Part shown: positions 1-64,000 of the stretch, in pieces
How the letters are laid out: each line of letters begins with the position of its first letter
Position numbering within the stretch: the stretch's first letter is position 1
Assembly (NCBI GenBank): GCA_026395175.1
Contig: JAPLZF010000019.1
Span: 3,115-67,114 of the forward strand
Length of the DNA: 64,000 nucleotides
Origin: Candidatus Staskawiczbacteria bacterium
Lineage (GTDB): Bacteria; Patescibacteriota; Minisyncoccia; Minisyncoccales; Staskawiczbacteraceae
Direction: 5' to 3'
The notes under the pieces: generated by a model
Seen by the model: the letters and a program-made list of their open reading frames with translations, nothing else
What the model was told of the DNA's origin: nothing
Database searches by the model: none
Program-made: the position numbers and the translations under genes

Positions 1-62
1 TCCATATTTTATGATTTTATATTCTAATTATAATCCTACAAAAAATGCTGTCAAATTTTTTG

Positions 63-1097
63 TTAATATTCTTTGGTCTTTTTGATTACGACCAGCTCGC
101 CCTTCATAACTTCATCTTTTATGGCTTTTACAACCTCGGGATGTTCTTTTAAATAGGTTTTTGCTCCTTCTGTTCCTTGACCCATTTTTTCTCCGTTATA
201 AGAGAAATAACTGCCAGATTGTTTTATTAGGCCACGGTCTATGGCAACTCTTAAAGCATCTCCAACTTTTGAAATTCCCTCGTTGTAATAAATATCAAAT
301 TCGGCAATTTTAAAGGGAGCCGCCACTTTATTTTTTACAATTTTGGCTTTTACTCTATTTCCAATAATTTCATCTCCAGATTTTATTTGAGCTGTTCTTG
401 CCAAGTTAACTCTTACCGAAGCATAAAATTTTAAAGCCATTCCGCCCGGAGTTGTTTCCGGATTTCCAAAAACCATTCCAATTTTCATTCTTGTCTGGTT
501 TAAAAATATAACCATTGTGTTTGTTTTAGACATCATCCCTGAAAGTTTTCTGCAGGCCTGGCTCATCAAACGCGCCTGAAGCCCCATGTGCTGATCACCA
601 ATTTCTCCTTCAATTTCCACACGCGGAGTTAAAGCTGCAACAGAATCAACCACAATAACTGCAATGCTTTCTGATTTTACAAGGGTTTCTACAATTTGCA
701 AGCCTTGCTCGCCAGAATCTGGCTGGGAGATTAAAAGATTATCTACATCAACGCCAATGCGCCTGGCGTAATCCGGGTCCATTGCGTGCTCGGCATCAAC
801 AAAAGCGCAGGTACCGCCCTTTTTTTGCGCCTCAGCTATCACGTGAAGCGATAATGTGGTTTTACCGGAAGATTCAGCGCCATATATTTCAATAATTCTG
901 CCTCTTGGCATTCCGCCAACTCCCAAAGCCAAATCCATGGCAATAGAACCAGTTGGCACAACATCAACATCAACAGCATGAATCTCGCGCATTGTCATAA
1001 TTGCGCCTTCCCCAAAGCGTTCTTTAATTTCACTAACCACGTTATTTAACGCCTTATTTTCCTTTTTATTTTCTTTTTCTTTCTTTTCTTTTACCAT
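63..1097 (-). CDS. recA: Recombinase RecA
   Basis: 344-aa ORF; Walker [37 protein letters not shown] loop region typical of bacterial RecA. Confidence 0.96.
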
Positions 1098-1130
1098 GTT
1101 TAAATTATTTTAATAATTACAAAATTAAAA

Positions 1131-3371
1131 TTAAACTTTTTTCCAGTCAGAGTCTTCTTCGGATTCATCTAAACCTCCACCGGGAACTAATTTTACATTG
1201 CCTGCATTGTTTGGGCTTCCAAAAACTTCGCGCGGTTTGGCTCCGTCGGCAGGGCCAACAAGTCCCTGTTCTTCAAGCATATCAATCAGTCTTGCAGCCC
1301 TTGAATAGCCAATTCGCAGCCTTCTTTGCAAAAATGAAGCAGATGCTTTTTTGGTTTCCAAAACAATGGATTTCACTTCTTCAAACAAAGGGTCATTGTC
1401 TGCTCCGCCAAAAAATTCTCCGCCTTCACCGCCCTTGCCATTTGCTACAGCTTCAGACCTCTCCAAACTTTCTGCCAAGCTTTGGCTTAAGGCTGTCTGC
1501 GGGTCTTCCATTTTTTTGCCCTGGTCTATAATATAGTTGGCAACTTTTTGAACTTCTTTTTCTGTAATATACGGACCCTGCACCCTGATAATTTTTGAAG
1601 ATTTTGAAGATAAGAAAAGCATATCTCCAGAACCAATTAACTTTTCAGCTCCAGAGGTGTCAATAACTGTTCTTGAATCAATTTGCGAAGAAACTTGAAA
1701 TGTAATTCTGGTTGGCACATTGGCTTTAATCAAGCCGGTAATAACTTCAACCGACGGCCTCTGCGTTGCCAGCACTAAATGGATGCCGGTTGCCCTTGCC
1801 ATTTGCGCCAATCTTACAACTCCAGCCTCAATTTCTCTTCCTTTTGCCGCCATCAAGTCTGCCAATTCATCAACCACAAAAACAATGTAGGGCAGTTGCA
1901 AACCCGAAGCAATAATAGATTTATTCTGGTTATATGTGGCAAGATTTCTTGCAGGCACTTCTGAAAATACCTCAAAACGCCTTTCCATTTCTCTTGTCAG
2001 CCACTGCAAGGCATTTATTGTTTTTGTGGCGTCATAAATTACCGGGCACAGCAAATGCGGAATGTCATTGTAGTGCTGGAATTCAACTCTTTTCGGGTCA
2101 ACCATAATCAAGCGCAAATTTTCCGGAGTGCATTTATATAACAAGCTCAAAATTAAAGTATTCAAAAAAATTGTTTTTCCTGTTCCAGTTGCTCCGGCAA
2201 CCAGCAAGTGCGGGCCATCAACAATATCTGTATAAACCGGCGCGCCGGAAACATTTCTGCCCAAAGCAATCATTAAAGGGCTTGTGGCATTTTGAAAAGC
2301 TGTTTGCGACATTAAATTTCTTAATGTTACAGTAGACCTCACTTTGTTAGGCACTTCAATTCCCACCAAAGATTTGCCCGGAATTGGAGCTTCAATTCTA
2401 ATAGGATGTGCAGCAAGTGCGAGCGCGAGATTATTAGATAAGGTTGTAATTTTTGAAAGTTTTACCCCTTCGGCAGGCTTGAAAGCATATTGGGTAACCG
2501 TAGGTCCCACATTAACTTCTGCCATTTCAACAGGAATTCCAAAATTTTCCAGCGTACTCTTAATTATCATTGAGTTTTCTTTTATATTTCCGGAAGTTGG
2601 AGCTGCCTCATTTTTATTAAGCAAATCCAAAGGCGGTAAAACATAATTATTTTTGTTTGCTGAAGGTTTTCTAATTTCTGCCTTCTCTGCTCCATCATCG
2701 CCCTTTTTAAACAATGTCATTTTTGAATTTGCAGGTTTTGCAGATGGTTTTTCCTGTATGCCTTTAATTTTTACTTCCTCTTCTTGTTTGTTTATTGCAA
2801 AAGTTGGTTTGTCTTCTTTTTCTTTTTCCTTCTTTTCTCCCCATGGAATAAATTGCAGGAAAATAAACAATCCAATCAACAAAACAACCGCAAAAACAAT
2901 GTTGGCAACAATAATTCCAAAAAATTTAAAAAGTAAAAGCCCCAACAAATATCCTATCCAGTTGCCGTTGTGAACCGGCAAATCTTTAACTGCCAAAATT
3001 CCAGATATTCCAATAACAGAAATTATAACTGCCAATCCCATTGCCAAATCTTTACCTTTTTTTCTGGTTTTTAAAAATATTAATCCCGAAACAAACAAAA
3101 ATAAGGGTATTGTGTAAAATGCCTTTCCAATTAAAAAGTCGCAAACCTTTACGAAAAGCTCGCCGGCATATCCTGCCTTATCAAAATATGGAAAAGACAA
3201 AACCACAATTACGGCAACTAAAAAAAGCAAAGTTGCTTTTATCCAGCGTTTTGTCCAATTGCTTAAAAGGGAATTTTTTACCTTCTCATCTTTTCCATTT
3301 CTGCCATTCTTTCCATTTCCATTATTCCTATTTTTATTATATTTTTTATCTTCTTTATCTCTTTTCGCCAT
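1131..3371 (-). CDS. ftsK: DNA translocase FtsK/SpoIIIE
   Basis: 746-aa ORF; N-terminal TM helices, linker, motor domain with Walker A GATGTGKT, DELADLM, and C-terminal winged-helix gamma domain (ASASFLQRRLRIGYSRAARLIDMLEE). Confidence 0.92.
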   Translation of the reverse strand: MAKRDKEDKKYNKNRNNGNGKNGRNGKDEKVKNSLLSNWTKRWIKATLLFLVAVIVVLSFPYFDKAGYAGELFVKVCDFLIGKAFYTIPLFLFVSGLIFLKTRKKGKDLAMGLAVIISVIGISGILAVKDLPVHNGNWIGYLLGLLLFKFFGIIVANIVFAVVLLIGLFIFLQFIPWGEKKEKEKEDKPTFAINKQEEEVKIKGIQEKPSAKPANSKMTLFKKGDDGAEKAEIRKPSANKNNYVLPPLDLLNKNEAAPTSGNIKENSMIIKSTLENFGIPVEMAEVNVGPTVTQYAFKPAEGVKLSKITTLSNNLALALAAHPIRIEAPIPGKSLVGIEVPNKVRSTVTLRNLMSQTAFQNATSPLMIALGRNVSGAPVYTDIVDGPHLLVAGATGTGKTIFLNTLILSLLYKCTPENLRLIMVDPKRVEFQHYNDIPHLLCPVIYDATKTINALQWLTREMERRFEVFSEVPARNLATYNQNKSIIASGLQLPYIVFVVDELADLMAAKGREIEAGVVRLAQMARATGIHLVLATQRPSVEVITGLIKANVPTRITFQVSSQIDSRTVIDTSGAEKLIGSGDMLFLSSKSSKIIRVQGPYITEKEVQKVANYIIDQGKKMEDPQTALSQSLAESLERSEAVANGKGGEGGEFFGGADNDPLFEEVKSIVLETKKASASFLQRRLRIGYSRAARLIDMLEEQGLVGPADGAKPREVFGSPNNAGNVKLVPGGGLDESEEDSDWKKV

Positions 3372-3640
3372 GTGATTTTATAGAGCGTAGCGAATAAAAT
3401 CATCCCGAGTCCCTACGGGACGAGGGAATGCCTTATCAAAAAATTAAACTCTAAATTACTTCATTATATCACTTCAGCATTTTCATTCAAGTTCACCCTG
3501 TTAAATAATTTTGCTTTGCAAAATTAAAATCCAAAGGATTTTATTTAACATGGTAAATTTTTGCACAATAAAAAAGGCCTCCAGTCCACCGAAGCGAACC
3601 ATTGGCCTCAACGCCATTCATATCAGAACGGGCGTATCAA

Positions 3641-4072
3641 CTACACACGGAAAATCTCCTTTGTTCGGCAGTCGATATCCAATCCCGTCCCTTTAGGAAC
3701 GGTAAGATACGGTAACCTGACATTCAGATGTGTCTTCCCAAACCATTTTGGAAAAAGCTCTACTTGAACGTGGGCGACTACCACCACGGTTTCAGCTTGA
3801 TTTGTATGGGCAGAAATTAGTGAGACCAATTTCTGGTTATCCCACTCGTCATAGAGAAACCTGTGGCTTTCAAAAGTTGTGCTAAATTTCTCGGCGATGA
3901 TCATGGCGCTGTCAATTGCGCGCGGCGCAGTAGAAGAAAGAACCAGCATTGAACTCCCATTAATATTATCGGCGAGTACCTCTGCTAATTCTACAATCTG
4001 TTGCCGCCCCGTATCGGATAGATGGCCGTCAAGACCATAATCTCCGTGCCTAACCAAAACTAGTCTTTCCAT
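3641..4072 (-). CDS. Histidine phosphatase family protein (SixA/phosphoglycerate-mutase-like)
   Basis: 143-aa ORF starting MERLVLVRHGDY (RHG motif) with later VVAHV; GGAG RBS upstream; visibly GC-richer than flanks. Confidence 0.6.
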   Translation of the reverse strand: MERLVLVRHGDYGLDGHLSDTGRQQIVELAEVLADNINGSSMLVLSSTAPRAIDSAMIIAEKFSTTFESHRFLYDEWDNQKLVSLISAHTNQAETVVVVAHVQVELFPKWFGKTHLNVRLPYLTVPKGTGLDIDCRTKEIFRV

Positions 4073-4160
4073 GTTATATCTCCTTTTTTGATATCAAGGT
4101 TCGGGTTTGCATTTATATAATATCATTATAAAATAATTATGTCAAGAGGTTAGCAACAAA

Positions 4161-4190
4161 AATACCCCACCGGGTTAGGGTGAAGTATTT
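4161..4190 (-). terminator. Hairpin plus U-run downstream of the 4230..4772 gene
   Basis: minus strand AUACUUCACC-loop-GGUGGGGUAU (two G-U pairs) followed by UUUUUG. Confidence 0.45.
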
Positions 4191-4195
4191 TTGAA

Positions 4196-4233
4196 ATAGT
4201 AGGTTTTTTGGCTCGAGCCAAAAAACCTACTAT
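4196..4233. repeat. 38-bp perfect palindrome, family 2 copy 1 (ATAGTAGGTTTTTTGGCTCGAGCCAAAAAACCTACTAT)
   Basis: read directly; centred on CTCGAG; overlaps stop codon of the 4230..4772 gene. Confidence 0.9.
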
Positions 4234-4772
4234 AATCCGAACTTTAATTTAATTTTGTCCTGATTGTCTATAAAATCTAACAGCCCAAATCTGACATATT
4301 TTTCAAGCTTAAATAATTTTACAAAGTCATCAACTTCCTTTTTACAATCATATGGGTGCAAAAAAATGCTTTCTTGTAACTCATAAAACCCTCCCATTTT
4401 TAACCTATAATTAAGAGCATTCCTGCCCTTTCTGCATTCGTTAGGTATATCAAAAGCTACCATGCGCCACTTGCCATCCCATTTTTCTTTTTTGTTGTTA
4501 AGTCTTCTAAATCTAAAATTGATCGCTCGAAGTAATCCCCTCTCAGTTAAAGAAACCAAAACAGCCCCTTCGTAATTTTTCTTTTTCTCAATTAACTTTT
4601 CCTTTTTAAGGTCGTAAACCGCAGTGCTTAATTGTTTTGAGCTAAAATTATGTATGTCTTTAAGCACATCATTCAAAAGAAAAAATCTGGCATCATCACG
4701 CCCACCAACTCGACACTGTTCGGTTTGATAATATATGTTCCACAATATTTCTTCTATAATTTGATTCTTCAT
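4230..4772 (-). CDS. PaaX-family / Cas2-fold (VapD-like) domain protein
   Basis: 180-aa ORF; segment WDGKWRMVAFDIPNECRKGRNALNYRLKMGGFYELQESIFLHPY resembles the Cas2-like ferredoxin fold found in PaaX C-terminal regions; assignment by eye only. Confidence 0.5.
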   Translation of the reverse strand: MKNQIIEEILWNIYYQTEQCRVGGRDDARFFLLNDVLKDIHNFSSKQLSTAVYDLKKEKLIEKKKNYEGAVLVSLTERGLLRAINFRFRRLNNKKEKWDGKWRMVAFDIPNECRKGRNALNYRLKMGGFYELQESIFLHPYDCKKEVDDFVKLFKLEKYVRFGLLDFIDNQDKIKLKFGL

Positions 4773-4821
4773 GTTTAGATGTCTTTATATGTTTTATTAT
4801 ACCAAAATTCTTTTCTTTCAT

Positions 4822-4859
4822 ATAGTAGATTTTTTGGCTCGAGCCAAAAAACCTACTAT
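4822..4859. repeat. Palindrome family 2 copy 2 (one mismatch)
   Basis: ATAGTAGATTTTTTGGCTCGAGCCAAAAAACCTACTAT, 50 nt upstream of the 4230..4772 gene start. Confidence 0.9.
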
Positions 4860-5003
4860 TCTCTGTTCCTTTTATTTTTTATGTCAGCTATTTTCTATCT
4901 CACGTAAAAAAAAAATACAAAAAAAGAGCGCTGGGCGAACCATGCGCTATGTGATGCTGTATCGCCTGATTTTCGCGCTTACGCGCAATTATCATTTGAT
5001 GGG

Positions 5004-5234
5004 TCAGCGTCCAGTTCCTTCATTGTCGTCCTTAGTTGTAGTTCCCCAAATCATTATCTGAGAGAAAGTGGGAAGTAAGAGGAACCATAACACGACAAGT
5101 TCTGAACTGACTCGCTTCTTCGCCAGAGCTTTCTCCGCTGGGCTAAGTATTTTGTAGGATTCTATTCCCACATTTATACAATAGCCCGCTACACACCAAA
5201 GAAAAAACCCTAAAGCTAGTATGAAATATACCAT
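5004..5234 (-). CDS. Small hypothetical membrane protein (76 aa)
   Basis: two hydrophobic helices; strong SD GGAGGTG 7 nt upstream of ATG; lies in a GC-richer patch; hairpin plus T-run downstream (about 4921..4950). Confidence 0.4.
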   Translation of the reverse strand: MVYFILALGFFLWCVAGYCINVGIESYKILSPAEKALAKKRVSSELVVLWFLLLPTFSQIMIWGTTTKDDNEGTGR

Positions 5235-5346
5235 GGCAATTCACCTCCCTTCAGAAGTTTAGCTTGCCTGCCGTCCCACGATGCGGGAATTATTGTCAAG
5301 TTACACACGTCAATCGTATAATTTATTTCATATATTGTCAATTTTT

Positions 5347-5383
5347 ACAACAAAATACCCCACTTTTTTGAAGTGGGGTATTT
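5347..5383 (-). terminator. rpoC intrinsic terminator
   Basis: AAATACCCCACTT-loop-AAGTGGGGTATTT perfect stem followed by T-run on minus strand, 10 nt after rpoC stop. Confidence 0.75.
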
Positions 5384-5393
5384 GCTAATTTTT

Positions 5394-8300
5394 TTATTCC
5401 TCTTCGTCTTTGACTTTTGGAATAAAGCCTGTGCCTACTGGAATTAATTTTCCAATAATTACGTTTTCTTTTAATCCGCGAAGTTTGTCTTCTTTGCCTT
5501 CAAGACATGCTTTAATTAAAACTCTTGAGGTTTGCTGAAAGGAAGCCGCTGACAAGAATGATTCTGAGTTTAAGGCAACTTCAGAAATTCCAAGCAATAT
5601 TTGCACGCCGGTTGGCGGAATTTTTTTGTCTTTCTTCAACCTGTCGCATTCTTCGTTGAAAATTTCTCTTTCAACAACTTCTCCCCTTATCCAGTCAGAT
5701 TCGCCCTCTTCTTTAACTTTCACTCTTGAAAACATCTTTTGGATAATTACTTCAATGTGTTTGTCGTTAATATCAACACCCTGTGAAGAATAAATTTTCT
5801 GCACTTCCTGCAAAATATATCTTTGGGTTGGTTCAACGCCGGCAGATTTGTAAAGCTTTTTTAAATCCAAACTTCCTTCGCACAATGGTTGGTTTTCCTT
5901 AATTTCCTGGCCTTTTTCAACAATAATTGCAATTCTGCCGGGAATTTTGTATTCCATTGTTTCTTTTTTCAAAGCTGATTTCTTGCCTTCTTTTTCTTGT
6001 GCCACGGGCTGAATTCTAATAATTCTGTTTTCTTCATCAATTGAAAGAACTTTTCCTGCTGTCAAAGACATTATTGCTTCTCCTTTTGGCGCTCTGCATT
6101 CAAAAATTTCTTCAATTCTTGGCAAACCTTGCGTAATGTCGCCTGCTCCCACAATTCCTCCCAAATGGTGAGTTCTTAAAGTAAGCTGTGTGCCAGGTTC
6201 TCCAATTGCTTGAGCTGCAACAATTCCAACTGCCTCTCCCAATTTAATTGAAGCATTTCTGCCCAAATCCCAGCCATAACATTTTTGACAAACTCTCTGA
6301 GAAGATTTGCAGGTTAATGGTGAAGCAACAATTACTCTTTCTATTTTTTCATCAACTGCAATTGCTTTGGCAGCCTGCCAATTTATAATTTCGCCTTTCT
6401 TTACTGAAATATCTCCTGATTGGACTGATTCTAAAGCAGTTCTGCCGACAATTTTGAAAACAAAATCTTGTTCAATTAAGTCTGCGTCTTTTTTGTAAAC
6501 AACCAAGCCTGCTTTGTCTCCGCAGTCTTCGTCGGTAATAATTACGTCGTGAGCCACGTCAACCAATCTTCTTGTTAAATATCCTGCAGAAGAAGTTCTT
6601 AAGGCTGTGTCGGCTGTTCCTTTTCTGGCTCCGTGAGTTGAAATGAAATATTCCAATACATTAAAGCCTTCGGTAAAAGATGATTTCACCGGAAGCTCAA
6701 TAATATCTCCTGAAGGATTGTTCACCAAACCTTTCATTCCTGCCATCTGGACGGGTTGGGCCCAAGTGGCTCTGGCGCCGGCTGTAATAATTGACATAAC
6801 CGGACCATCTGGCGGTAAAGTGGTTTTCAACAAGGCTTCAAGTTTTGTTTTGACTGTCTGCCAAATTAAAATCTTCTGAGATGTTTTTTCATCTGGGCTC
6901 AAAAGTCCTTTTTCAAAGTGGCTGTCAATTTTTCTTACTTCATCTTCTGCTGCGTCAACCAATTCTTTCTTTTCTTTTGGAACAATCAAGTCATCCATTC
7001 CCCATGAAACGCCAGATAACGTGCAATATTCAAATCCCAATGTTTTAATTCTGTCTATAATTACAACTGCTTCCTCATTTGGATATTTTTCAATAATTTC
7101 TCGGACAATGCCTTTTAATTGTTTGTTATCAACCAATCTGTTCACAAAAGGATAGTCATACGGCAAAACATCATTCAAAATTAATCTGCCCACGGTTGTC
7201 TCAATCATTTCAATCTTTTCAACGTTTTTTGGACTTGGAACTTTTATCAAATCGTTTTGGCCCAAAAATCCATATTCAAAAGCTGTTGTGGCTTCCGAAG
7301 CGCTTGAGTATGTTTTTATTTTTTTTGTGTCTGAAACATCCTGCAATCTGTTTAGTTTTGTCAAAAAGTAGCAACCCAAAGCAATGTCGCGGAATGGTCC
7401 AATTACCGGCATTCCGGTTGCAGGCCTTAAAAGATTTAATGTTGAAAGCATAATTTCTCTGGCTTCTTTTTGAGCCTCGTCTGACAAAGGCAAATAAACC
7501 GCCATTTGGTCGCCGTCAAAGTCAGAGTTGAAGGCTTCGCAAACCAACGGATGTAATTTTATTGTTTCTCCTTCTGTCAAAATTGGTCTAAATGCTTGAA
7601 TGCCAAGCCTGTGCAAAGTTGGAGCCCTGTTCAACAGAACCAACTTGTCTTTGATAATTTCTTCTAAAATTGCCCAGACATCCGGGGTTTTTTCTTCAAC
7701 CAATCTGGCAGCTCCCCTAATGTTGTAAGCCAATTCTTTGTCTAAAATTCTTTTGATTACAAATGGTTTGAAAATTTCCAAAGCCAATGTTTTTGGCAAA
7801 CCGCATTGAGAAAATTTTAATTCTGGCCCCACCGCAATAACAGATCTGCCAGAATAGTCCACACGTTTTCCCAAAAGGTTTTGTCTGAATCTTCCCTGTT
7901 TTCCTGCCAAAATGGCGGCCAAAGATTTTAACAATCTTTTGCCTCCTGTGGTTGCGGTTGTCGTGACTCCTTTTCTCATTTCGTTGTCAATTAAGGCGTC
8001 AACAGCTTCCTGCAACATTCTTTTTTCGTTACGCACAATTACCGGCGGAGCTTTTATTTCCTGCAAATATTTTAACCTGTTGTTTCTGTTGATGACTCTT
8101 CTGTACAAATCGTTTAAGTCAGAAGAAGCGTATCTTCCGCCGTCCAACTGAACCATTGGTCTTAAATCTGGCGGCAAAACAGGCAAAACATCCAGAAACA
8201 TCCATTCTGGCTTAACTCCCGCTTTCAGCATTCCCTGAAAAAGTTTTAACCTTCGTAAAATTTTCTTTTTTGTTGCCGGCGGAGCATTTCTGGCTTCCTC

Positions 8301-8996
8301 GGCAATTAATTCTGTTTCCTTTTTTAAATCAATTTTTTCAAAAATCTTTTTCACAACTTCAGCTCCTGTTCCCGCCTCAAAAACTTCTCCATATTTCATG
8401 GACAAAGTATGATAAACAACTTCAGACAAAATTCTCATTTCCTTAATTTCTAAAACTTCTTCCTTGGCTTTTTCTCTTGCCTGTTTTAAGTCATTTTTGG
8501 CGGCTTCTGTTTTTTCTTTCTTCACTTTTGACTTGTATTCTGATTCAATTGCATCCAAAATTCCGTCTCTGGCTTTTTCGTCAACTTTTGTAATAATATA
8601 TGAAGAAAAATAAATAACTTTTTCCAGTTGCTGAGATGATTTATCCAAAACCAAACCCATTCTTGAAGGAACTCCCCTTAAAAACCAAATGTGAGATACC
8701 GGAGTATATAATTTAATGTGCCCCATTCTTTCTCTTCTTACAGATGACTTTGTAACTTCAACTCCGCATCTGTCGCAGACAACCCCTTTGTATCTTATTC
8801 TTTTATATTTTCCGCAAGCGCATTCGTAATCTTTTTCAGGACCGAAAATTCTTTCATCAAAAAGCCCGTCCTTTTCAGGCTTTTGAGTTCTATAATTAAT
8901 TGTTTCCGGTTTAATTACTTCTCCGTGAGACCAGGACATTACATCCTCGGGAGAGGCAATTTTGATTCTTATTGATTCTAAGTCTAATACTCGCAT
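5394..8996 (-). CDS. rpoC: DNA-directed RNA polymerase subunit beta'
   Basis: 1200-aa ORF; zinc-binding CxxC motifs near N-terminus, NADFDGDQM catalytic motif (here NSDFDGDQMAV). Confidence 0.98.
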   Translation of the reverse strand: MRVLDLESIRIKIASPEDVMSWSHGEVIKPETINYRTQKPEKDGLFDERIFGPEKDYECACGKYKRIRYKGVVCDRCGVEVTKSSVRRERMGHIKLYTPVSHIWFLRGVPSRMGLVLDKSSQQLEKVIYFSSYIITKVDEKARDGILDAIESEYKSKVKKEKTEAAKNDLKQAREKAKEEVLEIKEMRILSEVVYHTLSMKYGEVFEAGTGAEVVKKIFEKIDLKKETELIAEEARNAPPATKKKILRRLKLFQGMLKAGVKPEWMFLDVLPVLPPDLRPMVQLDGGRYASSDLNDLYRRVINRNNRLKYLQEIKAPPVIVRNEKRMLQEAVDALIDNEMRKGVTTTATTGGKRLLKSLAAILAGKQGRFRQNLLGKRVDYSGRSVIAVGPELKFSQCGLPKTLALEIFKPFVIKRILDKELAYNIRGAARLVEEKTPDVWAILEEIIKDKLVLLNRAPTLHRLGIQAFRPILTEGETIKLHPLVCEAFNSDFDGDQMAVYLPLSDEAQKEAREIMLSTLNLLRPATGMPVIGPFRDIALGCYFLTKLNRLQDVSDTKKIKTYSSASEATTAFEYGFLGQNDLIKVPSPKNVEKIEMIETTVGRLILNDVLPYDYPFVNRLVDNKQLKGIVREIIEKYPNEEAVVIIDRIKTLGFEYCTLSGVSWGMDDLIVPKEKKELVDAAEDEVRKIDSHFEKGLLSPDEKTSQKILIWQTVKTKLEALLKTTLPPDGPVMSIITAGARATWAQPVQMAGMKGLVNNPSGDIIELPVKSSFTEGFNVLEYFISTHGARKGTADTALRTSSAGYLTRRLVDVAHDVIITDEDCGDKAGLVVYKKDADLIEQDFVFKIVGRTALESVQSGDISVKKGEIINWQAAKAIAVDEKIERVIVASPLTCKSSQRVCQKCYGWDLGRNASIKLGEAVGIVAAQAIGEPGTQLTLRTHHLGGIVGAGDITQGLPRIEEIFECRAPKGEAIMSLTAGKVLSIDEENRIIRIQPVAQEKEGKKSALKKETMEYKIPGRIAIIVEKGQEIKENQPLCEGSLDLKKLYKSAGVEPTQRYILQEVQKIYSSQGVDINDKHIEVIIQKMFSRVKVKEEGESDWIRGEVVEREIFNEECDRLKKDKKIPPTGVQILLGISEVALNSESFLSAASFQQTSRVLIKACLEGKEDKLRGLKENVIIGKLIPVGTGFIPKVKDEEE

Positions 8997-9094
8997 AATT
9001 TTCGAGCGAAGCGAGGAAATTACACTGAGCTTTAGATGGATATATCGGTTTCATTATCTAAAGCGAAGTGTATGCCTTGCTAGTTTTTAATTTT

Positions 9095-9670
9095 TTATTT
9101 CGCAAATTTAAAAGTGGAAAGTATTTGAGACACGTCGCTATTAAAAGAAAAAATATCAATAACATAAACTAAATTATTTTTTTCTAAAATATACGTAGCA
9201 CTAGTGTCCGTTTTTGGGTCCCTGCCAAAATAAAACTTTTCAGCTCGAAGTCCATTTATATAAACTGTTTCTCTTGTATGAGTTGCCTTATTACTTAACC
9301 ATGAATCTATATTTCCGCTTTGGATATACAAATCTAGACCAATAGGCACACCATTCGGCTCGCCAATTGCTGATATTTGCATCCAATGAAGAGTTTTTCC
9401 CTCAGGAGTTTCAACAAATAAGCTCCACTTATCAGCTGGATATTTTATAGAAAATCCATACTGAGAATTTGTATATGTTTTCCAACCAGCAGTTTGGGTT
9501 TGGATTTGGTTGGTTTTTTGGCTCGAGCCAAAAAACTTACTATTTTGTTGTGCTTTTGTTGCAAATGTTGCAAAATATTGCCAAGCAAAAACTCCGCCGA
9601 AAAGAATAATTGCTATGGCGATGATAATTATGATGCCGACTAACGTTGAAATTCCTTTTTGTTTTTGCAT
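9095..9670 (-). CDS. Hypothetical membrane-anchored protein inserted between rpoB and rpoC
   Basis: 191-aa ORF; N-terminal TM helix (LVGIIIIIAIAIILFGGVFAW) then soluble domain; contains palindrome family 2 copy 3 in frame. Confidence 0.5.
   Translation of the reverse strand: MQKQKGISTLVGIIIIIAIAIILFGGVFAWQYFATFATKAQQNSKFFGSSQKTNQIQTQTAGWKTYTNSQYGFSIKYPADKWSLFVETPEGKTLHWMQISAIGEPNGVPIGLDLYIQSGNIDSWLSNKATHTRETVYINGLRAEKFYFGRDPKTDTSATYILEKNNLVYVIDIFSFNSDVSQILSTFKFAK
9507..9543. repeat. Palindrome family 2 copy 3 (degenerate arms) inside a CDS
   Basis: GGTTTTTTGGCTCGAGCCAAAAAAC core identical to copies 1 and 2; encodes KFFGSSQKT in the 191-aa ORF. Confidence 0.8.
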
Positions 9671-9974
9671 ATTTTTATGTTTTTTAATAATAATTTTTAA
9701 TTTTAACTAACTATTGACAAGGGTGTTTAATCTGATATACTTAATATAGTTATCAGGTTTTCGAACTCCGTTCGAAAGAATCCGCAAAAAACAATCTCTA
9801 ACTGGGGTTGTTTTTTGTTGTTTCTTTTTCTGATATAATTGAATTGCGGGGGTGGAGGGCATAGTTGCACGGTTGCAACCCTAACCTGATAACTTATGGA
9901 TTCTTTAATTAGAATGGAGTTCAACTCTCCTACCCTCCGCACAAGGAATTCGCAGAAATGCGGATTTTTTGTTG

Positions 9975-12900
9975 CTATTTTTTGTCGTCGCGGTTGTCGC
10001 GTCTGTTTTCTCGGTCATCTCGTTCCATACGAGGTCTTTCTTTAACTTCCACCGCCATGCCAAGTGATTTTAACTCGGCAACAAGCAAGTTAAAGGATGC
10101 TGGAATATTTGGATTTCTAATTGGCTCGCCTTTCAAAATTGATTCATAAGCTGCAGCCCTTCCTTGCACGTCGTCAGATTTTATGGTCAACATTTCTTGC
10201 AAAGTGTGTGCAACTCCGTAACCTTCCAAAGCCCAGACTTCCATTTCTCCAAATCTCTGGCCTCCAAACTGGGCTTTTCCTCCTAATGGCTGTTGAGTAA
10301 TTAATGAATAAGGACCAATTGACCTTGCATGGACTTTGTCGTCAACCATGTGAATCAATTTCATCACATACATATATCCCACTGTAATTGGCGTTGGAAA
10401 AGGTAATCCTGTTCTGCCGTCATAAACTGTAACCTGTCCAGACTCGGGCAAACCTGCCAATTTTAATTCTTCTTTCACGTCTTCCTGATTGGCTCCCAAT
10501 AATGCGGGAGAAATTGCAATGTAATTTAATTTATGGGCTGCCCAGCCTAAGTGAGTTTCCAAAATTTGTCCCAAATTCATACGAGAAGGAACAGACAATG
10601 GCGAGACTACCAAGTCAATTGGAGTTCCATCGGCCAAGAATGGCATTTCGTGCTCAGCCAAAATTTTTGAAACAACTCCTTTGTTTCCGTGCCTTCCCAC
10701 AAGCTTGTCTCCAACTTTTGCTTTTCTGGTTTCGGCGATTTCAACTTTAATTCTTTTTATAACTCCAGGCTCTAATTTGTGCCCAAGTTCTCTTGAAAAT
10801 ATTTTTACGTTGACAACTTTTCCTTTTTTTCCATGTTCCATTCTCAAAGAAGAATCTTTTACGTCTTTTGCCTTGTCTCCAAAAATTGCGCGAAGCAATC
10901 TTTCTTCCGGAGTCAGTTCTGCTTCTCCTTTTGGCGAAATTTTTCCAACCAAAATGTCATTTGGTCCAACTTCCGCCCCAACTCTTATAATTCCTTCTTC
11001 GTCCAAATCTTTCAATTTTTCTTCTCCAACATTTGGAATGTCTGAAGTTGTAACTTCAGGCCCAAGTTTTGTTTCCCGGACATCGCAAGTAAAATCTTCA
11101 ATGTGGATTGACGTAAATTCGTCTTCCTTTGTCAATCTTTCTGAAATGGTGATTGAGTCTTCAAACCCTCCTCCTCTTAAAGGCAAAAAGCAAACCAAAA
11201 CATTTCTGCCCAAGGCCAATCTGCCCTGTGAAATTGCAGCGCCGTCAGCCAACACATCGCCTTTCTTAACTTCTTCTCCCTTATAAACAATTGGTTTTTG
11301 ATGAAAGCATGAATATTGGTTTGTCCTAACAAAAGTCTGCAATTCGTAATCTTCCTCCCGCTTTTTTCCAGAAATATTATACTCAACTTTAATATGCTGT
11401 GCGTCAACCTCTTTTATAACTCCGGACGCTTGGGCCAAAATTACCTGCCCAGAATCGCGGGCAACATTTCTTTCTGTTCCTGTTCCAACCAATGGAGCTT
11501 CCGGTCTTATCAGCGGGACTGCCTGTCTTTGCATGTTTGAACCCATCAATGCCCTTGAAGCGTCGTCATGATTTAAAAACGGAATCAGCGAAGTGGCAAC
11601 CGAAATAAACTGCTTTGAAGAAACATCGCAATAATCAATTTCATCTATTTCAACTTCTTCCGGCTCGCCTTTTACTCTGGCTTCAACTTTGTTTGGTTCA
11701 ATTTCTGGAAGAATTTTTAATGCGTCTGTTAACGGCACCGATGCCGGCGCTATATTGTGCCTTTCTTCTTCCTGAGCTGACAAATAGTCAACTTGTTCGG
11801 TTACTTTGCCGTTTTTTACTTTAAAATATGGAGCCTCAATAAAGCCATAAGGATTTATTTTAGCAAAAGATGCCAAATGTCCCACCAGTCCAACGTTAGG
11901 ACCTTCCGGCGTTTCAATAGGACAAATCCTTCCATAGTGAGATGGCTGGACGTCCCTAACTTCAAATCCTGCTCTTTCCCGAGTCAAACCGCCAGGCCCG
12001 GTTGTTGTCAGACGTCTTTTGTGCTCCAATTCTGCCAATGGATTTTCGTTATCCATAAATTGGGAAAATGTCGAAGCAGTAAAAAATTCTTTTACAACAG
12101 CTATCAGCGGTCTTGGATTTATTAACTGAATAGGAGTTACTGTGTCGGCTTCCAAAGTGGACATTTTGTCTTTAATAATTCTTTCCATTCTCATCAAGCC
12201 AACTCTCAACCTGTTCTGCAAAAGCTCAGACAATGTCCTAACCCTTCTGTTTCCCAAATGGTCAACTTGGTCAGCTTTTGCGTCGGGGTCGTTATTCAAC
12301 CGAATAACTTCTTTAACAACTTCAACAATGTCATTTATGCTTAATATCCTGTCTTCTTTTGTAATTTCTTTATTTAAATTTTTCGGAGCCAAACCAGGCA
12401 GTCTCAGCCAAGTTTTCCATCTGCCGACTTTAGACAAGTCATACCTGTCAAAATTAAAAAACATTGAAAATATCAAATCTTGCGCCGTGTCCGGAGTAAC
12501 CAAATCGCCTGGCCTTAATCTTCTGTAAACTTCAACCAATGCTTCTTTCTGGTCTTTACAGGTGTCGCGTTTTAAAGTTTCTTTTATGTATTTTATTTCT
12601 CCTGTGTCAACATCTTTAAATGCTTTTTCAACCTTATCAACTCCGTCCAAGCCCAAAGCCATAAGCAAAGTTGTTGCCGGAACTTTTCTTTTTCTGTTTA
12701 TTTTTACTCCAATGAATCCAGATTCTTCTGTTTCAAATTCAAGCCAGGCTCCTCGGTTTGGAATAATTTTTGAGCCAAAATAATTTCTGCCACGAAATGT
12801 GCGGTTTGTAAAAAACGCTCCGGGGCTTCTGATAAGCTGTGAAACAACCACTCTTTCCACTCCGTTTACAACAAAAGTTCCCCTTTCTGTCATAACAGGG

Positions 12901-13235
12901 AAATCGGCAAGATATACTTCCTGCTCTTTAACTTCTTTTGTTTTTAAGTTTACAAGCTTAATTTTTACCCTTAAAGCAGCTTCCAAAGAATCGTTGTTCT
13001 TTTTGGCTTCCAGACCGTTTTTGTAATTCGGCTTTGCCAGTTTGTAATCGCCAAACCAAAGCTCGAATTCTTTTCCGGTATAGTCGCGAATTGGAGAAAT
13101 TTCTTCTAAAAGTTCTTTTACCCTGACTTTCCAAAAATCTTCCCATGTTTCCTTTTGCATCGTCAAAAGGTGGGGAGTTGAAAACTGAAGTTTAGATTTT
13201 GAAAAGTTCTTTACTTTGCTTATAATTTCTACCAT
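9975..13235 (-). CDS. rpoB: DNA-directed RNA polymerase subunit beta
   Basis: 1086-aa ORF; conserved RpoB blocks (GRHGNKGVVSKI, FGEMEVWALEGYGVAHTLQEMLT); TAG stop. Confidence 0.98.
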   Translation of the reverse strand: MVEIISKVKNFSKSKLQFSTPHLLTMQKETWEDFWKVRVKELLEEISPIRDYTGKEFELWFGDYKLAKPNYKNGLEAKKNNDSLEAALRVKIKLVNLKTKEVKEQEVYLADFPVMTERGTFVVNGVERVVVSQLIRSPGAFFTNRTFRGRNYFGSKIIPNRGAWLEFETEESGFIGVKINRKRKVPATTLLMALGLDGVDKVEKAFKDVDTGEIKYIKETLKRDTCKDQKEALVEVYRRLRPGDLVTPDTAQDLIFSMFFNFDRYDLSKVGRWKTWLRLPGLAPKNLNKEITKEDRILSINDIVEVVKEVIRLNNDPDAKADQVDHLGNRRVRTLSELLQNRLRVGLMRMERIIKDKMSTLEADTVTPIQLINPRPLIAVVKEFFTASTFSQFMDNENPLAELEHKRRLTTTGPGGLTRERAGFEVRDVQPSHYGRICPIETPEGPNVGLVGHLASFAKINPYGFIEAPYFKVKNGKVTEQVDYLSAQEEERHNIAPASVPLTDALKILPEIEPNKVEARVKGEPEEVEIDEIDYCDVSSKQFISVATSLIPFLNHDDASRALMGSNMQRQAVPLIRPEAPLVGTGTERNVARDSGQVILAQASGVIKEVDAQHIKVEYNISGKKREEDYELQTFVRTNQYSCFHQKPIVYKGEEVKKGDVLADGAAISQGRLALGRNVLVCFLPLRGGGFEDSITISERLTKEDEFTSIHIEDFTCDVRETKLGPEVTTSDIPNVGEEKLKDLDEEGIIRVGAEVGPNDILVGKISPKGEAELTPEERLLRAIFGDKAKDVKDSSLRMEHGKKGKVVNVKIFSRELGHKLEPGVIKRIKVEIAETRKAKVGDKLVGRHGNKGVVSKILAEHEMPFLADGTPIDLVVSPLSVPSRMNLGQILETHLGWAAHKLNYIAISPALLGANQEDVKEELKLAGLPESGQVTVYDGRTGLPFPTPITVGYMYVMKLIHMVDDKVHARSIGPYSLITQQPLGGKAQFGGQRFGEMEVWALEGYGVAHTLQEMLTIKSDDVQGRAAAYESILKGEPIRNPNIPASFNLLVAELKSLGMAVEVKERPRMERDDRENRRDNRDDKK

Positions 13236-13417
13236 TATAAATTTTTTGTAGAAAGAGTTCGATTCTACAGATTAAAATGTTTTAATAAAAAAAATTCCGA
13301 ACGCAATAAAAAATCGCCGGACGAGGTTTTTATTTTTTCTCTAGAGTAAAGTAGCCACTTCTTTTTATATAACTATATCTTATTCTATTTAATATAAGGT
13401 GTCAAGGGGTTAATATC

Positions 13418-14509
13418 CTATCGCCTGATTTTGATGCTTTGGAGGATGCCAAGGCAAATAAAGTTGCCGATTAAGCCCGAGCCTCCATAACTGATAAACG
13501 GCAAATAAATTCCCACAACCGGCAACAAAGAAAGGTTCATTCCAATGTTAATAAAAAACTGGGCGGTCAAAATTATTGCAAAGCCCGAAGCAAAAAGCCG
13601 GGGAAAATTAGACTTTGACATAATTGCAATTTTTAAAACTCGCCAAACCAAAAACCCATAAATTGCAAACAAAAATATAACTCCGATTATTCCCCACTCT
13701 TCGGCAATTACAGAAAAAATAAAATCTGTGTGAGGCTCGGGCAAAAATCCGTATTGCACCTGGCTCCCCTTTGCCATTCCCTGCCCTAAAATTTGACCAG
13801 AACCAATTGAAATTTTTGTTTGGTTTTGACTCCACGAAGCGCCCAAATAATCATAGGGAAACAAAAAAGATGTAATGCGTTGTTTTTGATAATCGTGAAG
13901 CAAAAAACCCCAGGCAAACCCGGCCACCAGCAAAAAACATAAAGACAAAATTAAAAAGTGTTTTAGCTTAATCCCTGAAACCAGTAAAATTCCCAGCCAA
14001 ATCAGCAGTAAAACCATGGTTCCGCCCAAATCCGGTTTTATGAAAACCAGCAAGGCAGGAGTTAAAACATATAAGCCGGAAAAAATAATGTTCCTAAATT
14101 TATACATTTCAACGTGACGCATTGAAAAATATTTTGCCAGCAGAACAACCAAAACAATTTTTGTCGGCTCAATCGGGTCTAAAGACAAAATTCCAACTTT
14201 GTACCAGCCCCTGGTGCCTCTTATCACCGGCGCAAAAAAATGAAGTCCCGCCAGCATCAACAAGCAAATTGCGTATAAAATTAAAATTAAATAAGAATTG
14301 TTTCTTAAAATTCTGTAGTCAAAAAAACTGAACAAAATCATCAGTAAAAACCCTATAACAAAAAAAACAATCTGCTTCTCAAAATTAGAAAAATTGTTTT
14401 TTGCCACGCAGGTTGACCAAATTCCAGCTAATCCAAAACAAACCAGCAAAATTGCCGGTATTATTATCCCCCAATCAAGTTTTCTCAACTGACTTGTTAA
14501 AATCCCCAT
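13418..14509 (-). CDS. SEDS-family peptidoglycan polymerase (FtsW/RodA)
   Basis: 363-aa polytopic membrane ORF; PEPHTDFIFSVIAEEWG and LPFISYGGS motifs typical of FtsW/RodA/SpoVE. Confidence 0.85.
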   Translation of the reverse strand: MGILTSQLRKLDWGIIIPAILLVCFGLAGIWSTCVAKNNFSNFEKQIVFFVIGFLLMILFSFFDYRILRNNSYLILILYAICLLMLAGLHFFAPVIRGTRGWYKVGILSLDPIEPTKIVLVVLLAKYFSMRHVEMYKFRNIIFSGLYVLTPALLVFIKPDLGGTMVLLLIWLGILLVSGIKLKHFLILSLCFLLVAGFAWGFLLHDYQKQRITSFLFPYDYLGASWSQNQTKISIGSGQILGQGMAKGSQVQYGFLPEPHTDFIFSVIAEEWGIIGVIFLFAIYGFLVWRVLKIAIMSKSNFPRLFASGFAIILTAQFFINIGMNLSLLPVVGIYLPFISYGGSGLIGNFICLGILQSIKIRR

Positions 14510-16521
14510 TATTTTACTAATTTCAAAAATTCTTTTTCAGAAAGCGTTTTTACTCCAAGTTTTTTGGCCTTATCTGCCTTGCTTCCTGGTTCTAACCCTA
14601 CCACAACATAACTTGTTTTTGAAGATACAGATTCAGAAATATCCCCGCCCAATTCCCTAATTTTTGCTTTTGCTTCGTCACGACTCATTGATTCTAAAGT
14701 TCCGGTCAAAACAAAACTTGACCCGCTCAACTTTTGGGTTTTGGGTTTTGGGTTTTGAGTTTTAACAAATTTTTGGAGTTTCTCTAAAAATTTGACATTG
14801 TCTTTTTCTTCAAACCACTCATAAATAGACTTTGAAACAATTGGCCCAATATCTGAAATTTTATCAAAATCCTCCAGTTTTGCTTCTTTAATTTTTTTGA
14901 TGCTTCCAAAATGTTTTGCCAGGTCAATTGCTGTTTCTTCTCCAACGTTGCGAATTCCCAAGGCATAAATAAATCTCGATAAAGCAATTTCCCGTTTTTC
15001 CTGAATTGATTTTATTAAGTTTTCAGCTGACTTTTCCGCAAATCTCTCCAAACCTTTTAAATCACCTTCTTTTAACTCAAATAAGTCTGCCGGCGTCTGC
15101 ACCAGTCCTTCATCCAGCAACTTGTCTATAATTTTTGGCCCCAAGCCGTCCATGTTAAAAGCAGCGCGAGAAACAAAATGGTAGAAATTCCTTCTTTTCT
15201 GCGCAAAGCAGTTTTTGTTGGGACAACGCAAAAGCACTTCTCCCTCAACTTTTTCTAATTTTGTTCCGCAGGAAGGACATTTTTCCGGCATTTTAAAATT
15301 TTTCTCGTGGCCGGTTCGCAATTCCGGCAAAACTTTTATAATATCCGGAATTACGTCGCCTGCTCTACCAACAATCACCGTGTCGCCAATTTTCAGGCCC
15401 AGTCTTTTTATTTCGTCTTCATTGTGCAAAGTTGCCCTTGAAATTGTAATTCCTGTAACTTGCACAGGTTCTAAAATTGCCACCGGTGTCATGGCTCCTG
15501 TTCTGCCAACCTGCACTATTACGTCTAAAACTTTTGTGGTTGACTGCGCCTGAGGAAATTTATAGGCAATGGCGCCCCGCGGAGCTTTGCCCACAAAACC
15601 CAATTTTTCAAAAATTTCATTATTGTTTATTATCACAACAATTCCGTCAATTTCGTAATCCAGCTTTTCCCTTCCTTTTATCCAGTGTTCTCTGAAATGC
15701 AAAACTTCCTCTAAACTTTTACAATATTTGTTGTGCTTATTTGTTTTAAAGCCTAAATCTTTTAAAATTTTGTGAGTTTGCTCGTGGGTTGCCTGGCTAA
15801 AATTAGTTTTTAAGTCATATATAAAAGAATCCAGTTTTCTTAAAGCAGTAATTTTGGGGTCTAATTGCCTCACAGAACCTGCTGCAATATTTCTTGGATT
15901 TGCATAAACTGCCAAGCCTTTTTCTTTTTGTTCTTTGTTTATTCTTTTAAATTCTTTTTTAGTAATAAAAACTTCCCCCCGCACAACTAAAGTTTTGGGG
16001 ACGTCCGACGTCCCACCGGACGTCGGACGTCCTAAGACTAATGGGATTGCTTCAACTGTTTTTAGGTTTTGTGTAATATCTTCTCCAATATTTCCATCTC
16101 CCCTTGTAGAACCTGTTTGTAAAAATCCGTCTTTATAAATTAATTCAATTGCCAGGCCGTCAATTTTTAATTCGCAATAATAATTTATTTTATTTTTGTC
16201 TTTTTCAGGAACTAATTTTATAAATCTTTCCTGCCAATCTGTAATATCGTCTTTTGAAAATGCGTCGTTAAAAGAAAGCATTCTTTGGCTATGCCTTATT
16301 TTTTTAAACTCTTTTAAGGGCTGGCCTCCCACTCTTTGCGTTGGCGAATCTTGTGTAATTAAATCTGGAAATTGGTTTTCCAAATCAAAAAGTTCCTTTT
16401 TTAAAGAATCCAAAGCAGAATCGGAAATTTCCTGTCGGTCTTGTACATGATAAAGATAACGATGATGATTTATCGTTTTTCTTAATTTTTCAATTCTTTG
16501 TTTTATTTCTTGCTTATCCAT
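14509..16521 (-). CDS. ligA: NAD-dependent DNA ligase LigA
   Basis: 670-aa ORF; adenylation motif CELKIDG, Zn finger CPSCGTKLEKVEGEVLLRCPNKNC, HhH and C-terminal BRCT (FVLTGTLESMSRDEAK). Confidence 0.96.
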   Translation of the reverse strand: MDKQEIKQRIEKLRKTINHHRYLYHVQDRQEISDSALDSLKKELFDLENQFPDLITQDSPTQRVGGQPLKEFKKIRHSQRMLSFNDAFSKDDITDWQERFIKLVPEKDKNKINYYCELKIDGLAIELIYKDGFLQTGSTRGDGNIGEDITQNLKTVEAIPLVLGRPTSGGTSDVPKTLVVRGEVFITKKEFKRINKEQKEKGLAVYANPRNIAAGSVRQLDPKITALRKLDSFIYDLKTNFSQATHEQTHKILKDLGFKTNKHNKYCKSLEEVLHFREHWIKGREKLDYEIDGIVVIINNNEIFEKLGFVGKAPRGAIAYKFPQAQSTTKVLDVIVQVGRTGAMTPVAILEPVQVTGITISRATLHNEDEIKRLGLKIGDTVIVGRAGDVIPDIIKVLPELRTGHEKNFKMPEKCPSCGTKLEKVEGEVLLRCPNKNCFAQKRRNFYHFVSRAAFNMDGLGPKIIDKLLDEGLVQTPADLFELKEGDLKGLERFAEKSAENLIKSIQEKREIALSRFIYALGIRNVGEETAIDLAKHFGSIKKIKEAKLEDFDKISDIGPIVSKSIYEWFEEKDNVKFLEKLQKFVKTQNPKPKTQKLSGSSFVLTGTLESMSRDEAKAKIRELGGDISESVSSKTSYVVVGLEPGSKADKAKKLGVKTLSEKEFLKLVK
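14732..14766. repeat. Heptanucleotide tandem repeat (TTTTGGG x3 then TTTTGAG, TTTTAAC) inside ligA
   Basis: read directly; encodes KTQNPKPKTQK linker just before the BRCT domain. Confidence 0.85.
15997..16032. repeat. GC-rich palindrome family 1 (REP-like) doublet inside ligA
   Basis: GGGGACGTCCGACGTCCCACCGGACGTCGGACGTCC; encodes GRPTSGGTSDVP in frame. Confidence 0.9.
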
Positions 16522-16530
16522 ATTTAAGAA

Positions 16531-17334
16531 TTATTCAGGAATAGCAGCAATGCTTGTGCAATAACCATTATTGTTATTAACAGCGGCAATGCTTACATAA
16601 TAAGTTACTCCTATTGTTCCTTCTTGCCACACCTTTTTATAATGGCCCTGCCCTTGAGCCGTAAGTTGCACCGTATCTACAAGAGTTCCGTCTTGATATT
16701 GTACATAGGCTGTAACTGTCACATCATTACCATACGGACTAACAGTAGCTGAAATGGTTATTTTCCCGTTATTGCTGACAACGCTAACCGCATTTGTTAT
16801 GCTCGGGCCCAAATCGGCTCTGACTTCTCTTGTGATATTTAAATTCACAGCCCTGTTTGCATCTGCATAAGTCCCGTATGATTGCAGATACCCTCCGGAC
16901 AGTTTGCAGAATTCTCCGGAAAGCAAAGAAATATTGACAACCTCATTATAATATTTTTGCGGATCAGAATTCATATTAGTTTTAAAAACAATACGGCAAT
17001 CTGTGCAGTTTGCGCAACCGTCTGCAGAATTAGGAGTGGCAGAACAAGTATCGCATCCTGTTGTGAAAATATCTGACGCGCAGTAATTCAATGCCGCGCA
17101 AATATTGCAAACACCTCTTGACGCGCCGTCCGGTATAACTTGCCTGTCGTAATAAAGAACTTTTTCAGCTCCGCTGTCGGCTACATAAAAAGCTATTGTG
17201 GAATTGCCTATATTTCTTGCAATTTTTATCTCGCTGTATAAAAGAGCGCTTACAGACAAAACCACAGATAGGATAATTACCATTATGAAAAAAATGATTA
17301 TTAATGATACCCCTTTTTGCAAATTATTCAACAT
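16531..17334 (-). CDS. Putative PilX-like minor pilin / pilus-associated protein
   Basis: 267-aa ORF; N-terminal hydrophobic helix (GVSLIIIFFIMVIILSVVLSV) as in the PilX N-terminal domain, Cys-rich C-terminal part; last gene of minor-pilin run. Confidence 0.5.
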   Translation of the reverse strand: MLNNLQKGVSLIIIFFIMVIILSVVLSVSALLYSEIKIARNIGNSTIAFYVADSGAEKVLYYDRQVIPDGASRGVCNICAALNYCASDIFTTGCDTCSATPNSADGCANCTDCRIVFKTNMNSDPQKYYNEVVNISLLSGEFCKLSGGYLQSYGTYADANRAVNLNITREVRADLGPSITNAVSVVSNNGKITISATVSPYGNDVTVTAYVQYQDGTLVDTVQLTAQGQGHYKKVWQEGTIGVTYYVSIAAVNNNNGYCTSIAAIPE

Positions 17335-17345
17335 TTATAAAATTA

Positions 17346-17975
17346 TTACTTAACATTAAGATTTCTTTGCGAAACCGTTATTTGAACCGGCATAGCCGAC
17401 TCGCCCAAAACATTGATATTAAAAAATATAGTCAATCGGGGCTGGACATTATCTGCATTTGAAACTCCATCACTCAGACCTCCGTTAAAATAAACATTGG
17501 CAGAAGTTATCTGCAAGTTGCCAGAAATAATAGGCGCGGCGTCATCATCATTGCCATTGCTGACGCCATTGGCGCCTTTCAATTCTTTCAAAACCATTGG
17601 AGAATTCAAATCTCCGTGGATGTAATTATCAAAGAAAAATTCCTGGCAGTAGCCGTTTGACTGGTTTATAAATTTTATGCCTCCCGATGCGCTGGTGCGG
17701 GTAAGCAGATAAATGTATCCCATATGGTCTTCTCCCAAACAGTTTCCTGAAACATCTGTTGTTGCCATTCTCAAAGCTTTTGACATATATTCTTCAGCAT
17801 AACTGACTTGGTTTAGAAGCTGCTGTTGCGCCAAAACTTTTTTCTGCTGGCCGACAATAGAAAGAAAAATGCCAATAGCCACTCCGACAATAAACAAAAA
17901 CACAGCCATAACCACAATAAGCTCAACAATGGTAAACCCCTTATTATTCTTAAATTTTAAATTATAAATTGTCAT
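17346..17975 (-). CDS. Type IV minor pilin (PilW-like), prepilin-type N-terminal methylation motif
   Basis: NNKGFTIVELIVVMAV class III signal peptide. Confidence 0.75.
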   Translation of the reverse strand: MTIYNLKFKNNKGFTIVELIVVMAVFLFIVGVAIGIFLSIVGQQKKVLAQQQLLNQVSYAEEYMSKALRMATTDVSGNCLGEDHMGYIYLLTRTSASGGIKFINQSNGYCQEFFFDNYIHGDLNSPMVLKELKGANGVSNGNDDDAAPIISGNLQITSANVYFNGGLSDGVSNADNVQPRLTIFFNINVLGESAMPVQITVSQRNLNVK

Positions 17976-18643
17976 TAGTGGTTTATATAATTATACCAGT
18001 CATATAATGTTCCTTCTGTTGAAATGCAATTAGATGGGCCGCAACCATCGCTTTGAGCTGTAACTCCGGGACTTAAAATAGTTGATTTTTTATCCCAAAA
18101 AACTTCTACAGTAACTTTTATGATATGGTCTGACTTTCCATCAATATCTTCAACCGGAGAAATTATAATTTTTCTTTGAAACTTGGTAATTGTGGCATTG
18201 TTTTGATTATATCCATAAAAACCATTTTCATTATTTATATAAAGATATTCTCCTGAATTGCCGGACATGCTTGTTTTAGAAGTATAATCTGCCTCGCATC
18301 CTGTATTAATATTGCTGCAGGCGCTAATTTCGCTAAACCCGTCCAACCAAGAAGCCGGGCACGACACGCCGTCAGGAAGAGGAGTAACGCCCGAAGCGCA
18401 AATATCCATATGTAGCCAATTCGTGTCTCTTATGTTTCTGACTATTTCCATTCCCTCTTGCGCCAAATAAGTTGCCGTAAGCCTGTCCGATGAATCTGAA
18501 GTCAAAACAACAACCATTGAAAAAATGCTGAAAATTCCTATGACGCCCACAGACAAAACAAAAATAGAAATAATCAATTCTATTATTGTAAATCCCGTTT
18601 CTTCTTTGAAATTAAAATTCATAAAGTAAAATTTATGGGACAA
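17975..18643 (-). CDS. Type IV minor pilin (PilV-like)
   Basis: EETGFTIIELIISIFVLSVG prepilin motif. Confidence 0.75.
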   Translation of the reverse strand: MSHKFYFMNFNFKEETGFTIIELIISIFVLSVGVIGIFSIFSMVVVLTSDSSDRLTATYLAQEGMEIVRNIRDTNWLHMDICASGVTPLPDGVSCPASWLDGFSEISACSNINTGCEADYTSKTSMSGNSGEYLYINNENGFYGYNQNNATITKFQRKIIISPVEDIDGKSDHIIKVTVEVFWDKKSTILSPGVTAQSDGCGPSNCISTEGTLYDWYNYINH

Positions 18644-19280
18644 TATTTATAAGTCCCGATGTATTTACAAAAACTTTTCTGGCTGACAATCCGTTGTTCA
18701 AGACAATGTTAATTCCAGATTGCCCTAAATTAAGAGTATCTATTGTTGTAATCGGGTCTGGCGGAGTGAAATTTACGCTGGCATAACTACCCATAATATT
18801 TTCAATGCCTTCAATGTATAAACTTGGATTTTCCTTGCTCACATCAATTTCGTCTATAACGCAATCGGTCGCAAGCGGATATATAATTGGGTTTCCCTGG
18901 TCGGCTTCATCGCAAAAAGGATATGACAGGTCGCCACTATATTTTTTATCTCCGTTTACATCGGCATATATCACATATTTTATATTTTCGCGCGGGTTTG
19001 TATTGCTGACATCAAAATAAATTCCGTATCCTTCCACTGTTATCGGCTGGCCGTTTGTGTCATTCAATTTAATTCCGGACAATCCCAAATCCTGAGTTCT
19101 TCTCAAATCCTGCGCCAGCTTATAAGCAGCTCTGGAAAGCGCATATTGCTTTTGAATTCTGGGAAAATCAGAAATTACAATAAGCGAAAACAAAGCAATT
19201 ATAAAAATCATAACAACGATTTCGACGAGAGTAATTCCTTTGCTATATTTTTTTAAATTTGAAAAAAATTTAGATACCAT
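18633..19280 (-). CDS. Type IV minor pilin (GspH/FimT-like)
   Basis: SKGITLVEIVVMIFIIALFS prepilin motif. Confidence 0.7.
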   Translation of the reverse strand: MVSKFFSNLKKYSKGITLVEIVVMIFIIALFSLIVISDFPRIQKQYALSRAAYKLAQDLRRTQDLGLSGIKLNDTNGQPITVEGYGIYFDVSNTNPRENIKYVIYADVNGDKKYSGDLSYPFCDEADQGNPIIYPLATDCVIDEIDVSKENPSLYIEGIENIMGSYASVNFTPPDPITTIDTLNLGQSGINIVLNNGLSARKVFVNTSGLINIVP

Positions 19281-20041
19281 TGAATTATTTGACTTCCATA
19301 AAGCAGCGCCAAAAAAGTTCCCGCAATCAAAAATGGTCCAAAAGGTATTTCGCTTTTCAAACCTTTTTTCTCAAAAACCATCAATATTATTCCTATTATA
19401 GCACCAAAAAAGAATGCTAAAAACAGAGCAGTTAAAATATTCGGAAAGCCCAGCAAAAGTCCCATCAAAACAGCTAGTTTTACGTCTCCAAAACCCATCC
19501 ACCGCCCTTTTGAGATTAAAAATATAAACAAGAAAAAACCGGCTGCGATGATTAGCGCAATAAAAACATTTAATATGTTCTGCCAATTGGTTAAATTATA
19601 AATTAAGGAAATTACTATTGCCGGGAATAAAACTTTGTCGGGAATCAAATAATGCTTCAAATCATAAACAAAAATTACAATTAAGGAGCTGGCAATATAA
19701 AATAAAAAAGCAAGGTTTAAAAATTGAAAAATTTCGATTTGATTCGAAATTCGAAATTCGAAATTCGAAATTAGCAGGAATATGATTCCTGCGGCAAGTT
19801 CGACTAACGGATATTGCAATGATATTTTTGCTTTGCAATACCTGCATTTTCCGCGCAGAAATAAAAAGCTTAAAACAGGAAATAAATCATACCAAAATAA
19901 AGTGTGTTTGCAATGCGGACAAAATGACCGGCCTTTTAAGCTTTTTTCTTCTTCTAACCTGTAAATTAGGCAATTCAAAAAACTGCCGATACAAACCCCG
20001 AACAAAAAAACAAAAAAACTTATTATATAACTGATAAACAT
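19253..20041 (-). CDS. pilD: Prepilin peptidase (A24 family) PilD
   Basis: 262-aa polytopic ORF; N-terminal CxxC...CxxC (CPHCKH, CRYCK), GFGDVKL aspartyl-protease motif. Confidence 0.9.
   Translation of the reverse strand: MFISYIISFFVFLFGVCIGSFLNCLIYRLEEEKSLKGRSFCPHCKHTLFWYDLFPVLSFLFLRGKCRYCKAKISLQYPLVELAAGIIFLLISNFEFRISNQIEIFQFLNLAFLFYIASSLIVIFVYDLKHYLIPDKVLFPAIVISLIYNLTNWQNILNVFIALIIAAGFFLFIFLISKGRWMGFGDVKLAVLMGLLLGFPNILTALFLAFFFGAIIGIILMVFEKKGLKSEIPFGPFLIAGTFLALLYGSQIIQWYLNFFQI
19733..19772. repeat. Heptanucleotide tandem repeat (TTCGAAA x4) inside pilD
   Basis: read directly; encodes NFEFRISN segment. Confidence 0.85.
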
Positions 20042-20065
20042 TAAATTATTTTACCATTTTTATAA

Positions 20066-20092
20066 TAAAAAAACACCTTTTGCAAAAAGATG
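20066..20092 (-). terminator. Hairpin plus T-run after the AbiEii-like gene
   Basis: minus strand ACATCTTTT-tgc-AAAAGGTGT followed by TTTTTTT. Confidence 0.5.
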
Positions 20093-20109
20093 TTTGTTTG
20101 CTTCCTGTT

Positions 20110-20760
20110 TTATTTTAAAATTCTTCCTCGTAATTCTTTAGCTGTTTTTTCGAAAAATTCTTTAAGCTCATCAATTGTTATTTTTTTTATCATTCTTGGC
20201 AACGCTTCTATCCTCTTTACTTTTGCCAACTCCCCGCCAAGAAAAATATCTTCAATTTTAATGCCGAATTTAATCTCTGCATCTTCGCGTATTTCGTCCA
20301 AACTAAATTTACTGAGCAAAAAATAAATATCAACAAAATCTTTTGGATCAAATCGGTCAAGCAAAGTCATTAGTTTATTGGCCGCGATATCTCTTAAGCT
20401 GTCTGTTTTTATATTTTTCCATTCGGTTGGTTTTTCTAATTGCTTGAAAGGATATCTTGTAAATTCAACTTTTAATTCTTCTTTTCCAATTTCAAAATAA
20501 AACTGGCTTCTGTCATAAATTTTTTCATAATTAATTTCGTTTGCTCCGATTATGCCTTTCAGTTTTTCCGCAAAGCTATGCAAGAAAGCTCTGTCGGGCT
20601 CTTCAAAAATAAAAAAATCTAAATCATCAGAAAAACGATGCTGCAGATAGCAAACTGCCAGCGCCGTTCCGCCGGATAAATAAAAACCTTCTAAATTTGG
20701 TTCTTGCCCTACTGCGCTGATAACCTTTTCCTGAATATTTGTTAAAATTTCTTGTCCCAT
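20110..20760 (-). CDS. Nucleotidyltransferase AbiEii/AbiGii toxin-family protein
   Basis: 216-aa ORF; GGTALAVCYLQHRFSDDLDFF nucleotidyltransferase motif characteristic of AbiEii (type IV TA toxin). Confidence 0.75.
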   Translation of the reverse strand: MGQEILTNIQEKVISAVGQEPNLEGFYLSGGTALAVCYLQHRFSDDLDFFIFEEPDRAFLHSFAEKLKGIIGANEINYEKIYDRSQFYFEIGKEELKVEFTRYPFKQLEKPTEWKNIKTDSLRDIAANKLMTLLDRFDPKDFVDIYFLLSKFSLDEIREDAEIKFGIKIEDIFLGGELAKVKRIEALPRMIKKITIDELKEFFEKTAKELRGRILK

Positions 20761-20942
20761 AGAAGCAATTCCAAAAATGCCCGTCGATTTTCAGGAATTT
20801 TTAGTTTATGAATATACTTTTCTAAAAGCTCGCGGTCTATTTTTTCTTTGCCCAAGCCGAAATTGATAAGGCGTTCTAGCCCCCAAATTGGGTCTTTCTC
20901 CATTTGCTTTGCATATTCTCTTTTATTATAATCCCATGCCAT
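20742..20942 (-). CDS. Small hypothetical protein, possible partner of AbiEii-like gene
   Basis: 66-aa ORF overlapping the AbiEii-like start by 19 nt (translational coupling geometry); no recognisable AbiEi domain. Confidence 0.4.
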   Translation of the reverse strand: MAWDYNKREYAKQMEKDPIWGLERLINFGLGKEKIDRELLEKYIHKLKIPENRRAFLELLLWDKKF

Positions 20943-21046
20943 ATATCATCAATTTCATTATACACAAATTATAATAAAAAAACAGAGCTCAACAAAGAGC
21001 CCTGCTTTTAATTCCAACTTTACAAAAACTTTTTTTGCGTTGATAT

Positions 21047-21514
21047 TTATGGACAAGCTCCTGTGGCGCAAGTCGCGCTAGCAGTTGCTGCCTCTACTTT
21101 TTTGCCGGAAGAATCAACGCAAAAACTTTTTGTTGCATCGTTTTTTAATACTACGCTGGCGCACCATTTAGTAGATGGGTCGGTGCATGTATTAGTGGCG
21201 CCTGAATCGCAGGCACAGGTCATGGTATATCCTGCGGCCGTTAAAGCTGTATTGATAGAGGCTCCGCCAGTTGTTGCTGTACAGAAGGTATTATACTTGC
21301 CGTTGTTCGCAGGGGTATCAATATATACAGTGCCCCTAGTCATCATACTTGCCAAATTACCTCTTGCTGCCGCGTCTTTGCCTTTGTTGATGTATTGGGT
21401 GACGTTAACCAACACAATGGCGGCTAATACCGCGATGATTGCGATAACGACGATTAATTCAATGATTGTAAAACCCTTCGATTGGCTCAGGGCTAAGCCT
21501 TTTGATTTATTCAT
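21047..21514 (-). CDS. Type IV major pilin paralog 1
   Basis: MNKSKGLALSQSKGFTIIELIVVIAIIAVLAAIVLVNVTQYINKGKDAA; Cys-rich variable C-terminus. Confidence 0.88.
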   Translation of the reverse strand: MNKSKGLALSQSKGFTIIELIVVIAIIAVLAAIVLVNVTQYINKGKDAAARGNLASMMTRGTVYIDTPANNGKYNTFCTATTGGASINTALTAAGYTMTCACDSGATNTCTDPSTKWCASVVLKNDATKSFCVDSSGKKVEAATASATCATGACP

Positions 21515-21558
21515 TTTGTTGTTATATAAAAGTTTTTATTAATTTATTATATTTACTT

Positions 21559-21605
21559 ATTATATTCTTTAACAAAATAGCAAGCAACATATAGGGTGTG
21601 GATAA
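21559..21605 (-). promoter_or_regulatory. Promoter of pilin paralog 1 with upstream TTATCCACA box
   Basis: minus strand TTATCCACA (21597..21605) - 9 nt - TTGCTT - 17 nt - TATAAT. Confidence 0.6.
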
Positions 21606-21678
21606 CTCAAAAAAAACAGAGCTCAATAAAGAACTCTGTTTTTAATTTTAATTTCGCAAAACAATTCTTGCTTTATAA

Positions 21679-22137
21679 TTACAAGCAAGTTCCTGTTGCA
21701 ACTAGACATGTCCCGCTAGCTTTACTCAACTTGTTTCCAGTAGAATCCACGCAATACGTGTTCGTGGACGATTTCAAGGTAACTTGCGCACACCAATTTG
21801 TAGATGGATCAGCACAAGCAGCAACATTGCAAGTGGCTGTAACTGTGTAACCAGCGGCAACTAATGCGTTATAAACAGAAACATAACCAGCTGCGCCAGT
21901 TCCAGTACCCGTAATAAAACCATTATAAGTGCCCGGTTTAGCATTGACGGGTGTAGTATCACCCGCAAACCATGTGGCTCCGTTTGTTATTAAAGAAGCC
22001 AAGTTGCCTTGTGCTGCTGCGTCTTTGCCTTTGTTGATGTAGCCGGTGACGTTAACCAACACAATGGCGGCTAATACCGCGATGATTGCGATAACGACGA
22101 TTAATTCAATAATTGTAAAACCTTTTGATTTATTCAT
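21679..22137 (-). CDS. Type IV major pilin paralog 2
   Basis: MNKSKGFTIIELIVVIAIIAVLAAIVLVNVTGYINKGKDAA; divergent C-terminus. Confidence 0.88.
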   Translation of the reverse strand: MNKSKGFTIIELIVVIAIIAVLAAIVLVNVTGYINKGKDAAAQGNLASLITNGATWFAGDTTPVNAKPGTYNGFITGTGTGAAGYVSVYNALVAAGYTVTATCNVAACADPSTNWCAQVTLKSSTNTYCVDSTGNKLSKASGTCLVATGTCL

Positions 22138-22179
22138 TTTGTTATTATTTTATTTTTTAAGCTCGACCTTTCTTAAATA

Positions 22180-22587
22180 TTATGGACAAACTGTGGCATC
22201 AAAATCGGCGCAAGCGGCAGTAACTGATTTCTTGGTTCCAGAACTGTCAACGCACCAATAATTTGCGGCTGTTGTAAGCAATTGAGAACAAGCGGCCCAT
22301 TCTGTAGCGCTTTCGACGCATACTTTGTCTGCTGTTGCTGATGGGTCTTGGTCAAAGATAGGTTTTCCGGCGGCAAAATTGGCAGCGCAGAATCCTGTGT
22401 AAGTATGATTTGTATCGTAGAATGTGGCTCCGTTTGTAAGCAAGGTTGCCATGTTTCCTTCTATTGCCGCGTCTTTGCCCTTGTTGATGTATTGGGTGAC
22501 ATTAACCAACACTATGGCGGCCAATACCGCGATAATTGCGATAACGACGATTAATTCAATAATTGTAAAACCTTTTGATTTATTCAT
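22180..22587 (-). CDS. Type IV major pilin paralog 3
   Basis: MNKSKGFTIIELIVVIAIIAVLAAIVLVNVTQYINKGKDAA; divergent C-terminus. Confidence 0.88.
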   Translation of the reverse strand: MNKSKGFTIIELIVVIAIIAVLAAIVLVNVTQYINKGKDAAIEGNMATLLTNGATFYDTNHTYTGFCAANFAAGKPIFDQDPSATADKVCVESATEWAACSQLLTTAANYWCVDSSGTKKSVTAACADFDATVCP

Positions 22588-22628
22588 TTTATTTTTTAAG
22601 TTTAAATTGTTTAATTTATTAGATTTTC

Positions 22629-22679
22629 TATACTTCGCCTTACGGCTCAGTATCTCGCCCCGTCAAACGGGACTCGACC
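22629..22679 (-). promoter_or_regulatory. Conserved two-hairpin 5' leader element, copy 1
   Basis: minus strand GGTCGAG-TCCCG-loop-CGGGG-CGAGATACTGAGCC-GTAA-GGCGAAGTAT; near-identical copy at 46751..46805 with compensatory stem changes. Confidence 0.5.
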
Positions 22680-22697
22680 TTTTTTATATTTTACTTC

Positions 22698-22743
22698 ATT
22701 TTACAGAATTAAAGATATTGACGCAATAGCAAGATGTGGATAA
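22698..22743 (-). promoter_or_regulatory. Promoter of pilin paralog 3 with upstream TTATCCACA box
   Basis: minus strand TTATCCACA (22735..22743) - 8 nt - TTGCGT - 17 nt - TAAAAT. Confidence 0.55.
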
Positions 22744-22805
22744 CTTCGTAGCGAGCAAGGCGAGCGGAGATCCTGACGCCCGAAGGCGGAAGGATAATAA
22801 CTGAT

Positions 22806-23279
22806 TTAATCAGGGCAGTGCGTTATATCCTCTCCGTCTGGACAAATGGTAATATCGCCAACGCAATGGTTATAGCATATTTCTTTTTTCATTCCCCTGC
22901 TGTCAACACAAAAAGCCAAATTCGGATTTGTAAATTCCCTGGCGCAGGCAGCCCATGCTTGGGAAATGGCGCCGCAACAAGCTCCGGTGGGATTCGAATT
23001 TTCGTCGTAGCATATAGTTGAAGGATTTGCCGGCGCTTGGGAAGCGATATTTGCAACAACAGGGGAAGTGCAAAAACTGACTCCTTCTTTGTTATAGCTG
23101 TTGCCGTTGTTGTTATAAAAAACTTCTCCGGCAGGAATTAAAATAGCCAAACTGCCGGAAACATTAGCGTCTTTACCCCTGCTGATGTATTGAGTAACCG
23201 AAAACAAAATAATTCCGGACAAAACAGCGGTTATCGCAATAACAACAACTAATTCTATAATTGTGAATCCTTTATCCAT
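22806..23279 (-). CDS. Type IV pilin paralog 4 (more divergent)
   Basis: start moved to MDKGFTIIELVVVIAITAVLSG (internal Met of the 172-aa track ORF, avoiding overlap with pilC); Cys-rich C-terminus. Confidence 0.8.
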   Translation of the reverse strand: MDKGFTIIELVVVIAITAVLSGIILFSVTQYISRGKDANVSGSLAILIPAGEVFYNNNGNSYNKEGVSFCTSPVVANIASQAPANPSTICYDENSNPTGACCGAISQAWAACAREFTNPNLAFCVDSRGMKKEICYNHCVGDITICPDGEDITHCPD

Positions 23280-23301
23280 AAATAATTTAAAATTTAAAAT
23301 T

Positions 23302-24510
23302 TTAGATGGTTCCCAAAGCTCCATACAACGGCTCTAAAATGGAAACCGCCACCAAAGCCACGCCTGCTCCTAAAAAAATTATCAGTATGGGCTCCAAAAG
23401 CGCTGTAAATGTTTCCACTGCTCTTTTTATTTCTTTATTGTAAAAATTAACTATCTCCATTAAATTCTTGTCCAACGTTCCTGTTTCTTCGCCAACTTGA
23501 ATCATCTGCACCACAAACGGCGGGGCATAATCGGGATATCTTACCAACACCGAGCTTATTTTTTCTCCTTGTGAAACTCTTTCTTCAGTTTCAGTCAGAA
23601 TTTTTTTATAAACAGAATTGCCCACCGTGTCTTTGGTGATTTTCAGCGCGTTGTTGATTGAAAGCCCGGCTCCCACTAAAGTGGAAACACTTTCGGCAAA
23701 CCTGACAAGAAATGTTTTTTTGAAAAATCCTCCTATAAACGGCACTTTTAAAGACCATTCATCATATCTTTTTTTGCCTTCTTTGGTTGTAAAATAATAA
23801 ATTATAAATCCGACCAAGATAAAAAATCCGACCAGCAAAATCCAGCCGTAATTCGCCAGAAAACCATAAAAGCTAATCATAAGCTGGGTAAATAACGGAG
23901 GCTTTGCCGTGGTCTGCTTCAATAAATCAACCAATTTAGGCATGACGAAAAATATGATAATTGGAACCACCACCAACAAAACCGATATGACGAAAATAGG
24001 ATAAATCATAGCTCCTTTTATTTGGGACGATATGTCCGATTCTCTTTCTAAATGGTCTGAAAGGAAATAAAGCGATTCGGAAATTTTTCCTGACGCCTCC
24101 CCTGTTTTTATCAAGCTGACGTAAAAAACATTGAAAACATCGGGAAATTCAGCGAATGCGTCCGACAGGGAATTCCCTTCTTCCACTAATTGGGAAATCT
24201 TTAAAATTTTTTCCTTAAAGTTCTGATTTTTTATTTGGAGAGCCAAACTTTTCAAACTCTGGGTAACAGGAACCCGCGACTGCACCATCACGGCCAATTG
24301 CCTGGAAAATATCGCCAAGTCTTTCTTGGAAACTTTGTTCAAAAATTCTATATTTCCAGTCTGAAAAATCAGAGGAGATTGCTCCTTTATAGATGTGACA
24401 AAAATATTATATTTTTGCAGAAGAAGGACTGCCGCTTCTTTGGAAGATGCCTCAACCGCGCCTGTTTCAATCTTGCCCTCCTTGGACCTGGCTTGATAAA
24501 AATATTTCAT
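23302..24510 (-). CDS. pilC: Type IV pilus platform protein PilC (T2SS F family)
   Basis: 402-aa ORF, duplicated T2SSF domains, three TM segments. Confidence 0.9.
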   Translation of the reverse strand: MKYFYQARSKEGKIETGAVEASSKEAAVLLLQKYNIFVTSIKEQSPLIFQTGNIEFLNKVSKKDLAIFSRQLAVMVQSRVPVTQSLKSLALQIKNQNFKEKILKISQLVEEGNSLSDAFAEFPDVFNVFYVSLIKTGEASGKISESLYFLSDHLERESDISSQIKGAMIYPIFVISVLLVVVPIIIFFVMPKLVDLLKQTTAKPPLFTQLMISFYGFLANYGWILLVGFFILVGFIIYYFTTKEGKKRYDEWSLKVPFIGGFFKKTFLVRFAESVSTLVGAGLSINNALKITKDTVGNSVYKKILTETEERVSQGEKISSVLVRYPDYAPPFVVQMIQVGEETGTLDKNLMEIVNFYNKEIKRAVETFTALLEPILIIFLGAGVALVAVSILEPLYGALGTI

Positions 24511-24517
24511 TTAAAAG

Positions 24518-25582
24518 TTATCGCAATAAGTTTCTTATTTCAGAAGGGTCCAGCGAGTAATCTGTCGCATTCTTCAAAGATATTTCTTTTTTCCTTACCA
24601 AGTCCACCATTGCCCTGTTGAAAGAAATCATTCCTTCTTTCGCCGATGTTTCTATGACAGCCGGAATTTCGTGTATTTTGTTTTCTCTTATCAGGTTGGA
24701 AATGGCATTATTGCAAATCAGCACTTCGCAGACAGGTATGAATCCTCCTTTAATTCTGGGAATCAATCTTTGAGAAATTATGCCCAAAAGAGAGCTCGAC
24801 AGCTGAAATCTTATTTGGCTCTGCTGGTCGGCCGGAAAAACATCAACTATTCTGTGGATTGTCTGGGCCGCTGAATTGGTGTGCAAAGTTGCAAAAACTA
24901 AATGTCCTGTTTCAGCCGCCGTAATTGTCGTGGCAATTGTTTCTAAATCCCTCATTTCGCCAACCATAATCACATCAGGATTTTGGCGCAGGCTGGCGCG
25001 CAAAGCATTGTTAAAATTCAAGGTGTCTGTTACAACCTCTCTTTGGTCGATAATCGCCCGGTCAATAGGATAAGTATATTCAATCGGGTCTTCAACCGTA
25101 ATTATATGAACCGACCTGGTATGATTTATTTCGTCTATCATTGCTGCCAAAGTGGTTGATTTTCCCTGGCTGGTGGCTCCAGTCACCAGAATAAGCCCTT
25201 GGGGACGCGATGTAAAATCGTGCAAAACCGGAGGAAGATTCAGCTCTTCTATTGTCCTTACTTTTGACGGGATAAAACGCAACGCCAAGCTGATTGAGCC
25301 CCTCTGGAAAAAAATATTGATTCTAAACCTGCCCCTATCTTCATACTGGTAAGAAAAATCAATTTCTTTGTCTTCTAAAAATTTCTTGCGCTGGACTTCC
25401 GACATTATGGAAAACGCCAATTCCTCGGAATCTTTTGCCATAATTATCTTTTCCTGGCTAAGGGGAATGAGCTGGCCGGTAATGCGTATATTGGGCGCAT
25501 GACCGACGGAAATATCCAAGTCAGAGGCTTCTTCTCTAACTGCTATGTCTAAAAGTTTTTTAAGATAATTTAAATAATCCAT
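24518..25582 (-). CDS. pilT: Twitching-motility retraction ATPase PilT
   Basis: 354-aa ORF; Walker A GATSQGKSTT, VGEMRD, HLVFATLHT motifs. Confidence 0.9.
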   Translation of the reverse strand: MDYLNYLKKLLDIAVREEASDLDISVGHAPNIRITGQLIPLSQEKIIMAKDSEELAFSIMSEVQRKKFLEDKEIDFSYQYEDRGRFRINIFFQRGSISLALRFIPSKVRTIEELNLPPVLHDFTSRPQGLILVTGATSQGKSTTLAAMIDEINHTRSVHIITVEDPIEYTYPIDRAIIDQREVVTDTLNFNNALRASLRQNPDVIMVGEMRDLETIATTITAAETGHLVFATLHTNSAAQTIHRIVDVFPADQQSQIRFQLSSSLLGIISQRLIPRIKGGFIPVCEVLICNNAISNLIRENKIHEIPAVIETSAKEGMISFNRAMVDLVRKKEISLKNATDYSLDPSEIRNLLR

Positions 25583-25609
25583 AACACAAAAATTTTAAAT
25601 TTTAAATTT

Positions 25610-27331
25610 TTATTTTTCTTCCGTTGCCCTGATAACTTCTTCAATTGTTGTCTGGCCGTTTAAAACTTTCAATATTCCTTCCTGCTCCATGGTAAGCATG
25701 CCTTGTTTCTGAGCCACCTTAAAAATCATGCTTTCCAAAAGGCTGGTTTGCATCAATTCAGCCAGCTCGTCTGACATCGATAAAACTTCAAAAAGTCCCA
25801 TTCTGCCTGAATATCCCAAAAATCCGCAAACTTCGCATCCCTTTGCCGCATATATAAACAATGGCTCTTCTATTTTCACCTCGCTTTTGGCTGAAGCCGG
25901 CATATTTTTTATTTTTTCCAAAATATAACTTTTTATTTTTTCCGAAGGCCTTACTTTTATTTTGCAATGCGGACATAAAACCCTAATTAATCTCTGAGAT
26001 ATGACAACTTTCAGGGTAGACGGAATCAAAAATGGCCTCACTCCCATATCTATCAATCTGGGAATCACGCCGACGGAAGAATTGGTGTGCAAAGTAGACA
26101 GCACAATGTGTCCGGTTAGAGCGGCGTTTATAACCAAGCTGGCTGTTTCTTCGTCTCTGACTTCTCCAACCATTATAATGTTCGGGTCCTGCCTTAAAAT
26201 TTGACGAAGTCCTCTGGCAAAAGTGTATCCTATTTCGGGCTTCACCTGCGACTGGTTGATGCCGGCGATGGAATATTCTATCGGGTCTTCAACCGTAACA
26301 ATGTTGACCGAGTCTTGGTTTAAAATGCGCAAGATGGCATACTGGGTTGTTGTTTTTCCAGAGCCGGTCGGACCGGTGAATAAAATCATTCCGTATGGCT
26401 TTTTTATCGCCGCTTTTACAACTTCCAGGCTTCTTCCCGTCATTCCCAAATCTTCAAAAGACCTCGCTCCAGTTGACGGATCTAACACTCTAATCTCAAC
26501 TTTTTCTCCGTAAAGAGTGGGAAATGTGGAAACCCTGAAATCAACGTCTGAATTATTTATTTTCACGGAAAATCTTCCATCCTGGGGCATTCTGTTTTCA
26601 TCTATTTTAAGCGCTGAAAGAATTTTAATCCTGGCAACAATGGCAGGGTGCACTTTCAAAGGCAAAGACAGGCTCAAATATAAAATTCCATTCAATCGGA
26701 ACCGCACATTCAATTTGTCCCTGCCCGGCTCTATGTGGATATCTGAGGCATTGCCTTCAAGAGCATGCCTCAAAATAACCAAAACCATTTTTATGATTGG
26801 CGCGTCTTCTGTTATTGTTTCGGCTGCAAATTTTTTCTTCGGCGCATCGAAAATTTTTCCGCTTTCTTCGCTCAGGCTTTCCAAAGCTTTTTTCGTCTCA
26901 GAAGATATATTTTTGCGCTGTTTTGAAAGATTTGCCAAGTTTCCCGGAGTTATCAGGCAGATTTGGTAAGTGAAATTTTCCTGATTTGCCAGAAATCTTA
27001 AAGCATTTTGGGCCGCTATATCTTCGGGATAAACCATTCCAATTAAAACAGATTTTCCGTCTTTTTCGACAGAAGCCATTTTATAATTGACAGACGCTTC
27101 TTCGGGTATCAATTCCAAAACATCAGAAGACACTTTCTCCGCATCAATTTTTTTTAAAGGAACGCCGGAAATTTTGCTCTTCAAACCGAAAAGAAAATCT
27201 TCGGAAACAATATTTTTAGATAAAATAATTTCTTCCTCGGTTTTACCGAGTTTTGCTGACTGCGTTTTCAAATCATTAAGCATTTTCTCAGTCAGGAATC
27301 CTTGTGCGAATAATTCTTGCAATAATTTCAT
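25610..27331 (-). CDS. pilB: Type IV pilus assembly ATPase PilB (GspE family)
   Basis: 573-aa ORF; Walker A GPTGSGKTTT, tetracysteine CPHC...CEVC, VGEVRD. Confidence 0.92.
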   Translation of the reverse strand: MKLLQELFAQGFLTEKMLNDLKTQSAKLGKTEEEIILSKNIVSEDFLFGLKSKISGVPLKKIDAEKVSSDVLELIPEEASVNYKMASVEKDGKSVLIGMVYPEDIAAQNALRFLANQENFTYQICLITPGNLANLSKQRKNISSETKKALESLSEESGKIFDAPKKKFAAETITEDAPIIKMVLVILRHALEGNASDIHIEPGRDKLNVRFRLNGILYLSLSLPLKVHPAIVARIKILSALKIDENRMPQDGRFSVKINNSDVDFRVSTFPTLYGEKVEIRVLDPSTGARSFEDLGMTGRSLEVVKAAIKKPYGMILFTGPTGSGKTTTQYAILRILNQDSVNIVTVEDPIEYSIAGINQSQVKPEIGYTFARGLRQILRQDPNIIMVGEVRDEETASLVINAALTGHIVLSTLHTNSSVGVIPRLIDMGVRPFLIPSTLKVVISQRLIRVLCPHCKIKVRPSEKIKSYILEKIKNMPASAKSEVKIEEPLFIYAAKGCEVCGFLGYSGRMGLFEVLSMSDELAELMQTSLLESMIFKVAQKQGMLTMEQEGILKVLNGQTTIEEVIRATEEK

Positions 27332-27356
27332 ATAAATTTTTTATTTTGCGCCGTAT

Positions 27357-27755
27357 TTATTGATAATATGGGATAAAAGGATTGTCTCTGCCGATTTGCA
27401 CTTCCTCCAATTTAGACACGGTCAAGCCCATGTCTTGCAGAATTTTTTGGGCTTCTTCTTTCGAAACAGCAGATATAAAACCTGTTTCTATCTGGCGGTC
27501 GCTGGTAGAAGCCGTATAGGTATATTGCGTTTGCATCGGAGAAAATGTTTGGAGATTTTTGAATTGCTCCGAATCAAAAATACCCATATCAACGTTGACT
27601 TTCGGCTTGTTGAAAACCAAGGATGAGGAAACTTCTTTTGGCTCGGACAAAAAAACTCCAAGAGAAACAATAGTTAAAAACAGCAGGAAAACTATTGTAA
27701 TTCCCATAAAAAATACTTTTTGCCGTTTTTTTGGTGATATGAATACTACTGCCAT
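27357..27755 (-). CDS. Hypothetical membrane-anchored protein in pilus cluster
   Basis: 132-aa ORF with one N-terminal TM helix, position between pilO-like and pilB. Confidence 0.45.
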   Translation of the reverse strand: MAVVFISPKKRQKVFFMGITIVFLLFLTIVSLGVFLSEPKEVSSSLVFNKPKVNVDMGIFDSEQFKNLQTFSPMQTQYTYTASTSDRQIETGFISAVSKEEAQKILQDMGLTVSKLEEVQIGRDNPFIPYYQ

Positions 27756-27757
27756 AA

Positions 27758-28300
27758 TTAGTAGGAATGTGTTTTTATTTGCAAACTGAAATTATACGGC
27801 GGACCTGATTCAGAGCCGAAAGAAATGCTGGTAACTTCAAAAATACGCGATGAATTTTCCAATGAAACGATGAAATTTTCCAATGACTCATAATCTCCCG
27901 ACAGGCTCATTGAAAAAAATATGTCTTTAATATTATTGCCGGCAGTGCCGGCATTGGCATTTACGCCAATCAAGGAAGATTTGGACAAAAATAAATTTTT
28001 GACTATAAGCCCGTTTTCGTTGGCTGTTTCCTGGAGAAAATAAATAGTATTGCCCAAATCGGCGTTTTTCGGCAGGGCATCATCAATTTTCTGGACATCA
28101 TCCTGGCGACTCTGCAGGTCAAAATAAGTTTTAGTTATGGCTGCGTAGTAATCAAATTCCGCGTTAAACTCCGCTTTTTTTTCGCCAAATTCTGTCCGCA
28201 ATTGTTTAAATGTATTATATTCCGGCACTGCCAAAAAGAATATCAACAATAAAATGATGAAAAAAGTTACGGCTATGGCAATGGGACGGTCTATTTGCAT
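27758..28300 (-). CDS. PilO-like pilus alignment protein
   Basis: 180-aa ORF; N-terminal TM helix then coiled-coil-like segment, synteny after pilM/pilN-like. Confidence 0.55.
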   Translation of the reverse strand: MQIDRPIAIAVTFFIILLLIFFLAVPEYNTFKQLRTEFGEKKAEFNAEFDYYAAITKTYFDLQSRQDDVQKIDDALPKNADLGNTIYFLQETANENGLIVKNLFLSKSSLIGVNANAGTAGNNIKDIFFSMSLSGDYESLENFIVSLENSSRIFEVTSISFGSESGPPYNFSLQIKTHSY

Positions 28301-28313
28301 TGAATAAATTATT

Positions 28314-28913
28314 TTATTGCGCCGGCAGTTGGTCTGACGGCGTCGTGGTTTCCAAAATTGGAAGCGTATCAGAAATGTAATCGAATATATTCTGGTTCAA
28401 CACAAGGTCTATGTTGAAAGATATTCTTGCAGATTCTCCCAGTGTAGAATTCAGGGTTCCTATGCTCTTGATATATTTTTTATTGCCTTCATTTTCAAAT
28501 ATTGCCACTTGCCTGGAAAAAGAATCCATGTCGTCAGCCTCGCCGGATAATTGCACAGCACTATTTTTTTCATCCAGGCTAAACTGCTTAAACCAGACAT
28601 TCTGCATAGTCTGCTTTTGCGCAAAAACAAACACATTTGAGGCAAATTCATGATTTTTAAACAGCTCGGAAAAATCATTAATCTTATTCCGGTAATCAAT
28701 GACATTTTTTTCATATTCATTCTGCTGGTAAGTTCCCACTGTCTGCAGAGCTAAAGTTTCTTTTTTTATATCTTCTCTCTGCAAATTGTTCTTAATCAGA
28801 AAAATAAGATAGCAAAGCACGGTGGCTATCAGCAAAGATATCACAAAATAAAATATCACATCCATCCACCAGAATTTTTTATTTCTTAATTGGAATATTG
28901 CAGAAAAATCCAT
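28314..28913 (-). CDS. PilN-like pilus alignment protein
   Basis: 199-aa ORF; single TM helix, synteny immediately after pilM. Confidence 0.5.
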   Translation of the reverse strand: MDFSAIFQLRNKKFWWMDVIFYFVISLLIATVLCYLIFLIKNNLQREDIKKETLALQTVGTYQQNEYEKNVIDYRNKINDFSELFKNHEFASNVFVFAQKQTMQNVWFKQFSLDEKNSAVQLSGEADDMDSFSRQVAIFENEGNKKYIKSIGTLNSTLGESARISFNIDLVLNQNIFDYISDTLPILETTTPSDQLPAQ

Positions 28914-28952
28914 CTTATTATTATATTATACAACAAATTAAATTATAACGCA

Positions 28953-30068
28953 TTATGTTTCCAATCCTCCCAACGCGACTCCCGTTGCCACAGAAAAACT
29001 TGGCGCCATTTTTTCAAGATTTTGTTCCAATATGGGAGGGTATAAAAGTTCGGAAAAGCAATTGGGAATTTCAACTTTCTTTTTTAAAACCTCTGCAAAA
29101 TATTCTTTAAGCCCGGGCAGGCTGGACGTTCCGCCGGTCAGATAAATTACATCTGCTTCTTTACCCTCCTGCTGATAAAAATCAGATAATATTTTTTTCA
29201 CTTCAATTATCAAAGGGTCAATCAGCAGATACAGCGTTTTGGAAATTTCTTCTTTTGAAGAAACCAGCCCTTCTTTATTTTTCAATTCTTCGGCTTCAAC
29301 ATGGCCCAAACCCAAAGCCGAAGATATGTTATAAGTGAGTTGTCTGCCGGCAAAATTAAAGCTATAGCTTTTTTTCAGGCTTTTTTTGTCAATCATACTG
29401 ATAGTCGTGCTTTGGACTCCTATGTCTATCAAGCAAACGCAATTTTTGTTTTCTCTAACCAAAGATCTCACCAGCCCCATTGTTTCAGCTTCAACGGCAT
29501 AAAGCTCCACGCCGGCCAATTGGGCGACTTTCTGATAATCCTGTATAATCTGATTCGGAATGGCAACTAAAAATATTTTCAAAGCCGATTGCTTTTCGCC
29601 GGGAGTTCCTCCTATCAATTTCCAATCCAAAGTTGTTTCTGTTATTGGCAAAGGAATATATTGTGAAGCATTGTAATAAACTGCTTCTTTTAATTCATTG
29701 GCGCCCATGGGCGGCAATTCAAAAGATGTGCAGAAAGTCGAAAAATCAGGAATTGAAAATATGACTGCTTTTGTTTTTATCCTTGCCTCGTCTAAAATTG
29801 CCCTTATTGCCCTGGAAACAAAATAATTGGAAAGCAGATAGCTTCCTTTTTCAATATTACGGAACGGCTCTTTATAAAGAGAGCTTGACTTTATTTCTCC
29901 GTAGTTTTCCAATGCTTTTCCCTGACCCCACCTTGATAATTCAACAACTTTGATTGACGAAGTGCCAACATCGATTCCCACCATTTTTTTAGGAAAAAAC
30001 ATTTTCAAAGGATTGGAAAAAATATTCAACTTTTCTATATTAAAATTTTCCAAAGGATTTGGACTCAT
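28953..30068 (-). CDS. pilM: Type IV pilus assembly protein PilM (actin-like ATPase fold)
   Basis: 371-aa ORF; GIDVGTSSIKVVEL phosphate-1 motif, LTGGTSSLPGL. Confidence 0.85.
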   Translation of the reverse strand: MSPNPLENFNIEKLNIFSNPLKMFFPKKMVGIDVGTSSIKVVELSRWGQGKALENYGEIKSSSLYKEPFRNIEKGSYLLSNYFVSRAIRAILDEARIKTKAVIFSIPDFSTFCTSFELPPMGANELKEAVYYNASQYIPLPITETTLDWKLIGGTPGEKQSALKIFLVAIPNQIIQDYQKVAQLAGVELYAVEAETMGLVRSLVRENKNCVCLIDIGVQSTTISMIDKKSLKKSYSFNFAGRQLTYNISSALGLGHVEAEELKNKEGLVSSKEEISKTLYLLIDPLIIEVKKILSDFYQQEGKEADVIYLTGGTSSLPGLKEYFAEVLKKKVEIPNCFSELLYPPILEQNLEKMAPSFSVATGVALGGLET

Positions 30069-30078
30069 AATTGATTTT

Positions 30079-30116
30079 ATTATACAATAAAATCAATAAA
30101 ACAACCCTGTGGATAA
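30079..30116 (-). promoter_or_regulatory. pilM upstream region with TTATCCACA box and TATAAT
   Basis: minus strand TTATCCACA (30108..30116) ... TATAAT (30079..30084) 10 nt before the pilM ATG; -35 not convincing. Confidence 0.4.
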
Positions 30117-30222
30117 CATAACGCCAAAAACCAAAGAGTTTCTCCTTGATTTGTTTTTCCCGAAGTTTTGTCTGGGATGCCAAAAAGAAGGAACATATTT
30201 ATGCGACGACTGCCGGTAGCTT

Positions 30223-30864
30223 TTGGATATTTCTGAATATAATTATTGCCTTTGCGACAAGCCTGCCAGAATTTTATCAGACTCGAAATTGGGCAAGTGC
30301 AGCCAATGCCAAAAAAAAGAACTTTCCGGTCTTTATTTTGCGCTTCCCTACAAAGAAAAAAACATTACCAGGAAATTAATTTATCAATTCAAATACAAGC
30401 CATATTTGAAAGATTTGGCAAAGACTTTAGCAAGCATTTTAATTGAGCATTTTGTGCTTTCAAAAAATAATACAAATGAAATCTGGGAAAACTCTGTTTT
30501 AATTCCGGTTCCGCTGGATAAGAAGAAAATAAAAATACGCGGTTACAACCAATCTGAAGAGCTGGCAAAAGAATTGTCAAAAGTTCTGCAAATTCCTGTG
30601 ATTTCCAATGTTTTGGTCAAAACAAAATCCACCAAGCCGCAAATGGAACTGAAAAAGGAAGAAAGAGAAAAAAATCTTCTCGGTGCTTTTGTAATAAAAA
30701 AATCCCTGCCTACCGGCGGGCAGGCCGAAAAAATTTCGGGTACAAAAGTATTTTTAGTTGACGATGTTTACACTACCGGCTCTACAATGGCAGAATGCGC
30801 CAAAGTTTTACGCCATGCCGGCGCGAAGCAAGTTTGGGGTATAACTATCGCCCGCGAAGGATAA
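30223..30864 (+). CDS. comF: ComF-family phosphoribosyltransferase-domain protein (open part downstream of an in-frame TAG)
   Basis: 213-aa ORF (TTG start in track); VFLVDDVYTTGSTMAECA PRT motif; the ComF zinc-finger N-terminus is encoded upstream in the same frame from GTG 30109 but separated by TAG at 30217..30219. Confidence 0.75.
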   Translation: MDISEYNYCLCDKPARILSDSKLGKCSQCQKKELSGLYFALPYKEKNITRKLIYQFKYKPYLKDLAKTLASILIEHFVLSKNNTNEIWENSVLIPVPLDKKKIKIRGYNQSEELAKELSKVLQIPVISNVLVKTKSTKPQMELKKEEREKNLLGAFVIKKSLPTGGQAEKISGTKVFLVDDVYTTGSTMAECAKVLRHAGAKQVWGITIAREG

Positions 30865-30867
30865 AAA

Positions 30868-31236
30868 TTACTTCAGCAAGGTTTTTACTTTTTCAACAAT
30901 TTCTTCCGGAGTCAGCTGGGCTTTTACCAGAAAATCTGCGGCTCCCAACTTCAACCCTTTGCTGATTTCCTCCTGCTGTCCAAGGTTAGACAAAATAATA
31001 ACAGGAATCGAGCCTGTTTCGCTGTCTGCTTTTATTTTTGACAAAACCTCAAAGCCGTCCATAGTCGGCAAAACTAAGTCAAGCAAAATTAAATCTGGCA
31101 TTATTTTTTTTGCTTCTTTAACGCCGTCTGCGCCGTCGACTGCCAAAGAAACATCAAATCCTTCCGACGACATTTTTTTGCTTATCAGCTGCCTCAAAAA
31201 GATATCGTCTTCCACAATTAAAATTTTTTTTGCCAT
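30868..31236 (-). CDS. Stand-alone response-regulator receiver domain (CheY/PilH-like)
   Basis: 122-aa ORF; ILIVEDD, phospho-acceptor LILLDLVLP, conserved K in FLVKAQL. Confidence 0.85.
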   Translation of the reverse strand: MAKKILIVEDDIFLRQLISKKMSSEGFDVSLAVDGADGVKEAKKIMPDLILLDLVLPTMDGFEVLSKIKADSETGSIPVIILSNLGQQEEISKGLKLGAADFLVKAQLTPEEIVEKVKTLLK

Positions 31237-31268
31237 GTCTTTTTATTTTGTTATTATATATTATTTTA

Positions 31269-31664
31269 TTATACTACTCTTTCAACAGTCTGCCAATCGC
31301 CATCAACCCACAACATAACAACTTCAATTGGAAATCCGAATGATTCAATTATTCCTTTGCATTTTTTAAGCTGTTCTATTTGCTCTTCTTTTGGAGCCGG
31401 ATTTCCCGCGCACCCGAAATGCCCCACAATGGCAACTGCTTTTGAACCATAGTGATTTACCGAAATTTCAATTCTTTTTTTAATGTCGTCGATAACTGAA
31501 ATATCGCAGTCTTTTCCTTCGCACAAAATCTTGTTTGGTCCGGGCTCGGTAACCATGTCCACATAATCTGCGCCATAATTTTTCTGCATATAAATCTTTA
31601 CAGCATCTTGGACTCTGCCGTCCATACAATTTATTGCGCACGCAAATGTTTTTGTATTTTCCAT
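31269..31664 (-). CDS. Small protein with beta-carbonic-anhydrase-like CxDxR / HxxC motifs
   Basis: 131-aa ORF; INCMDGRVQ and GHFGCAG; assignment tentative. Confidence 0.35.
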   Translation of the reverse strand: MENTKTFACAINCMDGRVQDAVKIYMQKNYGADYVDMVTEPGPNKILCEGKDCDISVIDDIKKRIEISVNHYGSKAVAIVGHFGCAGNPAPKEEQIEQLKKCKGIIESFGFPIEVVMLWVDGDWQTVERVV

Positions 31665-31686
31665 ATTATTTTATTTTTTAGCAAAG

Positions 31687-31771
31687 CGGAGGAGGTGAGA
31701 CTCGAACTCACGAATCCCCTAAGGGATTACGGTTTTCAAGACCGTTGCAATAGCCGCTATGCGACTCCTCC
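31687..31771 (-). tRNA. tRNA-Ser (anticodon UGA)
   Basis: hand-folded cloverleaf: acceptor GGAGGAG/CTCCTCC, anticodon stem ACGGT/ACCGT loop CTTGAAA, long variable arm, T-loop TTCGAGT. Confidence 0.9.
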
Positions 31772-31797
31772 AATAATAATATAACACATTTTTTAAC

Positions 31798-32508
31798 TTA
31801 TGACAATCCTAAACTTTTCAAAAGTTCTGAAAGTTCGTAGCCTTTTATTTCTCGAAAATCCCCTGCCTGCAAGCTTCCCAGCTTAATGTTCATAATTCTT
31901 CTTCTTTCCAAATTTACTATTCCATAACCTAAAGCGTCGCACATTCTTCTTATTTGATGTTTTTTCCCCTCTGTTAAAATTATTGAAAACCTGTCTGAGC
32001 TAATTTTTGTAACACTGCATTTTTTTGTAACATATCCGTCGTCAAGTTTTACCCCATCGGCCATTCTTCTAAAAAATAAATTTTCCAATTTTTTATTTGC
32101 TTTTATTATATATTCTTTTTGGTGGTTATATTCTGGATTTAAAAGCTTGTCTGTCAGCCTGCCGTCGTTGGTTAAAATAATAAGGCCGGAAGAATTTTTG
32201 TCCAATCTGCCCACCGGAAAAACACCTTTGCCAAAATTTACTATATCTTTTATTTCTTTTTCGCCCAATTGTGGGCTGTGCGTGATAACTCCTTTTGGCT
32301 TGTTAAATGCCAAATAAACCAACTTCTTTGTGGCATTATCGGCAACAACCACTTTGTCGTTTTCATTGACTTTATCTCCCAAAACAGCAATTTTTCCGTT
32401 GATTCTAACTTTTTTTTGTATAATTAATTCGTCTGCCTCGCGTCTGGCGCAGATTTTTTTGTAAGCTAAATATTTATTTATCCTCACCGGATATTTAATT
32501 TCTTCCAT
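31798..32508 (-). CDS. Pseudouridine synthase, RsuA/RluB family with S4 domain
   Basis: 236-aa ORF; GRLDKNSSGLIILTNDG catalytic Asp motif. Confidence 0.85.
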   Translation of the reverse strand: MEEIKYPVRINKYLAYKKICARREADELIIQKKVRINGKIAVLGDKVNENDKVVVADNATKKLVYLAFNKPKGVITHSPQLGEKEIKDIVNFGKGVFPVGRLDKNSSGLIILTNDGRLTDKLLNPEYNHQKEYIIKANKKLENLFFRRMADGVKLDDGYVTKKCSVTKISSDRFSIILTEGKKHQIRRMCDALGYGIVNLERRRIMNIKLGSLQAGDFREIKGYELSELLKSLGLS

Positions 32509-32511
32509 AGA

Positions 32512-33285
32512 TTATGCCAAGACTGTATTTATAATTTGCAAAATATCATGTTTATGACTATCAGATAAAATGCCAAACATTTTTAGCATTTCTAGAAATA
32601 CTTTAATGTTATTTTCCGTTATTTCAAAATGGGCAATTTCTTTTGTTTCGGCGGTTCGCCCGATTAAACTAGTTATAGCTTTTAGCTCTGTAATCGGGAA
32701 ACATAAATATAACATCGGCTGTGTACCAACTGCATATTGTTTTTCGGTAATTTTTATCTCAGTAACTATTTCATATCCATTAAATTTATGGATTAAAAGT
32801 GGATATTTAACTTGAGTATATTCAAAATCAAATCCATTTATATTTTTTTCTATTGGGTGGCTGCGATCAATTTGCAACTCAGAATTGTTAGCAATCAAAT
32901 CGTGGCTTTGTATTGAATTAAGATAAGTGATAACACCTTCTAATTCTTCTCTCGACACTATGTTCCATTTATAAAAATACCAAATATACTCCGATAATTC
33001 ATAAAGCGCTTTAATTTTTCCATTTGCGCCAGTGAATTCGGTTTCTGGCAATGATGACTCTGCGAGTTTTTCGATTTCCTTTTTAACAACGTCATAACCG
33101 ATTTGCCATTCAACATAATTACTCAAAGCAAATCCGTCGCGTTTAACAGCTACGGGCGTTCCATATTCATTTACAATCGAACGATTTTTAACGCGAATTT
33201 TTCCGCTGACAGCGGTTAATAAAATTGGCACTTCAATTTTATGTTCCTGCTCGTTAACTAAAATTTTTGGCATATTTTTCTCCAA
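32512..33285 (-). CDS. Hypothetical protein, candidate cognate restriction endonuclease
   Basis: 257-aa ORF directly downstream of and overlapping the methyltransferase gene; no motif recognised, call rests on position only. Confidence 0.3.
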   Translation of the reverse strand: MEKNMPKILVNEQEHKIEVPILLTAVSGKIRVKNRSIVNEYGTPVAVKRDGFALSNYVEWQIGYDVVKKEIEKLAESSLPETEFTGANGKIKALYELSEYIWYFYKWNIVSREELEGVITYLNSIQSHDLIANNSELQIDRSHPIEKNINGFDFEYTQVKYPLLIHKFNGYEIVTEIKITEKQYAVGTQPMLYLCFPITELKAITSLIGRTAETKEIAHFEITENNIKVFLEMLKMFGILSDSHKHDILQIINTVLA

Positions 33286-34426
33286 ATTTAGCTCCTAATA
33301 ATTCTTTAAAATAATTTTCTATTTTTAGTTTAGCATTAGGAATTTCTCTAAATTTAAATTTATTTTTTAAAATAGGATTTGTGTGAACGCTCTGAGCAAT
33401 AAAACATTCTTTTATCTCATTAAATTTTTTATTATCAATTATCACATCACAATTTCCGATAAAATACGGCATCTTATCTGCGTATTGTTTAAAGACATCA
33501 ATATAACAATAGTATGGGAGCTTTTCCATAAATATATAAACAGTGTTATAAGTATCAGAATCGATAAAAGTACGATTACGTTTAAGCGCATTTATATCCC
33601 TTAAAGTCCAAAACTTTGCCACTGGTTTGTCATTTTTATTTAAATATTTTTTATTTGGATATTTTTGAACATAATGAACTATTGTGTCAAAATCTTTTAA
33701 ACGAAAAAGTCCGTCATCTTTTACTCTAAATTGATAATCTTGAATATAATCATAAGTCATCCCATCTTGATCTCTTTTATAAAGAGATATTAAGATGGGA
33801 AAAGCCATTCCGCGAGAAGTATCAGAAAATTCATGACTGCTTATTATTAATCCGTCAATTAATTTATAGTTTTCGGCAAATTTTGAGAGCAAAGCAAAAT
33901 TCGCTTTCTTTATTAGATAGGACAGCGGATGCAAAACACAAACGTAATCCGCTTGAAGTTTATTGTAAGAAAGCAAAAAAGACATCCCTAAATCTCTGGT
34001 TTTTATATCCGGGTCAATTTTATCTTGAACGGAAGCATCTTTTATAGAATTGCGGATTATAGAAGTTGTATCATTATACGGCGGATTACCTATGACTATA
34101 AGTTTTTCATTATTTCCAATCGTCAAGTTTTTCCGAAAAACACTTAAGAGTGAATTTTGATAAATAAAATCTACATCATCGATTCTTTTTTTTGCTTCAG
34201 AGATAGCTTTCTCATCGATATCAGCGCCGATCAATCTTTTTGCAATATTTTTTTTTGTTAAAAATGAACCATAGCCACAAGACGAATCTAAAATTGTAAA
34301 ATCTTTGATACTTTGAATGTTTTTTTGCAAAATAGAATAAGCCAAATCAACAATAACCTCCGGCGTATAATAAGAGCCAAGATTAACCGTGTCCGTATGA
34401 TTTAAATGTTCCTGATTTCTATTCAT
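33254..34426 (-). CDS. N6-adenine DNA methyltransferase (gamma-class, TaqI/Eco57I-like)
   Basis: 390-aa ORF; motif I LDSSCGYGSFL and motif IV VIGNPPYN. Confidence 0.85.
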   Translation of the reverse strand: MNRNQEHLNHTDTVNLGSYYTPEVIVDLAYSILQKNIQSIKDFTILDSSCGYGSFLTKKNIAKRLIGADIDEKAISEAKKRIDDVDFIYQNSLLSVFRKNLTIGNNEKLIVIGNPPYNDTTSIIRNSIKDASVQDKIDPDIKTRDLGMSFLLSYNKLQADYVCVLHPLSYLIKKANFALLSKFAENYKLIDGLIISSHEFSDTSRGMAFPILISLYKRDQDGMTYDYIQDYQFRVKDDGLFRLKDFDTIVHYVQKYPNKKYLNKNDKPVAKFWTLRDINALKRNRTFIDSDTYNTVYIFMEKLPYYCYIDVFKQYADKMPYFIGNCDVIIDNKKFNEIKECFIAQSVHTNPILKNKFKFREIPNAKLKIENYFKELLGAKFGEKYAKNFS

Positions 34427-34456
34427 AACTTTATTATATCAGTTTTTCATAATATT

Positions 34457-34543
34457 TGGCGGAGGAGGTGGGAGTCGAACCCACAAGCCCCCGAAGGGGC
34501 AGAGATTAGCAATCTCTTGCAATAACCATTATGCGACTCCTCC
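34457..34543 (-). tRNA. tRNA-Ser (anticodon GCU), CCA encoded
   Basis: same acceptor stem as the other tRNA-Ser; anticodon stem AGAGA/TCTCT loop TTGCTAA; long variable arm. Confidence 0.9.
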
Positions 34544-34656
34544 CAATTGTTTTTTATTCTACCTTCAAAAACACTTTAAGTCAATTTGAAATTTTTGTGT
34601 TTGTTCATTCGGATAGATTATAGTATAATTAATCAATATGATTTGTACGAATCAAA

Positions 34657-35352
34657 ATGCGAGGAAAAAGTTATTCAGCGGGAGACAAAGAAAAAGTTAA
34701 AAGATTAATATTGAGTGGCAAAAGTTATAATGAAATAACCAAAATTTTGGGTACACCTAAAAGCACAATCAGCGTTTGGTTTGGAAAGACATTGAAAAAA
34801 CCTGTAAGTCGTAGGGCGATGCTTAATCATTTAAAAGAGGCTCGTAAGATTGCTGTAACAAAATTAAAAATTAAATGGGATAAAATTAGAAATGACGAAA
34901 ATAAATTAATATCAGAAATAGTTGAAAAAGAATTGCCTACCTACCCTTTGGACAATATCGGATTTTACAAAGCCATGCTTTCAATGCTATATTGGGCAGA
35001 GGGAGCAAAACGTAAGGGTATGTCCGGTATGAAATTAGCAAATAGCGATCCTAAACTAATAAAATTATTTATAGCATTAATGAGAAAATGTTATAATATA
35101 GATGAAAGAAAATTTAAGGTAGGATTATATTTACATTACTATCATTCGATTAAAAAGGTAAAAAATTTCTGGTCTGACTTGTTGGGCATTCCCCTATCTC
35201 AATTTCACAAAGTTTATATTAAAAAAAGAAGCAAAACAAAAAGATACAGAAAAAATTTTGTTGGCGTCTGTTTTTTATATTATTCAGATAATAAGATAAG
35301 AAAAGAGTTATTAGAATTGGGAAACCAGTTACAAATGTATTTTTCAAAATAA
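34657..35352 (+). CDS. HTH plus LAGLIDADG-like domain protein, paralog 1
   Basis: 231-aa ORF; N-terminal HTH-like GKSYNEITKILGTPKSTISVW; MLYWAEGAK...LANSDPKLIKLF resembling a LAGLIDADG helix plus following strand; paralogs at 59193 and 61755. Confidence 0.45.
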   Translation: MRGKSYSAGDKEKVKRLILSGKSYNEITKILGTPKSTISVWFGKTLKKPVSRRAMLNHLKEARKIAVTKLKIKWDKIRNDENKLISEIVEKELPTYPLDNIGFYKAMLSMLYWAEGAKRKGMSGMKLANSDPKLIKLFIALMRKCYNIDERKFKVGLYLHYYHSIKKVKNFWSDLLGIPLSQFHKVYIKKRSKTKRYRKNFVGVCFLYYSDNKIRKELLELGNQLQMYFSK

Positions 35353-35359
35353 AAACAAT

Positions 35360-35431
35360 GCCCTCGTGGTCTAATGGATAAGACGCAACGTTGCGGACGT
35401 TGTAATGCAGGTTCGAATCCTACCGAGGGCA
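35360..35431 (+). tRNA. tRNA-Arg (anticodon GCG)
   Basis: acceptor GCCCTCG/CGAGGGC, anticodon stem CAACG/CGTTG loop TTGCGGA; one mismatch in T stem. Confidence 0.8.
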
Positions 35432-35449
35432 CAATTAAAAATAAAAAAT

Positions 35450-36184
35450 ATGAAAAAAACAAAATTAATTTTATTAATAATTTTACTAGCTATAATTGGA
35501 ACTTGTTTTTTACTTTATAAAATTACTATTAAAAAAGACATTGAGCCAGTAAATAAAACTTCCGAAATTTCTATTCAAGACCAAAAAATAACAGACAACA
35601 CAAAACCTTTTAAAATAGACATCACCTACCCGCAAATAACCGGGCTAGATGATTTTAACCAAAAATCAAAAGCAATTATTGATAAAGAATTAGCTGATTT
35701 TAAAACAAACTCTTTGGCAAACGACGAAGCTGTAAAAAAAGTTGACCCAGTAGATTATGCAAAATTTCCAAGAGAATATGACTTGAATATTGGCTATGAT
35801 AAAGGCGAAATTGATGAAAACATTGTCAGCGTAATTTTTAATGTTTATAATTTTGAAGGCGGAGCTCATGGAGCCAGTTATTTTGTGCCGTTAAATTATA
35901 ACCCAAAAACAAAGCAAGAAATAAAATTAGCCGACTTATTTGCCGGTCAGCCAGACTATCTTCAAAAAATTTCTGATTTTTGCATTAAAGATTTAACAAA
36001 ACAATTAACCGACTCTGGCGGAATTGAAATGACAGACTCAAGCTGGATACAAAGAGGAGCCGGCCCCACAGCAGAAAATTTCCAGTTTTTCCTAATTAAT
36101 ACAAATAATATTGTATTTTACTTCCCACAATATCAAGTAGCCGCCGGCGCAGCTGGTGATTTCAAAGTCACAATGCCAAAATAA
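35450..36184 (+). CDS. DUF3298/DUF4163-type (RsiV/PdaC-like) membrane-anchored protein
   Basis: start moved to MKKTKLILLIILL (track ORF start lies inside the tRNA); FEGGAHGASYF motif typical of DUF3298. Confidence 0.65.
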   Translation: MKKTKLILLIILLAIIGTCFLLYKITIKKDIEPVNKTSEISIQDQKITDNTKPFKIDITYPQITGLDDFNQKSKAIIDKELADFKTNSLANDEAVKKVDPVDYAKFPREYDLNIGYDKGEIDENIVSVIFNVYNFEGGAHGASYFVPLNYNPKTKQEIKLADLFAGQPDYLQKISDFCIKDLTKQLTDSGGIEMTDSSWIQRGAGPTAENFQFFLINTNNIVFYFPQYQVAAGAAGDFKVTMPK

Positions 36185-36188
36185 AAAA

Positions 36189-38402
36189 ATGATTTCGCTG
36201 AGTACAAAAGTTGAGGAAATACCGAAGATTGGAACGGTTTATGCAAAAAGATTGAAAAAGTTCGGCATAAAAACAGTGCAGGACCTGCTTTTTTATTTCC
36301 CGGCAAGATACGACGACTTTTCAGAAATAATTTCAATTAGTCGGGCCCGCCAAAGGTTAAACGATGTTGTTTGCGTGCAGGGGCAAATTACAGAAATTGA
36401 AAATTCTAATAGTTTTAAAAAGTTTATGTCGCTTACAGAAGCGACAATTCAAGATAATAGCGGAGAAATAAAAATTATTTGGTTTAACCAGCCATATTTG
36501 TCAAAAAATTTAAAAGAAGATGATTTTGTGTGCTTGGCGGGAAAAATAAGCTTGGGAAAAGATGGAGTTTATTTTAACAGCCCAAGCTATGAAAGAATAA
36601 ATGAAATTGGAGAAAATGAAGAGCTGACTCACACGGGCAGAATTGTGCCGGTTTATTCAGAAACAAAAGGTGTGACGAGCCGCTGGCTAAGATATGTAAT
36701 AAAACCTTTGCTTTATCGCTTTTGCGAACAAATTCAGGAATCTTTGCCAGAAGAAATTATTAAAAAATACAAATTTTTGCCAATACAAGAAGCTGTTTGG
36801 CAATTGCATTTTCCAAATTCTTTTGAGCACGCAGACGCAGCCAAAGCCCGCTTTTCTTTTGAAGAATTATTTTTAATCCAACTTAATGTTTTAAAAGAAA
36901 AAATAAAGTTGATGGTAAAAAAAGCTCATGCCTGCCCAATGGATTCAGATTTAATGAAAAGTTTTACCGATTCTTTGCCATTTTGCCTGACAGACTCGCA
37001 AAAAAAATGCGCATATGCAATTTTAAAGGATTTAGAAAAAACAGTTCCAATGTCCCGGCTTTTAGAGGGTGATGTTGGCTCTGGAAAAACTGTTGTCGCC
37101 ACGTTGGCGACACTGAACGTAGTGAAGTGTGGCCACCAAGTAGCCCTCATGGCACCAACGGAAATTTTGGCAAAACAACATTTTAAAACCGTTTCAGAAT
37201 TGTTAAAAGATTTTGACGTAAAAATTGGAATGCTGACTGGTAAAGATGCAAGAATTTTTAAAGAACAAAACACATATGAGGTTTCTAAAAAAAGTTTTCT
37301 TGGAGACTTGGAAAACGGGCAAATTGATATTGCTATCGGCACACATTCATTAATTCAAAAAGGAGTAGATTTTAAAGATTTGGCTTTGGTAATTTTAGAC
37401 GAACAGCACCGTTTTGGAGTAGAGCAAAGAGACCATTTAATAAAAAACAAAAAACTGGTTCCACATTTGCTTTCAATGACAGCAACTCCAATTCCAAGAA
37501 CTTTGGCTTTGACAGCTTATGGCGACTTAGATTTGTCTTTAATTGACGAAATGCCAGCCAACAGAAAAAAAGTAAAAACAATTATTGTTGAACCTAGCCA
37601 AAGAAAAGAAGCTTACAATTTTATTGACAAAGAAGTTAAAGAAGGCAAAGGAGTTTTTGTTATTTTCCCAAAAATTGACTCTGCGGCGACAAAACAAAAA
37701 GAATTGGAAGCAAAAGGACGTCCGACATCCCGCGGGATGTCGGACGTCCCAATAACTGGTTCTTTTGTGCCACAAAATTATGGCCCAATGTCTTTAGCGT
37801 CTTTAGCGGTCAACGAAGTTAAAGCTCTAAAAGAAGAATATGAAAAATTATCAAAAGAAGTTTTTCCCGATTTAAGAATTACAATGCTACACGGGAAAAT
37901 GAAGGCGCCTGAAAAAGAAAGAATAATGCTGGACTTTAAAAAAGGAGAAATTGATATTTTGCTTTCAACTTCTGTTGTTGAAGTTGGAGTTGATGTTCCA
38001 CGAGCAACTATAATGATGATTGAGGGAGCCGAGCGTTTTGGGCTGTCCCAGCTTCACCAGTTCAGAGGACGTGTTGGAAGGTCAGATATGCAGTCTTATT
38101 GCTTTTTGTTCACCACAGACCCAAGTATGCTTAATAGAAAGCGCCTAAAAGCCTTGGTTGAGTCAAACAACGGGTTTGAGCTTGCCGAAAAAGATTTAGA
38201 AATTAGGGGCCCGGGTAGTTTATATGGCACTCAGCAATGGGGAATTCCCGACATGGCAATGCAAGGCTTAACAAACATATTTTTAGTTGAAAAAACTCGC
38301 GCCGCCGCCAAAGAGCTTTTAGAAAAAGATCCTTCTTTGGAAAAACATCCTCAATTGAAAGAGCGCTTAAAAGAATTTGAAAAGCGCATCCACTTTGAGT
38401 AA
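36189..38402 (+). CDS. recG: ATP-dependent DNA helicase RecG
   Basis: wedge domain, helicase motifs GDVGSGKT, DEQHRFG, SMTATPIPRT, QLHQFRGRVGRS; start moved to MISLSTKVEE. Confidence 0.93.
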   Translation: MISLSTKVEEIPKIGTVYAKRLKKFGIKTVQDLLFYFPARYDDFSEIISISRARQRLNDVVCVQGQITEIENSNSFKKFMSLTEATIQDNSGEIKIIWFNQPYLSKNLKEDDFVCLAGKISLGKDGVYFNSPSYERINEIGENEELTHTGRIVPVYSETKGVTSRWLRYVIKPLLYRFCEQIQESLPEEIIKKYKFLPIQEAVWQLHFPNSFEHADAAKARFSFEELFLIQLNVLKEKIKLMVKKAHACPMDSDLMKSFTDSLPFCLTDSQKKCAYAILKDLEKTVPMSRLLEGDVGSGKTVVATLATLNVVKCGHQVALMAPTEILAKQHFKTVSELLKDFDVKIGMLTGKDARIFKEQNTYEVSKKSFLGDLENGQIDIAIGTHSLIQKGVDFKDLALVILDEQHRFGVEQRDHLIKNKKLVPHLLSMTATPIPRTLALTAYGDLDLSLIDEMPANRKKVKTIIVEPSQRKEAYNFIDKEVKEGKGVFVIFPKIDSAATKQKELEAKGRPTSRGMSDVPITGSFVPQNYGPMSLASLAVNEVKALKEEYEKLSKEVFPDLRITMLHGKMKAPEKERIMLDFKKGEIDILLSTSVVEVGVDVPRATIMMIEGAERFGLSQLHQFRGRVGRSDMQSYCFLFTTDPSMLNRKRLKALVESNNGFELAEKDLEIRGPGSLYGTQQWGIPDMAMQGLTNIFLVEKTRAAAKELLEKDPSLEKHPQLKERLKEFEKRIHFE
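37716..37750. repeat. GC-rich palindrome family 1 doublet inside recG
   Basis: GGACGTCCGACATCCCGCGGGATGTCGGACGTCCC; encodes GRPTSRGMSDVP in frame. Confidence 0.9.
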
Positions 38403-38483
38403 TTAAAAAACCGCCTCTCGGCGATTTTTTAATTTATTTTTATTTTAGTTTACCCCCCCGCAAGCTGTTTGTCAACAGCACAA

Positions 38484-38505
38484 ACAAAAAACCGGCTTAC
38501 GCCGG
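38484..38505 (-). terminator. Hairpin CCGGC-ttac-GCCGG with T-run on minus strand
   Basis: downstream of the 38542..38886 ORF. Confidence 0.5.
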
Positions 38506-38541
38506 AATTCATTTAAAAAATAATTATTTTTATTTTTTTAT

Positions 38542-38886
38542 TTAAAACACACTGGATTTAGAAATTTGTACTACCTCTTCGTCCGTTAAAATTTTATTCC
38601 TCCTTAAAGCATCATTATGAATTTCCAAAACTTTTTTCTGTCTTTTATCTTGAGCGTCTTTAACTACTTTTTCGTCTTTCAAAGATTTCAGTTCATCCAA
38701 TATTTTATCTAATTTTGACAAAGATGTATTTTTAAATTTATTAAAATCTTTTTTTACCACAAATGTTTCATGCAAATAAGGAAACAAAATTTCCTTATCA
38801 TATTCAATAAGTCCATCTAGTGTCAAGGGAGTTTTTTTATTTTTTGCCATACCTTTATTGTTTATAGTCTTATTATAATCTTTCAA
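38542..38886 (-). CDS. Hypothetical protein (114 aa)
   Basis: ORF only; Lys-rich, no motif recognised. Confidence 0.35.
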   Translation of the reverse strand: MKDYNKTINNKGMAKNKKTPLTLDGLIEYDKEILFPYLHETFVVKKDFNKFKNTSLSKLDKILDELKSLKDEKVVKDAQDKRQKKVLEIHNDALRRNKILTDEEVVQISKSSVF

Positions 38887-38903
38887 AAGTGCTTGTCAAA
38901 TTT

Positions 38904-40442
38904 TTATTTGCGGATTTTTTCGGTTACCCAAAATCCCATGTATTTGCCCAGCATTAAGCGTATTTGAGCGTCTAAGGCCGGCAAAGAACCAAATAAAATT
39001 AAGGTAACCGGCAAAAATACCCACTGCACAAAAACAGTGGATTTTTTAAACCACCTTACATACCATTTCATAGTTTTTGGAACCGGTGGCAAAAGCATTG
39101 TGCTTAAAATTGCCGACACAAACATTCCGGTCATCCCAACAGTCATAATTTGGCCGGTTAGAATTGGCAGGTTAAAAGACAAAACCGTAAAGTTGAATTT
39201 TTGTCCGCCCAAAAGTATTGGCAACCAGCCCAGCAAAAACATTAAAAGAGCTGCTGTTGCCCAAGACCAATATCCGTCTAGAATTGTAAAAAGATGCCCT
39301 GCTTTATGCCAAACGGCTATTTTCTTATTGTTTAAAAATCCAAACATTATATAAGGAATTTCGGCGCATCCCCAAGCCCAGCGTTTTTGCTGTGTGTATT
39401 GATTTAAAGCTGTACGCCAAAAACTTTTTGCTTGCACAGCATCCATAGAAACCAAATAATAAATGGGCACAACCCGGTAATTTCCGTCATAATATAAATA
39501 TGCCCGCCAAAAAATTCGCGAGTCGTCCTGCACAACATTTGCAGGATATCCAACTTCAAAAAAAACTTTAGCCGGGGTTGAATGTGAAGAATAGGTTGTG
39601 AGTTTTTCTGCCCTTTCCTGCTGAATCATTTGCCAAAAAGTGTTTGAAGTTGAGACAACTCGGGAAAAAAAGTTAGCCGACCAGATATTATTATTATAAA
39701 CCGGCACCGGCTGATAGCTGGCTTTCTCGGGATTTTTTTCTGTTAAATAATACCACGTCAAACAGGCAAAATATTGAGGGAAAATTTTTGTATCAATGTC
39801 AAAAGTTGAAATTAGAATATTTTCGTAAGGAATTTTTAGTTGGTCAATAATTTTTTCTTTCACTTCTTTCCCGGCATATGCAGTGTTTGACCCCTTACCT
39901 CCAATTTCTCCCGCAACATTGTCCGGATGAACAAAAACTAAAAATTTATAAAATTTGCCGGAATATTTTTTTGCAATATTGTTGGCTTGTTCTTCAAAAA
40001 TTTTTCCTGCCCGAGCCTCTACAGCCAAAACAACAATCATTTTTTCTTTAGGATAGTCCGATTCTATTAGGGTTTCTATGCTTTCTTCAATAATTTCTTT
40101 TCCCTCTTTGTATGTCGGCAGAATAATTACATGATAAATATTTTTCCAATCTTTGCCTTTTAATTCTTTCAACCAATTTCTTTTCATGTGGCTTTTCACT
40201 CTGAAATATCCGACAATCTGCTGTATAGAAAAATAAAATATTCTGAAAAGGTAATAAAAGCAGAAGCAAATAATGAATATTGCCACATAGCTTGGTAGCA
40301 TCCACGAAAAAATAAGCACGCCAAAAAGCGTGCCTAAGCTTAAAAATGCAGGGATTATTTCAAAAAATCTATATAGCCGCCTCTCTTTAGAATTTTTCAA
40401 ATCCGAAGCTTTTGAGATATCTAAATAGTCTTTTTTATCCAT
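38904..40442 (-). CDS. Membrane-embedded family 2 glycosyltransferase (processive, cellulose/chitin-synthase-like)
   Basis: 512-aa ORF; N- and C-terminal TM helices, ILPTYKEG, QDDSRIFWRA and QQKRWAWG (QxxRW) motifs. Confidence 0.75.
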   Translation of the reverse strand: MDKKDYLDISKASDLKNSKERRLYRFFEIIPAFLSLGTLFGVLIFSWMLPSYVAIFIICFCFYYLFRIFYFSIQQIVGYFRVKSHMKRNWLKELKGKDWKNIYHVIILPTYKEGKEIIEESIETLIESDYPKEKMIVVLAVEARAGKIFEEQANNIAKKYSGKFYKFLVFVHPDNVAGEIGGKGSNTAYAGKEVKEKIIDQLKIPYENILISTFDIDTKIFPQYFACLTWYYLTEKNPEKASYQPVPVYNNNIWSANFFSRVVSTSNTFWQMIQQERAEKLTTYSSHSTPAKVFFEVGYPANVVQDDSRIFWRAYLYYDGNYRVVPIYYLVSMDAVQAKSFWRTALNQYTQQKRWAWGCAEIPYIMFGFLNNKKIAVWHKAGHLFTILDGYWSWATAALLMFLLGWLPILLGGQKFNFTVLSFNLPILTGQIMTVGMTGMFVSAILSTMLLPPVPKTMKWYVRWFKKSTVFVQWVFLPVTLILFGSLPALDAQIRLMLGKYMGFWVTEKIRK

Positions 40443-40453
40443 AGAAATAAATG

Positions 40454-40528
40454 TGGCCCTACCGGGATTTGAACCCGGGTTCTCAGCTTGAAAAGCTGGT
40501 GTCCTAGACCAGGCTAGACGATAGGGCC
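40454..40528 (-). tRNA. tRNA-Glu (anticodon UUC)
   Basis: GGCCCTATCGTCTAGCCTGGTCTAGGACACCAGCTTTTCAAGCTGA...; loop TTTTCAA. Confidence 0.85.
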
Positions 40529-40590
40529 ATTTACTTCTATATCCTACATCAAAAATTGATTTTTTTCAAGTTTTAGGTTAAAAACAACAT

Positions 40591-41775
40591 ATGAAAATAC
40601 TTGCCATAGAAACATCCTGCGACGACACGGGAATTGCCATTTTGGAGGTCTCAAAGACTGGAGATTTTGCTGTTAAGGCAAATGTTATTGCTTCACAAGT
40701 AAAAATTGGCAAAAAATACGGCGGAGTTTATCCAATGATGGCAAAACGCGAGCACCAAAAAAATATTCTGCCGGCCTTAATTAGCGCTTTGGAAAAAGCC
40801 AGGATGCTGAAAAAACCCGACAAAAGCCCAAAGGAGCATTTTGACGGGCCCGCCACAATCTCGCTAGAAGCGAGTTTGGGCGCGGTTTTAGAGAGAGAAC
40901 CGGAGTTGCTGAAAAAAATAATTCCATTCTTTAAGAAATATGAAAAACCAGATGTAGATTTAATTTCTGTCACAAATGGACCCGGTTTAGAGCCGTGTTT
41001 GTGGGTTGGAATAAATTTTGCAAAATGTTTGTCTTACTTTTGGAATATTCCGATTGTGCCGGTAAATCATACTGAATCTCACATTTTGGTAAATACTTTA
41101 GAAAATAAAAATATTAAATTCCCTGCCATTGCCTTAGTTGTTTCTGGCGGGCATACGCAAATTATTTTAGTGAAAGGCAAACCCCACTTCGCTAAAGCTT
41201 CGCGGGGCGCGTACAAAATTTTGGGTGAAACCAGAGACGATGCAGCAGGAGAATGCTTTGACAAATGCGCAAAAATTTTAGGTTTAGGCTACCCTGGCGG
41301 ACCAATTATTTCCAAATTAGCAGTAAAGTCGGTGGGATGTCGGACGTCCCACCGACTTCCGAGACCAATGATGGGCTCGGGTGATTATGATTTTAGTTTT
41401 TCAGGGCTGAAAACAGCTGTTTTGTATCAAGTGAAGAAAGACAAGAACAATTCTATGGAATTGTTCAATAAAGAATATAAAATGAAAATGGCGGCAGAAA
41501 TTCAGCAGGCAATAATTGATGTCTTAATTAAAAAAACAATAAAAGCCGGCACAGATTATAAAGCAAAAACAATAATTCTTGGAGGGGGAGTTTCTGCAAA
41601 CCAAGAATTAAGAAAACAATTTCTAGAATTTTCCAACGAATTTAAAATAATTTTTCCAAAACCAGAATTATCAACCGACAACGGTTTAATGATTGCTATT
41701 GCCGGGTTTTATCACAAAAATAAAATTACAAATTGGAAAAAGATATCTGCCAACGGCAATTTACGAATAAACTAA
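40591..41775 (+). CDS. tsaD: tRNA N6-adenosine threonylcarbamoyltransferase TsaD (with lineage-specific inserts)
   Basis: MKILAIETSCDDTGIAIL, VSGGHTQ, DDAAGECFDK, GGVSAN motifs; 394 aa versus about 340 typical. Confidence 0.92.
   Translation: MKILAIETSCDDTGIAILEVSKTGDFAVKANVIASQVKIGKKYGGVYPMMAKREHQKNILPALISALEKARMLKKPDKSPKEHFDGPATISLEASLGAVLEREPELLKKIIPFFKKYEKPDVDLISVTNGPGLEPCLWVGINFAKCLSYFWNIPIVPVNHTESHILVNTLENKNIKFPAIALVVSGGHTQIILVKGKPHFAKASRGAYKILGETRDDAAGECFDKCAKILGLGYPGGPIISKLAVKSVGCRTSHRLPRPMMGSGDYDFSFSGLKTAVLYQVKKDKNNSMELFNKEYKMKMAAEIQQAIIDVLIKKTIKAGTDYKAKTIILGGGVSANQELRKQFLEFSNEFKIIFPKPELSTDNGLMIAIAGFYHKNKITNWKKISANGNLRIN
41328..41356. repeat. GC-rich palindrome family 1 single unit inside tsaD
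   Basis: GTCGGTGGGATGTCGGACGTCCCACCGAC; encodes SVGCRTSHRLP in frame. Confidence 0.9.
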
Positions 41776-41796
41776 AAAATGTTAAGATAATTAAAT

Positions 41797-43863
41797 ATGG
41801 AACTGCCTTCTCAATACAACGCAAAAGAGGTTGAGGATAAAATTTACCAGCTTTGGGAAAAAAGCGGTTTTTTTAATCCCGACAATTTACCCACCCGCCA
41901 CAAAAAACCGTTTTGCATAATAATGCCTCCGCCAAATTCTAATGGCAGTCTGCACATTGGACACGCGCTTTTTGTGACTTTAGAAGATGTAATGACAAGA
42001 TACCAAAGAATGCAAGGGAAAAAAGCTTTGTGGCTACCGGGAGCCGACCACGCTGGTTTTGAAACCCAGGTTGTTTATGACAAAAAGTTGGAAAAGGAAG
42101 GCAGAAATAGATTTCAAATTCCAAAAGACCAATTATATCAAGAAATTTTGGAATTTACTTTGGCAAATAAAAAAGTGATGGAGCGCCAACTAAAAAAATT
42201 AGGAGCTTCCTGTGACTGGTCGCGTGAAAAATTTACCTTAGATGAGAATATAATAAAAGTTGTTTATGAAACTTTTGAAAAATTAAAAAAAGACGAATTG
42301 GTTTACAAGGGAAAAAGAATTGTAAACTGGTGCGTAAAACACCAGACTTCCCTTTCAGAATTGGAATTAAAATATGAAGACAGAACAAGCCCTCTTTATT
42401 ATATAAAATATCCCTTTTCAGATAAAAATGGCTTTTTAATCGTTGCCACAACAAGGCCTGAAACAATGCTGGGAGACACAGCTGTTGCTGTTAATCCAAA
42501 AGATGAGAAGTATAAGGGTTTAATTGGCAGAAAAATTATTTTGCCTCTGACGGGCAGGGAAATTGAGATTATTTCAGATGATGCAATTGATAAGGAATTC
42601 GGCACGGGAGCTGTAAAAGTGACACCGGCTCACGACATGGTTGATTTTGAAATAGGACAAAAGCATAAATTAGAAACAATTCAAATTATCAGCAACAGAG
42701 GAAAAATTATAAATTCGCCAGAAAAATATAACGGACTGAATGTTGAAGAAGCAAGAAAAAAAATAGTTGAAGATTTGCAGGCTGAAGGATTGCTGGAAAA
42801 AGTTGATTCTGATTATAAAAACCGGGTTAGTTTATGCTATAAGTGCGCAAGAGTGATAGAACCAATGCCTTTAGACAACCAATGGTTTGTGAGAATGACT
42901 GCCAAACCGAAATCTGGAAAATTATCTTTGAGAGATTCTGCAGTAAAAGCAGTAAAAGATAAAAAAATTGTTTTTGTTCCCAAAAGAATGGAAAAAATAT
43001 TTTTGCACTGGATGAAAAATCTGCGGGACTGGAACATTTCCAGGCAGATTACCTGGGGAATTCCAATTCCGGGCGACGAAAACGGCCAGGTTTTTGATAC
43101 TTGGTTTTCATCCGGGCAATGGCCGTTTGCTACTTTAAAATCAACAAAAAAAGGCGACTTTGAAAAATTTTATCCGACAGATGTAATGGAAACCGGCTGG
43201 GACATTTTATTTTTCTGGGTAGCCCGTATGACTATGCTTGGCATTTATGCAACAGGAGAAGTTCCTTTTAAAAATGTTTATTTGCACGGATTAGTTCGCG
43301 ATAAAGACAAACAAAAAATGTCAAAATCTAAGGGAAATGTTATTGACCCCTTGGGAGTTATGGATATTTATGGCACAGATGCTTTGAGAATGGCGCTGGT
43401 TGTTGGCAACACTCCGGGGAATGACTTGGCAATATCGGAAGAAAAAATAAAAGGATACAGAAATTTTGCCACAAAAATTTGGAATGCAAGCCGGTTTGTA
43501 ATGATGCAAACCGGAAATTCGAAATTCGAAATCCGAAATCCGAAACAAACTCTAAATTCTAAAGACAAAAAATTAATAAAAGATTTTAAAAAAATTGCAA
43601 AAGAAGTCACAAAAGAAATGGACGAATTTAAATTTTACGTAGCCTCTGAAAAAATTTACCATTATTTTTGGCACACATTCTGTGATAAAATTATTGAAGA
43701 TTATAAAGAAAAAAGGGTAAGCCAATATGTTTTGCTAACTTTGCTTTCTGAATCGTTAAAGCTTTTGCATCCTTTTATGCCTTTTGTAACCGAAGAAATC
43801 TACCAGCAATTGCCCATCAAAAAGAAACAGAAATGTTTGATGGTTGAAAGCTGGCCGAAATAA
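41797..43863 (+). CDS. valS: Valine--tRNA ligase (short form lacking C-terminal coiled coil)
   Basis: 688-aa ORF; PPPNSNGSLHIGHA (HIGH) and KMSKSKGN (KMSKS) motifs, ValRS-type N-terminus. Confidence 0.9.
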   Translation: MELPSQYNAKEVEDKIYQLWEKSGFFNPDNLPTRHKKPFCIIMPPPNSNGSLHIGHALFVTLEDVMTRYQRMQGKKALWLPGADHAGFETQVVYDKKLEKEGRNRFQIPKDQLYQEILEFTLANKKVMERQLKKLGASCDWSREKFTLDENIIKVVYETFEKLKKDELVYKGKRIVNWCVKHQTSLSELELKYEDRTSPLYYIKYPFSDKNGFLIVATTRPETMLGDTAVAVNPKDEKYKGLIGRKIILPLTGREIEIISDDAIDKEFGTGAVKVTPAHDMVDFEIGQKHKLETIQIISNRGKIINSPEKYNGLNVEEARKKIVEDLQAEGLLEKVDSDYKNRVSLCYKCARVIEPMPLDNQWFVRMTAKPKSGKLSLRDSAVKAVKDKKIVFVPKRMEKIFLHWMKNLRDWNISRQITWGIPIPGDENGQVFDTWFSSGQWPFATLKSTKKGDFEKFYPTDVMETGWDILFFWVARMTMLGIYATGEVPFKNVYLHGLVRDKDKQKMSKSKGNVIDPLGVMDIYGTDALRMALVVGNTPGNDLAISEEKIKGYRNFATKIWNASRFVMMQTGNSKFEIRNPKQTLNSKDKKLIKDFKKIAKEVTKEMDEFKFYVASEKIYHYFWHTFCDKIIEDYKEKRVSQYVLLTLLSESLKLLHPFMPFVTEEIYQQLPIKKKQKCLMVESWPK
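43514..43546. repeat. Heptanucleotide tandem repeat (GAAATTC x2, GAAATCC x2) inside valS
   Basis: read directly; reverse complement of the pilD repeat unit; encodes NSKFEIRNPKQ. Confidence 0.85.
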
Positions 43864-43868
43864 ATAAA

Positions 43869-44600
43869 ATGGACTACAGCATAATAGTTTATATAATTTT
43901 CGGCGTATTGCCCAGCCTGATTTGGCTTGGTTATTACCTAAGAAAAGACGCTCATCCAGAACCAAAAAAAATGATAGTAAGGATATTTTTGTGGGGAGCA
44001 TTGATAACTTTGCCGGTATTTTTGGTGCAGATAGGATTAAAATTTCTTTTAGATAAAATAAGTATTGATTTGTTTATTTATGATTTGATATACTGGTTTT
44101 TAATAATAGCTTTTTCGGAAGAATTTTTTAAATATTTGGTGATAAAAATAAAAGTAGTCAACAGCCCGCATTTGGACGAACCGCTGGACATAATGCTTTA
44201 CATGGTGGTTGCAGCTTTGGGTTTTGCAGCAGTTGAAAATATTTTATATCTTTTTTCTCCATCCGGGCAAATGTCTTTCAACCAATTGGTGAACAGGGCT
44301 TTAGTTATAGATATTGTGAGATTCATCGGCGCCACATTTTTGCACACTTTATGCTCGGCAGTCATCGGCTACTCACTGGCAATTTCCTTTTGCGAGGTAA
44401 AAACAAAGTATATATCCGCTGTTTTTGGCATATTTGTAGCCGTGCTCTTGCATGGCCTGTATGATTTCTCTATAATAAAGTTAAGCGGATATGCAAAATT
44501 TGCTATTCCTGTAATTATCATACTAACGCTTGCTTTCCTTGTTTTTTCAGGGTTTAATAAATTAAAGAAGATGAAAAGCATTTGCAAATTAAATAATTAA
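43869..44600 (+). CDS. PrsW-family intramembrane metalloprotease
   Basis: 243-aa polytopic ORF; EEFFKY and HGLYD motifs. Confidence 0.8.
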   Translation: MDYSIIVYIIFGVLPSLIWLGYYLRKDAHPEPKKMIVRIFLWGALITLPVFLVQIGLKFLLDKISIDLFIYDLIYWFLIIAFSEEFFKYLVIKIKVVNSPHLDEPLDIMLYMVVAALGFAAVENILYLFSPSGQMSFNQLVNRALVIDIVRFIGATFLHTLCSAVIGYSLAISFCEVKTKYISAVFGIFVAVLLHGLYDFSIIKLSGYAKFAIPVIIILTLAFLVFSGFNKLKKMKSICKLNN

Positions 44601-44611
44601 AAAATAAAAAA

Positions 44612-45100
44612 ATGGCAAGAAAAACAAAACAAGCAAAATTAGAAGAAAGGGTAGAAGAAGTAATTATACCGCCCGAACCAGAAAACATAGAAAAAGACGA
44701 GCCCGTTACTCAGAGCACTTTTGCCACAGCCGAGGCGAGCAAAGATAAACCGGCTAGCGGAATTTTTGACGAAGTTGGCGAGCTTGTTGTAGATGTTTTT
44801 GAAACAAGCGCTGATTTTGTGGTGTCAGCTGCAATTGCCGGCATACAAATAAAAGATTTGGATATTTCTCTTGAAAAAGATATGATGGTAATTAAAGGCG
44901 ACAGATGCAACCCACACTCAGACCCTGACAAAAAATATTTCTACCAGGAATGCTATTGGGGCCCGTTTTCCAGAAAAATTATTTTGCCCGAAAACATTGA
45001 CATAGACAAAGCAGATGCCCAAATTGACAAGGGAATTCTGACAGTTAAAATTCCAAAAAATGAACCCAGCAACGGCAAAATTGGAGTAAAAATTTCTTAG
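44612..45100 (+). CDS. Hsp20/alpha-crystallin family small heat-shock protein
   Basis: 162-aa ORF; alpha-crystallin domain with C-terminal GILTVKIPK. Confidence 0.85.
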   Translation: MARKTKQAKLEERVEEVIIPPEPENIEKDEPVTQSTFATAEASKDKPASGIFDEVGELVVDVFETSADFVVSAAIAGIQIKDLDISLEKDMMVIKGDRCNPHSDPDKKYFYQECYWGPFSRKIILPENIDIDKADAQIDKGILTVKIPKNEPSNGKIGVKIS

Positions 45101-45104
45101 TCGT

Positions 45105-45144
45105 CACAAAAACAAAAACTGCCTTAAGGCAGTTTTTGTTTTTG
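45105..45144. terminator. Bidirectional hairpin terminator between hsp20 and tRNA-Leu
   Basis: CACAAAAACAAAAACTGCC-ttaa-GGCAGTTTTTGTTTTTGTG perfect 19-bp stem. Confidence 0.75.
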
Positions 45145-45226
45145 TGCTCCCGAGAGGACTCGAACCTCTAACCCTTGCGGGACTGCGTCCTAAGCGCAGT
45201 GCGTATTCCAATTCCGCCACGGGAGC
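45145..45226 (-). tRNA. tRNA-Leu (anticodon UAG)
   Basis: acceptor GCTCCCG/CGGGAGC; anticodon stem CTGCG/CGCAG loop CTTAGGA; long variable arm. Confidence 0.9.
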
Positions 45227-45315
45227 ATAATAATGCTATCTTCGAGTATAACAAAAAATGGCGAAAAAAACCAGTTTCCGCCATTTTAAAATCCTACTAT
45301 TAAAAAGCATTTAAT

Positions 45316-45624
45316 TTAGAGAGAAGCAGGAATACCGAATGTGGTTCTCACAAGCGAGATGGCAACGCCAGACAATACTATTAACAATGTTCCAATAACA
45401 GCTGCTATCAAGGCCTTTTTGGCAGTTCCCGTTTTTTCTGGGCTACCGGCTGAAGTAAGATATAAAATTCCGGCAATAACCCAGCCAACAACTATAAGTG
45501 GCACGCCTACATTAACGACAGCCGTTTGAACCGAGCCTGCTATACTCCCGACATCTGCTGCATATGCGAAGCCAGGCAATACTAAAATTCCTAATAATAC
45601 TAAAAATAGCGTTTTCTTATTCAT
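45316..45624 (-). CDS. VirB2/TrbC-like (T4SS-pilin-like) small membrane protein, paralog a
   Basis: signal peptide MNKKTLFLVLLGILVLPGFAYA then two TM helices joined by LTSAGSPEKTGTAKKA loop. Confidence 0.6.
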   Translation of the reverse strand: MNKKTLFLVLLGILVLPGFAYAADVGSIAGSVQTAVVNVGVPLIVVGWVIAGILYLTSAGSPEKTGTAKKALIAAVIGTLLIVLSGVAISLVRTTFGIPASL

Positions 45625-45649
45625 ATATTTTTATCTATAAAATTATACA

Positions 45650-45997
45650 TTAAAGACCGAAAGAATTTGCCACAAATGACATGGCCCCATTAGCTAAAAT
45701 AATTAAAATTGTGCCTCCTATTGCCGAAAACAGAGCTATTTTAGCAGAATTTAATTTACTAGGGTCTCCTTGGGCTATCAAAAACAGAATGCCTGTCATA
45801 ACCCACATAATGACAACTATCCAAGTACCCACAATAACAACCACTCCCGCGATAGCTTGAGCCATACCTCCAACAGTTGCTCCACCGCCCCCGCTCCCAC
45901 CGCCGGAACAGGGAACATCACCGCATGGTCCTGCCAATGCTAAAGTAGGTGAAGCTAAAACAACCAATAAAATTAAAAATAATATTTTTTTATTCAT
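45650..45997 (-). CDS. VirB2/TrbC-like small membrane protein, paralog b (Gly-rich insert)
   Basis: same architecture; loop IAQGDPSKLNSAKIA. Confidence 0.55.
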   Translation of the reverse strand: MNKKILFLILLVVLASPTLALAGPCGDVPCSGGGSGGGGATVGGMAQAIAGVVVIVGTWIVVIMWVMTGILFLIAQGDPSKLNSAKIALFSAIGGTILIILANGAMSFVANSFGL

Positions 45998-46008
45998 ATT
46001 CTTATTTT

Positions 46009-46311
46009 CTAAGTTAATGCGGTAGTTACGATATTAATTATTGAAAAAGCTAATATAGCAACTATTATTCCTGCTATTCCCCATATTAAAGATGCTCTTG
46101 CTGTGCCAAGTTTTTCTGGAGCTCCTCCGGCAGTTAAAAACATAATACCAGCTATTATAAAACAAATAACGGCAATGCCTGTAAATACTACCCAAACAAC
46201 GTTTGCAACTGCCACGCTCAATGTTTGTATACTGTTAACCAAAGCGTGTGCTGTAATTGGCAATGTAAAAACCACTGCCAAAAGAACCAAAAATGCTGTT
46301 TTTTTATTCAT
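46009..46311 (-). CDS. VirB2/TrbC-like small membrane protein, paralog c
   Basis: same architecture; loop LTAGGAPEKLGTARAS. Confidence 0.6.
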   Translation of the reverse strand: MNKKTAFLVLLAVVFTLPITAHALVNSIQTLSVAVANVVWVVFTGIAVICFIIAGIMFLTAGGAPEKLGTARASLIWGIAGIIVAILAFSIINIVTTALT

Positions 46312-46372
46312 AAACAGGATTTTAGTTTTGCTCCGCCCGAAAGCGGAGCAAAACTAAATATATATGATTTGC

Positions 46373-46705
46373 CTAAACATGCATAGCTGTACCCACTATC
46401 GCAAGTATCGAATAAGCAAGAATACCAACTACTATACCTGCTATTCCCCAAATCGCGGCTGTCCTCGCTGTTGCAACTTTTTCTGGAGCTCCTCCTGCTG
46501 TTAAAAACAAAATACCGGCTACCACAAAAGAGATTACAGCTATTGCCCCGAATATCATCCATACAAAAGTTTCAATAGATGTTATTAAATTACCTATATT
46601 TCCAATTCCTCCCACTGTTGGGGGTGTATTTGCATCTAGAGCAAATACCACAACTGGCAAAAGCAAAGCGCCGAGTGAAGCTAAAGTTATTTTAATTTTT
46701 TTCAT
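46373..46705 (-). CDS. VirB2/TrbC-like small membrane protein, paralog d
   Basis: same architecture; loop LTAGGAPEKVATARTA. Confidence 0.6.
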   Translation of the reverse strand: MKKIKITLASLGALLLPVVVFALDANTPPTVGGIGNIGNLITSIETFVWMIFGAIAVISFVVAGILFLTAGGAPEKVATARTAAIWGIAGIVVGILAYSILAIVGTAMHV

Positions 46706-46750
46706 TTTTTTATTTATTTAATTTTTTTAATCATCATTAATCATTGAATC

Positions 46751-46805
46751 GATACTTCGCCCTGAGGCTCAGTATCTCGACCCCGCTCATGCGGAGTTCT
46801 CGACC
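46751..46805 (-). promoter_or_regulatory. Conserved two-hairpin leader element, copy 2
   Basis: minus strand GGTCGAG-AACTCCGC-atga-GCGGGGT-CGAGATACTGAGCC-TCAG-GGCGAAGTATC. Confidence 0.5.
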
Positions 46806-46816
46806 TTTATAAATTT

Positions 46817-47194
46817 TTAAAAGAAATTTTTGAAATAAGTTAATGCTGCGCTTGCCCCAGGTTGTGCTTGCACACCAATAATTCCTTGTATAATTCCAAC
46901 TATTGTTTTTGCCGCTAACCCTATGGCTATTCCAATTATAGCATATACTAAAGCTTTTTTGGCTGTGCCCATTCTTTCAGGACTGCCTGCTGAAGTAAGA
47001 TACAGAATTCCTGCAACCACAATCATCATACCTCCCAAAACTGCGATAAGGTCTCCAACTGCACCGGCAATGCCCAAAAGAAGAGCGGAAAAGTCATTAT
47101 ATTTTAATGGATTTGTTAAACCTTGAGCTGAAACAAAGCTTGCCAAGCAGAATAAATCTACAAATACGACTAAAAAAATTATTTTTTTATTCAT
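46817..47194 (-). CDS. VirB2/TrbC-like small membrane protein, paralog e
   Basis: start moved to MNKKIIFLVV because TATAAT overlaps the track start; loop LTSAGSPERMGTAKKA. Confidence 0.6.
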   Translation of the reverse strand: MNKKIIFLVVFVDLFCLASFVSAQGLTNPLKYNDFSALLLGIAGAVGDLIAVLGGMMIVVAGILYLTSAGSPERMGTAKKALVYAIIGIAIGLAAKTIVGIIQGIIGVQAQPGASAALTYFKNFF

Positions 47195-47201
47195 TAAAGT
47201 C

Positions 47202-47249
47202 ATTATACAACTTTACACAAAATATATGCAACACTCTGCTTGTGGATAA
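47202..47249 (-). promoter_or_regulatory. Promoter of the VirB2-like gene array with upstream TTATCCACA box
   Basis: minus strand TTATCCACA (47241..47249) - 9 nt - TTGCAT - 18 nt - TATAAT, then 7 nt to ATG (near-leaderless geometry). Confidence 0.55.
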
Positions 47250-47334
47250 TTCATAAACTACAAAATTACTAATCTATACGAATATACTAATAATTCTGTA
47301 TTCGTATATTAGTATTTATTCGTAATTTAGTAGT

Positions 47335-49854
47335 TTACTCTTTTAGGCATGCTCCCGAGGCAACTTTGTCGCCGTCTTCCAACCGCATTATTCTTACCCC
47401 TTGCGTTGCCCTGCCCAACAAAGATATTGATTTTACGCTTGTTCTTATAACCTGGCCTTTTCTGGAAATAACAATCAAATCTTCTTCTTCGGCTGAATCT
47501 TCCAAGATAGATGAAAGTATTGCGTGTCCGGTTTTGCTTGTAATTTTTGCCGCTTTAACTCCAGACCCTCCTCTGCCCTGAATTTTGTACTGGGAAATTT
47601 CTGTGCGCTTTCCATATCCGTTTTCCATAACCATCAACAAATACTGCTTTGCCTTATTTTTGTCTATGACATCCATTCCAATAACTTCGTCTCCGCCCTT
47701 CAAGCGCAAACCTTTTACTCCGGCAGCTCCTCTGCCCATAGGCCTTATATCTTTCTCTTTAAATCTGATAGAAATTCCGTTTTTGGTTGCCAAAATTATG
47801 TCATTTTCGCCTGTTGTTTTAACAACTTTTTTCAAGGCATCTCCTTTTTCAAGCTTTATGGCAATAATTCCGGATTTTCTGACATTTTCAAATTCCGACA
47901 AATCTGTCTTTTTAATTCTGCCGTTTTTTGTAATCATTACCAAATATTTCTCTTTACTGACAGCTTCTTTGCCGGGAGCCGGTTTTTCCATTGGCACTAA
48001 CGACAAAACCTTTTCTTCGTTGGAAAGCTCCAAAAAGTTTAAAAGTCCTCGGCCTCTGGCGACCCTGTTGCCTTCCGGAATTTCGTAAACCTGTGTTTGG
48101 AAAACTTTTCCGGAATCTGTAAAAAACATTAAATTGTCATGCGTTGAGGCGGTCAAAAAATGCTCAACAATGTCGTCTTGCATTGTTTTCATTCCCATAA
48201 TTCCTTTTCCGCCTCGTTTTTGAATTTTGTAAGTTGCAGGATTTATGCGTTTTATGTATCCGCCGGTTGTTAAAGTAACAATTGTTTCTTCTAAAGGAAC
48301 CAAGTCAACTTCGGTAATTTCTCCCAGCTTTCCTTTGACAACTTTTGTTCTTCTTTTATCTCCAAATTTTTCTTTCAGTTCTAAAAACTCTTTTTTGATA
48401 ATAGATTTCAGTCTTTCCGGGCTCTTCAAAATTGCCATCAAGTCTTTTATTTGCTCTAAAATTGCTTTCAGCTCGTCTTCTATCTTTTTTCTTTCCAATC
48501 CTGCCAGTGTTTGAAGCCTCATTTCCAAAATTGCCACTGCCTGTCTTTCGGTAAGCTTAAATTTTTTAATTAAATTGACTCGGGCTTCTTCCTTATCTGC
48601 TGATTTTTTAATTGTTTGAATAACCGCGTCAATATTTTTTAAAGCAACCATTAAGCCCTCTAAAATGTGCGCCCGCTCTTTGGCTTTTTCTAAGTCATAT
48701 TTTGTTCTGCGGGTTACAACCTCTTCTCTGTGCTTGATAAAATATTTTAAAACATCTGACAAAGACAAAATTTCAGGCTGAATGCCGTCAACCAAAGCCA
48801 GCAAATTCAAGTGGAAAGTTTTTTGCAAACTTGTAAATTTATAAAGCCTGTTTAATGTCCTTTGAGGCTGAAATCCTCTTTTTATATCAATAACAATTCT
48901 CATTCCTTCCCTGTCTGACAAATCGCGAATGTCTTTTATTCCTTCAATTTTCTTTTCAGAAACCAATTCCGCCATTTGCTCAACCAAAGTTGACTTTAAA
49001 ACCTGGTAGGGGATTTCTGTAATTATAATTTGTTCAGAACCGTCTTTTTTTTCTACAACATCTGCTTTGCCTCTCATCAAAATAGCTCCCTTGCCTTGAG
49101 AATAAGCAGAAATTATTTCTTTTTGGTCGTAAATTATTCCGCCGGTTGGAAAATCTGGGCCTTGAATAAATTCAAATAAATCTTCTGTTTCTGCTTTTGG
49201 ATGGTCTAGCAAATGTATAGAAGCATCTAAAACTTCTGTTATGTTGTGGGGCGGAATATTTGTTGCCATCCCAACTGCAATTCCCAAACTTCCATTTAGA
49301 AGCAATTGTGGCAAAGGCGAGGGCAAAACAGTTGGTTCTTGCGTTGAGCCGTCATAGTTATCAATAAACTTAACAGTGTCTCTTTCAATGTCGCGCAGCA
49401 TTTCGTCTCCAATTTTTGACAATCTACACTCTGTATAACGGGCAGCGGCAGCACCATCGCCGTCTATACTGCCAAAGTTTCCTTGGCCGTCAACCAAAGT
49501 GTAGCGCATGTTAAAATCTTGCGCCATTCTGACCAAAGACTCATAAACTGCTGTATCTCCGTGCGGGTGATAACTTTTTAAAACTTCTCCAACAACCGCC
49601 ATAGACTTTCTGTGCTTTGTGTTTGACCGCAATCCAGAATCCATCATTGCATACAAAATCCTTCTGTGGACTGGCTTTAACCCATCTCTGACATCGGGAA
49701 GAGCGCGCGCCACAATAACTGACATTGCATAATCAATGTATGATTCTTTAAGCTCTGTTACCATTTCCCTTTGGCTCACATTTCCTCTGTTGCTGTCTCC
49801 TTGCTTCCCGTCTTCTTGAGCGTGGGCTCTTGATTTTTTATCTTCTTCAGCCAT
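47335..49854 (-). CDS. gyrA: DNA gyrase subunit A
   Basis: 839-aa ORF; active-site region [10 protein letters not shown], GyrA-box-type C-terminal beta-pinwheel repeats. Confidence 0.96.
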
Positions 49855-49863
49855 TTAAATTAT

Positions 49864-50013
49864 TTATTTTATTTTTGACAAACTATTCATTGCGCTTACA
49901 ATCCAAAAATATCCCATTATCACAGCCAGAATAACAACAATTGTCCAAAGAATAATCTTTTTTTTCTGTTCTGGCAAATTCTGAAGTTTTATAATAAATT
50001 CTCTAATTTTCAT
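49864..50013 (-). CDS. Small hypothetical membrane protein (49 aa, below ORF-track cutoff)
   Basis: hand translation MKIREFIIKLQNLPEQKKKIILWTIVVILAVIMGYFWIVSAMNSLSKIK; one TM helix; fills the gyrA upstream gap. Confidence 0.3.
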   Translation of the reverse strand: MKIREFIIKLQNLPEQKKKIILWTIVVILAVIMGYFWIVSAMNSLSKIK

Positions 50014-50019
50014 TTAAAA

Positions 50020-50679
50020 TTACGGCTGTAAAACTACTATTTCCATTCCGTCTTTCGACAATGTTGAATCTTTAACAATTAATTTGTCCTGCGGGACAAT
50101 AGAGGGCTTGCCCATTGTTTTTAAAAATTTTGAAACTTCGTCAAGCTTTATTTTGTTTTTTGGCAACGCATAATGCATAGGAATTACAATTCTTGGTTCA
50201 ATTTGCGCAATTATTTTTTGCGCAGCCTGCGAGTCAATTGTGTATCCTTCACCGCCAACAGGAATCATCAAAACATCAACTGCGTCAATTTTTTCCAATT
50301 GTTCGTCTGTTAATTCTTTTTGGCCCAAGTCTCCCAAATGGCAAAATCTTAAATCTTCTGCTTCAATTAAATAAATTGTGTTCTGTCCTTTTTCTTTGCC
50401 TTGTTTGTCGTCATGAAAAGACGGAATGCCTCTTATAAAAACTTCCTTTACTTCATATTCTCCAGGTCCATTTATTACAAAAGGCTCGCCCTTTACAGAT
50501 TTTACATCATTGTGGTCGTAATGGTCGTGAGTAACCAAAACAATGTCAGCTGAAAGATTTGGAAGTTTTAGCCCAATTTTTTCATCATACGGGTCTATTA
50601 CAATGTCAGCCGAGTGATCTCTGGAATTTGAAACTTCAATTTGAAAGCAGGATTGCCCTGCCCAATATATCTTTGCCAT
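50020..50679 (-). CDS. MBL-fold metallo-hydrolase (UPF0173-like)
   Basis: 219-aa ORF; VTHDHYDHND metal-binding motif. Confidence 0.8.
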   Translation of the reverse strand: MAKIYWAGQSCFQIEVSNSRDHSADIVIDPYDEKIGLKLPNLSADIVLVTHDHYDHNDVKSVKGEPFVINGPGEYEVKEVFIRGIPSFHDDKQGKEKGQNTIYLIEAEDLRFCHLGDLGQKELTDEQLEKIDAVDVLMIPVGGEGYTIDSQAAQKIIAQIEPRIVIPMHYALPKNKIKLDEVSKFLKTMGKPSIVPQDKLIVKDSTLSKDGMEIVVLQP

Positions 50680-50691
50680 TTTTAAAAAATT

Positions 50692-51063
50692 TTAAACTAA
50701 TTTGTTTATTTTTAACTCTTTTAACAAACCTGCCATTTTTTCTTTTAGTTCTGGAATATCTTCTTTTATAGTTTTCCAAACCACTTTTATATTTACTCCA
50801 AAATATTCGTGTATCAATTTATTCCTCATCCCCTTTACCTTTGCCCACTTTATTTCGCTGTTTATTTTTTTTATTGATGTGGGAACATTTTTTGTTGCTT
50901 CTCCAATAATTTCTATTGCGCGGACAACTGCATAAATCGTTTTTTTGTCGTTTTGGAACTCTTCAAAACTAAAACCTTCAACAAATTTTTCTATCTCTTC
51001 TATTGAATTATAGATATCTAGAATATAATCCTTATATTCTCTCTTCGACGAATTCTTTTTCAT
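50692..51063 (-). CDS. hepT: HepT-like (DUF86) ribonuclease toxin
   Basis: 123-aa ORF; RNKLIHEY = Rx4HxY motif. Confidence 0.8.
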   Translation of the reverse strand: MKKNSSKREYKDYILDIYNSIEEIEKFVEGFSFEEFQNDKKTIYAVVRAIEIIGEATKNVPTSIKKINSEIKWAKVKGMRNKLIHEYFGVNIKVVWKTIKEDIPELKEKMAGLLKELKINKLV

Positions 51064-51362
51064 ATATAAATTACTTCTTCTAAAATATGCTTTCCAATGT
51101 ATGGCTTCAGAGAATCTTTCATCACCAAATCAATTTTAGTTCCCAAAAGTTTTTTCAAATAATCCTCCAAATCCATAAGTTTAAAAAGGCTTGGCTCATC
51201 AATAAACTCAACCAAGATATCAATATCGCTTCCTTTCCTTTGTTCGCCACGTGAATACGAACCAAAAACGCCGATTTTTTTTACCAAAAATTGTTCTTTC
51301 AAAAATTGCTCGGAATTCTTCAATTCTTCTTTTACATTTTTAAGTTTCGCCAAATTTTTCAT
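51060..51362 (-). CDS. mntA: MntA-like nucleotidyltransferase antitoxin
   Basis: 100-aa ORF; GVFGSYSRGEQRKGSDIDILV (GSx10DxD) motif; 4-nt overlap with hepT. Confidence 0.8.
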   Translation of the reverse strand: MKNLAKLKNVKEELKNSEQFLKEQFLVKKIGVFGSYSRGEQRKGSDIDILVEFIDEPSLFKLMDLEDYLKKLLGTKIDLVMKDSLKPYIGKHILEEVIYI

Positions 51363-51428
51363 AATTTATTATATCTTATTTTATCACAAAACAAATTTCA
51401 CTTCAAGTCCATTAAATGTGCCGATCAA

Positions 51429-51456
51429 GTCGGTGGGACGTCGGACGTCCCACCAC
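51429..51456. repeat. GC-rich palindrome family 1, copy flanking the RAYT gene 3' end
   Basis: GTCGGTGGGACGTCGGACGTCCCACCAC, 9 nt after the stop codon. Confidence 0.9.
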
Positions 51457-51464
51457 TATCAATG

Positions 51465-52199
51465 TTATTCTAACGCCAATTTTTCAAGATCTGGTAGCTT
51501 ATTCTTATTTTTTATCCAGCCGTCAATTCCAGCTCTACATCCTACTGGACCACCCATAAACTCCAAAAAGAAATCTCTTTGCGTTACCGAAGGAAAAGTT
51601 TTTTTACCTAAATAATCAACATAACTGTGGCGCTTATTGTTTTCCAAAAATTCTTTGACTTTTTTGGGATTTTTTATCCCTTTTTCCTTCCAGCCGGGCT
51701 CAATTATAGAAATTAGATTAGCGTGCACATATAAAAATGCATTTCTCAATTGGTCGTCGTCCTTAATATGAACTGCACGAAATTTATTAAAAAGATGCCC
51801 CATACGCTGATATTTCTTGTTAAAATATTTAGCGTATCCGCCATTAACTTTTTTCATGAATTCAGTTATACCATTGTCCTCTAACTGCTTTACAATTAAA
51901 TGTAAATGATTGGGCATAAAGGAAAAAGCAAGCACATCCACTAATTTATCTCTCTCGTCAATATATTCAGAAAGGTGGGATGTCGGACGTCCCACCGACT
52001 CTCTTTCTTGCTTCTTAAATCTATTACGAGCCCTTCTCCGTTCCCAAATTTCTACCTTTTTACTATTATTAAATTCGTAAATAGAAAAAATACCGCGATA
52101 AAAATCACTCTCGTCAACAAAAATAACTGTGTCTCCGACGGCCCTGCTCACGACATGATAAATTTCGTCGTTAACTAAAAGAGGTTTGATATAACTCAT
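51465..52199 (-). CDS. IS200/IS605-family Y1 (HUH) transposase, RAYT-like
   Basis: start moved to MSYIKPLLVNDEIYHVVSRAV; HUH motif MPNHLHLIV; later FLYVHANL Tyr region; the track ORF N-terminal extension runs through a repeat and overlaps the next gene. Confidence 0.7.
   Translation of the reverse strand: MSYIKPLLVNDEIYHVVSRAVGDTVIFVDESDFYRGIFSIYEFNNSKKVEIWERRRARNRFKKQERESVGRPTSHLSEYIDERDKLVDVLAFSFMPNHLHLIVKQLEDNGITEFMKKVNGGYAKYFNKKYQRMGHLFNKFRAVHIKDDDQLRNAFLYVHANLISIIEPGWKEKGIKNPKKVKEFLENNKRHSYVDYLGKKTFPSVTQRDFFLEFMGGPVGCRAGIDGWIKNKNKLPDLEKLALE
51974..51999. repeat. GC-rich palindrome family 1 copy inside the RAYT CDS
   Basis: GGTGGGATGTCGGACGTCCCACCGAC; encodes SVGRPTSHLS in frame. Confidence 0.9.
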
Positions 52200-52249
52200 T
52201 TTTTTTATTTTATTTATTATATTATTTATTATACCAAAAATAATTAAAA

Positions 52250-52275
52250 GGTGGGATGTCGGACGTCCCACCGAC
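52250..52275. repeat. GC-rich palindrome family 1 copy upstream of the RAYT gene
   Basis: GGTGGGATGTCGGACGTCCCACCGAC, 51 nt upstream of the ATG. Confidence 0.9.
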
Positions 52276-52297
52276 TCGCTAAACTGTTTTCTGCAAA

Positions 52298-52330
52298 AAA
52301 AATCCCCACCTATGCTAGCGTGGGGCCTTG
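52298..52330 (-). terminator. Hairpin CCCCAC-loop-GTGGGG plus T-run after the 52357.. gene
   Basis: minus strand GGCCCCACGCTAGCATAGGTGGGGATTTTTTTT. Confidence 0.6.
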
Positions 52331-52356
52331 CCTGAAAAAACGGAAAGTGAGCGTTG

Positions 52357-52767
52357 CTACGCTCGGGAAGCGAGCTCTCTGATGTTGGCAAACTCTCGAC
52401 TGGACGCCAGCTTTTTCTTTGAGATACCAACTTTGAGAGATGGATTGTCTGCTAGAATTCGGTCAGTCTGTAAGGCGAGTTTCTCCAAGCTCGTTGCAGC
52501 TACCTGATATTCGGGAAGACTGGCGCTTGGTTTTGGCATATGCATTTCCGCAGTATCACACAGCCGCAGACATTCAGCAACGAGCGTGTAAAAAGGCTCC
52601 CCCAACTCCGGTTTAACCGCTCGCAATTCGTTCACGCCCTCCCATGCTGCAACCCGTAAACAGTACTTCTTCGATTTGGCATCTGGGGTAGCCAAATACG
52701 CCAACGCCATATCCAAGACGCTCATCAGTATTTCATTCACCTCCGAAAAATCACCCAATCTACACAT
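52357..52767 (-). CDS. Hypothetical protein in GC-rich island
   Basis: start moved to MCRLGDFSEV (AAGGA 8 nt upstream); GC-rich; no motif recognised. Confidence 0.45.
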   Translation of the reverse strand: MCRLGDFSEVNEILMSVLDMALAYLATPDAKSKKYCLRVAAWEGVNELRAVKPELGEPFYTLVAECLRLCDTAEMHMPKPSASLPEYQVAATSLEKLALQTDRILADNPSLKVGISKKKLASSREFANIRELASRA

Positions 52768-52833
52768 ATTGTTTTCCTTAAAGGTTGCATTCCCATTCCA
52801 ATCAATACTTACTCTCCTTGTCTTCAAATAGAA

Positions 52834-53325
52834 TCACCTACTATTAACGAGCCAGATGTGACGGCCGGTGTCCAGGGTAGAGCAATCCCAGCATAAGCCA
52901 GTTTCGCCCATGTGGTCCACGAAGGGGAAATAATTGAAGCTATCCCCTTGTTTAAGGAACGAGTTGTCGGGAATCCCGATAAACCCTCCACAATGGGGAA
53001 AGATTGTCTGGAGAAGTTCTTGAAGGCGACCATAATCCAAAAACGCCGCCACCCACTGTCCGGAAATCTGGCCATATTCCTCCTCCAACGCCTCTGTGGC
53101 ATTAGCACCATTAGCCATACCGGCTCCCCAACCACACTCGACCAGTGCAAACCTCTGGGTGATTGCACTTTCTACTGCAACTGGTTCAGCGTTGTCCCGC
53201 CTTCTCCGTCCTCTCCATTCAAAGCGAGGAGATAGCCTGCTTGCGACAGCAAGCGGGGAATTCTCGGGAGCAACGCCGTCAAGCGTCAACTCGATGGGTT
53301 CCCATTTCAATGTTATCAATTGCAT
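52834..53325 (-). CDS. Possible SMI1/KNR4 (SUKH)-family immunity-like protein in GC-rich island
   Basis: 163-aa ORF; LEEEYGQISGQWVAAFLDYG and FPFVDHMGETGLCWDCS...GRHIWLV resemble the two conserved SUKH-1 blocks; by eye only. Confidence 0.4.
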   Translation of the reverse strand: MQLITLKWEPIELTLDGVAPENSPLAVASRLSPRFEWRGRRRRDNAEPVAVESAITQRFALVECGWGAGMANGANATEALEEEYGQISGQWVAAFLDYGRLQELLQTIFPHCGGFIGIPDNSFLKQGDSFNYFPFVDHMGETGLCWDCSTLDTGRHIWLVNSR

Positions 53326-53483
53326 GACATACCCTTTCTCTGTTATGTTCCCATTCCAATGCTTACACGCTTTAAATTACAAGATTTTGCAATCTAAAGC
53401 GTGCAAGCATAAATTTTATTAACAAAGAACTATTAATCACTTTGTCCTGGATTATATAAAATCTACATAATTATGTCAACAGC

Positions 53484-53512
53484 TTGCAAAAATTAAACTA
53501 ATGGTGTATATT
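53484..53512 (+). promoter_or_regulatory. Candidate rpsA promoter
   Basis: TTGCAA - 17 nt - (TGt)TATATT; would give a leader of about 200 nt. Confidence 0.4.
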
Positions 53513-53726
53513 TGATATATTAATTAGTAACACTGCTGACCCTTCAACTTCATTCAGGGTAGACCTGCAGCAGGATCCTTCGGCTCGCTCATTTGAGCTC
53601 GCTCAGGAGAGAAAAATAAACAGGGAATTTTTTATTGAAAAATTATAGAAATTGCTAACACAATTTATATAATTTATCGCTCGGTCGATATGAAAATAAA
53701 TTTTCATATCTTCCTCACTCAAAATT

Positions 53727-54806
53727 ATGATAAAAGATATAATTAAAAAAGTAGACACAGCTTCTCCACAGCTTTCGGTTGGTTCAACAGTTGAAGGAAA
53801 AGTTGTTGCCAGAGATCGCTCGTCTCTTTTCATTGATTTGGGCATTCATGGAACCGGCATCATATATGGAAGGGAGTTTTACAATGTCAAAGAAATTGCA
53901 AAAAGCCTTGAAATTGGCGACAAAGTTCATGCCAAAATTGTGGAAATGGAAAACGATGAAGGATACAAAGAACTTTCATTGAAAGATGCCACAAAAGAAA
54001 TCAGCTGGCAAAGATTGAAAGAATTAAGAGATTCAGAGCAGGTTTTAAGCGTAAGAGTTATGGGAGTCAACAAAGGCGGACTTTTGACATCTTTAGACGG
54101 CATTCAGGCTTTCTTGCCTGTTTCGCAACTGGCTCCAGAGCACTACCCTCGAGTGGCAGATGCAGACAAATCAAAAATTCTAAAAGAATTGCAAAAATTT
54201 ATTGGTAAAACTTTGGAAGTAAAAATTCTTGACTTGCTGGCTTCAGAGAATAAACTAATTTTGTCTGAAAAAGCAAAGTCTGAAGAAAAAACCAAAGAAA
54301 CTTTGAAAAACTACAAAAGAGGAGACATTATTGACGGAGAAATAACCGGAATTGCCGACTTTGGAGCTTTTATTAAATTTCCTGTTGATGTTGAAGACAA
54401 AAACGACCAAATTGAAGGCTTAATTCACATTTCAGAGCTTGATTGGCAATTGGTTGAAAATCCTGCAGAAGTTGTGAAAGTTGGAGAAGCAGTCAAAGCT
54501 CAAATTATCAACATAAACAACAACCAGGTTTTTCTTTCTTTAAAATCATTAAAGAAAAATCCTTGGGAAGAAATTGAAAAAGAATACAAAAAAGACGACG
54601 TAATAAAAGGAAAAGTAACCAAATTTTCAACTTTTGGGGCTTTTGTGGAATTGGCTCCAAAAATTAGAGGACTTTGCCACATTTCTGAATTTGAGTCAAA
54701 AGAAGAAATGGAAAAGCAATTGGAAATTGGCAAAACCTATGATTTTAAAGTTTTGTTGATAGAACCAAAAGAACACAGAATGAGCTTGAAATTAGTTAAG
54801 GAATAA
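53727..54806 (+). CDS. rpsA: 30S ribosomal protein S1 (four S1 domains)
   Basis: 359-aa ORF with four repeats of the S1 OB-fold pattern (G..V.G.V....G.F..L....G..H.SE). Confidence 0.85.
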   Translation: MIKDIIKKVDTASPQLSVGSTVEGKVVARDRSSLFIDLGIHGTGIIYGREFYNVKEIAKSLEIGDKVHAKIVEMENDEGYKELSLKDATKEISWQRLKELRDSEQVLSVRVMGVNKGGLLTSLDGIQAFLPVSQLAPEHYPRVADADKSKILKELQKFIGKTLEVKILDLLASENKLILSEKAKSEEKTKETLKNYKRGDIIDGEITGIADFGAFIKFPVDVEDKNDQIEGLIHISELDWQLVENPAEVVKVGEAVKAQIININNNQVFLSLKSLKKNPWEEIEKEYKKDDVIKGKVTKFSTFGAFVELAPKIRGLCHISEFESKEEMEKQLEIGKTYDFKVLLIEPKEHRMSLKLVKE

Positions 54807-54821
54807 AAAAACAAACAAAAA

Positions 54822-54846
54822 AGCTGGGTCCGACCTAGCTTTTTTG
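54822..54846 (+). terminator. rpsA terminator
   Basis: AGCTGGGT-ccg-ACCTAGCT followed by TTTTTTG. Confidence 0.65.
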
Positions 54847-54857
54847 TTTTAGAAAAC

Positions 54858-54886
54858 TTGACAAATACGGCATTGTTTTATAGAAT
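54858..54886 (+). promoter_or_regulatory. Promoter of the NYN-domain gene
   Basis: TTGACA - 17 nt - TAGAAT. Confidence 0.6.
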
Positions 54887-54945
54887 AACATTGCGGGAAA
54901 AGGCTCATTAACATTAACATTTTATAAGTTACAAGGAGTTGTGTG

Positions 54946-55482
54946 ATGCCAACGAATAAGATAAAAATGAAAGATAAAAAAGTCCTTGTCTTGATCGACT
55001 GGGACAATCTCTTTATATGCTTGTGCAATAGATTCGGGGCAGAAATACGCCTTGAATACCGAATACAAAAGTTATTGGAATGGGTGCAAAGCCAAATAGG
55101 AGAAATCCTCAAGGGGTATGGATTTGTTTTTGCTCCCGAACACTTGGCTGATTTTTATCAGAAATTGTGTACAGAGAATAATCTTAGGCTGATGATTTGC
55201 CCTAAACGGCAAACTGATGGAAAAGAAGAAGACACAGTGGACGCAACGCTAATCTGGTTTGCCAGGCTTATGATGAGGCATCCTGATGTTGGGTACATCT
55301 GCCTTGTCGCCGGCGACGATGATTACGTGGCAATGATGAAAGAAGCAGGACTGTGCGGAATCAAAAGGGTTCTTGCTCCGCCAACCATTGGCTCTTTGTC
55401 CAAAAACAAAAAACTGGTGGCAACGGCCGACAAACACCCTACAACATTGAAGAAAATGCTCTTAAGGATAGACACCTTATAG
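54946..55482 (+). CDS. NYN-domain (LabA/DUF88-like) putative ribonuclease
   Basis: VLVLIDWDNL near the N-terminus, VDATLI, CLVAGDDDY: acidic residues arranged as in PIN-like NYN nucleases; AAGGAG RBS before ATG 54946. Confidence 0.65.
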   Translation: MPTNKIKMKDKKVLVLIDWDNLFICLCNRFGAEIRLEYRIQKLLEWVQSQIGEILKGYGFVFAPEHLADFYQKLCTENNLRLMICPKRQTDGKEEDTVDATLIWFARLMMRHPDVGYICLVAGDDDYVAMMKEAGLCGIKRVLAPPTIGSLSKNKKLVATADKHPTTLKKMLLRIDTL

Positions 55483-55488
55483 AGATAT

Positions 55489-55513
55489 GCAGAGCTGACA
55501 ACTCTGCTTTTTT
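55489..55513 (+). terminator. Terminator after the NYN gene
   Basis: GCAGAG-ctgacaa-CTCTGC followed by TTTTTTATTTT. Confidence 0.7.
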
Positions 55514-55526
55514 ATTTTAAATAAGC

Positions 55527-55554
55527 TTGACAACAATTTGTTTTTGAGTATAAT
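55527..55554 (+). promoter_or_regulatory. Promoter of the 468-aa GC-rich gene
   Basis: TTGACA - 16 nt - TATAAT, about 65 nt before an AAAGGAG RBS. Confidence 0.65.
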
Positions 55555-55619
55555 ATAGGCAGTTCTTTGATTCGCTAAATTTTGCAGATTACACAACGCT
55601 CTAAGAAAGGAGCAACGAA

Positions 55620-57026
55620 ATGAGTACTCTCACGGAAAAGCCGGCAAAGAAGCCGACGACAAGGAAAGAGAAAACTGGGCTCGCGCAACTCGGCGACGTG
55701 GTCAAAGGGACTGTGCTGGCAATACCGAAGCTTCGGTCACTGCCCAACCTGAATGGTCTGACGACGACCGTCGAGGAGAAAATGAAATTGGCACGCCAAA
55801 TTGAAGAAGATGTGACGACCGCGGTGAAGTTTCTCGGCGACGCGCGATGCCGGCTCGAGGCGTGCCAAGACCACCTCGAGCGCAAGATAGTGAACTCCGA
55901 AGTGGCGCAACCGATGACCGAAATGAGAGAATACCTTAAGGGCGTACTCGCCCTCGAGGACTTGATTTATCGGTCAACCGCAGCAATGGCATACATGAAG
56001 GCAAGTTTCAGCCAGCAGTTCGCAAGCGAAGAAGAGGCTATCGAGATGCTGACTGGCTTGGTCAACCGCGGTCTCCTTGTTCATGGAAGCGTCAGTAGCG
56101 CCATTACCGTCGGATACAAACACTACGACATCTCGCGGGAATTCGGGCTGGACGAAACCGACATCGCCGATGTCAAGGATGTCATCGCGAAGTTCGCTCG
56201 CGTCCTGAAGACGTTGGTTCGCCTTCAGCGTCAAGCCGAGGTAAAGAAGGCGTTGAAAAACGCCGAAATCACCCTGGACCAAGCGCTGGACGGCGCCAAC
56301 GGCACATGCCTACTGGATATTCCAGCCGAGCAGTACGAGAAAAACGGAGAGACCTTATGGCGCGGTGGCGGACAAATGCTGGTGCGATTCACCAACGAGG
56401 AGGTGATACCCATTCAGGGCATCGGCTCCATTGAACAGAACGTAAAGGAAATGGTGGAGACAGACGTCCGTCTCAGGTGCAACACTCTTTTGTGGGATGT
56501 GCCTCCTGGAAGCGGTGAAACTGCTTTCGAGAAAGTCCGCACCGGAGTGATGCGGAGCATGGACCTCAGCTCCGGCGAGGCGAAGACCTACGTCAGCAAG
56601 ATGAGGATTCTGTGGTACTTTGTCCGCCGGGCAGTGAATGCCGCAAAAGACAAGGAAGCCACGGACAAACTCAAGGACGAGTTTCGTGGCAGGGCAACCA
56701 TCTCGGCAACGGAATTCTTCGGACTTAACGGCAACGGCGGACAACCCTGCCAAGGCACCGCGCTACTGGAGTTCGAGGGTTCGTTTATTGTGAAAGGTGG
56801 CGGAACGGTCCAACACCTTTTCCTCCTGGCGAAAAACTTGGAGGATGACGGCGAAATGGTCGTCGAGGTTGCGGAGGTGCCCGAGCATCTTCAGAAAATT
56901 CTCGGCGAGTTCGTCGGCAAGAAGTACTCCGCGAGAGATGACTTCGCCAGCTGCCCCGAGCAGTTGCGGAGAATCCTCCGAGGAATCCGAGGCCATGCGG
57001 ACATGGCACACGCGACCGCCGAGTAA
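55620..57026 (+). CDS. Hypothetical 468-aa protein, strongly GC-rich orphan
   Basis: long ORF with good RBS, own promoter and terminator; basic N-terminus (KPAKKPTTRKEK); no NTPase, nuclease or RT motif recognised by eye. Confidence 0.7.
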   Translation: MSTLTEKPAKKPTTRKEKTGLAQLGDVVKGTVLAIPKLRSLPNLNGLTTTVEEKMKLARQIEEDVTTAVKFLGDARCRLEACQDHLERKIVNSEVAQPMTEMREYLKGVLALEDLIYRSTAAMAYMKASFSQQFASEEEAIEMLTGLVNRGLLVHGSVSSAITVGYKHYDISREFGLDETDIADVKDVIAKFARVLKTLVRLQRQAEVKKALKNAEITLDQALDGANGTCLLDIPAEQYEKNGETLWRGGGQMLVRFTNEEVIPIQGIGSIEQNVKEMVETDVRLRCNTLLWDVPPGSGETAFEKVRTGVMRSMDLSSGEAKTYVSKMRILWYFVRRAVNAAKDKEATDKLKDEFRGRATISATEFFGLNGNGGQPCQGTALLEFEGSFIVKGGGTVQHLFLLAKNLEDDGEMVVEVAEVPEHLQKILGEFVGKKYSARDDFASCPEQLRRILRGIRGHADMAHATAE

Positions 57027-57060
57027 TCGGCGGAACACAATCTGCAAAGTTAGCGAGTAA

Positions 57061-57112
57061 AGGGCATCGTGATTCATACCTGTTGTGTGATAACGATGCC
57101 CTCTTTTATTTT
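57061..57112 (+). terminator. Terminator after the 468-aa gene
   Basis: AGGGCATCGT-22 nt-ACGATGCCCT followed by CTTTTATTTT. Confidence 0.7.
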
Positions 57113-57138
57113 GCAAGAAAATATGTTAAATTATTTAT

Positions 57139-58971
57139 ATGAACCCACTAATCAAAAATTTTATATTTGTAATATTAATCCTGCTTATTGTCGGCGGAAT
57201 TTTTAGCTTGCTTTATTTTCCAGCTACAACTCCCAATGTGATATCCACCACTCAATTGGTTTCCGATATAAATGCAAGCAAGGTTAAAAAAATTGTTGTT
57301 TCTGGAGACACTTTGAATATAACCTACACAGATAATAAAACTGCCACTTCAATGAAGGAAGCCGGCACAGGTTTGACTGACTTGCTGATAAATTTGGGAG
57401 TTGCCAAGGACAATTTGCAAAAAGTTGATGTTACAAATCAAACAGCCAAAGAGGATTTGTGGTCATGGCTCACTCCGCTTTTGGTGTTTGGAGTTTTGCC
57501 ATTAATTGTTTTTGGATTTTTCTTTTGGACCATGATAAAGCAGGCAAAAACCGGAGCTATGCAGGCGTTTGACTTTACAAAAGCCAAAGCTCGCCTTTTT
57601 GGAGCCGAAGGCCACGGAAAAGAAAGAATAACTTTTAAAGATGTAGCTGGCCTTAAAGAAGCTAAAGAAGAACTGGTTGAAATTGTGGACTTTTTAAAAT
57701 TTCCAAAAAAATATTTGGCAATGGGAGCCAAAATACCAAGAGGAGTTTTGCTTGTTGGAGCAGCCGGAGTTGGAAAAACTTTGCTGGCAAGAGCTGTCGC
57801 CGGCGAAGCCAATGTTCCTTTTTTATCTGTTTCAGGTTCTGAATTCGTTGAAATGTTTGTTGGTGTGGGTTCTGCCCGCGTAAGAGATTTATTTGCCACT
57901 GCTAAAAAATCGGCTCCGTCAATAATTTTTATTGATGAATTAGACGCAATTGGAAGACACAGAGGAAGTGGCTATGGCGGAGGGCACGACGAAAGAGAAC
58001 AGACTTTGAACCAAATTTTGGTTGAAATGGACGGCTTTGAAAAAGAAACAGGAGTTATTATTTTAGCTGCCACAAACAGGCCGGATATTTTAGACCCAGC
58101 TTTATTAAGACCTGGAAGATTCGACAGGAAAATTGTTTTAGATCCGCCCGATGTACACGACCGAGAAGAAATTTTAAAAATTCACTCAAAGGACAAGCCA
58201 TTGGGGGAAGACGTTAAATTTCAAGAAACAGCCGAAAGAACTCCAGGATTTTCCGGAGCTGATTTGGCCAACGTTGCCAACGAAGCTGCCTTGCTGGCAG
58301 CCCGCCAAAACAAAACGCAAGTTGACCAAAAAGAATTTTTGGAAGCAATTGAAAAAGTTTTATTGGGGCCTGAAAGAAAATCGCATATACTTTCTAAAAA
58401 AGAAAAGGAAATTGCAGCTTACCACGAAGCAGGACATGCTTTGGTTTCCACATTTATGCCAGAAACAGAGCCTGTAAGAAAAATTTCTATTATTGCAAGA
58501 GGCATGGCAGCAGGATATACTTTGCAAGTGCCTTCGGAAAGAAAAATGAAAACCAAAACCGGCTTCATTTCTGAAATTGCAACTTTGCTGGGCGGATGCA
58601 CGGCTGAAAAAATAAAATTTGGAGAAATGACAACCGGCGCTTCAAACGACTTGAGCCGGGCTTCAGACATGGCAAGAAGGCTGGTTAAGGAATATGGAAT
58701 GTCTTCTTTGGGACTTATAGCATTCGGTGAAAAAGATGAAATGGTGTTTTTGGGAAAAGAAATTTCAGAACAAAGAAATTACTCTGAAAAAATTGCCGAA
58801 AGAATTGACGAGGAAGTGGACATAATTATAAAAGGCGCGCAGAAAAAAGCAGAAGTGATTTTGATAAAACACACTAATTTATTGGACAAAGTTGCAAAAG
58901 ACTTAGTTGAGAAAGAAACAATTGAAAGAGAAGAATTTGAAAAACTGATTGGAAAAGTTAGCAAAAAATAA
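57139..58971 (+). CDS. ftsH: ATP-dependent zinc metalloprotease FtsH
   Basis: 610-aa ORF; Walker [12 protein letters not shown] region, HEAGHA zinc motif. Confidence 0.97.
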
Positions 58972-59039
58972 AAAATTATAAAAAAAATTCCCGATACCCT
59001 AATTATCACGATAGCGAAAATTAGAGTATCGGTAATGAG

Positions 59040-59111
59040 GGCCTGTAGCTCAGTGGTAGAGCACGTCTCTTATAAAGACGGGGTCGAAGGTCCGATCCCT
59101 TCCAGGCCCAC
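59040..59111 (+). tRNA. tRNA-Ile (anticodon UAU)
   Basis: acceptor GGGCCTG/CAGGCCC; anticodon stem CGTCT/AGACG loop CTTATAA. Confidence 0.85.
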
Positions 59112-59124
59112 AAAAGCAAAAAGT

Positions 59125-59133
59125 TATCCACTT
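59125..59133 (+). promoter_or_regulatory. TTATCCAC(T) box (8 of 9) upstream of HTH/LAGLIDADG-like paralog 2
   Basis: followed by TTGTCT - 17 nt - TAAAAT. Confidence 0.35.
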
Positions 59134-59192
59134 GTCTAATTTGCTTATGTACCTTAAAATAACAATATAAGTATAGTAATTCTTTGGTTTGT

Positions 59193-59879
59193 ATGCTAAC
59201 AGATTTAATAAAAAAAGAGTCAGCAATTAAACTCCGTAAAAAAGGAAAAAGCTATCGCGACATCGAAAATATTTTGAGCGTAAACCGTTCCACATTGAAT
59301 GGATGGCTAAAAAAGATTAAACTGACCAAAGAACAAAAAAATAAACTTCATAATAATTGGCTTAATGCGTTAGTCACTGCCAGAAAAAAAGCTGTTTTAT
59401 GGCATAACAAAGGCAGAAACGAAAGAAGGGAAAAAGCCAGAGAAGAAGTGGAAAAATTTGTTTCTAATATAGACATAGATAAAAATATACAGGAAATAAT
59501 ATTAGCCACGCTTTATTTAGCGGAGGGCGGAAAAACAGAGGATAGTTTTGCCTTAGCAAATTCAAACCCAGAAATATTATTAGGCGTCGTAAATCTTTTA
59601 AGAAAAGTATTTATCATCGACGAATCAAAATTTAGATGTTGTCTTCATTTGAGAAAAGATCAAGACGAAAAAATATTGAAAATTTTTTGGTCAAAAGCCC
59701 TAGATATTCCACTAGCTAAATTTTATAAAACCCAGTTCGATAAAAGAACAGTCAAAAAAACCTATACACATTATAAGGGCGTTTGCGTAGTTAATTATCT
59801 CGACATGGCGCTTCAAAGGAGAGTTCTTTATCTTGGAGAAAAATTATTAAAAATTATAAATAACAATACGGGCGATTAG
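59193..59879 (+). CDS. HTH plus LAGLIDADG-like domain protein, paralog 2
   Basis: ATG at 59193 (track uses TTG 59184); GKSYRDIENILSVNRSTLNGW; LYLAEGGKTEDSFALANSNPEIL; last 10 nt overlap tRNA-Val. Confidence 0.45.
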   Translation: MLTDLIKKESAIKLRKKGKSYRDIENILSVNRSTLNGWLKKIKLTKEQKNKLHNNWLNALVTARKKAVLWHNKGRNERREKAREEVEKFVSNIDIDKNIQEIILATLYLAEGGKTEDSFALANSNPEILLGVVNLLRKVFIIDESKFRCCLHLRKDQDEKILKIFWSKALDIPLAKFYKTQFDKRTVKKTYTHYKGVCVVNYLDMALQRRVLYLGEKLLKIINNNTGD

Positions 59880-59943
59880 CTCAGCCTGGGAGAGCGTTTC
59901 ATTGACATTGAAAAGGTCACAGGTTCAAACCCTGTATCGCCCA
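59870..59943 (+). tRNA. tRNA-Val (anticodon GAC)
   Basis: acceptor GGGCGAT/ATCGCCC; anticodon stem TTTCA/TGAAA loop TTGACAT. Confidence 0.88.
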
Positions 59944-59971
59944 CAAGTTTAATAAAATTAAATCTAAAAAT

Positions 59972-60184
59972 ATGGAAGGAGGATATACAATAGGCGCAGT
60001 AATAACGGGCATAATTGTTTTTATTGGTGTTTGGATTTATGCCATCGCTTCATGGGGATTTCTTATCGGGATCGCCATTGGTTGGCTTCCTGCTATTATC
60101 GCCGCACTCATCGCTGGCTTATTGTGGCCACTAATTGTTTTCGTTATCGTTATTTTTATTTTTTTAATAATGGCAAATTCCTAA
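59972..60184 (+). CDS. Small hypothetical membrane protein (70 aa)
   Basis: three hydrophobic segments; AGGAGG-like RBS (GGAAGGAGG within start region). Confidence 0.4.
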   Translation: MEGGYTIGAVITGIIVFIGVWIYAIASWGFLIGIAIGWLPAIIAALIAGLLWPLIVFVIVIFIFLIMANS

Positions 60185-60193
60185 TTGATTATT

Positions 60194-60901
60194 ATGGAAA
60201 TAAAAATAATATATCAAGACAAGGACGTATTGGTTGTTGACAAGCCAACTGGTTTAGTAGTGTTTCCCGAGGGAGAAAGTTTGAAAAGTGGTGAAAAAAC
60301 ATTAATTGATTATTTGATAGAGCAAAAACCAGAATTGGCGGACATCGGAAGTCCACCAAGGTATGGAATTGTACACAGGCTAGACAAAGACACTTCAGGA
60401 GTTTTATTGGTGGCAAAGAGCACAGAGGCCTTGATTTTTTTGCAAAATAGGTTTAAAAATAGAGAGGTAGAGAAACAATACGTTTGCTTGGTTGAAGGCA
60501 ACATGGAAAACGACTCTGGAATAATTGAAACTTTGATTGCCAGGGCAAAAGGAGACCCAAGAAAACAAAAAGCTTATTCTGCAATAAATGCTCCCAAGTC
60601 TGCCAGAGAAGCAGTTACAGAATATAAAGTTTTAGAACGCTATAAAGATTATACGCTTTTGGAAGTAAAAATAAAAACAGGCAGGCGACACCAAATAAGG
60701 TGCCATTTATCTTATTTACAGCACCCAATTGCAGGAGACAAATTATACGCTTTCAAGAATTCTAAAATACCCGAAGGACTGACAAGGCAATTCCTGCACG
60801 CGCAAAAACTTAAAATCCAATTACCAGGCGGAGAGACAAAAGAATTTTTGTCAGAACTGCCGGAAGAATTACAAAAAATACTTAATAATATAGCGAGATA
60901 A
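60194..60901 (+). CDS. RluA-family pseudouridine synthase
   Basis: HRLDKDTSGVLLVAK catalytic motif; TGRRHQIR; ATG at 60194. Confidence 0.88.
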   Translation: MEIKIIYQDKDVLVVDKPTGLVVFPEGESLKSGEKTLIDYLIEQKPELADIGSPPRYGIVHRLDKDTSGVLLVAKSTEALIFLQNRFKNREVEKQYVCLVEGNMENDSGIIETLIARAKGDPRKQKAYSAINAPKSAREAVTEYKVLERYKDYTLLEVKIKTGRRHQIRCHLSYLQHPIAGDKLYAFKNSKIPEGLTRQFLHAQKLKIQLPGGETKEFLSELPEELQKILNNIAR

Positions 60902-60980
60902 TGAATTTTTTCGAGGCGAAGGGTCCCTCCTGAAAGAGAAGGCTGAGCCGCAGGAAAAATTTATTGCCGAGCGATAAAAC

Positions 60981-61418
60981 ATGACAACATTATTAGAAAA
61001 ATTTAATAAAGAGCAAGAAAAAAAATTGCCAGATTTACGGCCAGGCGATACAATTAAGGTACACCAAAAAATCAAAGAGGGCGACAAAGAAAGAATCCAG
61101 ATTTTTGAAGGAATAATTATTGGCAAGAAGCACGGCTCGGGCATTTCAGCCACAATAACTGTCAGAAAAGTTGTTGACGGAGTTGGAGTGGAAAGAGTTT
61201 TCCCCATACATTCGCCATCCTTAGATAAAATAGAGGTTGTAAGACATGGAAAAGTTAGAAGGTCAAAACTTTACTATTTGAGGACAGCAAAAGGCAAAAA
61301 AGCCAGGCTTAAAAAGAAAGACTTTGCAGCAGCTATCGCCCCGGAACCCGCCTCCGAAGAGGCGAGCCTCGCCCCAGAAGGGCGGGAGCCAGAAGTTTCA
61401 ACTGAAGTAGCAGAATAA
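60981..61418 (+). CDS. rplS: 50S ribosomal protein L19 with acidic/Pro-rich C-terminal extension
   Basis: [35 protein letters not shown] typical L19; about 30 extra C-terminal residues. Confidence 0.93.
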
Positions 61419-61425
61419 ATTCTGC

Positions 61426-61509
61426 GCGCGGGTGGCGAAATGGCAGACGCACTACCTTGAGGTGGTAGCGCCGCAAGGCATGCAGGTTCGACTCCTGTCC
61501 CGCGCACCA
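61426..61509 (+). tRNA. tRNA-Leu (anticodon GAG), CCA encoded
   Basis: acceptor GCGCGGG/CCCGCGC; loop TTGAGGT; long variable arm. Confidence 0.9.
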
Positions 61510-61514
61510 GCTTT

Positions 61515-61587
61515 GGACGATTAGCTCAGTTGGCAGAGCGTCTCATTTACACTGAGAAGGTCGCAGGTTCGAGCCCTGCATCGTCCA
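61515..61587 (+). tRNA. tRNA-Val (anticodon UAC)
   Basis: acceptor GGACGAT/ATCGTCC; anticodon stem TCTCA/TGAGA loop TTTACAC. Confidence 0.9.
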
Positions 61588-61607
61588 CATTTAAATAATA
61601 AAAACAT

Positions 61608-61684
61608 GCCGCGATAGCTCAGGTAGTTAGAGCGCCGGTCTGAAAAACCGTAGGTGGCCAGTGCAAGTCTGGCTCGCGGCACCA
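61608..61684 (+). tRNA. tRNA-Phe (anticodon GAA), CCA encoded
   Basis: acceptor GCCGCGA/TCGCGGC; loop CTGAAAA; atypical T-loop TGCAAGT. Confidence 0.85.
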
Positions 61685-61754
61685 AAAAATTATGCACATT
61701 GACTCAAATATAGACACTGGTATAATAGAATAAAAGATACAATACAATGTTTAT

Positions 61755-62424
61755 ATGACAAAGAAAGAAACTGCTATAAGTTTAAGGCAGAAAGGTAAAA
61801 CCTGCGGAGAAATCGTAACTATTTTGAATACTCCAAAAAGCACAATCTGGTCTTGGATTAAAAAATGCTTGCCTCTCCGAAAAAATCAGAAAAGAAATCT
61901 TAAATAAGAACAAAGGAAAATCCCGAAAAAACATACTTGATTATAATACAAAAGTTCGTCCTGCAGAGGCTGCAAAAATTAGAGACAATTGGACGAACCA
62001 AGCAAGAGAAGATATAAAAAATATTTCTCAAAAGGAGCTTAAATTAATTGGCAGTGCCCTTTATTGGGCGGAAGGAAACACTAAAAATAGAAACAGACTT
62101 CAGTTTAGCAATTGCAACCCACTTTTGATAAAGGTCGCTATTAAATTTTTCAGAGAAATTTGTAAAGTTCAGGATGATAAAATTTGCGCGAGGGTGCATA
62201 TTTACCCAGGACTAAACTATGGGAAAACACTAAAATTTTGGTCACAAATTACAAATTTACCAAAGAAAAATTTTTATCCGCCACAAATTCAAGTAAGCAG
62301 AGCAAGCAAAGGGAAAATGCCCAGAAATACGCTTCCTTATGGAACATTACATTTGACCGTATGCAATACAGAATTATCCAGTAGAGTAAAGGGTTGGATT
62401 CAGGGAATTTCAGAAAAAATTTAA
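61755..62424 (+). pseudogene. HTH plus LAGLIDADG-like paralog 3, interrupted by a +1 frameshift in an A6 run
   Basis: frame 1 MTKKETAISLRQKGKTCGEIVTILNTPKSTIWSWIKK stops 12 codons later; next frame continues ACLSEKIRKEIL...LYWAEGNTKNRNRLQFSNCNPLLIKV... to stop at 62424; shift at 61860..61865. Confidence 0.6.
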
Positions 62425-62427
62425 TCT

Positions 62428-62501
62428 GCGGGTGTAGCACAATGGTAGTGCATTTGGTTGCCAATCAAAGTACGTGGGTCCGATTCCCATCACCCGCTCC
62501 A
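62428..62501 (+). tRNA. tRNA-Gly (anticodon GCC), CCA encoded
   Basis: acceptor GCGGGTG/CACCCGC; loop TTGCCAA. Confidence 0.88.
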
Positions 62502-62639
62502 ATAAAAAACAGCAAAAATTTGCTGTTTTTTTGCGCGTTTTTCCATTTTTTAGCTGGCCATTTTTTTGAGCTTTAACCATTGACCTTGACCCCTAAAAGT
62601 GATATTATAATCAGTATACTTCTGCAAAGGAGTTTTTTT

Positions 62640-63131
62640 ATGAATACACTAAAAAGCTTAAAAAATAGCATCATTTTAACAGGGAAAATCCCTTTTGCCG
62701 GCGCCATATTTGCAGGCATTTTAGTCGGCATCTGCCTCTTTTCAGTGGCTATGCCTCGGGTAATTAATGCTGATTATGCCAATGCAACAAATGCCACATA
62801 TGTGGCTAAAGCTGCAAATGAGGCCAGAAAGGTTGTCAAGACAATTAGAGTTGTGGTTACAGCTTATTCAAGTGCTGAAAACCAGACAGACGAAACTCCG
62901 TTTATAACTGCTTCCAATAAGTATGTGAGAGACGGCATAATTGCAAACAATATGCTGCCCTTTGGGACAAAAGTCAGGATACCGAAATTATACGGAAATA
63001 AGGTTTTCGTAGTGGAAGACAGAATGAATAAAAAGAAAAGCGATTACCATATAGATATATGGATGCCGGAAGAACTTTTGGCAGTAAACTTTGGAGTGAA
63101 AACAGCTGAAATAGAAATATTGGAAAACTAA
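62640..63131 (+). CDS. 3D-domain (RlpA-like double-psi beta-barrel) cell-wall-associated protein
   Basis: start moved to MNTLKSLKN; TM helix; VVTAYSSAENQTDETPFITAS...VEDRMNKK...IDIWM. Confidence 0.7.
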   Translation: MNTLKSLKNSIILTGKIPFAGAIFAGILVGICLFSVAMPRVINADYANATNATYVAKAANEARKVVKTIRVVVTAYSSAENQTDETPFITASNKYVRDGIIANNMLPFGTKVRIPKLYGNKVFVVEDRMNKKKSDYHIDIWMPEELLAVNFGVKTAEIEILEN

Positions 63132-63143
63132 ACAAACAAAAAA

Positions 63144-63171
63144 ACACCCCCGCTAAGCGGGGGTGTTTTTT
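63144..63171 (+). terminator. Terminator after the 3D-domain gene
   Basis: ACACCCCCGC-taa-GCGGGGGTGT followed by TTTTTT. Confidence 0.8.
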
Positions 63172-63309
63172 ATTTACTTTGTGCTCAACATTTCCCCATT
63201 ACCGAACTATTGAAAATATATCCACTGGCCAAACTGAGCATGGAACGAATGGAGAGAATGACCTTTTTCTCAAGATTATCACAAGAAACAGCAAAAATCA
63301 ATTAATACT

Positions 63310-63549
63310 ATGGCAGAACAAAAAACAATTTCAATTACAGCCGAGATCAAAAAGAAACTGCATGAGATCCCGGAGGGCCAGCAAAAAACATACCTTGAGC
63401 TCTTGGTTAACCGGATTATAAAACAGGCAGTGGTGGACGGTAACGAGGAAATGATAATGCAAATCTGGAGTTATATTTATAGCCCGCCAGGGCCAGAGGC
63501 GCCGGCCTCGCCGGTGGTTAATATAGATGTTTTAGGCAAAAATGGATAG
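63310..63549 (+). CDS. Hypothetical protein (79 aa)
   Basis: ORF only; GC-richer Pro/Ala C-terminal tail. Confidence 0.3.
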   Translation: MAEQKTISITAEIKKKLHEIPEGQQKTYLELLVNRIIKQAVVDGNEEMIMQIWSYIYSPPGPEAPASPVVNIDVLGKNG

Positions 63550-63821
63550 AAATCCGAAGTTCGCCTTGACTTGTGAAACCCTTTCGCGCACCCTTTTGAC
63601 AGACAGTTGAAAAATGGCAAGCGTGGGTTCAAAATGAGGCAGTTGGATGGAATAAAGCATTTTACTGGCTGTTGCAAAGGAAAAATCGGATATAATCTGA
63701 CACAATCGTACATAGCTGGCATAATACATATATGCCGTTGTTTTGTTGCCATAATAAAATTGGCATATTCAATGTTTACAAGAAGCACTTTTTTCTATAA
63801 AATGACTTAAAGAATAAGTTT

Positions 63822-64000
63822 ATGCAGAATCCAAGCCCAGAGCATCAAAAATTAGTAGCGGCGCTTATTGAACATTTCAAATCTAAACTTGGATATGTTA
63901 TTTTAAGTGCTTCTCACAGCGGATATAATGATCCAGAAAAACACGGCAGGCATGAACCAGATATAGTAGCTAAGGATTCCAGGGGAGTTCTTCATTTAGC
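63822..64000 (+). CDS. Hypothetical protein, 5' partial at window end
   Basis: hand translation MQNPSPEHQKLVAALIEHFKSKLGYVILSASHSGYNDPEKHGRHEPDIVAKDSRGVLHL; open to the window edge; EPDIVAKD could be a PD-(D/E)xK-like motif. Confidence 0.35.
   Translation, partial: MQNPSPEHQKLVAALIEHFKSKLGYVILSASHSGYNDPEKHGRHEPDIVAKDSRGVLHL

Follow-up and report, generated by a model that had tools for sequence, protein, structure and literature searches.

The element described here is a conserved, strand-specific structured RNA of Patescibacteria mRNAs, ∼45–75 nt long. It has two copies in the window (the whole 64-kb stretch of DNA that was analysed), and in total 13 distinct copies were found on ten Patescibacteria-type contigs, all of them sense to their flanking genes. 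The module is very probably a functional structured RNA element, since its homologs in other genomes speak for a functional RNA rather than a chance match. We have filed it as a new orphan conserved cis-acting RNA motif, with an unusual back-to-back G.A dumbbell and a tie to a broader UTR signal.

Architecture of the module in the window

Two copies of a two-hairpin leader had been placed on the minus strand in the initial annotation, and reading of the sequence confirmed both (Table 1). Each consists of three conserved strands, S1 (A)GGUCGAG, S2 CGAGAUACUGAG and S3 CGAAGUAU, with two variable hairpin tips between them. S1 pairs with the first half of S2 and S3 with the second half, giving hairpin 1 as GUC-GA-G[tip]C-GA-GAU and hairpin 2 as (AU)ACU-GA-G[tip]C-GA-AGU(AU). 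Both hairpins follow a common plan, in which a 3–5-bp basal stem leads into a symmetric loop of tandem G.A/A.G, and a tip of free length and sequence follows beyond an invariant G-C pair. As no linker separates the two basal stems on the continuous S2, the module is predicted to form a dumbbell that joins the flanking mRNA, on both sides, at its middle. Two bases of S2, A27 and U28, are able to pair either with S1 or with the final two bases of S3.

The initial annotation took GGUCGAG for a shared 5′ part and the conserved segments for single strands. This description had to be given up, because GGUCGAG pairs with CGAGAU as GUC/GAU plus tandem G.A/A.G, which gives hairpin 1 the same architecture as hairpin 2. 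With the hairpin-2 basal stem (AU)ACU/AGU(AU), nearly the entire element is thus helical.

Written as DNA, copy 1 reads GGTCGAG / TCCCGTTTGACGGGG / CGAGATACTGAG / CCGTAAGG / CGAAGTAT and copy 2 GGTCGAG / AACTCCGCATGAGCGGGGT / CGAGATACTGAG / CCTCAGGG / CGAAGTAT; as RNA they are aGGUCGAG-UCCCGUUUGACGGGG-CGAGAUACUGAG-CCGUAAGG-CGAAGUAU and aGGUCGAG-AACUCCGCAUGAGCGGGGU-CGAGAUACUGAG-CCUCAGGG-CGAAGUAU, respectively. As first described, the hairpin-1 stems differ between the two copies with pairing kept, and the loops differ as well (GUAA vs. UCAG and UUUGA vs. AUGA). Among all copies, the hairpin-1 tip ranges from 2 bp up to 10 bp with a 22–25-nt loop, and the hairpin-2 tip from a bare 5-nt loop up to 4 bp.

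Table 1. Features of the module in the window and gene contexts of its copies; positions are those of the window.
Feature	Position	Strand	Description
Copy 1 (class A)	22679..22630	−	5′ UTR of a type IV pilin gene (paralog 3), 42 nt 5′ of its ATG
Copy 1, S1 GGUCGAG	22673..22679	−	GUC, 5′ half of basal stem; GA, half of G.A loop; last G pairs with C22657
Copy 1, hairpin-1 tip UCCCG-UUUGA-CGGGG	22658..22672	−	Read and folded
Copy 1, S2 CGAGAUACUGAG	22646..22657	−	C-GA-GAU, 3′ half of hairpin 1; ACU-GA-G, 5′ half of hairpin 2
Copy 1, hairpin-2 tip CC-GUAA-GG	22638..22645	−	Read and folded
Copy 1, S3 CGAAGUAU	22630..22637	−	C pairs with G22646, then loop GA, then AGU(AU) basal stem
Candidate promoter of copy 1 and pilin	22698..22726	−	TTGCGT, 17 nt, TAAAAT; inferred from sequence
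Type IV pilin paralog 3, 3′ of copy 1	22180..22587	−	ORF; homologs with PF07963
Stand-alone S1 AAGGUCGAG	22170..22162	−	Between pilin paralogs 3 and 2; no partner strands
Copy 2 (class A)	46805..46752	−	Between two T4SS-pilin (PF18895) genes, 46 nt 5′ of the ATG at 46705
Copy 2, S1 GGUCGAG	46799..46805	−	Read
Copy 2, hairpin-1 tip A-ACUCCGC-AUGA-GCGGGGU	46780..46798	−	Read and folded; one A bulged
Copy 2, S2 CGAGAUACUGAG	46768..46779	−	Read
Copy 2, hairpin-2 tip CC-UCAG-GG	46760..46767	−	Read and folded
Copy 2, S3 CGAAGUAU	46752..46759	−	Read
T4SS pilin (VirB2/TrbC-like), 3′ of copy 2	46373..46705	−	ORF; homologs with PF18895
First T4SS-pilin-like gene, 5′ of copy 2	46817..47203	−	Orthologous first genes with PF18895/TrbC
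gyrA	47335..49854		Precedes first T4SS-pilin-like gene
Looser double G.A-hairpin structure	3372–3430	+	Flanking genes on minus strand
Looser double G.A-hairpin structure	8996–9072	+	Flanking genes on minus strand
Looser double G.A-hairpin structure	22751–22795	+	Flanking genes on minus strand
Copy 2 and copies in L003, L006, L017			Syntenic gyrA - T4SS pilin - module - T4SS pilins
Copies in L004, L007			Overlap last codons and stop of rplL (GUC GAG = V-E of ...KVELK*), ahead of rplL terminator
Class B copy in L009			35 nt 3′ of rplL
Class A copy in L009			rplJ leader
Two tandem copies in L008			nusG / rplK-rplA
Copy in L016			thrS / infC(AUU start)-rpmI-rplT
Copies in L002, L014, L021			58 nt 5′ of mscL

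The 28-nt pattern CGAGATACTGAGCCNNNNGGCGAAGTAT, which covers the invariant segment and the second hairpin, has exactly two matches in the window with up to 3 mismatches allowed, and none in 100 dinucleotide-preserving shuffles of it. The G+C content of each copy is 54–57%, vs. 37.6% in the window. With the covariance models R1 and R2 built here, copy 1 scored 73.5 and 52.6 bits and copy 2 scored 72.2 and 51.3 bits, respectively; no further diverged copy in the 64-kb window exceeded 9 bits with R1, and R2 gave only weak hairpin-2-like matches. Against shuffled sequences, the sense strand folds with z = −3.7 (copy 1) and −4.0 (copy 2), into two hairpins each, and the antisense strand folds less well (z = −2.2 and −2.7, respectively); with the uniform orientation of the 13 copies, this supports the strand specificity of the module. 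A small ORF or leader peptide was ruled out, as the core sits in different reading frames in the two window copies.

Pilin paralog 3 is identical to a protein named prepilin-type in a Candidatus Staskawiczbacteria MAG, and the T4SS-pilin protein of the window is likewise identical to one so named by NCBI in a Candidatus Staskawiczbacteria MAG. The candidate promoter upstream of copy 1 would place S1 ∼12–15 nt into the transcript. Its arrangement is retained as TTGCRT-17/18-TAWAAT in two other loci (L029 and L032), and it was missed by the consensus promoter scan because its first hexamer matches only 3/6. Promoter scans were uninformative in the AT-rich DNA of the window.

Homologs, covariation and gene contexts

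The homologs anticipated by the initial annotation were found both by pattern scans, which gave copies elsewhere, and by the covariance models, which gave two diverged “class B” copies. When each GTDB species, represented by one genome, was scanned with a pattern that fixed S2 and S3 and nothing else, nine loci were identified. In eight of them (G)GUCGAG lies upstream without having been required, along with a hairpin whose sequence is unrelated. The records are labelled as Patescibacteria group, Nomurabacteria, Staskawiczbacteria and Paceibacterota, together with three probably mis-binned MAGs. The metagenome scan returned 19 loci, with five true copies and ∼11 bare chance matches without S1; L016 and L017 were added in this way. 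There were no matches in the viral contigs scanned, and a phage origin was rejected on this ground.

The class B copy in L009 (4148–4211) reads GUUGAG...CGAAAUCCCGAG...CGAGGGAC, and the one in L008 (∼5318–5415), which directly abuts the first L008 copy, reads UUGAG...CGAAAUCCUGAG...CGAAGGAG. Relative to class A, C-G is replaced by U-A in the basal stem of hairpin 1, and UACU/AGUA by UCCC/GGGA or UCCU/AGGA in that of hairpin 2, with all four GA dinucleotides unchanged.

When the 13 real copies were aligned to R2, 95.3% of the cells formed standard pairs, vs. 81.2 ± 1.8 in shuffles (0/500 shuffles reach the observed value), the alignment itself being fitted to the model. In this alignment 7 of the 12 pairs have changed on both sides, and the covariation score is 0.358 vs. 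0.102 in shuffles. Sliding the partners by 1–3 columns lowers pairing to 21–45%. RNAalifold independently predicts the same two hairpins, and the tip stem of hairpin 1 has a different sequence in every copy with pairing always kept. This supports all stems being backed by covariation, that of the basal stems coming from the two class B copies; the invariance of the class A core is partly a matter of ascertainment, since the search pattern had prescribed that core. The initial proposal of a conserved, structured element in which substitutions compensate each other is supported.

The proposed role as a leader of pilin and VirB2-like genes fared less well, since most other copies lie in ribosomal-protein and translation operons, some of them at the 3′ side (Table 1). 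Translation operons make up five of the eight independent locus types, and the remaining types code for envelope proteins that are abundant; in cultured Paceibacteria, T4SS pilins rank with the top-expressed genes (PMC10936435). The messages concerned are thus those of very abundant proteins, and the module lies in their untranslated regions. Between the module and the start codon that follows there are 42 to ∼180 nt. In L009 the class A copy occupies the apex of an L10 leader as an insertion of 61 nt (Rfam RF00557, 55.8 bits; gathering score 44). RF00557 was also matched in L004 (44.1 bits) and L042 (66.2 bits), and at neither of the window copies.

Patchy presence and the S1 motif

With the search filters off, no module was found in the pilin loci L029–L034. 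Three orthologous pilin loci, reached via pilin homologs, are without a copy, which rules out a pilin-specific leader. The T4SS-pilin spacers L035, L036 and L037 contain no module but only AAAGGTCGR; with three of seven orthologous spacers lacking it, a T4SS-pilin-specific spacer element was also ruled out, and the tie to pilin and VirB2-like genes is not supported in the form given in the initial annotation. Nor was the module present in the rplJL loci L039–L045, and a conserved rplL 3′ element was rejected because six further Patescibacteria rplJL loci are without it. At the level of sequence, these comparisons show the module to be gained or lost at the same sites between related genomes. 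Its absence from most orthologous loci is not what one would usually see with an essential regulator, and would suit a spreading element as well.

Pilin and T4SS-pilin orthologs without the module still keep AAAGGUCGA(G) at the same position. In the window, a stand-alone S1 is located 9 nt past the stop codon of paralog 3 and 24 nt ahead of the ATG of paralog 2. Within 180 kb of Patescibacteria loci, AGGTCGA is intergenic at 16 of its 19 sites (one flagged only for an overlapping opposite-strand ORF), and nearly all sites are sense and 5′ of a start codon. As S1 alone is conserved at module-free orthologous sites, it is probably an older and wider UTR signal, to which the module would add partner strands that pair with it. 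A Shine-Dalgarno role for AAAGG was rejected, because it lies 24–90 nt from start codons; Shine-Dalgarno sequences are scarce in the genome (∼4–8 of 45 long ORFs). AGGUCGA is also found in Patescibacteria L10 leaders, as ...CCGAGGUCGAA..., on the 3′ side of the leader's conserved stem, where we read it as the probable non-bulged strand of the leader kink-turn.

Relation to known RNAs and possible function

Searching the whole window with Rfam 15 at gathering thresholds returned only 11 tRNAs, and local searches around both copies at E ≤ 10 gave 8–14-bit noise (GOLLD, rli43, GcvB and LSU_trypano_mito). The comparison with Rfam that had been suggested at the outset therefore leaves both window copies without a family, and the partial look-alikes L012, L018, L020 and L013 match no Rfam family either. 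No description of the element turned up in the literature searched on CPR RNA motifs, Shine-Dalgarno usage and L10 leaders.

The nearest known relatives in kind are protein sites built on tandem G.A pairs or kink-turns, one of which is used by the L10 leader. The module departs from both in a defining feature, as it has no 3-nt bulge and its window copies give no RF00557 match. Tandem sheared G.A motifs, kink-turns and K-loops are bound by L7Ae-family proteins, L10 and others. The likeness lies in facing GAs flanked by Watson-Crick stems, with the GAs invariant and the stems covarying: GA faces GA in both hairpins of all 13 copies, flanked by covarying pairs, and these G.A pairs may, but need not, have the trans sugar-Hoogsteen geometry of a kink-turn. 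In the short hairpin-2 copies only 7–9 nt separate the two GAs, as in K-loops. Unlike kink-turns, the module has no 3-nt bulge, its flanking pairs are conserved and two units are fused back to back. A kink-turn with a 3-nt bulge was rejected because both loops are symmetric 2×2, and an alternative register with GAA as the bulge needs a U at the 2b position and costs five Watson-Crick pairs. The L10 leader RF00557 is present in Patescibacteria rplJ leaders, where its G.A kink-turn mimics 23S H42 and where the L009 module is nested; the module differs from it in also occurring 3′ of rplL and near non-ribosomal genes, and the kink-turn of the L009 leader is separate from it.

Our tentative reading, which we find quite possible, is a new and sporadically gained cis-acting mRNA module that would be recognised through its G.A core and would most likely affect how highly expressed mRNAs are processed, stabilised or translated. 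The G.A-containing core would be the recognition surface for a trans-acting RNA-binding protein or ribonuclease, as it is conserved while the tips vary freely. The module might serve as an mRNA “punctuation”: it would mark or mask the older AAAGGUCGA site, a stable hairpin would stay behind at the end of each flanking message segment, and the outcome would be a higher or uncoupled output of genes that need high expression. A processing or stability module is the most economical reading in view of where the copies lie, which is close to 5′ ends, in the gaps between cistrons and at the rplL 3′ end, the product of rplL being required in several copies per ribosome. A functional analogy is offered by 5′ and 3′ mRNA stabiliser hairpins and by the RNase III processing signals of phage T7, which take comparable places in highly expressed genes (close to 5′ ends, at 3′ ends or between cistrons); however, these have little or no conserved sequence or are long duplexes, whereas the module has a specific 27-nt conserved core.

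A ribosomal-protein feedback operator, in which the module mimics an rRNA site (the stalk/GTPase-associated centre), binds L10(L12)4 or another ribosomal protein and couples operons to ribosome assembly, is unlikely. It would account for the share of translation operons among the locus types, four of them in the rplK-rplA-rplJ-rplL cluster, and for the copy nested in a genuine L10 leader, but a ribosomal-protein regulon does not account for the copies next to pilin, T4SS-pilin and mscL genes, and six other Patescibacteria rplJL operons lack the module. L10(L12)4 binds a kink-turn with tandem G.A together with a UAA sequence in the leader and in 23S rRNA (PMC4538822); yet the canonical L10 kink-turn of L009 (AAGACAG / CCGAGG) lies apart from the module. 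In the L10 leader of L004, the apical hairpin is of the same form as a class B hairpin 2. S1 GGUCGAG is identical to nt 1106–1112 of E. coli 23S rRNA, which we take to be H42 of the stalk base, directly after the 1051–1108 L11-binding stretch. This identity is suggestive of a link to stalk-protein recognition. An exact mimic of H42 was rejected, as the heptamer is common to both but the S1/S2 pairing register is unlike that of H42, with no 3-nt bulge.

A mobile or recombining dispersed DNA repeat (REP-, MITE- or Correia-like), or a single-stranded DNA hairpin signal, without an RNA role of its own, is quite unlikely. The patchy distribution would suit it, as would “empty” orthologous sites that keep only AAAGGTCGA, the many copies ending in ..GTAT-NGA, so that TCGA-like short repeats flank the inserted part, the position of the L009 class B copy between two diverged rplL C-terminal coding segments, the insertion of one copy within another RNA element, the related dumbbells on the opposite strand and the stability of GCGAAGC-type mini-hairpins, which are very stable in DNA too. 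REP/BIME and Correia elements are likewise short UTR hairpins, present or absent at orthologous sites, that can stabilise or be processed. The module differs from them in its few copies, single orientation, a core conserved across class-level lineages and stems that covary rather than being copied. Copies within the same genome differ completely in stems and loops, and keep the core with compensatory changes, which is the opposite of recent transposition. All 13 strict copies are sense (chance ∼2^-11 for 11 distinct loci), only two copies occur in 64 kb and none in viral contigs; within the 64-kb sample of this genome, this is unlike a REP/MITE-type repeat, which would have many near-identical copies in both orientations. 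Furthermore, GA on both arms of one strand breaks the symmetry of a DNA palindrome, which speaks for a structure that one of the strands adopts when single-stranded.

We regard a riboswitch-like aptamer for a small ligand or ion, tuning genes for abundant proteins to growth state, as very unlikely. Aptamers typically combine a conserved core, here of ∼27 nt, with peripheral stems that vary freely, and growth-rate-linked genes are nearby, but there is no evident expression platform, adjacent terminator or RBS-sequestering helix, the start-codon spacing is variable, the gene contexts are mixed, the copies of L004, L007 and L009 lie 3′ of the regulated-looking gene, and the nearly fully helical fold has no obvious pocket. 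A scan of 22550–22850 found no intrinsic terminator. The sequence after S3 is AGAAAAUC in copy 1 and CGAUUCAA in copy 2, and no copy has a U-tract directly 3′ of the module; together with the variable start-codon distance, this makes it neither a terminator nor an RBS-masking switch.

That the module is a small self-cleaving ribozyme of a new kind, cutting polycistronic mRNAs, is highly improbable. Its patchy spread, varied contexts and variable stems would be typical of small ribozymes. The strand-hairpin-strand-hairpin-strand topology, with two closed hairpins joined by a conserved strand, recalls the type III hammerhead, as does the ...GA-[G...C]-GAA... flank of hairpin 2, which resembles G8 A9 / G12 A13 A14 around stem II. 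However, the module has neither the CUGANGA uridine-turn core nor the NUH cleavage triplet context of the hammerhead, its “core” strands are base-paired with no evident active-site loop, and no Rfam 15 ribozyme family matches even at E ≤ 10. A hammerhead was rejected in particular because the C3-N7 equivalents AUACU pair with AGUAU and no Rfam hammerhead matches.

Returning to the processing or stability module, a more specific version seems rather unlikely to us. Here the double G.A dumbbell would be a dedicated Patescibacteria mRNA “punctuation” fold that works with the paired AAAGGUCGA, marks the cut sites of abundant-protein messages and either resists exonucleases, a functional likeness to viral exonuclease-resistant RNAs, or is read by one global RNA-binding protein. 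If true, the fold would define a post-transcriptional regulon of ribosome stalk proteins, IF3/L35/L20, pilins and T4SS pilins in organisms mostly without Shine-Dalgarno-based control.

Patescibacteria represent a large share of bacterial diversity, and to our knowledge almost nothing is known about the control of their gene expression. The module is attached to their most abundant messages, namely those for ribosome stalk proteins, IF3-L35-L20, pilins (host attachment, DNA uptake) and T4SS pilins, and with the wider UTR signal AAAGGUCGA it may give a concrete handle on post-transcriptional control in this group. It is small and has a clear mutational design, with four GA dinucleotides and swappable stems. 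If it were merely a variant of a stabilising hairpin, its value would be modest, as one more orphan RNA motif for Rfam.

Finally, the plus strand of the window has three looser structures with two G.A hairpins each (Table 1), which were not counted as members because they are without the S1/S2/S3 core. Strand specificity may not extend to this wider double G.A architecture, which may be transcribed antisense or act in another way. In simple counts, hairpins with G.A loops did not clearly outnumber those with other mismatches (GA 117 vs. CT 98 and AG 53), and neither did the dumbbells (GA 6 vs. AG 5). The second of the three looser structures has a homolog in L003 (3963–4039, minus strand), and both are located immediately 5′ of a start codon on the opposite strand.

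Upstream motifs and translation signals

The 5' conserved strand of the two-hairpin RNA module, GGUCGAG, also occurs without its partner strands. This stand-alone motif, AAAGGUCGA(G), is kept in intercistronic spacers and in the 5' UTRs of pilin, T4SS-pilin and other genes, with start codons 24–90 nt downstream and often a -10-like box 5–20 nt upstream. In 180 kb of Patescibacteria loci, AGGTCGA was intergenic at 16 of 19 sites, one of these 16 being flagged solely because an opposite-strand ORF overlaps it. At pilin promoters the octamer TTATCCAC, a match to the DnaA-box core, lies ≈50–58 nt 5' of AGGTCGA, and the first T4SS-pilin gene also has it upstream. The window holds five matches vs. 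1.5 expected, and at least five were found in 3 of 100 shuffles. TTATCCAC may be a promoter or regulator site common to these genes.

Only about 4–8 of the 45 long ORFs in the whole window show a Shine-Dalgarno-like sequence no more than 20 nt from their start, and A-rich leaders are seen across the window. The 64 kb also contain 11 tRNA genes. Among the comparison loci, taken from other genomes and metagenomes, infC of L016 (≈1800, +) apparently starts with AUU, preceded by an AAGGAG box and ≈60 nt 3' of a module. AUU is the autoregulatory start codon of IF3 in other bacteria.

Coordinates of motifs, hairpins and associated genes in the window and in comparison loci (L)
Feature	Position	Strand	Remark
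Stand-alone AAAGGUCGA(G)	window 22162–22170	-	
Stand-alone AAAGGUCGA(G)	L029 9931, 10441; L032 9970; L033 9917		
Stand-alone AAAGGUCGA(G)	L035 ~5841; L036 ~5898; L037 ~5947		
Stand-alone AAAGGUCGA(G)	L004 3506, 7913; L007 7569		
TTATCCAC	window 22736–22743, 21598–21605, 47242–47249, 30109–30116	-	
TTATCCAC	window 59124–59131	+	
TTATCCAC	L029, L032, L033, L037		further occurrences
Double G.A-hairpin dumbbell	window 8996–9072	+	homologous to L003 3963–4039 (-)
Gene beside window dumbbell	window 5394..8996	-	
Gene beside L003 dumbbell	L003, start 4041	+	T4SS pilin
Paired hairpins, tandem G.A loops	window 3372–3430 and 22751–22795	+	flanking genes on minus strand
rplJ leaders matching L10 leader	L004 4439–4574; L009 5305–5490; L042 2851–2986; L039 2814–2994		
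rplL ends	L009 4100–4260	-	before module ...KTKLTAAGATVELK*; after module KAKLTTAGATVELK* (*, stop)

Dumbbells on the strand opposite to genes, and contig labels

The window dumbbell (two G.A-loop hairpins back to back) and its L003 homolog have the inner stem UUUAGAUGGAUAUAU...AUCUAAA in common. In both loci a start codon lies directly 3' of the dumbbell and the GA strand is opposite to the gene. The element could be an antisense RNA across the start region, or a U.C-loop hairpin of the mRNA. The second of the paired hairpins is ≈70 nt from module copy 1 and in opposite orientation. Near it, ATTGCGTCAAT holds the -35-like hexamers TTGCGT (-) and TTGACG (+), and their overlap suggests a bidirectional promoter.

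The L003 contig (L003/L015) is labelled Aenigmatarchaeota and is gene-for-gene syntenic with the Staskawiczbacteria gyrA-T4SS-pilin locus. L008, a contig with two module copies in its nusG/rplK interval, is labelled Gammaproteobacteria. Both contigs are probably mis-binned.

Ribosomal protein loci

In the nusG/rplK interval of L008 (5250–5450, +) a class A module, with a core like that of the window copies, is directly followed, head to tail, by a diverged class B module. Promoter-like boxes are repeated in their hairpin-1 loops (CACTAAGCTATAAT, TTACTAAGTTATAAT and a third one further on). The class B module of L009, which follows rplL, has on each side one of two diverged copies of the segment encoding the rplL C-terminus, and it looks as if an inserted piece had brought a replacement gene end together with the module.

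The rplJ leaders of Patescibacteria are matches to the Rfam L10 leader, and a terminator-like hairpin closes them right before the ATG, an arrangement consistent with attenuation control of the Bacillus type. They vary in the apical part, which in L004 has a single AUCCC-GA-...-GA-GGGA hairpin. Another tandem G.A-loop hairpin, CGUCCU-GA-GUUUAUC-GA-AGGACG, lies between convergent genes in L006 (4934–4964, +); with an A-run and a U-run at its sides, it looks like a bidirectional terminator.

Follow-up and report, generated by a model that had tools for sequence, protein, structure and literature searches.

The question raised by this locus is what five small pilin-like genes are doing between gyrA and a tRNA-Leu gene, with no T4SS machinery in the vicinity. 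The DNA belongs to a Candidatus Staskawiczbacteria MAG (Patescibacteria; organism name as given by NCBI), from an ultra-small, groundwater-type bacterium. A large part of the diversity of bacteria falls within the Patescibacteria, whose way of life appears to be attachment to host cells. The window, meaning the whole stretch of DNA that was analysed, covers 64 kb of a 73-kb contig. The array is best explained as an operon on the chromosome whose five genes encode anciently diverged members of the PF18895 / VirB2-TrbC-like pilin family. For its products the preferred reading, to which we give a probability of roughly 0.6 for the whole model of operon, regulation and topology, is that they serve as major and minor subunits in a pilus or conduit, which a T4SS encoded at another place in the genome would assemble.

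Gene array and predicted products

An earlier note on this DNA had described five consecutive minus-strand genes of 100-125 aa with tRNA-Leu and gyrA as neighbours, a box promoter of near-leaderless geometry at the first gene, an internal RNA element between e and d, and a strong hairpin between d and c. All of these features are present (Table 1). Paralog e is 125 aa long when counted from its MNKK start, the same length as in the NCBI annotation, and is 100% identical to NTY81_04000; the start of an alternative 128-aa ORF overlaps the -10 hexamer. Patescibacterial VirB2 arrays have been delimited as two or more PF18895/PF04956 genes, tandem or one gene apart, and here five such genes are adjacent.

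Table 1. Positions of the array genes, their signals and the flanking genes in the window.
Feature	Position	Strand	Remarks
TTATCCACA box, perfect DnaA-box 9-mer	47241..47249	-	33 nt upstream of -10 hexamer
Sigma-70-type promoter, TTGCAT-18 nt-TATAAT	47202..47231	-	TTGCAT 47226-47231, TATAAT 47202-47207; read from sequence
Pilin paralog e	46817..47194	-	125 aa, array position 1; PF18895 40.0 bits, TrbC 24.5 bits
AAAGGTCGAG motif, then two-hairpin RNA element (e-d spacer)	46749..46808	-	fold z = -3.2
Pilin paralog d	46373..46705	-	110 aa, array position 2; PF18895 33.7 bits
Strong hairpin (d-c spacer)	46321..46358	-	17 pairs, -29.4 kcal/mol, z = -6.5; without U-tail
Pilin paralog c	46009..46311	-	100 aa; PF18895 30.4 bits
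Pilin paralog b	45650..45997	-	115 aa; PF18895 16.6 bits, under cut-off
Pilin paralog a	45316..45624	-	102 aa, last gene of the array; PF18895 35.3 bits
Intrinsic terminator, canonical, T-tailed	45255..45287	-	terminator scan; closes the operon just ahead of tRNA-Leu
tRNA-Leu	45144-45226		ARAGORN and Rfam
gyrA	47335-49854		neighbour of the array

The hydropathy profile of each product shows three hydrophobic segments. The first is N-terminal and signal-like, with a basic MNKK or MKK n-region and, at residues 22-23, a site of the A-x-A type, while the second and third are long hydrophobic helices, separated in all five paralogs by the conserved loop LTxGGxPEK..TAK. In paralog b the mature N-terminus is rich in Gly and Cys. 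An AF2 model of paralog e (pLDDT 84) has two long helices, residues 12-44 and 49-82, with a loop of four residues (S-A-G-S) and then a basic stretch, P-E-R...K-K. Each product is predicted to carry a Sec-type signal peptide with an A-x-A site, followed by two long helices, a four-residue loop and basic residues. These predictions, drawn from hydropathy, the A-x-A sites and AF2, correspond to the cleaved signal peptide, two hydrophobic helices and short, positively charged loop of the TrbC/VirB2 pilins of conjugative and T-pili.

Family membership

With gathering thresholds of 26.6 bits for PF18895 (T4SS_pilin), 27.9 bits for PF04956 (TrbC/VirB2) and 40 bits for NF045849, PF18895 is passed by four of the five paralogs (a, c, d and e). 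Paralog b lies below the cut-off; it scores 77.9 bits with a family HMM built here, which included b itself. Against PF04956, e matches model positions 7-97 of 98 below the cut-off (E 3.2e-5), and a, b, c and d give no match. The wider family was represented by an alignment of 124 sequences, made up of the mature form of e, the other four paralogs and 119 homologs of e from databases. PF18895 matches 123 of these, and at E <= 1e-3 TrbC/VirB2 matches 101 (best E 2.6e-12) and the Mycoplasma-ICE pilin-like family NF045849 matches 119 (best E 3.7e-13). The window paralogs themselves score 10-22 bits with NF045849, all five under the cut-off, which indicates, at the level of sequence, a related family and not one to which they belong.

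Homologs are numerous (183, together with 53,275 cluster representatives, all at E <= 1e-3), which rules out chance ORFs or generic small membrane proteins, and each related locus of sufficient length has an array of three to six such genes. A defence effector was likewise discarded, the sole match for e being a trivial 2TM one of 16.8 bits. Judged by their sequences, the five are genuine genes and members of the T4SS pilin family. The architecture of conjugative or T4SS pilins that the earlier note had seen in them, and had suggested checking with T4SS pilin and TrbC/VirB2 HMMs, is thus borne out by PF18895 and, for the family as a whole, by TrbC/VirB2 and NF045849.

Comparison with characterised pilins is less close. 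Classical TrbC/VirB2 genes lie inside the virB/trb operons of diderm bacteria, usually in single copy. The Pfam score of e is below the threshold, hhalign gives no significant similarity to Agrobacterium-type VirB2, and tblastn against 72,556 plasmids found nothing. Foldseek of the e model against the PDB gave no significant match, with VirB2 and TraA absent among the top 50, and the family profile has zero matches to PDB sequences. Mbov_0395 / MMCAP2_0565, the pilin-like conjugal transfer protein of Mycoplasma ICEs after which NF045849 is named, is also a small two-helix protein. It belongs to a monoderm or wall-less conjugation system (the MPF-FATA host range); the family is ICE-borne, whereas the array here occupies a conserved housekeeping neighbourhood. 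In this family it is common for a single natural polypeptide to carry 2-8 hairpin domains in tandem after one signal peptide, and we know of no characterised conjugative pilin that is built in this way.

Genomic setting and the search for T4SS machinery

The window contains no detectable VirB4, VirD4 or VirB6 gene, in agreement with the earlier note. The scan for T4SS machinery took in every ORF of at least 500 aa and found neither VirB4 nor VirD4. With a single exception these ORFs encode housekeeping or type IV pilus proteins; the remaining one, 512 aa long and without a Pfam match, has a homolog in the related locus L003 with a glycosyltransferase domain. A few small ORFs of the window are unannotated, among which a VirB6-like protein is possible. 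T4SS genes were not detected within 45 kb on one side of the array and 17 kb on the other, and a type IV pilus cluster is the sole pilus machinery present. The 12 related loci gave the same negative result for T4SS genes over 10 kb around their arrays, so that an association of PF18895 with T4SS genes is not seen there. Large ORFs beside the arrays of related loci were considered as VirB4 candidates and proved to encode solute-binding proteins and fusions of M28 peptidase with spermine synthase.

The earlier note had implied that pilins without machinery are an oddity, and this part of it does not hold, since according to passages of a 2025 survey the arrangement is known and common in Patescibacteria (PMC12102498, Microb Genom 2025). 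In those passages VirB2-like pilins and arrays are widespread and VirB4 is common: 441 VirB2-like arrays of 2-11 genes are recorded, a VirB2-like gene is near virB4 in 1,135 of 1,948 VirB4-positive assemblies, pilin genes lie away from virB4 in ~40% of the VirB4-positive assemblies carrying such pilins, and VirB4 is present in nine of ten Staskawiczbacteria assemblies among those listed in Table S1. The arrays described there resemble ours, being tandem, divergent PF18895/PF04956 genes, chromosomal and often not adjoining virB4, with paralog identities (mean 25%, maximum 54%) to be set beside 27-52% here. In Southlakia epibionticum ML1 a series of predicted pilins is found inside the T4SS cluster (SEML1_0006-0019) and is essential by Tn-seq (PMC10633639, Cell 2023), whereas the present array stands alone by gyrA.

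The solitary position leaves room for the view that the products may form a separate hairpin polymer or membrane assembly and are not T4SS pilins. They would then be T4SS-independent membrane hairpins, oligomerising within the membrane into a scaffold of the envelope, a pore or a ring in a manner somewhat reminiscent of c-subunit rings, and the name 'pilin' would reflect distant common ancestry with VirB2/TrbC only. Among the 12 related loci the array adjoins gyrA and never T4SS genes, and in distant lineages it is directly downstream of a gene for an extracellular solute-binding protein; the structural and narrow-profile comparisons gave no specific link to solved VirB2 or TraA, and the tandem-domain polypeptides point the same way. 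This view has, however, to accommodate the breadth of the TrbC/VirB2 and NF045849 matches in the family, the frequency with which the 2025 survey places a VirB2-like gene near virB4, and the essential predicted pilins within the T4SS cluster of S. epibionticum. Moreover, since both termini of a VirB2-type hairpin would lie on the same side of the membrane, tandem fusion would be topologically compatible with a filament. Independence from a T4SS is on balance rather unlikely.

Paralog order in related loci

Relatives have the array too, with its genes in the same order and downstream of gyrA; in 10 of the 12 related loci gyrA is immediately upstream. Together with a host-like GC content and the lack of plasmid homologs, this conserved housekeeping synteny rules out cargo of a mobile element or prophage. 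In L003, L007, L009 and L010 each paralog has its best match at the corresponding array position, that of a being the last; L008 mostly agrees, except that the best match of a is position 4 and not the last gene. For d the best match is position 2 in all seven of the closest multi-gene relatives. Orthologs at the same position are 49-67% identical, against 27-52% for paralogs inside the window, and are more similar than any within-genome pair except c-d; c is, at 52% identity, a recent duplicate of d. These paralog types are therefore older than the species and are retained in order by purifying selection.

This bears on another proposal, that the array is a variation cassette of interchangeable paralogs, diversifying rapidly to match hosts or to evade recognition. 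The virB2 paralogs of Bartonella and Anaplasma, likewise several tandem divergent copies in a host-associated bacterium, have been proposed to play such a role, and their arrays are interpreted as antigenic or host-range variation. A similar suggestion for Patescibacteria appears in passages of PMC12102498, and the divergence of the five paralogs, the one recent duplication (c/d) and the array size, which varies from 4 to 6 among relatives, would all fit it. In contrast to those arrays, the same paralog types stand in the same order from species to species here, which argues for fixed, distinct roles. The genes are also tightly packed behind one promoter and so would be co-expressed, not alternately expressed. 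A variation cassette is accordingly judged improbable, and fixed subunits of one T4SS-built structure remain the preferred reading.

Promoter and RNA signals

The -10 hexamer of gene e ends 7 nt ahead of the ATG, a leaderless or near-leaderless geometry, and this distance is 6-8 nt in all eight related arrays examined. A Shine-Dalgarno-like motif precedes 3 of 51 genes of this genome; short or absent leaders are the norm in it and not peculiar to gene e. The exact TTATCCACA 9-mer occurs four times in the window, against 0.53 expected, each copy upstream of a pilus gene. It is kept upstream of gene 1 in L005, L006, L007, L009 and L010, and is common to the promoters of the array and those of pilM and type IV pilin genes, both in the window and in three more genomes (L019-L021). 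It lies upstream of the -10 hexamer, at a distance of 21-23 or 31-33 nt. DnaA boxes with one mismatch are at chance level in the window (20 vs 16.3 expected). A replication origin near the array was considered and rejected: there is no box cluster, the one-mismatch count is that of chance, and no dnaA was found among the scanned ORFs.

The two-hairpin element of the e-d spacer has a second copy in the window at 22625-22681, with compensatory changes in hairpin 1. The AAAGGTCGA motif follows the stop codon of one pilin gene in 11 related arrays, and in the window and in L019-L021 it too is common to the array, pilM and type IV pilin genes; its place is either directly behind a pilin cistron or in front of one. 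AAGGTCGA is pilin-specific, both in the window and in relatives. Transcript 5' or 3' ends at AAAGGUCGA, if they occur, would indicate processing. Rfam has no match for either the e-d element or the d-c hairpin, at gathering thresholds or at E <= 10, and mimicry of rRNA by the e-d element was dismissed, as its local alignments to E. coli 16S and 23S rRNA are within the shuffle range. Hairpin 2 of the element has one exact external match, in an L10 leader (L018). A strong hairpin after gene 2, of unrelated sequence, is also found in L003 and L006-L010. Promoter, box, motif and hairpin all keep their positions among relatives.

The signals common to the two gene sets raise the possibility that the products have the type IV pilus as their partner in place of a T4SS, serving for instance as accessory membrane subunits of its machine. 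Such a role would account for the cis-elements held in common with pilM and the type IV pilin genes, and the type IV pilus cluster is the window's only pilus machinery. Yet the signal peptides are of SPase-I type, with no N-terminal methylation (prepilin) motif, the family resembles conjugative pilins and not type IV pilus components, and co-regulation of two surface systems would not need physical association. This role is very improbable. A separate and speculative proposal, for which we see a small but appreciable chance, is that a common cis-code, consisting of the TTATCCACA box and the AAAGGTCGA mRNA motif, unites the array with the type IV pilus genes in one regulon.

Such arrays were catalogued in 2025, so only the control signals common to type IV pilus genes look new. 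The main text of PMC12102498 does not mention gyrA. Conserved paralog order, a shared promoter box and RNA motifs go unmentioned in the literature passages searched, that paper's included; likewise those passages do not describe an array downstream of gyrA, TTATCCACA at type IV pilus genes, a post-stop AAAGGTCGA or a hairpin after gene 2.

Proposed function

In the preferred model, in which the products are subunits of a T4SS-built pilus or conduit, the sigma-70-type promoter would drive transcription of the operon, and with the AUG 7 nt beyond its -10 the mRNA would have no leader or hardly any. The upstream TTATCCACA would be the site of a regulator that also controls type IV pilus promoters. 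The hairpin after d, having no U-tail, would attenuate transcription or stabilise the upstream mRNA, so that e and d would be made in excess, as major subunits, over c, b and a as minor ones. After cleavage by signal peptidase the hairpins would adopt an N-out/C-out topology in the membrane, the basic loop being turned towards the cytoplasm. A monoderm-type T4SS (VirB4, VirB6 and a VirB3-like protein) elsewhere in the genome would extract and polymerise them into the pilus or conduit, which would serve in contact with the host cell. Counted against this model are the lack of nearby T4SS genes, the lack of a structural or profile link to the PDB or VirB2, and the tandem-domain fusions.

Biological implications

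The T4SS and predicted pilins of Patescibacteria are essential in the one species tested, S. epibionticum. Staskawiczbacteria and their relatives keep the pilin paralogs as a fixed set, in constant order, at a conserved housekeeping position, and the conserved signals suggest that the first two genes are expressed at a level different from that of the others. Together with the box and the RNA motif held in common with type IV pilus genes, these points lead to predictions on subunit stoichiometry and on co-regulation of both appendages. If the shared regulon is real, and DnaA is what binds the box, a genome-reduced epibiont would couple both of its appendages to replication initiation or the cell cycle.

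Array genes and family assignment

Five minus-strand ORFs in the same orientation, named e (first gene) to a (last gene), span 45316-47203 between tRNA-Leu and gyrA (table). Protein e matches NTY81_04000, from a 73,289-bp contig of a Candidatus Staskawiczbacteria MAG, at every residue; a longer ORF of 128 aa has its start inside the -10 hexamer, and the NCBI annotation is the 125-aa form. All five proteins can be aligned from end to end, and all contain the loop motif L(T/I)(S/A)(A/G/Q)G(S/A/D)P(E/S)(K/R)..(T/S)A(K/R). At the N-terminus, each has basic residues (n-region; MNKK or MKK) and then a hydrophobic segment that runs up to an A-x-A-type site at residues 22-23; two further hydrophobic segments, both long, follow. 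The ORFs, the alignment and the hydrophobic segments agree with the earlier note, which had described five consecutive genes encoding a signal peptide and two helices joined by a loop, and had named the same two flanking genes. An AlphaFold2 model of mature e (124 aligned sequences; mean pLDDT 84) consists of helices 12-44 and 49-82 with a four-residue connector, S-A-G-S; helix 2 opens with P-E-R, and K-K follows five residues further on.

Coordinates of the array, its regulatory features and related features (window unless a related locus is named)
Feature	Coordinates	Strand	Remarks
tRNA-Leu	45144-45226		array flank
Terminator	45255-45287		canonical, T-tailed; operon end
Pilin a	45316-45624	-	ORF, 102 aa
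Pilin b	45650-45997	-	ORF, 115 aa
Pilin c	46009-46311	-	ORF, 100 aa
Hairpin	46321-46358		17 pairs, -29.4 kcal/mol, z = -6.5
Pilin d	46373-46705	-	ORF, 110 aa
AAGGTCGA	46800-46807	-	11 nt past stop of e
Pilin e	46817-47194	-	ORF, 125 aa from MNKK start
TTATCCACA box of e	47241-47249	-	TTATCCACA, 9 nt, TTGCAT, 18 nt, TATAAT, 7 nt, ATG
gyrA	47335-49854		array flank
TTATCCACA box	21597-21605	-	5' of type IV pilin gene
TTATCCACA box	22735-22743	-	5' of type IV pilin gene
TTATCCACA box	30108-30116	-	5' of pilM, head of T4P operon
AAGGTCGA	22163-22170	-	12 nt past stop of type IV pilin 22180-22587
AAGGTCGA	22674-22681	-	5' UTR of type IV pilin 22180-22587
Two-hairpin element, second copy	22625-22681	-	5' UTR of type IV pilin 22180-22587
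SBP_bac_1/8 gene (L011)	5550-6887		upstream of array
SBP_bac_1/8 gene (L012)	4033-5511		upstream of array
SBP_bac_1/8 gene (L013)	6061-7407		upstream of array
SBP_bac_1/8 gene (L015)	7430-8746		upstream of array
SBP_bac_1/8 gene (L016)	778-2073		upstream of array

Searches with pilin models upheld the family proposed earlier. Against PF18895 (T4SS_pilin; cut-off 26.6 bits), a, c, d and e scored 35.3, 30.4, 33.7 and 40.0 bits, and b fell below the cut-off at 16.6; e also matched TrbC/VirB2 (PF04956) slightly below its cut-off (24.5 bits, E 3.2e-5). The array's own NCBIfam matches were all sub-threshold, to NF045849 (Mbov_0395 pilin-like conjugal transfer protein of Mycoplasma ICEs). For the family as a whole, 124 sequences were aligned, made up of mature e, the other four paralogs and 119 homologs of e from databases. 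Of the 124, PF18895 was matched by 123 (best E 5e-21), TrbC/VirB2 at E <= 1e-3 by 101 (best 2.6e-12) and NF045849 by 119 (best E 3.7e-13), so that the relationship of the family to these pilin models is firm. Narrower comparisons were uninformative or negative: the family profile had no match among PDB chains, all matches of the structure model in a Foldseek search of the PDB were generic helical hairpins (best E 1.2), hhalign against Agrobacterium VirB2, as a single sequence or a 40-sequence profile, was not significant, and tblastn against 72,556 plasmids gave no match. Accordingly, a-e belong to PF18895 and are distant relatives of TrbC/VirB2, outside any experimentally characterised pilin subfamily.

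Genomic setting

The other genes of the window are housekeeping genes (recA, ftsK, rpoB, rpoC, ftsW, ligA, recG, tsaD, gyrA, ftsH, S1, Hsp20, PrsW protease and a class-I aminoacyl-tRNA synthetase), together with a complete type IV pilus (T4P) cluster at about 16.5-30 kb comprising PilM, PilO, PilB, PilT, PilC, a prepilin peptidase and at least five N-methyl pilins. A scan of all window ORFs of at least 500 aa found no VirB4 or VirD4, as the earlier note had claimed for T4SS machinery nearby; one ORF of 512 aa had no Pfam match, and its homolog in the related locus L003 carries a glycosyltransferase domain.

A pilin array apart from the T4SS machinery is not unusual. A survey of 3,035 Patescibacteria genomes that used these Pfam models (Microbial Genomics 2025; PMC12102498) found VirB2-like pilins in 1,948 VirB4-containing assemblies but near virB4 in only 1,135 of them, and reported 441 arrays of 2-11 pilin genes, with a mean paralog identity of 25% and a maximum of 54%. 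Its Table S1 lists VirB4 in nine of the ten Staskawiczbacteria assemblies looked at. In Southlakia epibionticum, the T4SS cluster itself contains a series of predicted pilins, which are essential (PMC10633639).

Defence and mobile genes are scattered amid the housekeeping genes (20110-20760, 32512-34426, 50692-51063 and 51465-52430). They include an AbiEii toxin within the T4P cluster and a HepT-like RNase; an R.Pab1-type restriction endonuclease adjoins an N6 DNA methylase, and the remnant of an IS200-like transposase is also present. A GC-rich patch at 55620-57026 (+; 0.47-0.56 vs about 0.37 elsewhere) is not rRNA. The 468-aa ORF inside it matched no Pfam family and has a 35%-identical homolog in the related locus L007 in the same synteny (FtsH, X, NYN, S1). 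ARAGORN identified a tRNA-Ile with anticodon UAU at 59039-59111 (+); such tRNAs are uncommon in bacteria, where AUA is usually read by a lysidine-modified CAU tRNA.

Position and paralog order in relatives

Related loci were obtained in two ways: e was used to search species-representative genomes (12 loci), and an exact-protein look-up gave two metagenome contigs. Every locus that was long enough contains three to six same-strand pilin genes by the family HMM, and no VirB4-sized T4SS gene occurs in the flanks examined. Seven close relatives have gyrA as the gene directly 5' of the array (GyrA 75-90% identical), as do three distant loci (55-58%), and Hsp20, PrsW, a tRNA synthetase and TsaD lie downstream in four loci. 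The gene directly upstream encodes an extracellular solute-binding protein in distant lineages, where some array members reach 260-450 aa.

In four loci (L003, L007, L009, L010), the best matches of e, d, b and a are at array positions 1, 2, 3 and 4, except that in L010 the best match of b is at position 4. In the six-gene array of L008, the order holds as well for e, d, c and b, and L006, an incomplete locus with overlapping ORF calls, is informative for e and d only. Same-position orthologs are 49-67% identical, whereas the window paralogs share 27-40%, apart from c and d (52%), which look like a recent duplication. The paralog types are therefore older than these species and have been kept in order, which argues for distinct, non-redundant roles of the paralogs, and against the array being a rapidly varying cassette.

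Promoter and upstream box

The boxed, near-leaderless promoter that had been described for gene e was found as such. The -10 hexamer lies 6-8 nt before the ATG in all eight related arrays examined, a geometry that fits a leaderless start. It is a habit of the genome and not special to e, because Shine-Dalgarno-like motifs precede only 3 of 51 window genes and many have TATAAT 6-15 nt ahead of the ATG. Translation initiation thus appears to be largely independent of Shine-Dalgarno pairing, with leaders short or absent.

The exact box TTATCCACA occurs four times in the window (0.53 expected; none of 100 shuffles reached four), always on the minus strand and just 5' of a pilus gene, and the layout at pilM and the two type IV pilin genes is the same as at the array. 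It is kept 5' of gene 1 in five related loci (L005, L006, L007, L009, L010), has one mismatch in L008 and has diverged in L003. It is also kept 5' of pilM in three further genomes (L019, L020, L021) and of a type IV pilin in L019. Over window and related sequence, 13 of 14 exact copies lie upstream of pilus genes. Their distance from the -10 is either 21-23 or 31-33 nt, two classes that differ by about one helical turn, as a transcription-factor site would be expected to show. The 9-mer equals the consensus DnaA box; the window has no DnaA-box cluster indicating an origin. The VirB2-like array and the T4P genes are a candidate shared regulon.

RNA motif and hairpins

The motif AAGGTCGA, usually in the form AAAGGTCGA[T/G], has three sites in the window, all sense-strand and pilin-associated. 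The 229 kb of related loci hold 12, all sense-strand and in pilin intergenic regions: 11 inside pilin arrays past a pilin stop (at 10-25 nt in most loci, and at 46 nt in L010) and one in a type IV pilin 5' UTR. They come from L003, L005-L011, L014, L015 and L019, of which L011, L014 and L015 are distant.

After the AAAGGTCGA motif, the e-d spacer folds into two hairpins (z = -3.2), which bears out the RNA element suspected there. Its second copy has compensatory changes in hairpin 1 and a 28-nt core over hairpin 2 that is identical save for a 4-nt loop. The element has no Rfam match and nothing significant in common with E. coli rRNAs. An exact hairpin-2 search of metagenome contigs gave one match in a plausible context: in L018, an unrelated contig, the module GATACTGAGCC-N4-GGCGAAGTAT lies apically within an L10-leader-like RNA (85-253; RF00557, 43.6 bits vs a 44-bit cut-off) 5' of rplJ-rplL. 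This hints at a protein-binding hairpin reused across mRNAs.

The strong hairpin noted earlier between d and c is also present. Gene 2 is followed by a hairpin of -24 to -36 kcal/mol both here and in each of the six close relatives that could be checked; the sequences are unrelated across loci and mostly lack a U-tail. Judging from this positional conservation, it may attenuate transcription or protect the upstream mRNA; e and d products would then be more abundant than those of c, b and a, in a pattern of major and minor subunits.

Function and novelty

Overall, the pilin-family interpretation is supported, and the array belongs to a kind already described in 2025 (PMC12102498). The papers searched contain no report of the array's conserved position beside gyrA, of its fixed paralog order, of the TTATCCACA box or of the AAAGGTCGA motif shared with T4P genes. 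We consider it probable (about 0.6) that the array's products serve as major and minor subunits in a pilus or conduit built by a monoderm-type T4SS encoded elsewhere. The main rival, a T4SS-independent membrane or hairpin assembly, seems unlikely. At E <= 1e-3 the family profile retrieved 53,275 cluster representatives (50% identity), and at E <= 1e-10 it retrieved 7,787. Many members are single polypeptides in which one signal peptide precedes 2-8 tandem hairpin domains, up to 820 aa (P0121, 352 aa, four domains; P0122, 606 aa, seven; P0133, 820 aa, eight; also P0004 and P0125). These look like genuine fusions and not gene-calling errors, because they have no internal signal peptides. Such fused multi-hairpin chains leave room for a membrane-embedded assembly instead of a classical pilus.

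Follow-up and report, generated by a model that had tools for sequence, protein, structure and literature searches.

A probable REPtron-type unit in Patescibacteria: a RAYT-like Y1 gene with palindromes around it, within it and inside housekeeping genes

Introduction

The 64-kb stretch of DNA analysed here (the window) contains a gene for a putative Y1 transposase, and one GC-rich palindrome lies before this gene, within it and after it as well as inside housekeeping genes elsewhere in the window. This raises the question of whether gene and palindrome form a unit of the REP/RAYT kind, and of how such palindromes come to lie in frame in genes such as tsaD. A RAYT gene flanked by its cognate REPs is known as a REPtron (PMC6006769, PMC3733652), in-frame REPs inside the tnpA_REP gene itself are known for TnpAY1 subclass 2.4 (Quentin et al. 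2018, PMC6006769), and REPs in coding regions are treated by Di Nocera et al. 2013 (PMC3733652), who cite the original reports of in-frame palindromic elements (RPEs) in Rickettsia. How REPs spread and stay uniform, and what RAYTs do, is still unsettled after decades. A literature search for RAYTs or REPs in Patescibacteria (CPR), of incomplete coverage, returned only noise or one unrelated mention.

The Y1 gene and its predicted protein

The gene is placed as follows.

51465..52199, minus strand: HUH/Y1 (RAYT-like) nuclease-transposase gene, ATG start, 244 aa, HUH at aa 98-100 and Tyr at aa 157

The original prediction called this 244-aa ORF RAYT-like and noted its HUH motif, and profile and fold comparisons agree. 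The HUH motif reads PNHLHLIV (aa 96-103) and the Tyr motif YVHANL (Y157). The Pfam Y1_Tnp profile (PF01797) matches aa 75-138 with 32.9 bits against a cut-off of 23, and the best NCBIfam model is REP_Tyr_transpos (NF047646) at 32.8 bits, with the IS200 model at 16.4; the former is matched by 32/32 close homologs and the latter by 6/32. The equivalog cut-off of NF047646 is 80, which is missed by the protein and by 32/32 close homologs, and by this NCBI cut-off the protein does not count as a canonical RAYT. An exact-product look-up gave no match. There are more than 1,100 close relatives, every named one from Patescibacteria, and a library clustered at 50% identity contains 167 clusters of the family at E<=1e-30.

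Across 60 representatives with 28-55% identity to the window protein, H98, H100 and Y157 are invariant, as they are in the two other family alignments. This invariance down to 28% identity argues for retained nuclease chemistry; the protein is presumed to be enzymatically active. The consensus of this wider family, LMPNHFHLL ... LFQGxFKA ... YIHxNP ... WSS, matches the RAYT-type (class-2) signature in Quentin et al. 2018 (PMC6006769), whose Tyr motif is Y---NP. Where the wider family has YIHxNP, the window subfamily reads YVHANL.

With a diverse alignment, hhalign places the HUH on the HMH of E. coli RayT and Y157 on the Tyr of its YIYINP, so that the catalytic residues called for by the original prediction are present, and a PDB profile search gives 4ER8 (E. 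coli TnpA_REP) as the top match. The diverse alignment was required: searches of the PDB with a shallow alignment or the single protein gave weak matches over the HUH region only, and hhalign of the shallow alignment with E. coli RayT aligned 26 columns. Similarly, an AF2 model from 32 sequences was unusable (pLDDT 50) and we used one from 120 homologs (pLDDT 83.7, pTM 0.80), for which the best Foldseek match in the PDB is 4ER8_A (E=1.1e-6, TM 0.69 on target), followed by the IS200/IS605 transposases ISDra2 and ISHp608 TnpA (2XMA, 2A6M, 2VJV). From its profile matches, its HUH and Tyr residues and the modelled HUH fold, the protein is a member of the Y1 HUH superfamily.

In the ORF list the same gene appears as a 321-aa ORF with a TTG start (window 51465-52430), which runs through the upstream palindrome. 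The palindromes have no stop codon in any frame, so ORF finders and gene callers extend N termini through the upstream copy, a warning for annotation. In two homologs (P0030 and P0101) N-terminal extensions reading 'GRNWDVRRP' and 'VATSDVATTS' are read-through of the upstream palindrome.

Palindrome copies at the Y1 gene

Three copies of the palindrome are associated with the gene, with outer coordinates that include the GTC/GAC feet (palindromes are given without strand).

52250..52275: upstream copy (U), 50 nt 5' of the ATG, followed on the gene strand by a T-rich run and TATAAT-like boxes
51974..51999: internal copy (I), in frame, before the HUH, encoding ESVGRPTSHL (aa 66-75; VGRPTSH)
51429..51454: downstream copy (D), 10 nt past the stop codon

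The three copies are those originally described after, before and inside the gene, and with their feet they agree with the outer coordinates then given; the spacings are 10 and 50 nt rather than 9 and 51 nt. The palindrome, GGTGGGAYGTCGGACGTCCCACC, occurs exactly at 51432-51454, 51974-51996, 52250-52272 and 41331-41353, with a 3-mismatch match at 15995; 100 dinucleotide-preserving shuffles of the window gave 0 matches. The window is 37.6% GC and its 64 kb hold no further repeated family of GC-rich palindromes. As a single-stranded oligonucleotide the hairpin sequence is AAAGTCGGTGGGATGTCGGACGTCCCACCGACTT.

The peptide encoded by I lies between a helix (aa 51-66) and the strand running to the HUH, in a loop predicted to be disordered. 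In the AF2 model pLDDT falls below 50 only at aa 68-79 and in the C-terminal tail, making the former the sole internal segment of low confidence. It is also the only hypervariable stretch in protein alignments, and is GRPTS-like in the window's relatives.

A role for D as an intrinsic terminator is ruled out because no T-run follows it on the gene strand. Rfam finds only tRNAs in the window, with nothing credible in 52200-53750.

Covariation of gene and palindrome

We collected 80 loci with relatives of the gene (48-87% identity) from species-representative genomes, all of them CPR, and scanned them de novo for palindromes. Each palindrome found is GC-rich and specific to its locus, and occupies up to three fixed places: 25 to 90 nt before the start (-25 to -90), within the gene at +185 to +245, and just past the stop. 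At least three copies lie near the gene in 39 of the 64 palindrome-bearing loci. For 67 loci we searched the flanks with the 15-16-nt internal core. The core of I recurs in its own upstream flank at 44/67 loci, in its own downstream flank at 43/67 and in both at 35/67 (52%), as against 2.1-2.5% matches to the flanks of other loci; there are 34 core types. In genomes with two or three paralogs, a different palindrome is found at each.

The palindrome types share a conserved C-C/G-G apex (TCCGA, CCCGG, CCCGA, CCCGT) on variable stems, and the feet of all types are A-rich on the 5' side and T-rich on the 3' side. The relative orientation of U, I and D varies between loci. A GT[AG]G guide at the hairpin foot is not conserved: GTGG/CCAC is present in the window palindrome and absent from the other 33 types, and we have rejected it as a family-wide equivalent of the classical REP 'double foot' since other loci lack it.

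Judged by these comparisons, each gene type has one palindrome family with which it coevolves, and the internal copy is a conserved feature of the whole family as opposed to a chance insertion. The organisation of a REP-associated tyrosine transposase, originally proposed from the window, is supported by this covariation, and the link of gene to palindrome is much stronger than could then be seen because it extends over dozens of related loci.

Copies inside housekeeping genes

Away from the Y1 gene the window has 3 dispersed copies, each within a housekeeping gene.

41326..41358: tsaD copy, a 33-nt palindrome with a perfect stem, in frame as KSVGCRTSHR, its core 23/23 identical to U and I
40591-41775: host gene tsaD
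37716..37749: recG copy, an inverted doublet of the 16-nt core, 34-nt perfect palindrome, in frame as GRPTSRGMSDVP
36156-38402: host gene recG
15999..16032: ligA copy, a 34-nt inverted doublet of the core, in frame as GRPTSGGTSDVP
14509-16521: host gene ligA

The presence of copies in ligA, recG and tsaD had been predicted, and is now refined to a single copy in tsaD and inverted doublets in the other two, all in frame. The ligA doublet adds 6 aa to a loop relative to E. coli LigA. Folded as single-stranded DNA, the tsaD copy reaches -15.7 kcal/mol and the doublets -19.0 and -20.8, with z-scores of -5.8 to -6.8.

The palindrome also occurs beyond the window, another point on which the original prediction depended: the exact 23-mer is found on 31 metagenome contigs, of which four represent Y1-gene triplets and the remainder mostly single copies in frame in long ORFs. 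The host ORFs are RecG, YchF, ThrRS, DprA, UvrC (two sites), a ComF-like phosphoribosyltransferase, RNase HII, a tRNA-binding protein, DUF4015, a ComEA/LTD protein and TsaD. The 23-mer is used in all three reading frames, as GGTSDVPP, VGRPTSH or WWDVGRPT. A further 19 copies lie in 868 kb of flanks at 64 loci, and roughly half of these fall within ORFs of 100 aa or more. From contigs and flanks, the density of dispersed copies is ~1 per 20-45 kb, mostly in genes; this is below the more than 100 extragenic REPs per genome that serve as a RAYT criterion. The dispersed copies of this system are mostly in frame in housekeeping genes, at loops of the encoded proteins, and not extragenic.

Complementarity continues 4-7 bp past the 23-nt core at 16 of 43 non-redundant sites (the window and L001-L114), for which the positional null is 0.8%. 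The flank variants are compensated and site-specific, for example AGCT/AGCT and AAGTT/AACTT.

Concerted evolution at tsaD and recG

TsaD orthologs differ in the loop that joins LA to LPRPM, some having a short one (E-GIK-TQxx) and others one with palindrome-encoded peptides. In the three genomes where both loci are available the tsaD copy is 23/23 identical to the genome's own Y1-gene palindrome, and this palindrome differs between them, being GGTGGGATGTCGGACGTCCCACC in the window, GGTGGGGTGTCGGACATCCCACC in L003 and TTGTTAAGTCCGACTTCACAAAA in L081/L083. The tsaD loci compared are as follows.

Window 41326-41358
L083 7079-8245
L116 5123-5160
L117 10001-11143
L118 10001-11224

The window, L083 and L117 have the centre of the element at the second position of the seventh codon past LA; the doublets of L116 and L118 are centred on that codon too, and in L120 the site is empty. 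At least five palindrome families, as singlets or doublets, occupy one tsaD codon across CPR genomes. In L117/L119 the tsaD palindrome is of another family than that of the syntenic Y1 gene, from which it follows that the link of copy to gene is not one-to-one and that a site can pass to the palindrome of a different paralog. The recG loop (window 37716-37749) follows a similar pattern: the window and L118 share doublets at orthologous positions, L089 has a singlet, L083 a palindrome of a different family and L120 none.

For copies to be identical within each genome while orthologous sites differ from genome to genome, some process of copying is required. This bears on a reading in which the palindromes are host regulatory or structural elements (terminators, mRNA stabilisers or operators) that the Y1 protein would only bind, for instance in self-repression. 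It is true that U is situated just upstream of promoter-like TATAAT boxes and D just past the stop, that the plus-strand hairpin and T-rich tail at I were flagged as terminator-like, and that the copy number is low. However, the identity within and difference between genomes, the invariance of the catalytic His-U-His and Tyr, and a distribution over all three frames and mostly within coding regions, which makes action as operator or terminator implausible, lead us to regard a regulatory role of this kind as unlikely.

Synteny and inheritance

The window shares the gene order S1, Y1 gene, MBL, GyrA with L001, L003, L007, L009, L081 and L119. The syntenic copies of the Y1 gene are 64-87% identical, and a longer stretch that runs from recG and tsaD up to the Y1 gene and FtsH is conserved too. 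Because of this conserved synteny the Y1 gene looks domesticated and unlike an active insertion sequence. Judged from synteny in 7 genomes it is vertically inherited, and from what the window covers of its genome it appears to be single-copy. Paralogs within a genome are divergent, for example at 68% and 84% similarity to the query in one genome (up to 16 points apart), and no tnpB partner accompanies the Y1 gene.

These observations make it very improbable that the gene is an autonomous insertion sequence of the IS200/IS605 type, with the outer hairpins as its ends and the dispersed palindromes as solo ends or miniature derivatives. With ISHp608 and ISDra2 TnpA it shares the HUH/Y1 fold of a common superfamily, it has hairpins at both ends, and several genomes have 2-3 members of the family. 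But insertion sequences of this type are found as near-identical copies at variable sites, often with tnpB, whereas here the gene has a fixed chromosomal place and the copies within a genome are divergent paralogs with different palindromes. Moreover, its Tyr motif is Y---N(P/L) in place of the Y---Q of IS200 transposases (PMC6006769, Table 1), and the RAYT model of NCBIfam is preferred over the IS200 model in 32/32 members.

A proposed REPtron-type unit

We consider it probable that the locus is a REPtron-type unit, in which a Patescibacteria-specific clade of Y1 HUH proteins supplies a fixed, vertically inherited RAYT-like nuclease-ligase together with its cognate hairpin. The enzyme would bind the hairpin formed by the palindrome on single-stranded DNA, with the variable GC stem, the conserved C-C/G-G apex and the A/T-rich feet all contributing to recognition, and would nick at the hairpin foot via Tyr157, after which the strands would be rejoined. 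Recognition of hairpins on single-stranded DNA is the established mode of the IS200/IS605 TnpA family. Hairpins would thereby be copied or swapped between sites until all copies of a genome are alike, and, intergenic DNA being almost absent from these genomes, copies would persist only where a protein tolerates an in-frame insert of 8-15 aa. The internal copy would most simply be another tolerated old site, although it may also serve in self-regulation. Both the nicking and rejoining and the copying or swapping of hairpins are suggested by family membership and by the pattern of concerted evolution.

A more tentative proposal, which we think possible but would not favour, is that the enzyme is a hairpin editor more than a disperser, repeatedly overwriting in place a few fixed orthologous sites, among them its own gene's linker, one tsaD codon and one recG loop. 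The winning palindrome would be that of the family active in the genome, and new hairpins would enter at the old C-C/G-G apex, or nicked hairpins would be swapped. If true, this would account for the observed concerted evolution. To our knowledge, a homing-like, site-conservative turnover of REPs in essential genes has never been described.

That the palindromes spread and stay uniform by hairpin-driven template switching, gene conversion between copies or the enzyme of another mobile element, with the Y1 gene as a mere landing place, we hold to be scarcely credible: template switching at quasipalindromes can yield complementarity past the core like that seen at 16/43 sites (at least 4 bp, against the 0.8% null), and CGTC-type REPs are reportedly without a dedicated transposase (PMC3733652), yet three fixed positions and covariation over 34 types are hard to reconcile with a passive target gene and no other candidate enzyme lies beside the copies.

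Features that count against the REPtron reading itself are the shortfall against the NF047646 cut-off, the YVHANL motif, the lack of a GT[AG]G guide, the low copy number, the mismatched palindromes of L117/L119 and the variable orientation of the copies.

Comparison with known systems

The known system closest to the proposed REPtron-type unit is E. coli RayT/TnpA_REP with its REP/BIME elements (a REPtron of TnpAY1 subclass 2.2, 4ER8), which is the best match both in structure and in the PDB profile search. In both, cognate hairpins flank the gene, each gene type has its own palindrome type, the HUH and Tyr align, and the gene is single-copy, syntenic and vertically inherited. However, sequence identity is only ~10%, and the window protein is larger (244 aa against 165 aa in E. 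coli), with a linker of ~40 aa before the HUH and a conserved C-terminal extension of ~90 aa; its motifs are LFN/YVHANL where those of E. coli are WQ/YIYINP. The window system also differs in having no conserved GTAG foot, mostly intragenic copies, a fixed in-gene copy, and tens of copies where E. coli has hundreds. Classical REPs can number in the hundreds.

In-frame palindromes in functional genes of a reduced genome are also represented by the Rickettsia palindromic elements and other intragenic REPs (Di Nocera 2013, PMC3733652). The 23-45 bp elements described here differ from the RPEs in size and in their link to a Y1 gene. TnpAY1 subclass 2.4 (Bertels group 4, of Cyanobacteria and Bacteroidetes; PMC6006769) is similar in having in-frame REPs within the gene as well as flanking ones, 'double-foot' palindromes, and an inserted peptide predicted to be peripheral. 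In that subclass, however, the inserts are located between HUH and Tyr, without a fixed place or length (PMC6006769), whereas here the in-gene copy precedes the HUH (aa 66-77) at one position fixed family-wide. The motifs differ too, being NH[IFV]H / WQ / YIxNNP there (median length 194 aa) and NHLH / LFN / YVHANL here, as does the phylum, so that by position of the REP and by motifs the window gene falls outside subclass 2.4.

The REP/RAYT system as known so far is extended here to another phylum and to an unusual layout; it is not a new category. It is set apart by its phylum, by the fixed three-site layout with an in-gene copy before the HUH, by a low copy number, by copies that are predominantly intragenic and at conserved hot spots, by the lack of a GT[AG]G foot and by the distance from curated RAYTs. 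RPEs are ~100-150 bp long and are not known to have an associated transposase gene.

The clade offers a clean natural experiment, with tiny genomes, few copies, and many gene lineages each with its own hairpin. Because the copies occupy orthologous codons in essential genes, each gain, loss or replacement can be traced at single-nucleotide level across thousands of metagenome genomes. The finding also means that selfish or domesticated DNA has left short peptide inserts, as by-products, in essential CPR proteins, which matters for annotation and for the interpretation of 'lineage-specific insertions'.

Neighbouring DNA

The neighbours of the Y1 gene in the window are MBL, HepT/MNT and S1. A HepT-like RNase and MNT nucleotidyltransferase toxin-antitoxin pair (50692-51362, minus strand) is situated between the Y1 gene and MBL and abuts D. 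The pair is absent from this place in L001, L003, L009 and L119, where MBL follows ~100 nt past the Y1 gene. On the other side, a 1.4-kb stretch against U (52280-53700) contains two minus-strand ORFs, 52357-52827 and 52834-53325, which have no Pfam or NCBIfam match and no counterpart in related loci; the kilobase 52001-53000 is 44% GC. This stretch looks like inserted accessory DNA.

Further along, a 468-aa ORF (55620-57026, plus strand) without a family match lies in the most GC-rich part of the window (56%, 56-57 kb), and an ORF 24% identical to it is found at the equivalent place in L001. ARAGORN predicts a tRNA-Ile with anticodon UAU at 59039-59111 (plus strand); this tRNA is uncommon in bacteria, where AUA is usually read by a modified CAU tRNA. 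In the relatives L081, L116, L117 and L118, small T4SS_pilin-like genes are clustered within the syntenic block, between leuS/HSP20 and gyrA.
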